Origin: Balanoglossus misakiensis
Lineage: Eukaryota > Animalia > Hemichordata
Length of the DNA: 64,000 nt
NCBI GenBank assembly: GCA_040954595.2
Contig: CM082579.2
Span: 1,501,908-1,565,907, forward strand
Direction: 5' to 3'
The number at the start of each line of letters is the position of its first letter. The first letter of the stretch is position 1. Both the position numbers and the translations under genes were made by a program. Below the pieces are notes generated by a model, which was not told the origin of the DNA, did not search any database, and saw only the letters and a program-made list of their open reading frames with translations. Below, one piece after another: positions 1 to 64,000 of this stretch.

Positions 1-34
1 CGGTGTATAATTGAGAGATATCTCTAAGTACCTT

Positions 35-81
35 GTAGCCATGACAACGTTTCAATAACAGGGCGGATTATGAATATTCAT
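35..81 (+). promoter_or_regulatory. Probable TRPC promoter elements: RFX X-box-like GTAGCCATGACAAC (35-48), GC box GGGCGG (61-66), palindrome ATGAATATTCAT (70-81, POU-dimer-like)
   Basis: Motifs read directly from the sequence. They cluster ~200 nt upstream of a perfect splice donor at 272/273 in CpG-rich sequence. Function is inferred. Confidence 0.4.
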
Positions 82-99
82 TAGACGCGAGCTGAGAAG

Positions 100-272
100 G
101 ATACGTGGTTGAAATCGGCTTTCGACGAGGTAACCAATTTACTGTCGCTTTCGCGTATATTTCCTCCTGAGTCTGCAGTGACTGGTCAGTGTCGGGCGGC
201 AAATTCGTCCCGGATATTTCGATCAGCGAACAAATGACGCCGGCTTTTTGTCAACACAAGAAAGAGACACAG
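100..272 (+). other. Probable non-coding first (5'UTR) exon of the TRPC gene; 5' end approximate
   Basis: Consensus donor CAG|GTAAGT at 272/273. The next clear acceptor is tttttgttgcgtttcag|(6764), 31 nt before the TRPC ATG. No credible coding ORF lies in between. Confidence 0.5.
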
Positions 273-3200
273 GTAAGTTGGCAACGACAGCTCCTTCTAG
301 TTTTCTTCTCCACTCACTTCTCTGTGTTTACCCTGATGTGTCAATATCGAGAACATCAACGAGAGAAAAAACGTGTCTATCATTTATATTTTATGACAAT
401 AGGTTTTCTTTTGCGGTCCGTTCTTAGCCGTCTACTCTGCACACGACAAAGCGTTTCAAAAAGTATACCAGGGTAAACGCACCTGGTGAGAAATTTCTGG
501 CCATTTTTCCGGCATCCGTTTATAAGGTTGGGTCTTTCGCCGACTATGTTGGATACAAGTCTATCTATCTGTCTGTCATTTCATTCTGATTTCATATTTT
601 GATTGCTGCAATATTCTACACCGTTTATAATATTTTTTCATGTCGGAAAGTTTCAAATAGAGTCTTCCCCGCTCCATTATAGCCCGAACTTAGTTGATCT
701 GTTACTGTATGAATTATTTCAAGACTATTCTATTAGTTCAATAAGTGACTGTGCCAGTGTGTCTCCCTGTTTTAAAGCTGAATCGTTTTTGCATGTTGAT
801 GACCAAAAGTATCATCTAATCTTCGGGTTTTTGTTTTGAATTCCCGTCACTAAGCTATATTGCCTTTGAAAATGTTATTTCTATCATAGACATGGATTGG
901 GTTGGTCAAATTCAGGTGATTACTCGTGCGTGCAGACAGTGTCATTTTTGTCTCGTTCACACAAATAACTATTCCGTACTGGTAACGCCCGACAAGGCGA
1001 TCGGTTAATGACGATACTGCGTTTTAATTACGTGCGTTTAAAAGAAATATACGACTAGATGACACGATGATTAATTGTCTGTGCAAAACATATATGAATA
1101 TATTTTCTAATCACTAGTTTATATATATTGAACGTCAGCGCCATTTCCCAAACGCTTGCGCTGTCCCCCCCCCCCCGTAACGAGAACAAACGACTTAATC
1201 CTTCCTGAGAATCCACCTTTAAATCCACTCTTCACTAAAAACCAACAAAGCTTTCCAATCAATAATTTCACAGTGGCGATGGATAATTTAATGAGGAACC
1301 AGTCAGCCTTTATGTCAGGATTGTGTGAAAAGTGATAAAACCCTTCATCCGAGATGCGGGATTATTTTCTGGATGGTGTTAAACACAATGTGAGCGCAGC
1401 ATGACTGGTTAATCGGGCACACGTGACGTAATCAACGGTTTTTCTAACTTCAGGGCCTTCTTCGTTTTCATTCATGATCGATTGATGTATCATCGTTTTA
1501 ATAGTGCCTGATTTTGTTTCAGACCTTTGAAATATGTATGATTTTAGAAAGCGATCATGTCGACATTTGATATTGATTTAAGTATCCACAGCAACCTGAA
1601 CCTACTCTTACGACACGCGGCGACTGTGTACCACCGTTTCCACCTGGCTGAAATACATATTTTCCAATCATCGATTAGATCTTGCATTCTGCCGACTAAA
1701 CTCCTCGATTACACAATATAAGTCATTGTCAATAACACAGTCCCCGCGAATAAAGGCAACTCACAGTGTGCTGAATAGTTTACCCATAATGCAATTTACT
1801 AAGTCTGATTTGACCCCTTAGCTTGAAATTTAAAACATCTCAAGGTACCTAGCATGCGCAGTAGAAATAGTAAATTGACTCGCCTTGATAAAAGACATTT
1901 TTGTCACATAAGTATATACCAATATTTTCTGGATACAACGGATATTGCTACTGAATAAATTTATTAAACTCGAAGCATGCCGGCGGGGTCTGATTCTTGT
2001 CTACAGCACGCGGGATATCAAATTGCAAGAGCAAATCAATAAAATGCATTTGTTGAGGGAAATTTGCGATTTGGTGGTTCAGAAGGTTCAGATTGACGAA
2101 TTTTATATTCCATAAAAGTTGTGCTCAGTTTTTTTTAAAACGCTGTTGTATAAATGAATGTCAGATGAGAACGAGTGACTCGAGCAAATTCCGTCGTGAT
2201 TATCACAAAAGAACAACTCCTAACGTTTGGATGGCTATGATGAATCTACTTGATCGGCTAACTTTCATTTCTGCTCTTTCGGTTTATGCGCTTAGCCTTT
2301 GCTGGTCGCTTCACTAAACAACATGCAAATATATTATATATGCCTACTTTTACGAGTATTTCCGTGTGTAACCGAACGCCTCAAATTTACAAATCTGGGA
2401 TTTATGAGCAAATTGATGGGAATTATGTCTTTTGATGGCCTGTGTAACAGGTGTTGTTTCTCAGAGTGGGATTTGATAGGACTTTAATTCATAACATATT
2501 GAAATAACTATGAGCCATAAAACAAATCATCGGGAAATAACCACTTTCTCGTACCAACTCGTTTTGTTATTTAAAAATCATAAAATCTTCCAAACACGCG
2601 TGAACCATCGATGGAACTGTTGCATAATACTCAAAAAAACTTATCTGGTAAAATTCAGTGTTTTTATAGAAATCAAGTGACATATTGTCCCACTGACGGA
2701 GAGTGAAAATCTGTTTATCGGAAATCAACGGTAGAACCGGACCCGCCCGGCCGAGCAGTGCAGTGCCCAAGCTATCACGAACAGATGTTGGGCGGACAAT
2801 AGAAAAGAGATACCCTAGAGATCTGAAGCCGATCAATGGATTCGTCCTCGAAAAAGTGTGATTCTTCACTTCGTGTGAGAGAAAAAAATCGTTAATTTGT
2901 TTGACAATGTCTGATGTTTCTGCTCAATCCTCCTTATCTGTTTGCGACTCAGAGCTATACGTAACTCCAAACGTCATCTTGTTTTGACATTTCGTATGTG
3001 TGAAAAGGACAAAGACGTCGATAGGGAGACATTATTTTCGCAAAAAAATGGTGTCCTTTCCATAAGGAGCTTACCACTTATCACCTTTATAGCTGCTGTT
3101 GTTATTATAATTCGGCTGATCCTGGTTAGAACTGCGATGACAAAAACATCGTCCGAGTCTAAAGTTACTACCCTACGTCCAAGTTACGTACCCATATGCG

Positions 3201-3865
3201 ATATGTGATCAATACAGACCCTCAGTGTTCCGTCAGTAATGCATCAAATTATATCATTATTCACTCTACAAGTTAAACCACTTAAACACAACAACTGCAT
3301 TAAAAGAAACAACGAGCAAATAAACTCCCTGACAGCTAATTATACGAATGCGCCGCTGTGCAAAGCATGCATGACCTACATGTTGTCATGGTAACCAAGA
3401 TAACCATTCAAACTTTTCATTCGGCCGTGCCAATTACAAAATTCCTTGTTGTGTGAGACAAGTAATTCATTGGTTTCAATCTAAAAAGAATTCAATCATA
3501 CAGAATTCCATTCTCTCAGTAATTTCATTTTCCGTCTCCGACAATCTATTCATTTCATGACCCATTTAACTAACATTTGCCGCCTATTCCCTCATTCACA
3601 GCAAAAGATACAAAGAATCGTCCTTGCGCAAGTTGCCCTCGACAAAAAAGGAAATTCATGCCTTCCTGTTCATCTATATAAAACATCACTGTACTGACAA
3701 AAAGTGTGTGAATATTGCAACATGACAATTCAAATGAAAATGGCATTTTTCCGAGTACCAACAATACATACGTTTTAGTTTCATAAATTTTGTTATGTCT
3801 TACAGTAGTTTCATTTTTAGCCCCCGTGTTCACACAAGGACTTATGTCGTACCGATATATCTGTA

Positions 3866-3905
3866 TGTCTGTCTGTCTGACTGACTGACTGACTGACTGA
3901 CTGAC
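3866..3905. repeat. (GTCT)n/(GACT)n tetranucleotide microsatellite
   Basis: tgtctgtctgtctgactgactgact...gac read directly. Confidence 0.9.
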
Positions 3906-6794
3906 AATACAATATAAAGAAAGTGATTACTCGGAGCAGGTCGATAATCACGGCACCCGTGCTCCCAACTCAGTGAAACCCGTTTCATGTAATTTTGTTA
4001 CGTGTGCCACTGAATCAATCTCAGCTTTTGTCACTTTTCGTCTTCCAATCGAAGTAAGGCTTCCCCGTTTCCTTTCCAATTCAAAACAACGTCTTCAAAA
4101 TCCCACTTATCGTTCTAACTAAGCTCTTACTTCTACTTTAGTTACACCGAGAGTTTCCTGGCGATAATTCTCTATTATTGCCAGCGTGCCATCTCCCACA
4201 CTCATCCTAAATTCTTCCCTCTCTCTTTTTATCCCGGTCACGCACGCTTGAACGGAAACACGCACTTAGCTGTGGGGCGTAAACGGTCACAATAACGCCA
4301 TTACCACTTTCAAGACAATTATTAAATCTGCACATACATATGCACAGGAGGATTTTGGCGCGAAATAGCGAAAGGTGTCAATTACGTGCTTTTGTCATAT
4401 TCTGTGAACGTCTTTGCGAAAGGCGAACATAAATGTCGCTTTGGAAAAAATAGAGCGGGAAAAGTACGGTAGGGATTTAAAGTCAACGAAACGGTAATAT
4501 GAAAAATAACTATGCTGTATACGTCTAACCAGCGGCGGCAGCTCTGAACATTGTGGGCGATTATTTTTCTAGATTCCCCCAGGTCATCCTCCACTAAGGC
4601 CGAACTGCATGTCTTTGCCTTCTGTCGTTTTTATCAGTCACATTTTTCGAAACAAATAATGATCCTTGTTACCCCTAACAACGCCCCGAAGGATAGAATT
4701 AAAAGAGTATATATTGTGGATATGTGCAGTGAGATAATTAGAAATGGAGTGAAAGGAAAGTCATAGAAGACTGTGAATGTCTTCGTTGCCATGGTAATTT
4801 ATAGTGGGTAATCTCGCTTGGGGCCGTAGCTTGTGGCAACCAAGGTGGATACCACGTGACCCAGTTTACGCCTAAGAGATTTACTGTTAAACTGCTTCTT
4901 GTATTATTAAAGTTGGTCCAAATGTATAATGCATGATGATAATGCCACTGTGTTGCCATGTAGTTTTCATTAAAATGTAGACTCGAGAAACCCTATAACT
5001 AACATGTCTGTTTTGACAGTCATATTTTCTCCATTAGATCGGCACTATTGGCGGTTGCTAAATTACTCGATCGTCTACCTTAGTAATTCCTTTCGTCATA
5101 CATGTATTAAGAATACATACAAAATATTCAATCTTAAAAATGGCTTCATTTCACAGATCTGTAAAACGCTATCGGTGTTCGCTTGGCAGACGTTACTATG
5201 ACAGCATATCAACAGGTGTTAATATGAAGTTCTATTATTAACATCACATCATACGCGCGCACCAAAGGCGACATACATGTATGTCCCCATTAATACAAGG
5301 AAGGGCATTACATATCACAACTAAGAATTAGAAGGGGCCTGCAACTGCAAAATGTTGCATAATGGCCTTCCTGGCAAAAAATTTCGGATATTAAACCTTC
5401 AAATCGACCAAGCAATCGAAGGTGTGACCATTGTACTTATATACTTTGTCATCAAGGGTATGCGGGTATGTTGGCATTTCATTTCCCTTTTTACTGGTAG
5501 GACAGGAACTTATCTCGTTTTATGGCAGTGAAGCTGATCTGTGTCAGTCCTAAAGGACGGCTAAAGGAATAAGATCTCGAACGTGGGTGATTGACACAGC
5601 TTTGCGATTATGTTCTGGAACGAGGATGCCGACCACGCCCTTGCCATGTTTTTCATTTTCTTAGAACTTTCATTTCCGCGCCGAACTAATATGCCGTGTT
5701 CAGTTTATTCAGCAAATGGTTAGGTATAAAATTACACTTTCTGATTCATTTGCGGCCCGACTCAATCGATATATGAAGTCGCGTTTGTGCGTTGCGGTGT
5801 GTACAGATCAAATGCGTAATAATGAAATTCTGTTTTTAATGAGAACGACCATACTGAGCACTACGCCATAGACCTACGCATGTACGTTCCTATACAGAGA
5901 AGTATCCATCGTCTGAAACCCCTCTCTTTGTGTGTTATAGAAGGATAATGACTTGGGCACGGTATAGGGGACATTGCAATATAGAGTTTCATTTGATCAC
6001 GTACCTTATGCCAGGAGTTTCCCTTGAGCTCTTCATTGTGTCAGCCATGCATGTTTTGGGGTCCACCTCTCTCATATATGGGCGGCCTGAGTTTCACACC
6101 TGACAAGGAAATACACGTGAAATTCAGTTAATTTAAAATTAACATCATCAAAACAATACATATACATTTCTTCTCAGCTGCCCTCTTTGGTAAAACAAGG
6201 GCTTGGGCCATGGGTATTTTCTTTATTTCTCAGCAAACATGATGTAGATTGTTAATCGAAGAAAAAATCTCACTGAAAATAGACACTTTCCGTAAACTCA
6301 TAAACATGCACACTGTACTATGTCAGCGCATGCTAATTTCCTGTGGAGTCAGCAATGATCGACTGTGGCTCATTAAACCATATTGTGTGCTGTATTAATC
6401 GGCAACGCTAACAAATCCTCAAATTACACAACGACCGCCACAAACTAGAAAGAGAGTGTTCTCTATTACTGGATAATGAGCTGGGTCTACTTCCAATTGC
6501 TCTCGTCGATTTTCAAACTCAAAGGTCAATTAGAGCAAAGCAAACATTTCGAAGAAATTAAACGACACGCGAACTGCATGTACTCCATTTTAATCACTGT
6601 TAGAAGAGGAAGAAAGAGGAGAAAAACAAATCTGAAATCTTTCGAAATTTGTGAAACGTTTCGTTACAGCGACAAGATAATTGCGGATAAACCTGTGTTA
6701 GTGTCCACTTCTACTTAGTGGAAATTTGTCTACAGTGGCCACGTAATTTTTGTTGCGTTTCAGAAGTTTGTGAGCTAAGTCATCCCTCATCGCC

Positions 6795-9700
6795 ATGATG
6801 GAGCTGTCATCATCTACGTTGGAGCTGGTACCTCCAAGCTACGCCAACAGCCCGAATTTGCCAGTGCGGGGAATCAGCTCTCAGCTGAACGCGTACACAC
6901 ACGCATCGAAACGCTCCCCGTCTGTCATATCGGGGATAAGCAGTATACCCCTGCAGTTGTTCAGCGAGGGAAACAGACTCACGAGCAAGGAGAGATCTTT
7001 TCTAGAAGCGGCCGAGAAAGGAGACAAGGCAACCATACAGAGATGTCTGATGTCACCAGACCCGGTCAACGTCAATGTGGCTAATATTCTCGGCCGGAGT
7101 GCGTTGCAGATGGCCGTCGACAACGAAAACATCGAAATTGTTGAAATCCTGCTTGCACAGCCGAACGTTAAAATTGGCGATGCCTTGTTGTATGCAATCA
7201 GAGAGGGGGTGTACAAAATGGTAGAGATGATGGTGAACCACCCGAGCATCAGCCGGGAGATGCTGGGAGGAGAATGGAGCAAGATGACGAAAGGGCCAAT
7301 GGAGGAAAGTAGCGATTATTCGCCGGACATATCACCGGTCATATTGGCCGCTCACTGCAATCAGTTTGAGATTCTGCAGCTTCTGTTGACCCGTGGTGCT
7401 ACCATATCTCGGCCTCACACCGTCACGTGCAGTTGCGAGACATGCACGGCCAAACAGCACGAGGACAGTTTGCGTCACTCGCTGCACCGCATCAACACCT
7501 ACAAGTCCCTGGCCAGCCCAGCCTGGATCTCCCTCACCAGCAGTGACCCCATCCTGTCGGCGTTCAAGCTGAGCTGGGAGCTGGAACACCTGGCCATGAG
7601 GGAGAACGAATTCAAGGACGTCTATCAGGAACTGAGCAGCCAGTGTAAAACTTACGCCGTCGATCTGTTGGATCAGTGCCGCAGCTCCGAAGAAGTCATC
7701 GCCGTGCTGAACCGAGAAAACGACCCCGAAGACGAGTACGCCGAAGATGACGTCATGGCCGGGAAAATAACACTTTCTCGACTAAAATTGGCCTTGAAGT
7801 ACGAACAGAAACAGGTGGGTTGAGGCGTGAAACAGAATTATGATGTCAACCCATGCAGAGATGGAAATCACGCACTAATGACATAAAAACCTAAAACAAC
7901 GTTACAATTACGTAGTTTGAGGAACGTTTGACATCACTAATGGAATTTAATTGATTGAACTTAGTTCCTAAGTGCTATTTAAATTTAACAAATTTCTTCC
8001 TGTCCAGATATAATGAGAACAGACATGAATAGACTCTCTTATTCGTATGGTCAAAACTGAGCGCATACCATCAGGTCACCTTTGGGTAGTTGGATTAAAC
8101 TTACTCATAAAAACAAAAGTAACCCGCTAATGTCTGTTTTTTTCTTTTAGTTCGTCGCACACGCGCACACACAGCAACTTCTGACGTCGATATGGTACGA
8201 AGGATTACCCGGTTGGCGAAAACACAACGGATTTGTCAAACTTCTCATCTGTCTGGCGGTCATCATTCTCTTGCCTTTCATGGCAATCTATTATCTATTC
8301 TTTCCGCGAACCAAAGTAGGGCAGCTGCTCAGGACACCCTTTATGAAGTTCATGAATCACAGCATATCGTTTGGATTTTTCTTGCTCCTATTGGTGCTCG
8401 CCTCAACTGTGCGACTTCCGCCGTCCAATGATTTTTCGCCGGAGAATTACGAAGGAAGTCCACGAGGCCGGGAACCAAACGCCATTGAAATTTTAATAGC
8501 ATTTTGGGTTTTCGGTGAGTATTAAGTTGATGTTATAATTAATTAATGGATGGATCGATGAATAGATGTATATACGTATGTATTCATGTAATGTAGTCAT
8601 GAAAGTCTAACATTCTTCGTAGATGGATTTATATCAGTTGTCCTTAAAATCACACTACTTCAGAAATTCTTTACTATTCAACATAAAGTTGATAACATGC
8701 CGGCGGTCTTAAAGCACTGCATTTATTTTTTATAAACCCCATATCTCTTTTTACCAATCTCGGCATTTCGTACATCCTAGGGGGTCCCAAGGTCTATGGT
8801 TGTTAACAGCTTCTTCAGTTGATTAGGAGAAGAATCGCTAAAGTCTGATATTTCTATACCGACAAGATCAGACTCGCCGAAAGTAAATCTCATCCTCATT
8901 TATTCCCAATGGCCTTCCTGCGCTTTCGAACGGCTATTGACGTACGACAAAAGAGCGAAAAATGACCCGTAAAATTGACGGCGAGAGAAACGAATGAGTG
9001 TGAAAATCGATCACATCCCGGGATTTAACTGCCAGCTATGAAACTGATGGGGAAATTTATCCGCTGCGGTCGATACAATAAATGCAAGATGCTTTGCCTG
9101 AAAATGTTCAAGTTAGTTCTGGGTCACAATCATTACCCGAAAAGATAGAAAGGCTGACTATATCTTACTGAAGTAGCAGTCATCAATAAAAATTGTTTGT
9201 CATAATCCACGATAGGATCTTCTCCTTCTATATTAAGCAACTTCGCGTCCATGTGAGTTTCTTTCTGTTCAAAACCGACTTACAAATACTGTGGTTGATT
9301 TTCAGGTTTTATTTGGGGCGAGTGCAAACAACTATGGGAGGAGGGACTGAAGGCTTACATCAGACAGTGGTGGAATTGGTTAGACTTTATCATGCTGTCG
9401 CTGTACCTCTGCACGATATCGCTGCGGTTTGCCGCCTGGTGGCTAAGAGGCTCTGGCAAATACCCGGACCTGCGAAACAGCGAACAGCAGAGAACCAGTT
9501 GGCCCGGAGACGACCCGACTCTGATATCAGAGGGCGTGTTTGCAGTCGCTAATGTTTTTAGCTTCTTTCGTATCATTTACCTGTTCCAAGCGAACCCGTA
9601 TCTGGGACCGTTGCAGATCTCCTTGGGATGCATGCTGATTGACATTGCCAAATTCTTGTTCATATTTTTCTTGGTGTTGCTCTCGTTCGCCTGTGGACTG

Positions 9701-12700
9701 AACCAGCTTTACTGGTATCATGAATCGTCCATCCGTGATTCTGACGACACCTGTGACGTCAGCTCTCGACCGACCGTCTTTCTCAGGTACAGGCTAATCA
9801 TTTCTGTAGATGTTTTATTTTGTATGTGTTTCCGCTCTTTATTTTAACCGCAGCACAAACGGTGATTCCGTTTTGATAGGGGGTCATTATGGTTCAAATC
9901 AGACTTTTTTACCATTCATTACACAAAATTGAAACAAAGAGAATCTTTACCTTAATGAACTTCTGCCACGCATCTGGCAAGTGTTGTCAGGTGTAATGTT
10001 GGTGTTGCCTGTAAAAAATGAAGTATCTTGGTTATCATCCAAAAAAATCCCACTGTGACTATGACCCAAAAACTGGCTGGATAATTTGCCAGTTTGTTAT
10101 CGAAATAATTTGACATAGCCTAAAGTAACACCGCATTATATCTATATTGTGATCGTCAATCGAAATTCAATGTTCTAAGTTGAATGTTCTGGGTTGAAAA
10201 TCAAGTGCTACTTACTGCCAAAGTGGTACTAAAATGTGTACGTAATATGCTTGAAATTTTTAAGTTTTTGAAGAATTAGAGTTTATTGCCGAATCGCATG
10301 ACATCTTAATATTACAACCCCGAGTGAACGCAAAGAAAGCACGAAAAAAGGGTGGAAAAGTATGGTTTCATTTCGCTTTAAGTTCACTGACCGCACACCT
10401 GGGTCAACAATGCTCACCTATTAATTGTGCAGCTGTGTACACCTGGTCCTTACACCACCTGTTCCGTTCATGTCATGCGCTTTTTCAGTCTGGACAGTAC
10501 GATGCAGACGTTATTCTGGGCATTGTTTGGTCTGGTGAACATTGATGTCATCAGGCTTCAGATCCGAGGTCACCAGTACACAGAAACAGTCGGGGAGGCA
10601 TTACTGGCTGCCTACCACGTGGCATCCATTATCGTATTACTTAACATGTTGATAGCTATGATGAGTAACTCCTACCAAGAAATAGAGGTATAGTCGGGCT
10701 TTAGAACAGAAGGGAAAAAATAGACCAAATGTATCATTTATTAACGTTTCGTATGTTCCACACGAGAAGACAGTATGTTGAAAGATTTTTTTACACTGAA
10801 TTGTACCAATCTTCTGCAGAGATTAGCATGAAGCGGTCGTTTGGGCTTCCAATGCGGAAGACGGACACACTCATTAAAATATGGCCAATGAGATTAATCG
10901 TCTATCACATGGAAAAACAGACGGGAATATGATACATTTGGTCAAAAATAACTGTCCCTCTTTACATCAAGTCATTAAAAGCATTATCAGATAGAAGCTC
11001 AGACTATTAATGACTCAATCTCGAATGCGAGTGAATGGTGAATAAGACAATTGATGCTACATATCATAACAGGGACATTTAAAAAGCGTTAATGACAAGA
11101 ATTGATTATTATTAGTGGCTAAATTTTATATTATTGGAGATAATATGGATTATTTGTAAACGCCTCGTATTGTTAGGTCACCCAATAAATTATCCTGCAA
11201 AGGCATTATTGGGAAAGAATGAATAACAAAATCTCATTTACTTAATGATTCAAGCAATTTTCTCTTGTCTGTTCATATCTATCTGATACTGGTTTTGGTG
11301 ACCTGGTTACAAGTAGCTGTGAATACACAGCTCTACTGAGGCGGTGTATTAATATGACGTGTGTAAGGTCATTTTTTCCTGCTTACTGACCTTATACATG
11401 CCATAATACATAACTCCACCAGAGATGCATGTTCACAGCTAGGTTGGCAGTGGATTATTTTACACGTGCGTGGCTGTTGTATATCACGCCCTATGTGCTT
11501 GCTCATTAGTTTGACAGACACCTGCGTTACCTTGTTCTGGGCAGTATTCGGGATGGTGAAGCGTGATATGACCCAAATGGCTAACAACCTGGCCTTCACA
11601 CAGAGCATTGGTCAACTACTGTTGCTCCTCTGGAGTATGGCGTCGGTCATTGTACTTATCAATATGCTGATAGCCATGATGAGCCAGTCGTATCAACACA
11701 TCCAGGTAGGCGTGCTTGCAGAATATCCAACCAATCTAGGGGGTCTGTTAAGACCACCTAGCACCAAGAAGCGTGTCATTTAATAACCTCCGACCTAGGG
11801 AGTTTCAAATCCAAAACTATTCTACGTTATTAAAGCTGTACTGACTCTCTTTTCTTTAACGTAATAGTTCAATGAAGAGGGCCTGTAAAGAAGTTCCGTA
11901 AAGCATTGAGCTAGATTACACTTTCTAGGCAGATTTTCTGGGGGAAAAATGAAAGTCCTTTGGCCCTTTACAATCATTGGCTAAATAAGGTATACCCAGT
12001 CAATCTTTTTCCCCAAAAGGCTTAAGGGTATTCGTTATCTTGTTTTGAAGATAACCAAGTCTCCACTGTTTCGGTTTCCTCCATAAATTTTGCGGCAATT
12101 TGCCAGAAGGAAAATGTGAATGCACTTGTTCAAGAGTACATTATTTATGGACAATAAAGTAGACAACTAGATCGATCCATTTCCTGACATGACACTTCAT
12201 TGTCGATATTGTTAATTACTTCAGTATTGTTAATTGCTGAATTTTTCTTTTGATGAGCTGACAGAAATAAGAGTCAGTAAAGCTTTAAGTGGACACAAAC
12301 AATGGCACCACCCAGGGTATTATGTTAAGCATCAGTTTCCCTTGAGATGTTTGACTCAAGGAAAAATATCATATTGCAAAAAAATGAACATTTATGACAA
12401 GTTTAAGACAATGACAAAAGGAGGCATATTCTGCAAGCACACCTATTACTATCTGGAGCTCGAACCCAGGGTTTGTCAATGTTTATGTTCCTTGTCTTGT
12501 ACCATAATGTATCTCTTGTTATGAAAAGTGTGCATGCTCTTATTTTGTGTTATGTTTTATATTTAATAACTGTAATGTAGTGCTCCACAATTCAATATTT
12601 GACGTGACTTTTTGTAATAAAAAGAATAAAGAATGCTGCATAAATTATAGATGGCCACTTACCTCATTATATATCCACAGGACACGGCAATCTAAAAATC

Positions 12701-14089
12701 TGTTGCACTGTTAAAGCAATGATCTTAAAATCACAAAACATATATTTATCATTATATGTAAACATTTTGTTAAGACAACTACCTCTATACCCTAGTGTCT
12801 ACGCTGACGGAATATATTACTCCCCAAACAGGACCATGCAGACAGAGAATGGAAATTCGCCCGCACTAAACTCTGGATGAGTTACTTTGATGAGGGATCA
12901 ACTCTGCCTCCCCCCTTCAATCTGATCATCAGTCCCAAATCTATTGTATACTTCTTCAAGGCAATTAAAAGGATTATGTGTGGAAAATGTGAGAAGACAA
13001 AAAAATCCAAACCACAGCGTCAATCCTTAGAAGGCTCAATTAAGGTGAGACACATTTGTTATTTTCATGATACACCATCTATGATGCAATGTATGTAAAT
13101 TGTAAGAAGAATTAATCATTATGATGAATTTTGTTAAACAATATTACAGTAACTTCAAGGTAAGCCTGCATGCAGCAGCTGCCATTTGCAAGCTTTTTTC
13201 CCTAGGAACATAAATCTCTTCTAACAAGCTTCATGTTCATAAATCCTGTTTTAATGCTCACACAAATCAGTAAAGATCCCATTATAGAGTTTAAGCCTGC
13301 CAAAGCTGCTGGGTTAGCATTAACTTGGAAACACTACCTTCTTGAATGACTGAACCAAGTGTTCACTTTAAGAAAACCCCAAAATCTTCCCACAGAAAAC
13401 TCATCAAAGTAATGATGGTATGATTGGGCCCAACTTGCAGAAAAACACCAAATATCAAGATGTTATGAAAAGACTGGTCAGTCGCTACATACATCAACGA
13501 AAAGCCGAACAGAAGGAGGATGGTGTCAATGAAGATGACCTTAATGAAATTAAACAAGATATATCAAGTTTGAGGTAAGCTTGTAGAAAAGGAGCAGAGT
13601 TCATTAAAATCTTATGTTAAGCAATATACATTGCTTTATCAGATGTGCACCAGTTTGGTATTTCAGTTATATCATAGGATTGTAGTTCATAGGATGTAGT
13701 TCATAATGTCTAATATGTTGTTTTCTCCTGCCTATATCACCAGATATGAACTGCGAGAAGACAGGAAGAAAGAGCAGATGAGGGGAACATCACAGATTGA
13801 AAATGTGAAACAGGAAATCATTGGTGAACTGCGAGGGATTGGACAGACACCAGATGGTACACCTGTGACCACCACACCACCCAATCTACTGATGACAGCA
13901 CCACAGGTACCACTTACACCAACTGATATGCAGTTCCTGAAAGATGACATCATCGATGCTGTTCGCAACGAGGTGAAATCCGAGCTGCTTGATGTTCTGA
14001 GGGACGTTCTGCAGAAACCTGGAAGCAAGAACTTTGTGCCTCCCACAAGTGGTGAACTCTACCACACTCACTTGTACACACAATTGTGA
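6795..14089 (+). CDS. TRPC: Canonical transient receptor potential (TRPC) cation channel, spliced, ~933 aa (exon A isoform) or ~932 aa (exon B isoform)
   Basis: Exons 6795-7814, 8151-8514, 9306-9786, [10489-10687 OR 11510-11705], 12832-13044, 13396-13574, 13744-14089, all GT-AG and phase-compatible. Motifs: ankyrin repeats ([47 protein letters not shown]), Zn-site [21 protein letters not shown]|[24 protein letters not shown] pore helix, LNMLIAMMS gate, TRP box [30 protein letters not shown] coiled coil. Kozak gccATG. Confidence 0.96.
10489..10687 (+). CDS. TRPC: TRPC pore/S6 exon A (mutually exclusive)
   Basis: Acceptor ctttttcag, donor GAG|gtatag, 199 nt. Encodes (S)[66 protein letters not shown]. 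Confidence 0.93.
11314..11441. repeat. Imperfect inverted repeat (~128-nt hairpin) just upstream of TRPC exon B
   Basis: tatgacgtgtgtaaggtca (11353-11371) pairs with tgaccttatacatgccata (11387-11405). tgtatt (11345-50) pairs with aataca (11405-10). tagctgtgaat (11314-24) pairs with gttcacagcta (11431-41). Confidence 0.75.
11510..11705 (+). CDS. TRPC: TRPC pore/S6 exon B (mutually exclusive alternative to exon A)
   Basis: Acceptor gcttgctcattag, donor CAG|gtaggc, 196 nt, same entry (2) and exit (0) phases as exon A. Encodes (S)[65 protein letters not shown]. Confidence 0.88.
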
Positions 14090-17000
14090 CATTGCTTGAC
14101 GTTGTCTTTACACCATCTGAAAGGTCAAGGATTGTGCACCAAATAAAGTCATTGCAGTTGAGCGAGTCTGACATTCCTGTGACTGAATACAGCCCAGTTG
14201 GCAGACAGATGTCAGTGAGAAAATTATTCTCAGCACAGCAGTCATTATGTGAAAGTTTGAAACATTTTAACTGTTTCACGAGTAGACATGTATGTGCATA
14301 AGATACTACTAAGTATCTGAAATTTGACATAAGACATGGAGGTTATTTTTCTACCAATAAACTTGAGCTCTGACTTGCCAGGAATTACTATGGTTCATCT
14401 GTGACTTTGTAAGCATTTTAAAGTGACAAACCAAAATATGATTGGGAAAGGGTTTCAAGTCCAAGGAGTGACATCTTTTTTCAACATCTACTGTGTCGGT
14501 GTTGCCATATCAACCATTTGTGTCATATGCAGTACAAGAAGTTCTTCACCTGCTGGTTTGAAATCTGACAGTCATTTACATCTTTACTCTAACCTTGAAA
14601 ATGTGTCTGTTGTCTATATGAAGCAATTTGAGATTTTGTGACATTCATTTTTATATGTGATTTGCAACTGCTTTGCCAAGATATATAATATGTGTACTCT
14701 ATCTTTTAACTTTCTGTGAGTCAATGTATTTGCGTTTCTCATTGAACTGTACAATTTCAGCAACATAACAGGATTGGTTAAACAATTCTGAAAAGGAATG
14801 ATTTTCATTAAAATGTTAATTGTAATGATTGAAACTTGAAACTAATTGTCCTAGCTTCCCGAGCAGAGAAAAGAGTTTGCTATTAATCCCACAGTGCACT
14901 TCTTGACCACTCATTCACTTGTGGCTAATCAGGGTGTTGATTTACTGGTAACATGGAAGGTCAGAATGTACAGCCTGTATGCAAAGAATCAAGTTACAAA
15001 TGATGAGCTTTTGGGCTCTTACTTTCAGTATTACACATGAACAAAGCAAGGTTTCTTTTCTTTCTTTTTTCATTCAGTTTTATGATATAGATGTAGCAAA
15101 ATCCATCCTTTATACAAGTCCCAAGATAACTGTAATTGCATTTGTCAAGATAATTTAACACTGCATTCATGGCATGAGCTCCTACCCTGTTGAGCAAGAG
15201 AGCCCCACTGTCCCCCAAAGGAATGATGCACTGATGCCAACAATCCTGGCCAACACAAAGTGTAATTGCCTGCACTAAATGCTATTTTCCAATTCAATCA
15301 GATGCATGGATGAATTGTCTCCTAGAGGGGGTAAAGATGCAATTTACAGCGTATGTGAATTCTAAGTGGAGAATAAAACAGCTTTCTTCCCGCTGTGCGA
15401 CATTTGAGGTGTACTCTTGCTAATAATAATGAAATCGTCTTGAGGCATTCCTGCACCGTTTATCGACTTTCTAAGCAGAAATCAGAGGTTATTGGCTCAG
15501 AGTTGTCAATTCCTGATCAAAGTGTTGACCTGAACAGTCAGAATATTACTGCAGTAACTTTTACTTATTCTAAACATATTCTTTATATTACATTTTAACA
15601 CTGATTATTACCTGATGTTTAATCATGAATTTCTTTGATGTATTGATGTTGAAAACAGGGCTTTTCATGAAAAGATTAATTATGATTGATAAAGAAATAC
15701 TGAATTGGTTGATATTGCTTATGGCTTTACTGGATATTTTTCATTTATTATGATCAAAACCTGGAGAATTTTAAATCACTTTCTGTGTTTTCTGACAACA
15801 TGTACATTGCACGTGAGATGAATAGGAGATGGCCACACACATCTGATCAGTGTTGTTCATCTGATCACCCCTATTTTAAATCGTATGGAGGGACCTCCAC
15901 CAACAGATAGAAACAGCCACAGGTCATAGTTCATGAAGCAATATTACCCATGATGCACAAGGAAAATTTGGTCCCTGTCCACTTTCTTTAAAACATGTAT
16001 ATCAATTAATTTTTCTCCTGTATGTAACAAGACAAGGAAAAGGAATAAAATATGTAGTTTTCAACATATGTTATCTCTCAATGTAAATTTGTGAAAGTTG
16101 CCATGGTAACATTCAGCAGTACATCACATGTGATTAGCTTTTTGGTCCATAAACATGAACAAAATGCTCAGTATTCAGTTTGTTAGAACATTCTGTACAT
16201 GAGTGATATGTACTGATGTTGTTGAAATATTTAAGTAGGGGCAATTTGAGCAGACTTACAAATACCGTAAATGGTTGCATTTTATTCAGTACAAAAATTA
16301 GTGTAATATCATATAAACCTTGTTTTTGAAAAAGTTCATCAGAAAAATATTTTCTTGCATTGCTACAAAGAAATCTCAGAAGTGAAGTTCAGTGAAAAAA
16401 TTGCAAAGCCATATCAAATACAACAGGTCTACAGACTGATGATTTTTCTGGGGTAACCTTGGAAACCCAAAACACTCAGTTCAGATTTTTTAAGGGCAAA
16501 GTCATCTATCTGCAATGTTATTTTGCTTCTGGTTTCATGTACAGAGACAGAGACACTCTGATTACTGAAACATGATCATCCAAGCAATACTGCAGAAGTA
16601 TATACAGGCACAACAAATGATTTAACATATCATTTCTTCTATCTATTACTACAGTGAGTTGTCAACCTTTAACCAGAATGTGATTTGACCCCCTAGCACG
16701 AAGTAATAACCTATTTAAGGCAGCCAGAATACAGCAAGACTCAATCATCATAAAAGCATGCAATATTATTTTTTGTATGATTATGAGTGATGCATGTAAA
16801 AATTATTGGTATAGTTATCCTCCTTATATACTGAGCGACTAGTTTGTAAAATGGTGACATATGTTTCGGGAGAATGTGAAAGCCTGTAACTGTCAGCGAC
16901 AGCTAATCTTCTACAACACAGTGACAGCATCTGCTGATTTTCTCAAAGTCATTTCACTTCTGGATAAAAATATCAGCAAATCACAACAGTTTTTTAGATC

Positions 17001-18544
17001 AAAATACAATACATCAATAATTACAAAAGGTCTCATGTATCAGAAAAGTAGAACACAGAAATAGGAATACACACAACTTACCTTTTCTATCTGTGAAACT
17101 AAAACTAAAATTATAAATTAGAGAAGAACTTGGTTTATGTGAAAGAAAACAGCAGTTGAATAAACAATGCATGGTGGCAACAAACACAGGTAAGTTTCTA
17201 TAAATACATGTTACCACTTAGGGATATTGATGAATACATTACAGAACAAAAGCTCATATGAAAAACCTGGCTTATTTCAGTGTTGGGAAATTATTTTATA
17301 ATTTAATTTGGAATTTGATTTCAACAGCCAATTTCTTTGCGACAGGCTTACATTTTCATTATGTGGACACAGACAAAGCAAATTTGAACAAGTAAAGTGA
17401 ACCCCGTGTTTAAAACACACGACTGATTTGATATCCAGTGTTGTCTACAATGTGCATTAAGCGCGATCTAGACCAACTTGTAGCCACTGGCAGAAAATCT
17501 AAGGTTTGAAACAGAATGTTTGATTTATGTGAACACAATGCGCTGCTACTACACTATGCACAAATCATGTGACTAAACAGTTGTCTGGAACCAGAAAGCA
17601 GTTATCACACATAACAATAAAAGAACTAAACTCGCTCTCTAAAGATCTCTTCACACACAATTTCCAGGAATGAGGGTTCGAAGTAAAACTGATACACATT
17701 TCAAATGTCAATCTAGATCGCGATCAATTTCTTCTCACCCTTCAAAATGTAACGTATTGCTGTTAGGTTTAATAGATTTGATAAGCTTCATCCCAGCTCA
17801 CTATAAATAATTGGGTTCATTTCATTTTTTGCCGCACCTTCGCTTGGGGAAATTACAGCTTACTCTAAATTGGACCTTGGATTAATATTTCGCTTGATTG
17901 TTGTGGCACTGAGGAGCTACACAGTACACAGTTTCTGTCTTCATGCAACTTATTTTTTTAAGGTTGTGTGTTACATCACTGATTATTCTCATTGTAGGAT
18001 GTTTTTCTGTCAAGTTTCATGTGACACGCACTACAAACTAATGGCAATAAACACTTCTTGTATTCAGATCACTTCAATGACAAATTCCAGGATGCAATTT
18101 AACACTCCAAAGTGGTGGGTGTGAATTTAGCATTCAACCTAGTATTGAGTTAATAATCCTCTTTTAATAGACCCTTCAATTTGATTTCTCCTAACAGCAA
18201 TGCATTTTCCTTCTTCAAAATATGTGAACGATTACTGCAATTTGAGTTGACAAAATTTTGAAAGGTGTAAAATATTCATTCCCCAAGTAGTTGACACGCT
18301 ACAGTGCTGCCTTTCATAGTACTGACTGACAATTATCTATTTCAGAAAGGTCTTCCAAAGAGCAGTGAACTGAAGCTGTAGGCCCCTGAAACTTAAATCC
18401 TGAAACCCCAAATCATTATTATAAATAAATAAGGGCTTTAACCATCTATACAGAACATATTTTAAAAAGATTGTTGAGGTTATCAGTCAAACTACAGTAT
18501 TGTCAAAAATGTTCAGCACTGGAGTGCTGATTTGTAGGCTACTT

Positions 18545-21500
18545 TCAACTCAGGCTAAATTTCTGGATTTCTTTGAGCATTGTTGCATTGTAGGTTTTGA
18601 AGTTCCATTGCTGACCTGGTTCTTGCTTGTTGCATGTTGATGTGACCACATCTTCACCATCTTTTCGGCCATCCATACACTTGTTTGACACTGGATGGTA
18701 TATCAGGCCTGAGTCCTGAGAGAGGGAGGTAGAGAGGTCGAGAATATAAATGATGTCATCTAATGCAGGTATCATTGTATTTATATGCAAATTAAGGCAA
18801 GTCATTTGGGTGTTACTCTTTCTTATGTAAATCAAGAGCCCGTTCTTATGTAAATCAACCTGTCATTTCATCACCTGAACATGCACAAGTAAAGGCCATG
18901 GGCATATAAAAAAAAATCCAAAACAGATGGTCGAATTCAGCGTGTGCCTGCCTGCAGCAATTTGCAAGATATCATGTTCATATTTCAAATTCAATGGGTG
19001 TGGTTCAAATTGCTAGGTGAGGTCTGCCCTGCTGATATTCCATCTGTCAGCTGTTTAAAATTTAAAACTCGCATCTTTTCAGTGTCATAAACTAACAGCG
19101 ACTGGCAGAATCAAATTATGATGGATTTCATCAACTTGAAATTTGGATCAGGTTGCTTCTCTCGTAACTACAGAGTTTAATGATGACTTACATGATAGTA
19201 GATCCAATGTTGGTTTCCCTTCGCTCCGTGACAAGGATAGAATGTGACGGGTGTACCTTCATTTGACCCAGCTGCATCCAAACAGTTTTTACTCGGACCT
19301 GGTCTAAGGTCAACGTGCCAAGTCATTTCAAAATACTATATAAGAAACAAACAGTGATTATCTTCATTGGGTTTTAACCTTGGGAGTGAAGCCATTAAAT
19401 TTCAGAGGTTGGCCATGCCATAAAATGCGCAACTGATGAAAGAGAGAGACAGATTCCATACCTGAAAACTTTTTGGCGAATTACTGTCTGGTTTACATTT
19501 TTTGAGTTTCACTTTACTGCCTTCGCGTGCACCCATGCCATCTAGACAAAGACCTCGTCCAATATTTTTGAGCTGTAGTGTGAGATACATGTATATGTAA
19601 GACAACATTTTAACCACAGTGGCCCATGAGCCAAATTTGTTGGCTGAATTGACAAAACAGGACGGAAACAATTCAGCAATGAAACATCAGTAAAATTACA
19701 TCAGAAATTGATAGTAGTTCTCATAACAAGGTATAGCTATCCCTGGGACTGTTAACTGTTCACAAATGGTACATGGAGAAATTTAAAAAACAGAATGAGG
19801 GGTTTCTTAGGGGTTTGAAAAATAACTTACTTCTCCCCATGCATATGATGGCGGTTCAACAGGTGGATAATATTTCAGTATATCCGGTGCTATTTCCGTC
19901 AAATACCACTTAAAACTTTTGCAATTTAATCGTTTCTTGAGTTCCAGCTGAGCACTGATGTCTCCAAAGCTCTGTCCCCTCAGATGGGGACGTCTTTTAT
20001 AAAAATACTCCTTATACTCATCCATCCATACTTCAACAACTCTCATTAGATTCTGTGACAGCAGAGGAAATAGAAAAAAAAAGATCAATGATAGAATACT
20101 TTGCCGATCAGTCGCAGATGTGGAATCATTGTTATAATGAGGTTTTGTAGGCAGAGGTTTGAAGCAGCATAAAGACACGAAGAACTGCATGTTCATGTAA
20201 TCTATTCCATTTTTGAGATATTACGCTTGAAGGAACAGCTAACTCTAAAATATCAAAGCCATCTTTTAATATGAATATAGACAGGACTAGAGCTGCAAGC
20301 AAAATACTGAGTCTCTCTCCTCATCCAGAATCTCCTGATAATTACTTGTGTAACAAAATCTCACATGGGAACAAGAAATTCTACACTGTGTGATTTTTCA
20401 GGATGTTGCAGTCATGTATTGTAGAACTGGACACCCTTGTGAGAAATTAAGAATAATTTCAATTATCAGATTTACCGCGTTTGTAGAGCCAGGCCCAGAA
20501 GGGAAAGAATAAGGTGAAAATTTTCTGTAAATATGTCCCACTCTTGAGCAAGGAACATCTTCCATAATCCCACCACACATCCAGACCTGCAAAAAAAAAT
20601 TAATATGCTATAAATAAACAACAAATAAATATGCATGTTCAGTTTGTTCTTTACAGAAGATGCATCTGGTAACGCTTTTCATATGTAGCAAATTTCGTAG
20701 TCTGAGCTTCTCAAGACAAATTTTAACATCTCTTCTCCTGGGTAACACTGGTTGACAAAAGTGCTTTTGAGATGGTCATAAGACTCTCATTTATTTCCAT
20801 TTAGTTCTTTTCAGCTAGACAGCATTTGACTTGCCTAGTGATAATGTTTTCCTTTCAATCCATCTCACTGGCATCATCTCAGACCAAGAAACTAAAGAGA
20901 TCATTCAATGAACTGAATAAAATAGACGCCACCAGTATCAAAACACTTCTAACACCTGTGGTTCTTGCATACAACATGTGTGCACAGTTTTCTCACAACC
21001 TTTGTGGATGATTCCACTTTATTGGACCGAGAGGGGTGTTCTCATTAAGTCTCACCGTACCTTGAATGACAGATCATACTGCTCTCCTCCCCAGATTTCC
21101 AATCCTGCGTCATATCCGCCAATTTCACTGAAGTACAAGCGATCAACAGCAAAGAGACCCCCAGCCATTATAGGTGACCTGCATTTTTGTGAAAAGGGAA
21201 AAGAATTGTAATTCTACATGTTCCATATGATGGCTGTGTTCCAAACTCCCCATCTAATATCTAACCCTTTCACCCCTGTTTAAAACAATGGGAATGGACC
21301 AAGTTAAGGTGGCGAGAGGAAGATTGGATTCCTGAGAATGACAGTCAGGAAATGACGCAGACAGACATCTTGCCTGCAGACACAGATTATTTCTGTTCAC
21401 AAAAGACGGATCATTATGGGATTTATTAAATGCAGGAAGCATGGGGGGGGGGGTACCGTTGAAGAAAAAATTAAAGTAATCTACTCATGATTCTGTGATA

Positions 21501-24500
21501 TATTCTGGATTGTGCACAGTCGTTTTGGAAACTGAAAAGAAATGGTGAATTTCTTACTGACATGTTTTGCAGTAAACTACTGATTAAATGGACAAGACAG
21601 ATCATGAACTTTGGAGAGGATATTGCCATGACAACAACAGTAGAATGAAATGTGCAAGCCAAATTTACGAGTACGATGTATTTGTCAAATTTGTTTTTTG
21701 GAGATTGGGCAGATAGTATTACACCAACTGATCAAGTATTGAATTTATAGAAGTGCATATTTCCTTCTACAAGCAAACAAGAAGTTATATGACTTCAACA
21801 CTTAATGTCATTAGTGTTTGCAACAGATCAGCATATTCCAATACTTGACACTTCTGATTTCAGACTCCTCGAGGCTACATCTACTATTGACCTTTTCATG
21901 AACTAGTGTGAGTGTTAAGGCAAGACACAGCTGCTGCAATATATTGTAATCTCCTGAAATGTGAGACATCCGCAGCACTTTCACTGAACAATATTTTCCC
22001 GGAACTGTTCAGATTCTTGTCCTCCATTGCAAGTTTTCTTTGCTTGGCATGGGGACTCTTGTTACCATGCCAACAGCATCAATGCATGCAGATTTAAGCA
22101 TATCAGAATATCTGATTGGTCAATTCCATTGAAAATTGCTTCAAACACCCATCGTTACTGATCTATCTGAAAACACCTTCAAAAATTGAACTGAGAGGAA
22201 ATTCTCGTGAGAATTTAAGTGAAAATCTGAAGTAAAGTGGTTGAGTTAATGCCAGGCGATTTGAAGGTTAAAGAACACCATGGAACACAATACAGGCGCC
22301 CTTTTATAATGTGATATTTATTGATTATAAACTTACATAAACGGCTCAGATGGATGACCTCGCCTCCTCTGTTCAGCCTCATTTATTGGAATTCTTTTGT
22401 AGTACAACTCCCAATCAAAAGCTCCCCTCATGGCATCGCCTGCCTGCGTCTCGTAGTGGAAATCATTGCTGCCAATCACATCAATCATTGGGCACGCAAC
22501 ACAGCGACGGTTTAACGCAATTCTCTCTGAAAGAAACGTCCAAATGCAATGTTTATTGTGGTGGTGGGTCATGTGTACAGTGATACTTTATTGACATCTC
22601 AGAATCTTGGTACAACAGAATATTCCAATTGTGGTAGTAATAAGGGAATACATCACTGATAATTGACCTTGAAAAGTGAAGCAGATTAATTTCAATTTTG
22701 TGTCTTAAAGAATACACATCAGGACTGCTGGCAGAAAGCTGGAAATCAATGGTTGTCAGGATACCCTGTGACAGCAGTGTGAGTGATTGTAGAGTTGAAA
22801 GGAATGAAGACGAATGATTTACTATATTGAAATACACAGCATTGTCGTGACTTGCAGCCATCACAAAGTGGAGAAGTTTTAGAGTATGGCATTAGCCAGG
22901 GAATCATAAAATTGGGCTGTGATGGCGCTGTTGCAAACCAGGACATGGTTGAAGTTCCGTGTCCATACATGTCAGAAATATACTGAAAAAGAGCAATTCT
23001 CCTAGTCCTCAGAGTAGCATGTTACTCTGTCAAATAAACAGAGTTTTCTTGATAAGGGACTGATTTCTCTTTAAACAGTAGAACCAAATAGTCTAAGTGA
23101 AAAAAATACTGGTAAAATAGTAAAGTGAGTCAGATGAAAGATGCATTATTTAAGTTTGCCCGAGAGATATTCAAAATTTGTAGTTTTCAAGGTTGTAAGC
23201 ATAATTCATGTAAACCTTGGAACAACAAAGTAAGTCAGATGAATAAGGGTTTATAGCAAGACTCCATCTACTGACAAGATTTGAAGCCAAAATGAGAGAC
23301 GCCTGCAGGTACAGAACTGATGGAAATCTCCAAGTAGATCAACAACAATCTGTCTTGCTAAAGAAGTGCCTTGGAGTCATGGATAATGTCATGCACAGAG
23401 GGAGATACCTCGTTCCTGACATGCGACAAGATGAATCCATTTTTCTGTAGGGAGTCAAGGTGGTGATGCATGAGTTTCACTCTGAGGGACCATGTTGTGG
23501 TTGTACGCTTTCATGGAGAATTCTGCAGTGTGTCTGGGGTGTATGGGAGGGGTTGTGCTTACCTAATAAAGGTGGCAGCCAATTTACATTGCATTCACAG
23601 TGAGAGTCCAGAAATATCAAAACTTCTCCCCTTGCCCGATCAGCTCCCAGCAGCCGTGTTCTTATCAAGCCTTCCCGTTTCGCTGCCCGGATCAGCCTTA
23701 CTTTGGGAAGTCTTGCCATGTAATCTTCAACTGGTTTTTTGCATTCCTCTGGCAGATGTAACATTAAAATAAATAAAAGGAACTGAGTAGATTAGTCCCA
23801 TGAGCCTGATGACAATGTAGGTAGCTGCATTTGCTCAACAGGTGTACATTAACAACTGAAACGCCAAGATGTCTGCTTCCCCAGAGCTGACACAAAGTCA
23901 CCACGAAAACGATGCATTTCCCAAGGGCCATAAAACATCATTAATGGTTCTGAGTGAGTTGAAACTTTGAAATGGATAAAGGATGCAAAATCCAACTCTG
24001 CATCACAAAACTATGACATTTTCTTGGGGTGTCTGTGTGTCAGCCACAACCATCTCTGTCCCTTACCGTGATCACTGAAGTCATCAACCAATATGATTTC
24101 ATGCAGCAGTTCCGGTGGCGACCGGTTGAGGAGGCTGTGTACAGTACGCTGCAGGATTGAGAGAGCTTCATTGTGGAAGGGTATGACGATGCTGGCGTTT
24201 GGCAGTTTGCTGAAATACTTCAGGGTTTTACACCTGGGAGAAAGAGTTTGCAGAGAGCTGTGATTTGTTGAAATACAGCAACAGTGTAGACTGAAATTGG
24301 CATATTACCACTAGAATTCGAACATAAGTTCAGTTAGCAGCTCACAAGCAGGCTTGGTGACAGTGACTAGAAGCCGATGTCGTTGGGACTTCGAATTTCT
24401 CAAAATATTTGAGACATTTTGACATCTTCTATTCTGTTATTTATAGAACTCGTTAATTTCCTGCTATCCAGATTAAAGGATTTTAATCTCATGCCATCAG

Positions 24501-26188
24501 GTTACCTTGGATCACGGATATCTGGTATGGCTCTGTCAATGGATATGACGTCACTGATGTGCCTATTGAAGCCATGCTTGGAAAAATCTTCTCTCTCCCT
24601 CTGTTTTTCTTCTGGGCTCAGAATGTATGGCTTTCCCTGCTCACCAGGACCTGGGGATTAAATGCAATGTTAGCATAATTCAATATATTTCCATAATTTC
24701 TGGGGTGTTTTCAAAATCTTTTTCTAAAGTGAATCCTCTGATACTCTATGCATAAGTAGGATTAGAATTGGAAACACCACATACTGTACTTCATGACAAA
24801 GCATTACCTGAAACCTCCTGGGTCTCAGTTTTGAAAACACATTTTCATGAATAAACAGTGATAAATCGATATTTTAAAGATTATCACAGGCAGGTAGCTT
24901 CCATTAAAATATGGGTTTATTTATTTATTCATTCTATTCATTTTCTAATGCAATAACAGTCAGTTGAACAAACACTAATGCATACAGCTAGACAAAGCAC
25001 TCTGGGTAACAGATGTGGAAGCTGTATTTAAATGCAATTCTTGTTCAAACATTTCCAGCGAGTCAGAAAAGCTTCTTATTACTCTGGGCAGTTTTATTAT
25101 AGCTGGTTATTACAGAAAACCAACTGCTGTCAATGTTGATAACATTTTCAGTACATGTATTTTTTATTCTGTGCAGCAACGACAATTTCTTGTTCAACTT
25201 GCTAAAGCATGACAACTTTTGGTTGTACCTGCTCGGTCAATATGCTTTCCCCTCCCCTTCTCCCTCCCTCCCTTTCTTACTCACTCACTCACTCTCTAAC
25301 TCACTCACTCACTCACTCACTCACTCACTCACTCACTCACTCACTCACTCTCTAACTCACTCACTCACTCACTCACTCACTCACTCACTCACTCACTCAC
25401 TCACTCACTCACTCACTCACTCACTCACTCACTCACTCACTCACTCACTCACTCTCTAACTCACTCACTCACTCACCTTGCCTCTGAGCATCAGCCTGTA
25501 TTTGTTTGTAATCATGCCAGTCACGTTTGGGCACTTTGCTGTAATCTACACCATTTCCAGAATCCGAGAGGACATCAGGATCGACAGGTGCAACTGCTGC
25601 AAAGCCTTTTACTTCAATGCCATTGTCCTGTGTACAAAGAGTGAAAGAATAAAAATCAACTCATACTATCAACCCATCGCAGCAGTAATTATACAGTTGA
25701 TTTTGTTTTACTTTATGCACTCCATTTTATCATTCATATTTTGTGCATTTTGCTGAGCAGGTTATATAAACATTTTTCCATCTGATCTTGTCAGTGTTCA
25801 GTTGGGTTGTCATGGAAACAGAGCATTTTAATAGAGATGATAATGCATGTATCTGATTGAGAATTATGTTGCCATGGCATTTAGTTATCGTCTCTTGTTG
25901 AAAATTTTGCCTGGGAGTCATAATTCCATGCTGACGTGATTCCAAAGTATATTCTGAGAAAAAAAAAAGATATTAGAGAGAGAAGGACATGTAACTCTCT
26001 CTCTCTATACTGACTATGGTTCTTCATACTTTTACCTGTGAATTTATCCCACGATCAACGTTCTTTCCCTTTGCTGGGTCAAATGGTATTCCAAATGGAG
26101 AAGACCACAACAGGAACACTGGAATCAGCATCAACAGCACGCCAATTAAAACCACATATCTGAGAAGAATTCGTGTGGACCACCGCAT
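18545..26188 (-). CDS. GALNT10: Polypeptide N-acetylgalactosaminyltransferase, GALNT10/GALNTL6-like, 12 coding exons, ~622 aa
   Basis: Exons (minus) 26188-26036, 25627-25477, 24650-24506, 24233-24067, 23748-23563, 22526-22337, 21178-21061, 20586-20476, 20052-19831, 19572-19462, 19335-19192, 18715-18545; total 1869 nt. Type II TM anchor ([18 protein letters not shown]), [44 protein letters not shown] motif [48 protein letters not shown], ricin-type lectin repeats ([19 protein letters not shown]). Confidence 0.93.
25279..25476 (-). repeat. (GTGA)n/(TCAC)n microsatellite, ~200 nt with three TCTCTAAC interruptions, starting exactly at a GALNT splice donor
   Basis: Read directly. The minus strand reads AAG|GTGAGTGAGTGAGT... 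from the exon end at 25477. Confidence 0.97.
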
Positions 26189-29071
26189 CCTGCTACGACT
26201 GTCATCTGTGGTGCATGTTCAGTAGAATGTGTTTTTGCCTCCGAGCATCTGGAATTGATGATTGAAATAAAAGAAATAGTACACCATCAGATGCCAGATG
26301 ATATCTTGAATAACAATAATAAAATAATTATGCGTGAGAATTTCTGAACCTGTCTGTGCCACTGTAGATATCAAACTGGCCGCGTCCTCCAAATCTACAG
26401 GATTCAAATGTAGTGAAATATAATTTAAGTCAAGTAAAACAGGTCAGAATTTAATCTTTGTGAATGCTTCTGTAATTGATTAAGGTTCGTGCATTGTAAG
26501 ACATCATATACAAGAGAGAAATCTGTTACTGAGTATGTCTGCAATTTATTAAACAGTAAAATTCTAACTCCCGATTTATGTTTGGTTTATAGGTTTCATG
26601 CTACAATCTTGCCTGCACTTCATTGACGTATGTAGAGAATTACTCGAGACCCTGCAAGGTCAAAGTTCAAAGTATTTTGAGACTCACTGGCATGACCTGG
26701 GTTGACCTAGCTCCTAATTCACCATTGGTCAAAAGGGGCAAACATTACATGTATTTTTGCTTTCTACAACCATCACTCAAGCGAGCAAATGTTCAAGACA
26801 TTTTCACACTGTATCCTGTGCCAACCCTGGCAGTTTTGCAAAATCTCACTCAGCTAATGTGACAACTTGACATGACAGGAAGCGAGAACACCCTGGTAGA
26901 CTTTTGACCACACAAGCTTTGTAAACCATGCCTGAATGAATTTTTTGTGAAGCTTGCACAACTGAAAAAAACTGCCATAATTGTGGTTCTCTGTAATGTT
27001 GCCGAAATGAAAAAATAGAAATGACAGATTCAAACAAGAGCACACATACGCGCAAAAGTTGTTCAGATGTCAAAATAATTTATTAACTGAAACTGGGACA
27101 GTGACATGTATGCAAAAGTCAACAAATATGCTTTTTAAAATAAAACAAGATGCCATATGTTACTGACATCGACAAACAAATGCAACCCTCAACAGAATTA
27201 CTCAGACAAAATAAGACTGCGGTACAGGAAAGATTTGAGCAAATACAGAGGAAAGATCTCATTCTGGTATTTTAATGTGCACATATACTAAGATTAATAG
27301 GTGGTATCCCACGGCATAATTTACAATCCAGATAGCCCTTCCAGATGTTTTGGAAACAAAACATGCGCAGGACCAAAATATACCGCCACAAATGACACAT
27401 TGATTTGTAACTTACACCCCACAGCAAGTTTTTCTGACATTGGCGATTCAGAGTAAACAATTGCATCAAAGGTTGACCACAAAAATTACAATGTACATAA
27501 GTCATATCATAAAATCTCAGGGGAAGAAATCTTGTTTTTGAAACTCGATACAGTCACTGATGCCTGCGTGGTGTGCATTTGACAAATAATATGTGTGGCA
27601 TACTGTAAGCGGATGGAAAATGAGCAAGAACAAGTAATAAGTCCAACGTTAAGTCTCTCTACTGAAACAAATGTATTATATGACAATGTCATCATGATTG
27701 ACTTTTTTCTCTCTCTTCAAAATGTGCATCTTTCGTAGTCAATTCACATTAGTGACAACATTTTAAAATTCATTACTCAGAAGAGGTCTCTTGTGTGATA
27801 AAAATTAATAAATAATATTATGCATAATACATGATATAGTATATATTGTCTGTTAGACGCCCCACTTCTCTGCCCCATGCCAAGTGAAACCTATCTGACA
27901 AAAGACCATCTAAAAATACAAAACCAAAATTACATGGAGGTCTATGCGTGACTTGACTGCAGCTGTTCAATCTGTTTGACAATATGACAGTAATGGTTAT
28001 GAATATTTCCACATTAGTTATGATAAATTGCATCATGTGTTCATTTTGTTAAGAAGAAAAAAGATGATGATGGTGAACATCTGTTGAGGATTATTCAAAC
28101 TATGCAAAGAGTAACTGGTCCAAGCCCTTCAATGATAAAACTCGGGACTACCGTCTACCGGTACTGACAGTGATGGCCACAGCAAGGCTATAAAGCCCAA
28201 AAACTAAGACAGCGCTGTGTTAACAGAACACACTTTACTGAAGTTTACATGGAGTTTTTAGTAGAGCTTATTAAACCAATTAAATTTTACAGAGTACTGC
28301 ATGCGATCCTCTTTTAATGTTCTCCTAAAGTTCTAGTTGACATTTCTCCCCAAATATACCACAATACAGTTAGTATATATCATGTTACGCGCTAAATGTA
28401 TTTTTATTAAGGTAATAATGGCATAGTTCCCAATAGCTACTTTGTTTTGGCAAAAATTAAAAAGTAAACTAAATTTGTCAGTTTCCTGCATATGTTATCA
28501 TGAATATGCATCTGGCTTGATTTGTGAGGCACAGTTTCTGAAATTACGCCGTCAGTTCCCTGTCAATATGTTTCCTTCAAAAGTGAAATTAAAAGAACTT
28601 CTTGAAATGGCTTAAACTGCATAATGCAATTCTTTTATATACCAGGTGTCCTTTTGGCTAATCTTTGTTAATAATATGCATAATATTTTAATAATATTAT
28701 GCGTCTTTGGATGTTTGTTGATATTGAACTAAATTAAACGGTATGGCCAAAGCCATAAAATTTTAATATATCGGTCAGTGTCCGAGTCCCTGCGTCAGCA
28801 ACATGTTTACAACATGTACATGACAGAATATGGCATACTGTCGAAGCAGTCTCCTTTGAAACTCTATATGAAGTCGGTGTACCATAAAGCTAACAATAAA
28901 ATGAATGAATGTGAATAGCTTCTACCGAGTAGAGTACCACACCTATTTTATCTACACACACTTTGTGTGTATTACTGTCTATGTGGTGACACTGACTAAG
29001 AAAATTTGAAGAAAAACTGAGGCTCTGACTGTGTCAGGATCAGTCGACAATCACCAGCCGGAAGTGGTGAA

Positions 29072-29112
29072 CATACACACACACACACACACACACATAC
29101 ATACATACATAC
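29072..29112. repeat. (CA)n/(CATA)n microsatellite
   Basis: catacacacac...acatacatacatacataca read directly. Confidence 0.9.
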
Positions 29113-29362
29113 AGTAGAGCATATTTAACATCATAACATATGGCAAGAAGAGCTGAATGTAACCATGGCAACATGTACGCCTCCATAACTCACGGGAACA
29201 CAAGCCAGTTCAGTTTCACATTGTTACTCACAACATTAGTGACTTCAATTCTAACGGAAAACATGCAATATGTACAGTCTTAGAAAGTTAGCAGTCTGAT
29301 CGCAATGGACGTCAGTATAACATTTCCAACTTGCCTGGTCGATGATAAATAGTAACAATTAC

Positions 29363-29500
29363 CTGCGTTACGGTGACTTGGGGGATTTCCGTTTTTCTTG
29401 ACGTCTAATTACAGCAGTTTCAAGCTTATTTTTGACGAGTGAATTCAGTTTCGACGATACACTGCTCTTCAGTTGTGTTTCAACTGTCAGCAGGTCAAAG
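29363..29500 (-). other. Probable non-coding first exon of the GALNT gene (5' end approximate)
   Basis: Minus-strand donor CAG|GTAATT at 29363/29362 in a CpG-richer stretch, flanked by X-box motifs at 29159-29172 and 29568-29581. A candidate acceptor tcctgtag| at 26394 precedes the ATG exon. Confidence 0.5.
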
Positions 29501-29567
29501 GTCAACATATGTAAGGTCAGCAGGAAGGGTCACCTGACAGATGGCGGTGTTGTCTTTCCACTCCCGT

Positions 29568-29581
29568 GTCTCCATGGTAAC
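29568..29581. promoter_or_regulatory. RFX X-box-like motif GTCTCCATGGTAAC at the putative GALNT promoter (second copy GTAACCATGGCAAC at 29159-29172)
   Basis: Close match to the RFX consensus GTNRCC-AT-GGNAAC, located beside the inferred first exon. Confidence 0.4.
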
Positions 29582-29665
29582 AGCTTCGTGACCACGTGAA
29601 CTAGGCTACAGGCTGTAGGGAATTTGATCGTGAAATCGTATGAACTTTTCACCACTAAATATCCG

Positions 29666-29733
29666 ATTTGGTTATTCGGAATAGATGAATTCATTTGGTA
29701 TTTGGTTATTCGGAATAGATGAATTCATTTGGT
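29666..29733. repeat. Perfect 34-bp tandem duplication (ATTTGGTTATTCGGAATAGATGAATTCATTTGGT x2)
   Basis: Read directly. The unit is bounded by ATTTGGT microhomology. Confidence 0.92.
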
Positions 29734-29747
29734 CATGAGGTACAACA

Positions 29748-30183
29748 TTTATTATGTACTGACGGGGACTCTTTCTCAGAGAGGAAAAAAATGTAGAAAA
29801 CCCAGGGTTTTTGTAAAAAATATTTTAATAAGTGGCTCTAATGACATAAAAACATGACTCCCACATACAGAAAGTGATAATTACATTACAAAAGGAAAAT
29901 AAAAGGCTTGAAGCACAGAAAAGGGGAGTCAATATTGAGGCCATAAAAATATCAGGTGTTACACTTTAACATTGAAATTTGAAGAAATGTACAGCAAGAA
30001 ATATTGATAAAAACATGCATATTATACATTTTAAAAAATAAATGATCAAACTTACATTGCACCAAAAAAGCTACAATCAAACGTTTCAAAATTAGCTTTA
30101 CAGTGTGACTGACATTTGCTACAAAAACTACTTTTCTATCCTATTCTAAAATCCACGAAATCGGTTTATTTGATTGTATAAAA
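29748..30183 (-). promoter_or_regulatory. Cyclin A 3'UTR with poly(A) hexamers and multiple CPE-like UUUUAU elements
   Basis: On minus: AATAAA at 30165-70 and 29748-53, ATTAAA near 29824-29, TTTTAT at 30178-83, 30007-12, 29943-48, 29899-904, 29846-51. Confidence 0.5.
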
Positions 30184-30395
30184 ACTGTACAAAGATTTAA
30201 AAAGAAGATAGGACATGATTGTTTTTTTCTCTCACAATTTTCTAAAACTACTGACAACTACCAAGCCAATCACAGTGTAAAGCCAATTCAGTCTTGAGTT
30301 TGGAAATAATGGCAAATCTTCTCCAGGAAACATGTCCACTGCAACATTGATTGTGTTTTTCTAAGATCTAGTCAAAAACTGGAATGTTTATGTTT

Positions 30396-33309
30396 CTATA
30401 GCGATGGTATGGACTGTGGCGGTTCAATTAGGGAAACTTGGAGAAGCCTGTAAAAGTAAGAAGAAAAGTTGTTAAACATTTTGCCAAAAGAGTGTCCATC
30501 ATGAAATCAACGATTTCACATTATCTGAAGACACTCAGACACTTGGGTTACACTCTTCCATGTTTAAAATCTTGTCACACATTTCCAATAAAAGGCCATG
30601 AAACAATGTATTTACAAACTTCTCTACCCTCCTAATTGACTTACTTTGGGCTCTTGTATTTTTCTCTGACAGCTTGTTGTGGGTGAGTGGTTGAGTTGAC
30701 AAACGTACTGTGCAAGTCCCTGACACACTGGTGGATATCTGCATAGCTGTATTCACTGTAATGTTCTAATGTTGGAGTCTGGAAAGAAAAAAGTACATGT
30801 ATTTAGAAGGATACGCAATATTGTGTTATTGTGAAAGTTCAGTTTTTCTGTAAAAGACATTTTTTTATAGTGTACGCTTCTCAAGTTCAATTACAACAAG
30901 AATGGCCCAATAGCAAATGACGGTCAAACTCACCCAGTGTTGGAGATTCAGGGTGTGATTGGCTAGACAAACTGATGCTGCTGCTATCAGTGATGGTGCA
31001 TAACGAATGTACGGTTCATACTCTTGAAGTGTCAACTCAGCCAAGAACTGGAAGAAAAAATGTCAACCATGTAAATAAAATTGTTCTTTCAGCCAGGCTA
31101 CGAGGTTTCATAACTCACCCAATTTAAAAAAGCACCCATTCATCTAGTGGGGAAAAATGAATACATCACACTACTTGCTTTCATCAAAAATTCACATTCC
31201 CGTTTTCATAGATATTTTGGCCAAAATGGGATAGTATGTTCATTTATACCCCTTTTACAATTGTTCTTCAGCTGTAATGGGGATTTTTTTTAATGTATTT
31301 ACCCTTGCTAGTTGTTCCGTTTTGCCATCAGCCTGGGCTGCTCTTAAGTAACGATTGAGGAATGCATTGATGGTGGGAATTGCCAGATCAAAAGATAGTA
31401 CTTTCAAGATAAGATGTTCCATACGCAGCACTTGTTTCTTTGAGTAGGTATCGTCTGTGATGTAGACAAACTCGCCAACCTCAGGTGGGTAGATTTCTTC
31501 AAATTTACTGCAGAAAAAGAAAAAAGGGAGAAAAGATTAGATTCTTTTCTGAAAGCCAAGTTTAGTCTAGACTTCTGGTTCCTCCAAACAAGGACAAATA
31601 AGAGAAAGATGAAAAGTAAGTTCACGTACGCTGCCAGGAACATACTAGCTGCACCAACCAGCTGCAGTTTACTCCTAAGAACACTCATCGCTGACAGAAA
31701 TCTATCAATGTAATTGATGGCTAGGTAGAGCGTTTCGTTGTGTAGTTTGTATTCTTCTGCGACTTCGACCAACCAATCGACCAGTATGCATCTCATGCTT
31801 GATGTTATATCTGGTTGTTTCTTCATGTAGCTTGCTTTGGGCTTGTTTCTCGTCTGGCAATAAAAACAAAGTCAGATCATTTCAACAAGAGATTATAATG
31901 CCTCAAGTCACTTGCAGAAATGTGCATGCAATCTAAAGGAGGGCGCACTTTAGAGCTGTCAACCAATCACTTATCAGACTTGGCAACTTGGTGGCAGCAA
32001 CAACTTGGTGGCAGCAACAATTGGCATTGTTTATGTCACTGTAAAGTAGAAAAAATCGACTCACCTCTGCTTCTTTAAGGTATTCATAGATGTCCTTTGC
32101 GTATTCACTAACATAGATTTCAGTTTCTGCTGGCCCGTCTAATTCAAGTATTCTTGACGTTTCACATATTTGATCTGAAGACGTGTCCAGAATCATAGGC
32201 GACTCCCCTAAAATGAAATGATCAGGTCTGACAGTCAGCGTGCGATCTGAAGTACTAGTAAATTATAATAAATTTGCAACAATTGAGTAGCAATTTCTAT
32301 TGTTCAATAACGACCGCGTCATACCCAGTGGAGGCGCGTACTTTTAAAACTCCCAGAGGAAAAAAAAAAAACTTATATAAAAACTTGAATTACTATAAAA
32401 CCTGCTGAATATGCGTGAACCAAGTTTGCAGACGAAAGCAAGTCAGCTTGTCAAAACACCTGTTGTGTACGACTCTTTTGTTCTCTGAACATGTGCATAC
32501 CAGGTACAACATGCACCGAAATTTGCGTATCTGGATATGTGAATATGGAAAGACCAAGGCCAGTCGACAGTAAAAATTGTGTTTCTACCGCAAAAAAACG
32601 ACTTTGTAAGCATTTCAGCATTTACTCGTGACTGATTTTAAGAAATACATTGCTTCTTACAAGTTTCAACATCTTATCACTATGAATTCTTTCAACATTA
32701 CATTTGATGTCATTATATTGAAACAATACCTGAAGATTCGTCTAGACTGAAAACATCTGGCCGTATTGATAAAGCTCCTGTGACCGATGGGTTCAGCTGT
32801 AAGCCGTCTACGTGATCTGCTCCCCTCGATGAAGATGATTTTTCGCCGGAGTCGATGTGTACTGAAAACCCTTGTTGTGAAACAGCTGTGTTTATAGCAA
32901 AACTGCCCTTTCCCGCCCTTGGTTCATTTTCTCCTTGTACAGAACCGAAAAATCCCTCCGAAGACGAAGCCTAATAAAAAGAGTAAAAAGGGAAAAATGT
33001 ACATGTATAACTTTCAATTCTATTTTATCAGCAAGTTTGTGTGCATAATGCAATTTGCTTTTCAAATATTGCTTTGTGTGAGACAAATGAGACACTGACC
33101 TTTGCCGCGCGGAACGGTTGGACCCTCGTTGAATTGCCTACTATTGTTCCTAATGCTGCTCGTTTGTTGGCTTGTGGAGCGATATTTCGGGTTTGACCGT
33201 CATCTCTTTTGGTTTTCCTTATTCCGGGAATTTGGTTTTCGAAGCCGGTTCTTGCTGCATTGGTGAGAATTCCGCTCGTGCCCGTGTTGGATCCACTGAA
33301 ATAGGACAT
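30396..33309 (-). CDS. CCNA: Cyclin A, 8 coding exons, ~440 aa
   Basis: Exons (minus) 33309-33100, 32970-32730, 32207-32065, 31853-31630, 31507-31303, 31047-30934, 30778-30645, 30447-30396; total 1323 nt. D-box [49 protein letters not shown], cyclin box [49 protein letters not shown]. Confidence 0.97.
31984..32020. repeat. 17-bp tandem duplication (CAACTTGGTGGCAGCAA x2) in a cyclin A intron
   Basis: Read directly. Confidence 0.8.
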
Positions 33310-33483
33310 GTTGTACCAGGAATTATAACGGCTCGAGAATGTGCTCTGTCAATTTTACCGGTATAAACTCTGCAAATACAACATGGAATTCTCCAAAACT
33401 TGGTCTTTAGTGTATCTGGTATCTACAGAGCCAATACAGTAAAGTTGGTGCTGCTGCCTTCGAGGTTTTTGGAGCTAGATGAA

Positions 33484-33586
33484 TTCAAGAGGAAACGTTT
33501 GCATTGACGAAGGCCAGAGATTGCACTGAAATGGATAACGAGTTTAGAATCATTCAATTTCCCCGCTACAAATGCCATTGGCCAAT
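33484..33586 (-). promoter_or_regulatory. Cyclin A cell-cycle promoter: CHR-like CTTGAA (33489-33484), E2F-like TTTCCCCGC (33558-66), back-to-back CCAAT boxes ATTGGCCAAT (33577-86)
   Basis: Motifs read directly 175-280 nt upstream of the ATG. The arrangement matches the NF-Y plus CHR (DREAM/MuvB) architecture of vertebrate G2/M genes. Confidence 0.55.
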
Positions 33587-36500
33587 CAGAATGAAGTGCG
33601 TGATCACATGCATACATTTCGGGACAGGTCCATTACCATGGGGGTGCACAGATTTCAAGAAAGGGGTCATATACCGGAACTGGAAGTTCGATGAAAAGAA
33701 AGACGTTATGTCCCTTTTCTGTAGGTTTGAACCCGTTTCAATTAGAATAAACGCAGTATGGATATTCTAGGACACACTGCTCTTGGGCGATATTTGTTGG
33801 TACAATGTAGTTTGTTTCGTTGGTTGGCACAATGAATCGTTCCTGTCACCATGGACATCCGGGCACGCGATATACTAGTACCTCATCAGTATTTAAGACA
33901 AAAGTACATTTTTGAACCGTTTGTCTAGAAAATACACAATGCAATAATTCTAGACTACCTTATTTCTTTTGTGAACGCAACATGTAAACCTTGGCAGCGC
34001 ATATGGAAGTACACACATGTGCAAAGAGAAAAACTTGTACAAAGTACTACATAACAAAGTTTGCTATCAGAAAGAACGAAAATCACCTGCTGTTCATAAC
34101 CCTACAAAAAGCAATGCGGGTGTTATTAACGTCTGTTGTCAAAGCTTTCTTGACTGTCTTTCTATTCGTGCATCAACACACTATACAATATGGGTTATCA
34201 TGACACTCGTGATGAAACCCAGATTGGCAGAAAACTGAGCAAAGTTTGACAACTTTCTGAGAATGGTCGCGTAAGCCAGGTAGCTTTTTTCTTTCACCTG
34301 GCCTGTCCCTCATTTCTTGTCATCAAAATGACCGAATGTCTTACAAAATAATGAAACCAGTAGAAGGGGGTGATATTCATGGATGCACAACGAGATTCAA
34401 GTCCATCAATAGATAATTAATCCCGCATTCCAAGACTCTTTCACAACAAGTACAGACGCCTCACTGCACGTGTGCTCCACATTGGCACCCCGTTCACAGG
34501 TCCGCCCTTATCAAGAATACGGTCGCTTCAAAGCATAGACAGTAGATGTAGGCCCAGTAGTGGGCATGGACTAGCAGAGGGTGGGGAAGCCCTACAAGTA
34601 CCTAACAAAATCTTGTGCACTTGACCGTGAGTAGGCAAAGTGCAAGGCTGGCCAAATGTGGAATGCATGTGGAATTTAATGCACTGGAACTTTCGTAGTA
34701 AGGTGAATTCAACACAGCAGTTACGCTCTTTTTCACACACGTCTTCTCTACCCTTATGTTAACTTGTCATTCAAATAATATTGCATACAAAAATAGAACA
34801 AAATGCACAAATTATTGGAGACATATTTCAGTTGAAATCTATATTTTAATAGTTTATCAACATTAAAAGACGATTGTTGGCATCGCAAGCTAATTACAAA
34901 TGAACTTTTTCTCATTAAAATAACTGGTGTATATATATATCTGAACTTTGAAAGCAATAATTCTTGAAAATGTTTAACTTGAAACAAAGACAGAAAGTGC
35001 AAGGTTTATGCAAATTGCATTGAATGCATTAATAAATCTACATAATCATAATGCAGCCAAATCCAGACTGTGTAACAACAAAGCTCTGTGACATTTTGAC
35101 GTGTGATGGATGTGGCTACACACTGAGATGGCTGATGATTCTGCAGAGCTGAGGGCAATGCTTAGAAACCCTGACGTAGAAATGCATCAGTGTGTGTACG
35201 TATAATCATAACAATGTGATTACCTGAGAAACAGGTGTTATGAACTAAACATGCATTCAACAATAACACCTTGTAATTATGGTCAGACAAGAAACTGCAG
35301 AGATGGGCAGGAGTATCAAGCTAATTGGTTTTGATGTTCCACTCATATCTGTTACGACACATGACACAGAATTGAAGGAACATCATAACCAGAGCTAGAA
35401 ATTACACAAGTTAAAAAGAGTAAAAGTGACTTGTAACATTCATAGCAATGTGGTCGCACTTTGAAATTTGATAAAAAGAAAGATATGTCTTTAGAGGTAA
35501 AATGTTGCCAGAAGGGAGTTTAGCACAACTGTTGTGGTATTTTTAAGATAGCATTTACAAATTCAAAGGAGTGCAAAAAAAAGAGAACTATTTACATGAT
35601 ACAGAAAATAAACACCAGTAAATCATTTTTTGGTGTCAATTTTAAAAGTGTCTTCTGTTTTTCTGAATTTAAGAAATATCTCTATCTGTACATTATAACC
35701 ATAAATATGACTTTAGAAAACTAGTTGTCAAGGGCAAATTGACCAAGTATTGCTGCTTTGTACAAACAAGAACATTGGGAGGGACATTTACAGGAAATAT
35801 CATTTATATGGATGAATCTATGACAGCATTGAAACCTTGTATACATATATTGACTTATGTATAGTACTATGAGAATTCTCAAACATATAAAACAGTAACA
35901 TTTGAAAGACTTGAAATTTCCCTTCTCTTTTTGGAAATCAAGATGGCCACACAATGATCAATAGCCTTTACACTTGCTAAAATTAAAGAAGCAATGAGAA
36001 TAATATTTAAATTTTAACACAGATCAATACTGTCTGAGTGAAATACCACAGAGTGTTAAATCTGGTACATGGTAAAATTACAATTAGCAGATAAAATTCA
36101 CACTGAATTTGCAAGTTGTGATGTTATAAATGGAGCTGTACAACATGTGTCATTACATGCATCTGAGTTGTATGAAATAGTTCCCTTGTAATGGACTGAC
36201 TTGTACAGAAAATAACGGGAAAACATATTGGAGTTATAGCCTGTCAAAAAGTTTTTAACTGTTTTGATACAAGCAGAGTTGAGTCTTTCAAAAGGGATTC
36301 CATTTTTACATAACAATCCAGTGAAAGCAGCATGAATATTATGCACCAGAATATCATTTTTTTTCTCTCTCTTTAGGATCTCCCCGTTTTCGGGTTCAAA
36401 ATAACACATTTGAAAAGTACATATTTGTGATTGCATAGGAGATCACTTATTCGGACCATAAAGTTTTATTTATAATTCTAGCAAAATAAATTGGGCCTGT

Positions 36501-38530
36501 TCTATTATCAGGTATCACAATGAATGGTTACATTTAACAAGAATAGTGTGAAGTGGTTGTCAGAGGATTGTGATGCCCTCTATGTATGTCCTTGGTTATT
36601 CTTTTGTTTTATGAGTGTAACGAGGCTTCAGTGACCTCATTGCAACATGACTTGGATATACACACAAACAAAGACATGAGCTGCTGTCCCTGTAGAAACT
36701 GAGTTAAATTAGCAAGAACTACTCAATTTCCATCCCAAAAATTGTTAACCTTGCGTAGGATTTGAATACACAAAAATGATGGAGATTTCTTACAAAACAA
36801 TTTCTACCTTTACATCTGATAACTTAATCCTGCTTTTTCACTTTGAAAAAAATTCCTGTCATAGAAAGAAATGACAACAAAACAAATCAATAAAATTCTT
36901 GATGCCAGTCTTTCCATCTAAATTGCACTGTTTTCCTAGCAATTATATGGGTAACATTGTTTTGTTTTTTCATTCAGTACCCGGTATGTATTATCACTAC
37001 AGGGACAGATCATAACAACACAGACAGACAGGCAACACTTATGAAGGACAAAATGCTTGTACAGCACATCATGTCAGAATTGACCACCAGAAATCTATGA
37101 CCTTTGCGTACACAAAATATTGAAAGCCCATTAGCTGCAACACTTTGCATCTTGTGCCACTTGAAGTAGACTTTATCTATTTAAGTTACATGGCCATGTG
37201 CAGGTCAGACAGTCAACAAGCTAATCAGCCAGCCACTGATTTGTTTCAGTGTATATACAATGCCGTCCATAGTGTAAGAGCCGGATCCACTATCTGTTTC
37301 AAAATATCAAGTGTACTGGTACCAGTAATTACCCAGAAAAGTCTAAAAAAATCAGCAAACTGGTTGCAATGGGTAATTAGCTGGTAGCTGGTTGGTTGTA
37401 TGACCTTGCTAGCTGTGTGTTGCCAGTAACTGTGCTGCATTCATATAAATCCTGGTGTGTTTTTCACGTAGTAAGACTGGTTTTGAAGTAAACCTTTTGA
37501 TTCTAATTCTATGTTATTTTGTCAAGTTGTATTCGATTAGCCTGTCTGAAAAGTCAAACAAACTACCAACTATTTTAAAATAGTCTTTTCGAACAAGAAA
37601 CTGTCAAAGGTGTATTGATTTTTCTGGTACTACAGTCCATTTTCTTGGAACAGATACAAATTTATTTGCTGTTTCAGAGATGTACTGATATGCTACTATA
37701 CAAGTATACACAACAATACATGTACACAAGTACTGGAACAGAATATTCTATCTGTACAATCAAAAACAATAGAAAATAATTGAAACAAAAAAAAACACTA
37801 TTCAGCTCTTCTGGAAATACAATGACAATAATATACAGTAACTAAATTTACAATACAACATTTATATAAACATATTTACAATATTGAATACCCCAAATAC
37901 ATATATTTCAGGAAAGGTAATATCTGGTCAAGGTTTGCTGTTATGATTGGGTTCACATGCAAAAACTTGTGCATCATCTTTGAAAACTAAGATGTACATT
38001 TCATGGGTAACATAGACACCCACCAGTACTTCAATGGCTGACAAGACAAATGAAAGCAGGAGAACGTGAGAGAGCAGCACATATTGGCAAATTATTGATT
38101 TATATCTCAACCTTTGGCATTTCTTTCTCTTTGGAGGATACCTGACTTGGCAATGAGTGCTTTGGTGGGGCATCTGTTTTATCATTTGGCAAACCTGAAT
38201 TTCATTTGCTGCCCTACCTTGGGATGTGATCTATTTGTAACAATTTAGCAGCATTGAGTAACATTTGATCTCTCCAATTCATTGTTTTGTAAATTTGCAA
38301 CACAAGGTACATCACAGAAGATGGCATTGAATGCCAGTTCACATGGAGAAAATTATGGCAGAGAGGCAGCTCTGGTTTTCTGCTGATCAAGGTAATTTAT
38401 TATTACAAAAATGAAGAGATTACTTGACCTCGAAACATCTGTCTGTCTCGTGACAAATTTGCTGATTGCTTCAAGGTTTGATAGCTGCTTCACCTTCAAT
38501 GTTCTACTTATCACTGCTTTGGCCTCAGGG

Positions 38531-41500
38531 TCACTGATTTCCTCCATTGACATCATTCTCTTCAGCATTCTCCTGCTGTCCGTTCTTCAAATCTTCAATG
38601 CCCTTCTCCACACTGTCCAGTTTGAGTCTGAAGAAATCCAGTGAGTTGGCACTGCTGAGTTTCCGCCTCTGGGTCTCAGTCTTCACATGTGTCCACATGG
38701 CCTTGTTTGCGATCACTGCATCGTCCAGTGGTTTGGCTTCTGGTATTATCTGGCCAAGCAGTCTGATGGTCAAGAAAATCCCCCATGTTACTCATCATGC
38801 TACAATATTGCATTGCTGGTTAACAATGTCCTATTTTTTCATAACGACAGACAAAGCTCACACATCAGAATATAACAATTTTCACTTACTGAAACACAGG
38901 ATGAGCAATGTGATTCAAGAAACTGAGTTGCAGTTCTGGAATACAAGCCTTCTCTCGATCCATCATTTCTAACGGACGGTTTCCCATTGCTTTTTCCTGT
39001 AAAAGATTTGGAACAAGTAATGGGTTAAGTAATATACCCAGTGGCTACTGTCACTTGTGTATGAAAGAAGATGTTACCTTTGCTGATTTTTTGTATTCTC
39101 TGATATTGGAGTAGCAGTAGTACTTGTTTTTTCCCCCTTGAACATATCTGTGTTAAAATTTATCTCCCAAAACCCTGTAACATTTTCATCACAGCCAGGG
39201 TATGATGAGTGTAAATAAATCATCCTCTGACTGTAGTCTGATATCAGCATTTTATCGTTATATTTCTTTAACTCTCACATCAACAGATTATGTAGCTTAT
39301 GTACAATGCTCTACTCTACTAGCTTAGAGATTTTTCAAAACTTGACATACAAATGTCTGTGAAAGAACATCAGAAAAGATATCAAATTGTCATACCAGAT
39401 CACCCTGGCTGAAGAATTCTTGATAGATGAGTTCCTGTAAAGAGAAATGCAAAGCCATATTCTTACAAATTTGACGGAACATGATTTTAAATGTTTTATG
39501 TATAAGGCTTTCCAGGGTTTCATGTCACACTGACAGGATACCTAGTAGACTTACGGATGTCATGATTGAAACTGAAGGTAACAATGGTTATGCAGGTAAT
39601 TTTTAATATTGTGATTCTCCAAGTGCTTAAATTTGATAGTAGCACTCAGACAAAAAGCATTCCCTAGAAATCAATTTGCAGTCAGATTCCAGGAAGAATA
39701 CTAAATGGAAATCAACGATAAGCATTTGAGTGTTCTATTGGATGTTACACTTACCGCTATCTTCTTGATGGTTTTCCAGCTTTTGGTTTGATCAGAAAGA
39801 TCACAGGAAGTCATGAGTAAACATATTAACAGCTTGTGACATTTAGGATCATCCTTGTTGTATCCCTCTGTAATAGAAGATCAAAGTACGGTTTGAAATA
39901 TCTTCTATGCATTTCTTGCATTTACATGACGTGACCATCCTCTTACTTTATCCTTGATTCTGTCACTCCTTACAACCCCCTCTCTAAGCTGTTAATCTTG
40001 ACAACCTGTGCAACTAACCATCTCTCTCTTTCCTCTCCTTTTCTCTACACCTGTCTACAAGCATGCCATCTTTGTTGTCTTGCATGTTACACACCAAAGA
40101 GAATGACACACATACTTGCAGTCACACATATTCAGATACATACACACAATGGGGCACACACATTAACTATAACAGACCACACCCACCTTCAGCCATCTTC
40201 TGCAAATCTGTGATAATCCGAAGATGATGAGCCAAGTCAGTGGCCAGAATGATATCTTGCATCAAATCTAACACTTCTTGGTATTCCTACAGAAGAAAGC
40301 AAACATGTTTTGATGAAATCTTTACAGTTTTCTTTTTATTTCTTCATATTCAAGGATGGAGAAAGAAAAGCATTGTGAACCCTGTCTGTGATGATCTTTC
40401 TTCCGTACCTTCAGATCATTCAACACAAAAGGCAGTCTGATTCTTAGCCTGGGACACCATGTCCAGCTCCATTGAAAACTAGTGTCATTACTTTCACAAT
40501 GCAATGCACTCAATACTGCACGGTGTACACCCCAAGAGGGCAGGTGTTTGAAGTTTTCTTTCTTGAATATTGCTCAATTCAGTCGTCATTTTTTATGCAA
40601 TGCCACTTCAATTTGACAGCCATGTTTTAACCACAGCTGACTGACTTTCAAACAACACAGTCAAATCAATTGAAGTGGGTCAGTTGAATAAATACAGATG
40701 TTATACAAAAGCAAAGCAATCAACTCAACATGATTTACATCTCCAACATCAATGTTTACATAAGAACACCTTGAGGCTAGTACACTCTGTTCCTTTCAGG
40801 AAATTTATATTTCCACTGTGCATTTGCCACATTTGATCAAATTTGTGATTTATTATCAGATAGTAAACATTAGCTGCAGAGAAAGGATTCATTCATATTC
40901 TATTCTGACAGAGGTAAAAAGAAATAAATTATGATAATTACTAAAACATGCATCACTCATGCAATAATGGTTATTATATTATACAAGTATATTGATGGTG
41001 TAAATCACGCTATTTGATTGGTCGAGACACGACACGTGACCGTGATATATTAGCCATATACCACAGTCATATATCATAGTCAAAGAAAATGCCTTTTTAA
41101 AATGTTTTATGCAAAGTTTCAATATACTGGCATAATATAATAGCAATAAAACACCCCAGCCATGTTATACCACTCGATTTTGACCAGTTCAACTCCATAT
41201 ACGCACTCGCTATCGCTCGTGCGTATATGTCGTGAACTGGTCAAAATCTCGTGGTATACCATGGCTGGGGGTGCTTTATTGCTTAAATGAATTTTCAGGA
41301 GTCCACTGACATGAAAGTGTTGGATGCGATAAACAAATCGCTGCAGGCCAAAAGTAAAATTGCATGTTGTTTCTCGACAGTCTTTTGATATGTTAAAAAG
41401 GATGATTTAAGGTGGTAAATGGTCAGGCTGACATTCTGACCTATCTAGGCATGAATTCACAAACTAACAACCTCAGATGAATAACCAACCGGCTGTGGCA

Positions 41501-44500
41501 ATAAGGATTTAGTTTTATCTGTGTGGCCTTCAATCTCTTTTATGATGAACTTGTGTTAGTCAGGATATCTGATTATTAAGTCAGCATGATGCACAAGTCT
41601 ATTGAAACATTTGACCGTGAGAGTTATGGATTATTGTGGCACTGACACAGCTCAAGAACAAGCCCCACTAACCCACACCAGCCGGGAGCATCATTCATTG
41701 TACAAACTCTGCCCCTAGGTTAATATTTACAGCGAGAACATTATTTAAATTACATGTAGCCATGCATAACTGAAGCAAAGGGTCCGAAAATATTAATGTG
41801 TGTGAACACGGTGTTAAAACCTGAATGGAACTTACTGGTGATGTCAGGTTTTCAAATATATTGCATCCATCTGTATTCAAAATACACAGTGCTTGTGCAA
41901 AATGATGTCTCTGCAAAACAATACATAATTTATCGTTATTGCACTGAATTGATTAAGCTGGTCAATTGTCTTTGCAAGGTATTAGACCAAAATTGGTTGA
42001 ATGTACAGTGGAGTTGATGATACAACTGGTACATAGCATTATCTGTTTTTGAATACAGCGCAAGTAGTAATTACATCCCCGGAGGCAGGGTATCCAGGCA
42101 CACCTGACAACTGAGCCAATCCCTTGAGACTGACAAATGTCATTAACACAACAATGTAGCATAGAAAATGAAACATAGAGTGGATTTAGCCCAGCTTAAA
42201 CACTGCACCCAGGTGAGTTGTAATGATCAGAAATTCTCACAATCCAAATTAAAGCATTGCTCTTTCCATGAAACCAAAATAATCTACATCTAATGTCAGA
42301 AAAGCAGCAACACTACTTTGGCAAACAGTTAAGAGTTGTGTATCATCCAGTGACACAACAACGAAAAACCCCAAATGTCAGGATTTCCCTGTAAATTACA
42401 CAAGATCATTTAATATTCAACTTCTACAAATCCACCATGAGTGCAATTCACAGAGACAGTAAAATGTGCATCCTCCTTTTCCTTGTGGCCTGTAAGACTT
42501 GCTCATAAAATATGAATGGTGTTTTAAAGGTTAGAGTAAGTTCAGCAAAAAAAGTTCTGACAGGAGTAGACTATATTACTGTCTGAATATCATATTCAAA
42601 AAGCTGGAGGGCATTTGCTAGGTATGATTGAACAAACTTTTGCAGGATGCAAGAGCATACACACAAGAATGAACAGTGTGTATCCCATATGCCTCTTGAT
42701 GGAAAACTGTATATTCTGTTTATCACTCAACATCAAACACTGTAAATCAGTTTGAACTACAGTTTTGTAATAGGAAGATTTCAAAGATAGTGGTTGTATT
42801 GCAGACACTGCAAGTCTGTTGGGACTGAATGTCTACTTGGATAAAAACGAAGTTATCAAAACTAATCATACTTGGTATCTAACTTGTCACACACTTCACT
42901 GAGATAATACTTGCTACAGGGAGGAGTGTATTAAATTAACCAGCGGCAGTTTAGGATTGACAGGGAAAATGATGTGAAAATTTCTCTGTACTTTATAGTG
43001 ACTCCAGACTTTAATTCAGTGCAAATCTCACCTCAAGGACTGACCCCTCAGAACTGTATAGAGCAGCTAACACCGATCGCTGAAATAGAAAAATATGTCA
43101 GTTAGTTCAGTTCAATGAGCCCAACCGATCAATAACTGAAGAACTTGATGTGTAATTGTCAAAAATCAGTGGTGAAAATTACAAATATATGACCACAGGA
43201 GGCAGAGAAAAGGGGCTGAGCATTTATAACACGTATTATGAAATTTTAAGGAAATATATGAATTTTCATTACTTGAAATAAAATGGCAAATGCAGTGTCC
43301 CTTTATATGCAAAATCATTATCAAATAATTGGTAAATTTGATGATTGCAATGTCTGCTTATCAAGACAAAACTTTGATACCCAATTGATTATTAAACTAG
43401 ACTACTGCAGAAATTCACACAGCACATATGCCAATTTCACAGACATAATTGGAAGGTTATACAGAATGGTACGATGTAAATTAGGCAGTTTCATGAGATG
43501 TATCAGAGTCAACTTCAATTACAAATATCATCTGACTTAATACACTGCTAGACTTGGACAATTACTGTTAATCATATCCTGCCAGAGGGCAGACAACTGA
43601 TAATGTCATTGGCCATTCTCTGATTTCTCTACATCAATTTGATTTTCTAATGCATGCGTGCCTTTTAGGGGCTCAGTGTATTATTGTTTAACCTTGCAAT
43701 GTTCTAAAATTGATCAGTAAAATGAAATTGAGAAAAATCAACTACCAGGATCTGTAATATTAACATCTTCAGCTGAGTTTGTGGGAAATGTCATGGTATT
43801 TATTTATTTAGGTTCATTCTTCAAATTTTTATTGGAAACATAATAACTGACATCGTCAAATGTGTGCTACAGCGAGATAAAAATTAATCAGTACTTCAAA
43901 ATTTATCAGAAATGTAATAACTCTGACATCATCACATGTATGCTCCACCCAGATGAAAATTGATCCCAGGAATATAAAGACAGCAAGCATCAGTTAACTT
44001 GAAATGACATTCTTTTTTACTGCACTAATATATCCCACAAAATTACTGCCAGTTTGTTAGCTGGTCTATTTTTATTCTGATTCAAGACATGTCTATCAAA
44101 TTCTGCAATAAACACATGGCAAATGGTCTCTTTATAGACTTCATTGCCAGATGTGTAAAATTCTACTTCATTATGTAACACCGACACTCTTGACAAACAG
44201 GGTTCCAAAGTCAATACTTACTGACTGAACCTGGAAGGTATTATTAGTTCCTCTGTGATCCAAATCATGACATAAGCATGCTACAAATAGTGCAAACACC
44301 TCCATTTCCCTAAGCGTAAAAAAATACAAAAAGAACACATATTTAACACATGATCTTTTGGTAACAATTATTTAAAGGGAAAATAAATGTACCTTTAATA
44401 AAAATTTACCAATAAATTACCACTGAGACTTAATTGTTCTATTCAATGAAGCATGTTAAAATAGCCATCATTTGGCGTGTGCACACTGTAACTATTGACA

Positions 44501-47500
44501 GTTTTGGTCTTAATCTTTCAATGTTCTCTCCAGGAATTTCTGATACAGTATTGACCAATTTGCATAACAATCTGATTAACTGCTATGCTAATGACTTTCA
44601 ATTATTTACCGTATTAACTCCTACTCTTTATTAGCTCTGGGGAGAACACTGTGGACAACAATAACAGTGCCCATTTCCACACAGACTGTGTTGTCAAGTG
44701 AAATCAAAATGAAAAAATAAATGTTCGCAATGCCATGGCCTGAAAAACAGCTGATAAAGCATATTATTATAAATTTTGATATTCTCCAAAGTTTTCTCCA
44801 AAAGTGGACTCAAACAGGTCTGATTACATCTGTACTCATAAAATTCTTAAGTCTAATAAAAGCTTTTTTTACTAGCTATGATGTAATGCCTCAGGGAGGG
44901 AACTATTTGTTGAAAGGACAATGATCTATTTTCGTTACAGTTTGACACAAACTAATAACCGTGAAAATTGCATACAGTGGTGATTTTGAGCATCAACAAT
45001 GAAATTGAAAGTCATCTTGGTTGAGGTTACCAGTAATTCTCAACAACCCAACCAGTATTTACTGTTTGAATCCAATTGAACCACTGAAAACACCGGGACT
45101 GGATCAAATGGTTCTAAACAATCAGCATTGAGACAACTTGATGAATTGAAATGAAATGAGTATGCTTAAAGAGACAATTTCACGCACATTCAAACTCTTG
45201 GGAATTTCTTTCCAAAATGATGAAATAAAATACCATAGTAATACTCACGTCAACATTTCCAACAGATTCAAATTCTTATACAAGAGGTAGCAGAAATGAC
45301 CCACTGAGAATGCATGGTACCAGTTATGATATGGTGGATCTCGATATCCTCTTTTCACCATAAGACAGAACTTCACCAATGATGATTTGTTTATCCTCCA
45401 CCTCTTAATGAATCCCATATCCTCAAACATGCTGATAACAGCCTACGAAAGAACACACAAAATTGAGTATTGGTCTGATGTGAATTATGGACAGAAAAAA
45501 ATGAAAAGTAGAAAAAAAGCAAAACATGACAAATTAACGACTTAGAATTACTGACTTCACACAACATCCTTGAAATTTGATGCTTGTAACACTGTATAAC
45601 ACAAACTTTAGGTAAAATGGTATTTCATGTCAGCAAGGATGTTTGGAAAACCAAGGTATACATGTATGTGTACATTTGTCAAAGAAGATGATGGTACATG
45701 TATGTATTGAGACCTACCAATGTTGTGTCTGATTCTGCTATTGATCTTGGAATACAGCTGAATTTGTCCATGTCTGGCTGGAATGTTGTTGGATCTGGGA
45801 CTCGGGATGTTGTCAGTTTCTCAAATTCAGCCTGGCTGATCTGTGGAGAGATTCAAGACAGACAATCAGTTTGACAAGCTCCATGTCGCTGACAGTAGTA
45901 GATGACAGTATAGAGCTGAAAAAGAAACCCTTAGGTAAATGTCATTTGTTAAATATGTATCAAATGTAGATTGCATATTCACATTAGCAATGTATGTGTA
46001 TACCTTAGGCATTGCCTTCAGTTTAGTCTGAATGTAATCGGTGTGTGGATATCATCACAAAGTTCAGCTAGTCACAATTAGTTCACTTACCTGCATATGA
46101 TACATCATAAGTTCATTAGAGAGTTTACTACGATACTGGGCATCTTTCACTTTCTTGTACAGCAAACTCTGTAAAAGTTATCAAGTGCAGCATACAATGA
46201 TACACACTTTAAATTCACTTAATCATGTCAGACTATAGAAGACTTTAATACACATTTACATTTGTTAGACTAAGCAACTTAAATAGCTCAACTGCATTTT
46301 ACAGTACAACTAAAAACACTAAATTTATAAATTTGCTGCATTCATGAAAAATTCAGAGGTAATCAACTTAAACATTTATACAGTGAAAATAATTTTGTGG
46401 TGTGGGTTGCTGGTATGTTGTGAGCATGAAATGAGGCCATCCTGTTGGGTGCTGTCAATCTCCCAAAAGTTGCTGGTATCCATTTGTCAGTTGATGGCTT
46501 GAATTTCAAATATACATGACTAATAAAGTACAATCAACTATAAACGAAACAGTACATACAACTCAACAATATAGTTACAGTGCTGGTGACTTACGTGTAC
46601 AATGCTTATTCCACAGTACACAGAGAATGCAAGGGCCACTTCTTCATCATGCGTGGTGAAGTGTGAACCTAAAATGTACAAACAATGATGTTAATCTCAC
46701 TGACAGAAAAACTGAATCATATCTATCGCTTCTCTGATTATTGTCCACAAGTTAATGTCAAAGAATGTCTCAGCTGATAAACCTAAACAGAGCTTGTTAA
46801 TTTTGGGCAGCATGAATTTGATATTTGCTGTTGTAATTTGCCAAACTTGTTTTACCCTCTACACTAAAAACAACTTATATTTTGAAAAATGCATGGTAAG
46901 GTCATGGAGGTTACATCATAGAATCAAGGTAGCTTATAAACTCTTTAGCATAACATTCTCATATGGAACTGAAACATATAAAACTCACTCACAATTACTA
47001 GAAAAAGTTACCATGACTCATTCAAGTGATGGTTTAGCTCTTAATATGCAAGATTTTATGCCCACCCAACCCCAAATAATAAAATGTTTACAACTGTATA
47101 AATGAGACTCTTCTAATCTGATTCAATGAATCTCAAACCTTTTATATGAAGACTAGCATTGCAAGTAGGGCTTCCTACAATGCCATTGATATTTAACGAC
47201 CACCATGGTACAACATTTAACTCAAAGAGCTTCTGAAATTATGCGGAAGCAACTCCAGCATCCCACATGGGTAATTTCCACTCACCATTGATTTTATTGC
47301 ATAGTTCTGCTATCCCGATGACCTTTTCTGAAATACAATGTGGCAAAGAAGGAAATCAATACAAAGTTCCAGCACATCACATTTTTAGGCACACGCTGGG
47401 GCAACAACAGAGAAAGAGGCTGTCTAATGGCATACTCTTTGATATCGATACTGTCTAAGATAGTTTGATACTACATGCATTAGAAACTGTGCAGTGTCTC

Positions 47501-50500
47501 TGCAGAGAAAAGTGTCGTGCTTTGTCATTCAGGGTACCGGTATCTAAAGGGAGAAAAGCCTACTCTAATCAATTGTGAACACGTCTTCTTGAAAACCCTA
47601 TGCCTAATCAATGGTACACGTATCTCTCCAGAGACTGTCTGACACAAAACCTCACTTGGAACGTGGCAAGGGGTCTCCCATTCTGAGAGATACTGTGATT
47701 CAACTTTCATGCAAACAGCTTCTGTTCACTGACAGCAATGGATTCATTCTCATTCAAGTGCTGGGTGTGTGTAATGGCTGGTATCAATGCATTTATCTCT
47801 AAAGTGTGGTGTAGTAAAGGTTTATGCTCTCAAGACGATGCAACCTTCAAATCTAAATAAATCCTGTTGTCACTCTATGTGTACTTTTCTTCAGTTTATT
47901 TCTTCCAGTTTATGGAGCAGAGACCCAAGGGTAAAATGCCCAACTGGGTTGGTGTGGGGAGGAATACTGATGAGGAGATGATGAACTCAAAGAACGAAAT
48001 AAAACCCAGTCAAAGTATTCTCTGATCTACCATTTACTGCTCATATATCATGACAATGAGGAAGGAATAGGCAAAGCGTACCCGTGTCATCCTTAATTGG
48101 GAAGCACAGTATATTTCTTGTCCTGAAGCCTGTTGTATCATCTACACCTCTGTAGAACAAGGGATGTGCATAAGCATCTTTTATATTGAGAATGGTCCCT
48201 GGAAGAGAAAAGCAATATTTTCAAAAGTTTGCACTGAACAATGTTGTTCAATTGGAGAAAAATTGCAAGTGATGGTAATAACTAAACGTGTCTTTTATTT
48301 GTCAATCATGGACAAATTGCGAGTTATATATGAGTTAATTACCTGTTGTTGCCACAAGACCAGCTATACCCTGATTAATAGGAATCCTAACTTCACCCAG
48401 GATCTATAGGATTCAAGATGGTATCAGCATTATAAATCAAAAAAATCATGTACATACATACCCGAACACTCCCTACCATTACACGCACGCACACACTAAA
48501 TGAGCAAATGGGAGCGAGAAAAACAAGTACAGACTACTTGGCCAAGTTCTGATGCTCAATATTAGTAAGGCTGTTCAAATGACAGAACTGAAATGATTTC
48601 CCTTTTGAGTGCTTGATGGGCACTACTCACCTCGCCGTTTTCCGTAACATTTCCATCAAACACTTTCGCAACCAATTCATCATTTTCAACAAGAAACAGT
48701 GAACACCTGTGAAAAATCCAGGCAAAAAATATTTGTGCATAAGAGTAAAGAATGAACAGTTAATTAATCAGCTGTGTATACTGCATCACACATGTGAGTT
48801 TAATTATGGACTGTGTCCATGTGCGTACATGTCTGGCTGAATCTGACATTCATCTTCTTCAGACAAATTTCATATCCATGCTACATTTACACAAGTATCT
48901 GCACTCATAAATCAAAACTGAGAAATCACTTTACACAGAACTTGTACTCCTTCTGGGAGTTGCATCTGCCGTATTATGACACAGATGTATTTTGCCTTGC
49001 CAAGGAACCAGGTCTAGTACACTGTTATATGAGATTATTAGTTTGATATTGCTACATGTTATCACTAGCTTGATGCATGCACACACCCACACACTGAATC
49101 CCATGACAATATCAAGATTATGTGTAATAATCATTACAAAATGAGACGCTCTATGACCAGACGATTTTATACTGAAATTCTTATTATCACAAAGACAGAC
49201 TCATGAGAAAAGCCATTTTTGTCCTCTTGCTGGTTTTTTTCCTCATCACAATTTTAAAATCTTACAAAGGCAACAACAGAGCCCAATTAAATGCGTGGTA
49301 AGTATGTTTCTCAAGAGGCACGTAAAATACACTCTTGAATCTAAACAGCCTTTTTCTTGATGCTGGGCAGACCAGATATAATGAATAACTGGGAGAGGGT
49401 GGTTTAGATTTTTACCTTTCTGCATGTGTTATATTCCTTGCTTCCTGCATAACCTCTTGCAATAAGACACAGACATCATCTGGAGAAGGAAAGAAATGGC
49501 CATAAATTGATGTAGAGATTATTAGGCAGACTACTGCATCACGATAAGGGTGTTCAATGATATATCACTGTGCAGTTCTCTGTATTCTCTCAGACTAGAG
49601 TAGTTCATCATATCTGTCAGAAAGCACTGGGTGGATGAAAGGCCTATATTTCCAATTTAGAGAAAAGCAGTGCATGATTGCTGTGGCTTATGAATCTTGG
49701 CTACATCATGCACCCTACTTTCAAAACCATCAACATGAAATTGTACACTGAATCATCAACATAATGGGATTGCGGAGTAGAATTTATACTGCCCCTTTTC
49801 TGGCCACTGCTATCCCCATGAAAAATAACCTTACAGACAAAATGTCATGTTGGCTTTAATAGACTCTTCAAACAACCGGCAGTTATTGATTTAGATCTGT
49901 AATTTGAATCATGTTTAGTCTACATGTAATCTGGTTAATTCTAGAACACAACTTTAATTCCTTTGATGCTGGTTTTGGTTGTCATACTCTCACTTGGATA
50001 AATAACATTGATACGTGTAGAAAGATTGTTATATAAATATTCAATAGTCTTATGTCTCACAAGACATGCTTGTTTGAAAAACAGACTACCTACTTTACTG
50101 AGATACTACCTACTATCAGACAATTCTTCATCTGGTTCTACTACTGGAATCTGAGGCAAGCAAATGATACTAAGAGTACTGGGTGTCCAGTCCAAATCTA
50201 GCACGCTGTCATTTCTACGCAACGCAGCCTGGCCTTCTTCACTATCACATGGCACTATGATTCCCTGTCTGTCTGTATCTACTCTATTCTCCGCATCTCT
50301 CTGAGTGTCTTCACTGCCTTTCAGTTTCACAACACTGCAACCTTCTAATTTAGAACTACTGGGCTGTGGAATAAATGAAGCCTCATCTGCTGCGTCTTCA
50401 AAGTCTTCACTGGAAGAACTAGATATATTGTTCTCTTCTTGTTTGTCAACCGCATCACTTTGCTGACTAGGGCTTTTCACCTGGCCTTCACTACCACCTG

Positions 50501-53500
50501 CTTCTCCTCGTGGTGATCTTGAAAATTTACTGATCAACCAATGTCCAAAGCTTTTGCCTGGAAACCCTGCCTCTTCTCTATCATTATGACTACCACCTAC
50601 ACCTCCAAAATCTTTGCTGGCCTTCCTGACTGGCCTATCCTGTCTTTCGTACAGTGTTGTTGGCAGTGCTTGCAGACAGGCTGAACAATACTTACCAAGG
50701 TGTGTGAACAAGTTCTTTGCAACTTGTAGTAATGCCTGCAGGGGAATATGAAAATGTGTTACTGTGTTGCTGTTAGGTAATGAAGCTATCTCCATCATGA
50801 GTTAACAGGAAGCTGACAGCCATTCCAACAATAGAGCTCTAGCTCATCAGTAATGCAGAGGTTATGAAACCATGAGGAAGGCTACCATGAAATTACTCAC
50901 TGAAAGTGCACGTAAATTATTAAATAATTGCGGCAACCCGATTCTGTATCAAATTAATTTGTGCAACTTATTCCATGACTCAGTCTGAAAGCTGCAACTG
51001 GACTTCTCAGAATTGACCTGTCCCCAATAATGCAATGAACCATCATTGCTCAGAAAGACGGTCCATTATTACCACATACATGTATTCAAAATAAATCTAC
51101 AGTATTTCCCATTTCAAAACATGCATCTTGGATACTATGAATTCTGTACACTCTAAATTTGTGTGTTGACTGTAGATGTAATAATCTTAGAAGCTAACAT
51201 TAAGTAATAAAGGTTAATGCTAATGTATGCTGAATGAAGGAAATGAGTAACATGACTAGAACAAGCCATTAAATAGGGCATTCTACATGACTTCTAAATT
51301 GCATTGGACTGTAAGACAATATCCCTGAACCATCATAAATGCACATAAAAGAAATTATCCATACGCTTATTCTGGAAGTTGTCACGATTTACTGAACAGT
51401 TCACATCATATTTTGGCGTCACTAATGAGAAATCGGCGTAGGAATTGTCTGTTCAGTGCTTTGGAAATCTCTGCTGATCATGTACTTCCTTAAATTGAAA
51501 TTTTAATCAGTAGAATGTCTATTATGTCTCTCTACTCAGGTTATGATCAAATCAAATCAAAGTACAGAGTGAGTCTACATCCAATATTCTATGAAACAAG
51601 ATAAATTTAAATTGAGTGGGGGACCTTTCCATTATAACCTTCAACAAACTGAAGATTGACAGTTTTCCTTTAATTTCTAAAGAGCATTAATACATATCAC
51701 TTGGACACTATGAACATGGCGCAAAGCGCAGCTATGAAATTTACTGTAAGAGTAACTAAGGCACTATACAACTGCATCTTTATTTTATTTTTTACATTTT
51801 CATAAAGAACTTTTCCTCACTCTTTGAAAATCATCCCCTCAGTCTTAGAGTTATCAGTCACAAGATACCTACCTAAGTTTCTTACAAAGATCTATGATGT
51901 AGATTTGGCCAATTACATTCAAACCATCTTTTTCCCCTCATTAACGATAATGTACAATGTGAGTAATATTGGTTACATTATATGTATAACACAAAAGCAA
52001 GACCTACCTCAGTTTCTACCTTTAACTGATTTTCCTTCTGAAATGCTAAAGTACTGGCCAGGACTGATGAGGTATACCTGTAGCAATAGCGTATCTTCTC
52101 TTCATCTTCCACTGTAAAGCTGTAACGCCCAACAAACATTTGTTATTACGGATTCCAACCCTAAACATCTATCTACAATGAACAATACCCGGTAGATATG
52201 GAGAAATTGTAATTGTACATTTTCTGGATAGTCAACTTCCTGCACCTGGTTATTTTTATCTTGTACATTTTACTCATCACTTCTGCTTATTTCAGAAACA
52301 GGAACATATGAAGAAAATACTATACTTGTGACTGGAAGTAAAGTATTTAATCACCTTATATAGTTGTGTTCTTATCCAGTAATACAAAACTTTTTTTCCC
52401 ATGTCGCTAAATTTTTAATGGACTATTAAATTTTACAGCCAGAAAGTTACATACCTTTTCCCATCTTTTTTATTGAATGCAAACACAATTGCATCTACTT
52501 CAGTTGAGTTCCTGTTCATAAGAGGAACACACAGCATTGACTTGACTTCAAAACCAAGTCTTCGACTGAGTTCTGCTTGGCAATCCTTTTGAAATGGCAA
52601 AAAAGAAAGACAAATGACTGATGAACTGACCCAACAAGACCCCACTTTGCATAACAAAAGCTGCACAGCTTGGCCAATCAGGCTTGAGTCATCACTTCCC
52701 TCATCACTATTTTAAAAAAAAACAAGACTCTACAGTCGACACTTCAATTTTCTTCAAATCCATCAATTCTACAAGAACATATGCAATAATAGAACTCCAT
52801 GACCTCTTGGCATGACCTGTGAGATACAGAGTTATTTTCGCTCCTGATGTGGAGTTTCTACGCTTGTAAAAATGCTGCCAAATCACTCATGAAATAACTT
52901 CTGTATGGCACAGATTATGCACAGAGGTCATCGTGTTCTGTTATATTTTTTCATATACTTACTGGAACGTCGCCAAGTGTGGCTGATTTTCTTGAAGTTA
53001 TAACTTGACTTAAACTACTATGAGGTAACTATAATAAAAATTCAAAAGACAGTGCTTTTAGAATGTGTTGGAAATTTAATTAATATTCCACAATCAGTGA
53101 AACTACATTGCTTAATGAAATTATTTCAATAAATTTCTAAATAGATCCAGGATGTGGGGATAGAGGAACATGATGTTTGCAATAAAACATCTTTTATTAA
53201 ATAATATTGTCAAATCTGCAAAACACAAGTAAGTCATGTGAAAGAGCAAGATCTTATACTCACTATTATGATTTTACTATCCAATACCCTGTTTCCAAGC
53301 ACCTGAACATAAGAAGGATAAAAAGAAATTGTAATCTTGGGTAGCTCAAGACATATTACATGATCCATTTCTTGATAAACATGCCCTGTATAGACTATAT
53401 TTGTTTCTCATGAAAAACTTGTGACGTATGGATTTATATTAAGCTTGTTTAGAATCTCATAAAAGGACAGTTTAAGATTTTGAGATGGCACAGAAAGCTG

Positions 53501-56500
53501 TCTTTAAAAAAATTAATAAAAAAAAACTTCAAGACATCCGGTAATAAAAACATTCATAAATGTCTCCAGAATATATTTCTTAAGATTATCTAAAGATGAG
53601 GTCTAGTCATTGCAATATAAAATCTTGGTTTGTGCTCCGTGTATATGAGATCAGTTTCATCTTTCTAGTTTCATAATCTACTTTTGCATTAATTTTTCAC
53701 TGACTTCCCATTTCTTAATGGAAATAATACCCATGTGCCCAGATTATTTGTGCTGAAGAAATTTTCCTATTTAGGTCAAGGAGGATTATTTCAAGGTGAC
53801 TTGTTTTCAATGTTTTTGGAACCTCATACTCTTGTATACAAAATTCGTCGAATCTTAATTTATAGCAATTTTGTCATCTAGCCTGAGTGCAAAGCCAAAG
53901 TGACTTGTGCAAGAGTTTTCATTAAAAATACGAAAAAAAAACACGCATTTCATCTCTTAAGGGGTGCATTATGTGTTTCAGATTAATATTTCTGAAATGA
54001 TTGAAAGACATATTTATTCCTCTCAGTCATGAATGTATCCCGCTTAAAAGTACACACGCATTGTAATTATTTCAGCCTTTATGAATAATTTCTTTGAAAT
54101 CAGTCATTACTATACGAAGGGTTGTTTAGAAATAATTATGGATATTTTCAATATACAGACATGTAATTCTACTCCAGTCAAATCAATGTACAGACTGAAG
54201 GCAGGAAACTCCGTTGATTGAACAGTCGGCATTGACTGGCAATGATTAAAAAATAAATCTGTATCTTTGATCCTTAGAGTAAATCAAGCAAGTTCACACT
54301 AGCATACATCAAGTCAATGTTCACACTTTTCTGTCGTTTGAATTTGTCACTGTCTTCCAATCCATGATGTCCTTTTAAGCCACTTGGTGCCTGTCGAGAA
54401 TCTCTCAATGATCAATGCATCTGACAGTTCAGCAAACCACATTTCTCTTTTATTAAAGTCGGATAAAAATCAATTCCCCATCGCGGCGTCTCTATAACAG
54501 CTAAATGGGTCAAACAACATACCTGACAAAAAAGCTCCCCCGTCTCTTCGCACAAAAACAGTATTATGCAGCATTGCGATTCAGTCTGTTCTTCAAGCTG
54601 CATCAAAACAGAGAAGACGATCTTGTTAAAATATGGGATGCATTCGCAACTTTATACGGTGTTGAAAGGAATGGATTATTGTGATATGAACAGATGAATA
54701 GAATCTAAAACAACAAGTATTTAGCTTTTGAATGAGTGAAAGCTGGTCTCTGTCGAGTCATGATAAAGGTTTTAAAAAGGTTATGCAGGGTTCATTGCAA
54801 AATACACACCAACATTTACAATGTCATTATTGTTGTGAATTATTGTGCACATTAATAAAATGAGCATATTATATTCCTTATGACAATAACACTTCTGTAC
54901 ATGTCTGAGGGGGTGTGTTTTGAATTTTCACAAAAGATACTCACATATCTGATGACTTTCAACTGTAATATTCCAGCATCTTTGTCATGGAGATCTTCAC
55001 AAAGTCTCAAGATGCCGTCTGACTGTGATAGCTCCTGCCTTTGACACGTCCTCAAGAGGCGCTGAATACAAACAGCTATCTGCAGTTTGGAATCAGAATA
55101 GCAGACCAAGTGCTGACTTAACAATAGGGGTAAGGGGCCATCAATAACTTGAATTGGTGATTGATGGGTTTACACATGTCAAAGCCTTGAGAGCTTGGCA
55201 AAATAACACTGGGTACAGTTTAATTATCGTTAAACAGGATAATAATGAGTGTATGCGGGCAGTAAAAAAAAACACTAAATAAGTGAATTATGACGACAGA
55301 TATGAAAATTATCATCAGACTACTTGAACCAGACAGGAATTTCTCGCACATTACCAAACTGAAAAATTGTGAGTAAGTGTTTTGTTGCAAGTCACAATAA
55401 AGGTCACAATAATCTGACAAACCATGCTTGCCTGGTGACACCGCTCTTCTGACTGTGCTTGAAGTACAGTACTACATATTTCTGTTGCCTAGCGAGCCAT
55501 TAAAACGGCTGAATCTATTATGATTAGTGTCTGCATGGAGACAACAATACCATGCTGTATAATTACAGCTGGGGAAAGAACAAAAAAATGACAGGATGTG
55601 TCCTCTTAATACTCACATGTTTTTCAAGCAGTGTCAAGTTTTGCTGGTGAACTGGCGATAATGTACCACATACAACCTGATAATGAATAGACAATTTATT
55701 AATCATCAGCTTATAATTAAAATTTCAAGTCAACTTCAGTCAAAACCACACTCATGGTTTAAAAGGCAAATTTAGCAACAGGGAAACTGGAAGTTTGACA
55801 TCAAATGGGATATTTTCTTCGTGAATTTTTGTAAAATATATTATAGCAGTGATGAAGAGAAGTTATGTCATTCTTGCCAATAAATCGAATTCATAGTGAC
55901 TCATATGGGTATTTGATCATGGGTTTTAAATAATAAATGACATTCTGTTAAAATTGTTAAGTGCAGTACATTATGCTTTGTGAGAATAGACTGAACAAGT
56001 TAACACTGTCAACGGTGCCAAAACACATTCAACAATGCAAACTTTGACAACAACTGAAATGTGTCACCACAAACGGAGACAAATTAGCATTGGACACTCT
56101 CTCGGGATTAGGTCTGCCGTTCCTATTTGCTCAGTATAGAATGTGGTGGCAGTCATTTTAGGTTTCATCCATTGTTCAGTTTAGTATGTCAGAACAACAT
56201 AAGTACATTTTTGTGGGCAACTTCATTCATTCCTATGGTGTCTCTTTGTATTAGGTTTTCTCCCTTGTGTATTTAATTTTTTTTCCTGTGAGACAATTGT
56301 AAAAGAAGGTGAACAAGAAAATGCCTTACCCCAAGAAGACATAGTATTCTGTCGGATTCAGGATGACTCACTGGTGATAAGACAACTGTAAATAATGGTT
56401 GAATTGGAAAGGCTTGACAAGACTATATTAAAAATGTGTAAACATTGAAAATAAAAAAAGTCTTTGAAATGGCATGCTTCAAATGCTATTTCAAGTACTC

Positions 56501-59500
56501 TCTGACAAAGTCAACTCTTTGTTATGACGCTGTAGTATCATCATGAGTGCATGCGGCTGTCAAGATTATTATTATCCCTTGTCTCAACACTTGTCTAGTT
56601 TTAGCACTCACTTCACAACAATTTATGAAGAACGTTTGCGAAATGTATAATGAACAGAGCAATTTGTGAAGAACGTTTGCGAAATGTATAATGAACACTG
56701 TAGACATAACATAAACTTCAGCAGCACTGGTTGCTGAATACGATCTTACTTCCATTTAAAAAGTTATCCCCTACAGACTTGGGCAATTCTGTACCTTGTT
56801 TTTGTGTTGAACCTGCATCTACTCCACTGGGTAATAGGCCTGTCAAGGGGTCTTCTGACGGCAAATCACTGCACACAAGTCGTCTTCTACTATCATAAAC
56901 AGACCTGGTGAGATCAGCCACAATGCTTATTGAGTTCAATATAATATTCGACCTTGACACACATAAGGTGTTCAGTCCAGCAAAATGGAAAGTGCTTTAT
57001 GGTCACTTGATTTGAAATCTCCAGAAAATTACCCTTACTGAATTCATGCGTAGTTCACTGCAGGTTAATTATGTGTTATTGGAACGCAGCTGTGTACTGT
57101 ACATGTTCTGACAGACAGTGATTTCTGCTCTAAAAACCACAAGCCTATATTTTCTGTCAGTCTAATGAATTCAAAGTAAACATACATGTATATCCCCTTT
57201 AATTCAATGGCAAGTTTGTTTTTGCGTAACCCATGCTTCTTGAATGGCTCCCTGCTATGTATATTTCCCTAACATGGACCAATCAAATGACGTTGTAAAT
57301 CACCAAAGCACCATTTTCAAAAATAGCTATTTATACAGGCCCCCTTTTGCAGAAGTTGATCTTATGAAAATCTACCAAGATCCCAGCTAAATTTATCTGC
57401 TTCAAAAACGATTGCAATTATCATCCATTTCTAGTACTCAAAGGTGGATATAGAATTCATCTTCACCAGCGAGTCTAATATCAGTTTTAGATATTAGTCT
57501 CTGTCATATATGCCCGGCAACAAAGGTGAAGCAAGTGTGAAATTGATATTAGGAAGTGCATCAACCCCGGGGTAAAATATCTGATTATTGGTCCGTGATG
57601 GACACATGTATGGCCTGAGAAAATTACTGGTGTGGTATAAGCAGTGAGGGGAGAGAAGTTGAATTGTATGGAACTGTACTTCGCGAAAGCACTCAGTCTG
57701 GATAAAAAGCCAATTTACAATCATTAAAGGCTATCTCCCGACTGGTGCAGGTGCTCAAGATATTGATGGTAATCTCTCACTTCACTGGGAGACCTATGCC
57801 GCCTTTCTTCTTTCTCCTAGACACACATGCAGACATGCACATTACAACTCTGACTCTGGTGTCGTTATTTCACTTCCAGAGATGCCCGTTTTGAAATTTC
57901 ATTAATCATTTCACTGAATAAACAGGTGCACAGTTATTTGTTTTAAAGAGAAAAAATTGACTGCAAGAGGGTAAAATCTCTTTCCTTCGTGGTTTAATGG
58001 CAAAAAGACATGATAAAATTTCCAATAAAACTTGCCCGAGTGCAGACTAAATATGATACTATTGACAGAGCACAGTTCAAAGAAACTAATAGAAGACAAT
58101 TACACAGCTACTGAGTGCCTCAGTAAATTGTTACAGATAGGGGTAACCTATTCAGGCATAATTTCTGCCCTTGTACAGAAATCTCAGTCTGTCTTTTCCC
58201 AGTCTCTACATAATAGTATCATGATGTTATGATAGACACATGTATACAGCTATCACAGTTAACAAGATACAATGTGGATTGAAAATGAAGAGAACAGTAG
58301 ATCCATACCTTGCGAGACCTGATTTTGGTAAATCATGCACAGCATGTGATACCCTGTCTTTGTTTTGAAGATTACCAGTCTTGCTTTCAATTAAGTAGAT
58401 AACTGTATCCGTCTGAAATGCAAACATCATTTTAAAAGGATACTACAAAGAAAACTCAATTACAATCAAGGACATCTGACCACAACATGAAAACTTCTAT
58501 TAAGAGGTATATCATGGAAATCTGACAAAACACTGAAAAACAGACAAACAGCTGAATGCTTCCATTATCAAACTGTTTTTGTTATCTGTAAATCATAAAT
58601 TGATGACTAATGGTAGGTGAGATATATTATGTACTGGAGGTAACAAGACTAGATCTGCATACACCAGACCCTAGATTAAACGGGAAGCCCTAGATAGAGC
58701 CAGTCAGTACAAATGCATTTGACATCAACAAAGCTGTTCCTGTCTCATTCCTTCATTGCCACTGGGTTAGGCCTCAAGCTGACAATGTCCATTTGTGAAT
58801 GGTCAATCAGCCAGAAAATTATCATTTTTTATTTTTAGAAAATCAACCAATAAAAAAAATGAGCATTTTCTTGCCAAAAATTTATTGATGTTAGAAATAA
58901 TTTTACTGCTAAAAATTTGATGATAAACTGCCAACATAATTTGGCGGTTACCACTGAGAAAAAATTTCATGGATGTTATTTTCTTTTCACTGCTTCCGTC
59001 TGAATGGGACTTCAACAATGCAAGGTGATCTTACAGACTGAGGTAATTCACATTGATAATCAAATTGCGATACATATACAATGCAATGCATGTAGGTCAA
59101 TTGGAAAGATATGTAATTTTCAAACATGGCTTCACCACTACTTAATTATTTCACAAGGCAAACGATTCTCTGAAGTCTCATTTTATCATCATTATAATTC
59201 CAAAGCCTTTGCTGTGAATTCAGCAATGAGCATATGTTCAGACTCTTTAAAAAGTAAAAAAAAAATAATATGATCAGACAGATGAATTTTAAGTTAATAT
59301 TATCTGCATAGTTTAAATATTATCTGCATAATATTTTGAATATTGAAAATAATAAATTTTGCATAATCAAAAAAATTTACATTCAGTGTATCATGGTTCC
59401 CCTTGAAATTGGCCAGGGGAAAACATCTCCCAAGGCATTTAATTCATTTAAATACAAAAATTATATGCAACACTGAAAATATAAAAAGTAAAATGTGGCT

Positions 59501-60332
59501 TGATAGAGAAATCTATCAATTCCTGCAGGTAAGTGAAATCAGCAAATGACGCATGTTTTGTCCTGAGCTGTATGGACCTTTTTCACCCAACACAAAGTAA
59601 CATCTTGATATCATATGATTGTGAATAGGTTCCAATCAATGCAAGACTGTTCTATATACACAGTTTCCAATTTAAAATACACCGCAGTGCAACATTCCAT
59701 GACACACAATATGTCAATTCCGATTCAGCACTTTAAACCCAGACATCTGTATAATTCCAATTATGTTATGGTTAATTGCTGTTCAGATGATATTTCAAAA
59801 TTTATGAACATATTGGAGTTTCAGTGAGATATTTGAAAGCAAGATGGATGGGTTTTGGTAAAATATTTGTCAGTGTGCAATTAATTAGTATGACTTACGC
59901 TTTGACTACATACACATACAACTGATACTGTAGTATTAACTTTGGTGTTTGCTTTGTACGTTACTCTGATATGTACATGTACCTATGTACAATTCGTAGT
60001 TACATTATAATATGATATTTTTCAAAAGGCAGACTTCTGCCTTCAAGAAAATAAACTATTTATAATAAATAATTAGAAACAGGTAATACAACAGTGAAAT
60101 CCTTTTTTATCTTTTCTTTCGAAATATTGCTGGTGGAAACTGGTAAAATTTCCATACTGAAAAAAAAGCCTTTTACAACTTGCCGTCATAGGAGGCCATG
60201 CAATACTACTTGTGAAGGAACCAGAAAAATGCTTTCACTTACTACATTAGGCAGGCAGTCGTGTGTCACGTCACTGATAGCTTCGCTAAGGGAATCCCAG
60301 TCGATCACAGCACACAGTTTTAGCAGAGAATC
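38531..60332 (-). CDS. PDE2A: cGMP-stimulated 3',5'-cyclic nucleotide phosphodiesterase (PDE2A-like); 29 exons, 882 aa recovered; N-terminal start exon not identified and may lie beyond the window
   Basis: Exons (minus) 60332-60243, 58412-58309, 56904-56795, 56385-56330, 55676-55617, 55079-54945, 54597-54523, 53302-53264, 53028-52963, 52585-52455, 52119-52008, 50735-50696, 49479-49416, 48706-48631, 48403-48343, 48198-48082, 47327-47286, 46668-46595, 46168-46091, 45840-45718, 45442-45249, 44309-44222, 43079-43032, 41910-41836, 40286-40187, 39867-39755, 39434-39396, 38996-38890, 38762-38531, all phase-compatible. GAF-A (SMLCVP..AFNK), linker [27 protein letters not shown] ([34 protein letters not shown]), catalytic [66 protein letters not shown]. 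Confidence 0.96.
40980..41286. mobile_element. Probable non-autonomous DNA transposon (MITE-like) with a long near-perfect hairpin at 41142-41283, in a PDE2 intron; left boundary approximate
   Basis: Arms agcaataaaacaccccagccatgttataccactcgattttgaccagttca..catatacgcac and gtgcgtatatg..tgaactggtcaaaatctcgtggtataccatggctgggggtgctttattgct, ~65 bp of pairing. The upstream part has TGATTGG and CACGTG motifs and is GC/CpG-richer than the flanks. Family not assigned. Confidence 0.65.
50114..50695 (-). CDS. Putative alternative in-frame extension (194 codons) of PDE2 exon 50735-50696 via a distal donor
   Basis: 582 nt open in frame past the proximal donor, with coding-like composition. It ends at GAT A|GTAGGT (50114/50113), the same phase (1) as the proximal donor, just before the in-frame TAG. 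Confidence 0.6.
56619..56697. repeat. ~41-bp tandem duplication in a PDE2 intron
   Basis: caattt(a/g)tgaagaacgtttgcgaaatgtataatgaaca occurs twice in tandem. Confidence 0.88.
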
Positions 60333-63300
60333 CTGAGAAGACAAACCATCAGACATTTCGTTACTTTTGTAGTATTTGCAAATGACTACAAAAGAATGGC
60401 ACTGCAGTCACTCGGAGCTGCCTGTGTTAGCCGGTGCCCATTCAGAGCAATGCTATTTCACATTGGGAAGCCAAATATTTTGTTATTCTGCCCAGCTTAC
60501 TTACATAATCAACAAATTTTATGCATGCAGATTTATGTCACTGACGTTTACAGTTATGTAAATTGGGATTGGACTATAGCTTTTCTATGGCTAATTCTTT
60601 CACCTTAATCACAATGGCATATTTAATCTTTGAATTTCATTTCATTCTATTACATTTTTTATTTAGTTCATTGAGATAAAATACTAAAACTGAACATACT
60701 GTATGGAATTTTGTGCAGCACATATTCATATATTGCGTGGTCAGCTGACCTGAAACCTAGAATGATTTCCGATAAAACTTTATGGTCGATGATGTTGTTA
60801 GCGTTCACACAAATCTATATCCTTAAACCTTTTATATCCATGATTACCGCGTTTCAAGTACATTTCACATAAAAGGCGACTACAAGATGAAATTTGAAAA
60901 TGAACATACACATAGCACATGAATATTTCATTCCATAGGCCTGATGTGATTGTGGGAGCTATGACTATCACTGTCAGAAGGGATTCAACTGCTATTTTGT
61001 TTTGAATACAACCAGGAGACAGCTCACTTCAATTTATGATAATCTATATCTGGCTTGCAAACTTATAAACTGTTATGGTGACCAGACAGCTGACAGAAAA
61101 TATATTTTCATGACAGTCTTGAACAGTAATCCTGCTCATATTTTTGATATCATTCCAGAACCTGTTTGGCAAAGAAAGCAGAGTTCCTGTTTTGAATCTG
61201 CTGATCTTGCTGAGGTCTATGTTACTGTAGTCAACTGTCTATAATTAAGTCTCTTAGCACTTTAGCAATTCCTCCAAAAATAGTCCCGGACTAAATTCAC
61301 TAAAAGCACTAGTTAATAAGAACTGCATGTACATGGAAAGTCAACGGGTCAATGAGGGCAAAGGGCAAGAAAGTAATACTGACTCTAATAACCTTAACAT
61401 CTCTAAGATCATCAAGTTCAACTCAAGCAACCCCATTACTCCCAAGTCCATATATAGTTTATTTTACAATTTCCAGTGACATGTTGACATATCTTAATTG
61501 CACTTGTTTCAAACCAGGAGTATGACCAACAAGATTTGATTCTCCTATGACATTTTCCCCACTTTAATTGGAATTACACATTTACAGAACACTTTGTGAA
61601 CACTGAATACTGACTGAACCAAGGTCAGATGAATTACCGGCACTATCTGTCAGATATCTTCATCTGTCATAATGCACCTTTGTGCCAAGCTAGGTCAAAT
61701 ATTTGCTGAACAAATGATTCCAAACTCTATTAGAATGGCCCAACAATGTGATTAGAATGGTTCAACTGGCTATTTCAGAAATCCCGGACAAGCTTTGTCC
61801 AGGATGGAATGCATGGTGTCAGAGCAAACTGAGTATTTGTACAAATTCTAGGTTAGTCCACTGCATTAAGCTTTACCAGGTTGTAGCAAACAACAGTTCT
61901 GTGGCAACACCAAGCACAAAGACTGTACAACAAACAGAATGGCCCTACAGTATATACATTACATGTAGCTGTTATCACAGGACATACATGTATGAACAGA
62001 TTATGCAGTAGGACCAGTCTCCACGTTGTTAAACAATAGCAGTCTGTGACTTCAAAAAATTATAAATCAACTGAATCACACCTACAGAAAATTGGTACAA
62101 ACATTTATAAAAGACACCCTAAATGACCCCAAAACAGATGCGAACTATGATTTTAGATATTGGCAAACAATATAAAATAAAGTAAAAACTAAAATATGTT
62201 TTTAAATTTTTATTGCCTTGTGGTGACATATTGCCATAAAACAGCGACAACCACATGCACTTTACAAAGGACAATGGTAAAAAGGTTTACAACTGTAATG
62301 CACATTGATTTCTGGATACAAGGACTCGACTGCAAAAGAGTTACACAACAATAGCACCAGTCAAGCAAAACGTCTCTTTGAATCATTGAGTATATGTAAT
62401 GGACATTATCCGTTGTAAAAATGCGACACAAATAATTTATAAATTCGGTAAACAACATGAAAGTATTTGTGAAAAGGCAATAGAACCAATGATGTACAGG
62501 TTTAAGAGTTTTGTTTATTAATCTGCTAATTAATTTAAAATCTCTCTGATGGAGGACATTTTGGTTTTGATTTTTAGGGCTTGCTAAAGTTGCAGCATAG
62601 TGATTACAATATGAGCAGAATACTAGTAAGTATCTGAAAAAACATCACATTAACATCACAAACTAAAATGCATAATGAATTTGCTCCTTTAAACCTAGAT
62701 TTGTAATGCACTCGTTAATTTCCAATGAGATTTCCAAACAGCAGTTGCATATCTGATGATGAAATACTGTTAGTTCCTTGCATACTGAATTTATATGGAA
62801 TTTATTTCCTTCCCATTAAAGTCAGAGACTCAAATGTTCTGAATGTAAGGATTCAGAAATTTCCACATTTCAGATTCCTTTAATCTCCAGTGCATTGAAT
62901 GCACTAAATTCCAATACCACATAGCATGATATGCAGAGGGACTTGCAAATATGCATCTTCAATAATAGCCAGTGATTATCATGCAAAAATTGTCTTTGTG
63001 GTGCTGACAGAAAGCAAATAGTAACCGCTGAGTTTGACATATCCAGTCTGAGGCCTTATCACGTACACTGTATGAAACATACTTTTCAGTCAACAATTGT
63101 TCTCTGTTATATTCTTATATCTAACCTAAATACTTGTGGGTTTCAGAACCTTCAGTTTGTCATATTCTTACAACACAACAGTATATTTGAACAGTTCTAA
63201 AACTGAAAACACGCTAAATGCTAAGTGCAATGATCTATTGTTATTTTTCTCGTTTCACTTTGAGCTTGAAATACAACAAGGCTTCATCACACAATTGGTC

Positions 63301-64000
63301 TTGGCATACATTACATTGCATATGCCCTTTTAAACAACATGAAGTTCAATGAATGTATATTTCCATTTGGTATGAAACTGACTATGGTCTATTTCTGTCA
63401 GCTCATGGTAATGTTCACCAGTACAGCACATGAAAAGAAAATCATATATTACCCACTATAAGCTATTGTCATAAAAGTAGTCAGTCCTGAGAGTTACATA
63501 ATAATTAATATCATAAAAACATGTTTTACAATATACTTATTTTTTTCATGGAACATAGTTGAAATATAAATCCTTACACAAAACAGTTTTGCTATATAAA
63601 AAAATCAAACAAGTTTCATGCCCTAATTATTGGATTTAAATAGAGAAAAGGAAACATAGCACTATATCAACTCTAGGGTACTCATTGTTTGAAAGTAGGT
63701 CACATGAGTCTGTTTACTTCATGCACACTAGCTTTACATGGATATGTTTTTGATCCCAATACTGGTTTAATTTTCATTCTTGATGCAATGTACTGATGCA
63801 CTTGATGGAAGATATTAGCTTAATGTAAAAAAAAATAATTGCATGAGTAGATATGTGCAGGATTGATTGCTATCACTTATATCTTTTCTCGTGCATCAAA
63901 AATTTGACAAGGTCAAATCCTGGAGTGGATGATTTGTATTGTGGTTGTCATAGTTACAGTTCACTCACTCTGTATGCTTACACACATACATTTGTATTGA

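Follow-up and report, generated by a model that had tools for sequence, protein, structure and literature searches.

The TRP-1-Type Gene of the Window

The sequence analysed was a 64,000-nt window of Balanoglossus misakiensis (GCA_040954595.2, contig CM082579.2, positions 1,501,908–1,565,907, forward strand), and positions are counted from its first letter. Judged by its sequence, the gene described here encodes a TRPC channel of the TRP-1 type, with all coding exons on the + strand. Coding exon 1 (6795..7814) specifies the N-terminus, the ankyrin repeats and TRP_2, with 323 of 340 residues identical to Ptychodera flava, and is followed by coding exon 2 (8151..8514; pre-S1, S1 and the start of S2; 114/121) and coding exon 3 (9306..9786; S2–S5 and the turret; 148/161), whose donor is common to two pore exons. 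These are pore exon A (10489..10687) and pore exon B (11510..11705), each encoding pore helix, filter, outer loop and S6, with 60/66 residues identical to the P. flava isoform X1 and 59/65 to the isoform X2, respectively. The acceptor common to A and B belongs to the TRP-box exon (12832..13044; 67/71), after which come a coding exon for the connecting helix region (13396..13574; 59/60) and the last coding exon (13744..14089; coiled coil, C-terminus and stop; 85/114). The resulting seven-exon model gave a complete ORF of 933 aa with A and of 932 aa with B. Pfam matches were found in exon 1 to Ank_2 (E 3e-11) and TRP_2 (E 1e-28), and on exon 3, A and B to Ion_trans; the LFW pore helix and the EWKFAR TRP box were both present. 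Overall, the gene was 92% identical to P. flava and 80–83% to Saccoglossus and Glandiceps, and the P. flava X1 protein matched TRPC5 with an E value of 5e-211.

In a tree built without the pore cassette, the gene grouped with C. elegans TRP-1 and Limulus trp-1-like in a clade of 16 of the 19 rows (support 100/100), the outgroups being vertebrate TRPC4/5-type rows and one Owenia paralogue, with no TRPC3/6/7 or Drosophila TRP/TRPL rows. An earlier cassette-free tree placed 23 of 27 rows in the TRP-1 clade, with five rows of that set not passing the motif filter. The TRP-1 subfamily is known mainly from C. elegans, and a role in proprioception has been reported for trp-1 and trp-2 of that species (PMC6010301).

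Two Homologous Pore Exons

The initial annotation had described two homologous exons with the same phases, intact AG/GT sites and no stops, and its coordinates, phases and splice dinucleotides were all confirmed. The exon 3 donor at 9786 reads AG/GTACAG; exon A comprises 199 nt and 66 whole codons (flanks AG...GTATAG), exon B 196 nt and 65 whole codons (flanks AG...GTAGGC), and both have the same phases and are stop-free in the reading frame of the gene. When aligned, A and B were identical at 32/66 positions, with a local score of 157, where the best of 5000 shuffles scored 61. The suggestion that shared residues often use different synonymous codons also held, since the codon differs at 20 of the 32 identical residues; the synonymous distance was saturated (pS 0.87), with a pN of 0.37. 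A profile of 54 pore cassettes run over the six frames of the window returned two matches only (E 1e-30 and 2e-26, the next being 0.54), and tblastn with P. flava and Limulus proteins found no other exon of the gene occurring twice in the window. Taken together, these two results point to a single-exon duplication and not to a gene duplication or an assembly repeat.

Two RefSeq isoforms are predicted for P. flava, X1 (XP_070554377.1) with A and X2 (XP_070554378.1) with B, which are identical elsewhere and are two members of one protein cluster. Transcript alignments usually lie behind RefSeq X-isoforms. Exons A and B were each 91% identical to P. flava, compared with 92–98% across the five constitutive exons other than the last, which stood at 75%, in agreement with the earlier proposal of an old duplication maintained by selection. 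The B exons of the two species differ by six mostly conservative changes, with no stop and no indel. In a neutral-copy simulation (2000 draws), 59/65 identical residues were reached in 0.7% of draws with 10% of bases changed and in none with 20%, both divergence levels being assumed values. At the protein level, both copies behave as sequences under purifying selection. Exon A matched Saccoglossus at 50/66 and Glandiceps at 53/66 positions, and the single models of both species resemble A. The protein search with exon B gave one match among eight candidates, which was P. flava X2; no B-like cassette was found among 63 shorter proteins, and P. flava was the only species with one among the best 150 of 605 matches, so that B was seen in no third species within the proteins searched. 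Among the titles and abstract openings searched, no account of the P. flava isoform event was found.

Residues Shared and Exchanged in the Pore

Both A and B align to TRPC5 570–631, which contains the LFW pore helix, the filter (581–584) and the lower gate (I621/N625/Q629) (PMC7017149; bioRxiv 10.1101/2024.11.03.621705), and this alignment bears out the claim that the duplicated segment is the entire conduction pathway. The lower-gate positions were I, S and Q in both exons, which weakens the further expectation of different gating. The differences lie elsewhere. At the filter, A reads G-L-V-N and B reads G-M-V-K followed by R, so that positions 584–585 are NI in A and KR in B; in the upper S6, positions 608–609 are Tyr-His in A and Trp-Ser in B. 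Tyr 608 was present in 39/39, His 609 in 37/39 and L579 in 37/39 primary cassettes, and B deviates at all three; additionally, it differs from A at 626 and along the outer loop, which is variable across the whole TRP-1 subfamily. Among 129 distinct cassettes, Trp at the 608 position occurred in one, and Lys at the 584 position in 22, of which 21 were nematode TRP-1.

The N584A exchange is reported to nearly abolish the TRPC5 current (PMC7017149). The idea that B is uniquely calcium-poor through Lys at the position of TRPC5 N584 was dropped, because the same Lys is found in the 21 nematode cassettes. At two positions where P. flava B has acidic residues, B of the window has Gln, and, given this difference and the ordinary standing of Lys 584, the direction of a selectivity change cannot be read from the sequence; the prediction is thus of a functional difference between A and B without a direction. 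An alignment-based model of P. flava X2 had a pLDDT of 75, with pore helix, filter and S6 at 70–91, and matched TRPC5/4/3/6 with E values of about 1e-37 and TM values of 0.5–0.56 by query length. This model was built from a 98-row alignment consisting nearly wholly of other pores, which would favour such a normal-looking pore and lessens its weight for the preferred explanation; the single-sequence fold was set aside (pLDDT 43).

Predicted Splicing of the Pore Exons

With both exons included, a stop arises at codon 707 (11564), and with both skipped at codon 638 (12878); these stops precede the last junction by 531 and 343 nt, respectively. The frame stays open when a single exon, A or B, is used, so that frameshift and decay may act as a safety net against products with both or neither. 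This frame arithmetic, together with the predicted isoforms X1/X2 of P. flava, supports the earlier view that the exons are used one at a time, and A and B likely form an alternatively spliced pore pair, as far as genomic sequence and annotation can tell.

Candidate mechanisms of exclusion were taken from the classes set out in PMC6071210 and PMC5740500. Steric exclusion is described for a donor within about 50 nt of the branch point (PMC5740500). The A–B intron has a length of 822 nt, which rules out a simple clash between the A donor and a B branch point, and the only CTRAC branch-point-like motif near B lies at 11386; folding of the intron could shorten the effective distance between the two. 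Incompatibility of U2 and U12 sites was not indicated: the donors GTACAG, GTATAG and GTAGGC, compared by eye with the U12 consensus, are ordinary GT-AG donors. A docking site with competing selectors next to each exon was sought and not found.

The region between exon 3 and the TRP-box exon (9787–12831) unexpectedly holds four inverted repeats at a BLASTN score of at least 30, a cut-off chosen after a first look at the region; in 200 shuffles the number averaged 0.025 and never exceeded 1. Among 21 tiles of the window counted in the same way, 18 had none, the overlapping tile had 2, and two other tiles had 2 and 1. The strongest predicted duplex of the region (-41.1 kcal/mol, the next being -35.2) pairs a 5' arm that includes the B splice donor (11700..11733, + strand; core 11707–11726, 19/20 pairs) with a 3' arm 700 nt downstream (12419..12458, + strand). 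This predicted stem over the B donor is new here. The 3' arm was without a competing strong partner near exon A, its best other partners being at -18.6 in the A–B intron and at -19.4 in the intron between exon 3 and A, both weak. Nested within the stem is an inverted-repeat element (11830..12288, no strand assigned) with 26-nt arms and TTAA at both outer ends, which is probably a small transposon remnant. Ends of the TA or TTAA kind are typical of small transposons, following the target-site rule. Within the A–B intron, three stem domains were predicted (10723–10943, 10968–11305 and 11314–11441, no strand assigned), the last covering the CTRAC motif, and the predicted folds gave z values of -5.9 and -5.0 (20 shuffles, with regions picked afterwards).

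The predicted stems over the B donor and the branch-point-like motif would fit a default repression of B. Against a regulatory role of the B-donor stem stand the lack of a competing partner, the transposon-like TA or TTAA ends and the absence of strand bias (7 G-U against 9 A-C mismatches), which gives no sign that the stems are selected as RNA. The B-donor stem is possibly itself a transposon remnant, and the two readings can be compatible if a transposon end was co-opted. One arm of the 10723–10943 stem also matched a site at 801 at 14/15 positions with no longer homology, so that a repeat family is not shown by it.

Arthropod Counterparts

The initial annotation had implied that a duplicated pore exon was unique among TRPC genes, which is not supported. 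Limulus cDNAs and RefSeq models of the orthologous gene already document the arrangement, and the surprise of the pair described here is limited by this record. The Limulus polyphemus 'TRPC trp-1-like' splice variants A, B and C (AAN38979–AAN38981, cDNA) are associated with Bandyopadhyay and Payne 2004 (PMID 15525336), and variants B and C differ only within residues 598–660, the pore-helix-to-S6 cassette. The gene is orthologous to that of the window (100/100), and the exchanged cassette has the same boundaries as A and B, although the alternative pores are unrelated beyond family level, B of the window being identical at 25/65 positions to either Limulus type. The Limulus variants were named from cDNA, whereas here the isoforms are predicted in a relative, P. 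flava.

In a homologue search, the arthropod TRP-1 proteins fell into two pore types, and in 4/9 arthropod clusters these types were paired as isoforms of one gene: Limulus B/C with Tachypleus X1/X2, the scorpion Centruroides sculpturatus X1/X2, the crab Eriocheir X2/X3, and two Parasteatoda gene annotations. The five other arthropod clusters showed one pore type among the members listed (15 of 27 and 15 of 23 in two of them). Additionally, a mayfly TRP-1 gene model carries both pore copies in tandem. Two pore types were found in 0/10 non-arthropod TRP-1 clusters, which covered amphioxus, echinoderms, molluscs, a nemertean, an annelid and C. elegans (for Mytilus, 15 of 32 members listed). A literature search of titles and abstract openings, covering few subscription journals, returned no description of duplicated TRPC pore exons, of the hemichordate gene or of convergent duplication of TRP pore exons.

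Proposed Origin and Function of the Pair

The explanation we consider probable is that a TRP-1-type TRPC gene carries tandem conserved pore exons which are likely spliced singly, the resulting subunits being predicted to differ in permeation and in the outer pore more than in the inner gate. Either A or B alone would be joined to exon 3 and to the TRP-box exon, giving subunits identical outside the pore, and nonsense-mediated decay would clear the products of double inclusion and double skipping. Exon A may be the default, ancestral-like pore, and B a regulated alternative, as its donor and its best branch-point-like motif lie within predicted stems. Since all assembly domains are common to both, A and B subunits could co-assemble. 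The duplication would have arisen in the hemichordate/echinoderm lineage, as an event distinct from the one that copied the corresponding exon of this gene in arthropods. What tells against this explanation is that the P. flava isoforms are automatic predictions and that, among the proteins searched, B was found in no species beyond the two named above. The P. flava gene is an orthologue with A in X1 and B in X2, and it differs from the cDNA-based Limulus case in being known from automatic annotation.

The question of one duplication or two was addressed with cassette trees, which have 65 columns and a long branch to B (1.4–1.9 changes per column), features that count against a firm reading of independent origin. 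In the first set, which included a TRPC4/5 outgroup row, B grouped with hemichordate A and echinoderm pores (98/94), and it did so again (96/96) in a revised set, from which 16 rows were dropped (mostly long-branch or near-duplicate), to which seven were added, and in which the two P0322 copies were left out. The hemichordate A rows clustered without B (88/90 and 87/93), which suggests a duplication older than the Saccoglossus–Ptychodera split; on these trees, B would have been lost, or have gone unannotated, in Saccoglossus and Glandiceps. A clade of A and B (p 0.375) and one of arthropod types 1 and 2 (p 0.306) were not rejected, yet neither was recovered in the free tree. It is possible, if on balance unlikely, that a single ancient duplication took place in the bilaterian TRP-1 gene, was retained in arthropods and acorn worms, and elsewhere was lost or went unannotated. 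The orthology of the gene, the equal cassette boundaries and the S6 histidine, missing in 12/12 arthropod type 2 cassettes and in B of both acorn worms, would agree with such an origin. Forcing B and arthropod type 2 into one clade cost 13.6 log-likelihood units, and the AU test gave p 0.032 in the first set, which speaks against it, and p 0.052 in the revised set, just above 0.05 and hence no rejection. The clustering of B with ambulacrarian pores, its equal distance to both Limulus types and the lack of a second pore type among the members listed of the ten non-arthropod clusters are also unfavourable to a single origin, as is the reversed order of the copies, the divergent one coming first in the mayfly model and in a spider-like ORF and second in the window. 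With B placed among hemichordate and echinoderm pores, apart from arthropod type 2, the duplications were probably independent; on these trees, independent duplication is judged the considerably better reading, and the window pair would be a new, probably independent member of the recorded arrangement.

The remaining alternatives concern what B does. It is unlikely that B is spliced and translated but forms a poor channel by itself and instead modifies A channels, damping or reshaping them in mixed tetramers in the way that vertebrate TRPC1 acts on TRPC4/5. The long B branch, the breaks at the near-invariant L579, Y608 and H609 and the rare Trp 608 are in keeping with this, and TRPC1, with its divergent filter, is reported to change heteromer currents (bioRxiv 10.1101/2024.11.03.621705); B, unlike the TRPC1 filter, retains LFW, the filter glycine, N-M-L-I-A-M-M of S6 and the three lower-gate positions. 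That the two isoforms are both produced and show the same conduction, the copies being maintained for expression control or for ligand or lipid sensitivity, is very unlikely: the lower-gate residues and the filter glycine are identical and the outer loop varies subfamily-wide, but 34/66 positions differ, most of these differences hold in P. flava as well as in the window species, and they include 584, the site of the N584A effect on TRPC5 (PMC7017149). Finally, B would be a dead or rarely used pseudo-exon, and X2 of P. flava a homology-driven prediction, only on a highly improbable reading. The Saccoglossus and Glandiceps models without B and the position of the B donor inside a strong predicted stem could be explained in this way, but B has kept 59/65 residues to P. 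flava with no stop or indel while the last coding exon drifted to 75%, and 32 residues are shared with A in spite of a saturated pS.

A wider proposal, which we regard as quite unlikely in its full form, holds that invertebrate TRP genes have a recurrent hotspot of duplication at the pore-S6 exon, struck separately within TRP-1 in arthropods, acorn worms and an echinoderm-like ORF, and that old second copies have lost the S6 histidine; B would then be a spliced equivalent of vertebrate TRPC1, adjusting calcium entry in mixed tetramers, and would be switched on when the transposon-derived donor stem opens.

Comparison with Other Pore Variants

Splicing within a TRP pore alters cation selectivity and ligand sensitivity in TRPM3, whose short and long pore-loop variants differ in selectivity (Oberwinkler 2005, as cited in PMC9886277). 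That case is a precedent for a pore changed by splicing but differs in structure from the tandem exons proposed here, since an alternative 5' splice site lengthens one loop and no pore-plus-S6 exon is duplicated. Mixed tetramers of vertebrate TRPC1 with TRPC4/5 have currents of their own (bioRxiv 10.1101/2024.11.03.621705; PMC7017149) and, with mixed pore loops, offer a functional model for the mixing of A and B; they are nevertheless built from separate genes, and TRPC1, which is reported to have a divergent filter and to alter heteromer currents (bioRxiv 10.1101/2024.11.03.621705), differs over the full length of the protein, the lower gate included. With mutually exclusive exons in general, the window pair shares tandem homologous exons, lengths indivisible by three, as reported for 377 of 629 human clusters (PMC5740500; for the general class also PMC6071210), and a frameshift when both are included, whereas it has one stem over the B donor and no pair of docking site and selector. 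Mutually exclusive pore exons in Drosophila trpm, considered as a possible published parallel, were not borne out by the passages of PMC2865541, in which 'mutually' has 0 occurrences.

If expressed, A and B would amount to a naturally occurring exchange of the pore in which scaffold and lower gate stay the same, and their comparison would isolate the effects of filter mouth, outer loop and upper S6 on TRPC permeation and regulation. Should the pairs of acorn worms and arthropods be of separate origin, this exon of the TRP-1 gene has undergone duplication and retention at least two times, as an instance of convergent isoform evolution.

Tandem pore-S6 copies were also seen in ORFs judged by eye to be TRP/TRPL-like (P0323 and P0352), TRP-gamma-like (P0324, P0326 and Owenia P0105) and NompC-like (P0328, P0336 and P0338). 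An echinoderm-like TRP-1 ORF (P0321) carries two tandem pore copies that are identical at 50/65 positions.

Pore-S6 Exons in Other TRP Channels

Tandem copies of the pore-S6 segment were found in ORFs or gene models retrieved by the homologue searches that were TRP/TRPL-like (P0323 and P0352), TRP-gamma-like (P0324, P0326 and P0105, the last from Owenia) and NompC-like (P0328, P0336 and P0338), these likenesses being assigned by eye. The pore-S6 exon thus seems to have been duplicated in several TRP groups. Two pore copies, identical at 50 of 65 positions, were also present in P0321, an echinoderm-like TRP-1 ORF, where they lie only about 15 codons apart and the intervening stretch is read through; this duplication is a younger, separate event.

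Among arthropods, an insert of 9–15 residues directly before the pore cassette varies among crustacean and spider TRP-1 isoforms (P0124, P0135, P0143, P0169 and P0179) and constitutes an additional, optional turret segment. Several chelicerate TRP-1 genes (P0037, P0062, P0022 and kin) were annotated with only the type 1 or only the type 2 version of the pore, and the two types may have been split between paralogues following gene duplication.

Inverted Repeats and Neighboring Genes

Exon B of the hemichordate TRPC gene is surrounded by a cluster of predicted long-range stems (11700–11733 with 12419–12458, nested 11830–12288, and 10723–11441), one of which covers the splice donor of this exon. 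The stem ends near exon B look like small transposons. Further strong inverted repeats, with scores of 61, 38 and 45, were detected at 40972–41283 and 52786–52944 and are probably small transposons.

Minus-strand exons at about 18500–24300 matched both the glycosyltransferase family 2 domain and the ricin-type lectin domain, and the gene, likely a polypeptide GalNAc-transferase, is arranged tail to tail with the TRPC gene. Also on the minus strand, a Cyclin N-terminal domain was matched at about 31250–31870 in two exons separated by an ordinary short intron, and a cyclic nucleotide phosphodiesterase domain was weakly matched at 41698–41952 (E = 6e-5). A long simple repeat of the tetranucleotide type, at about 25300–25470, reads as an open frame.
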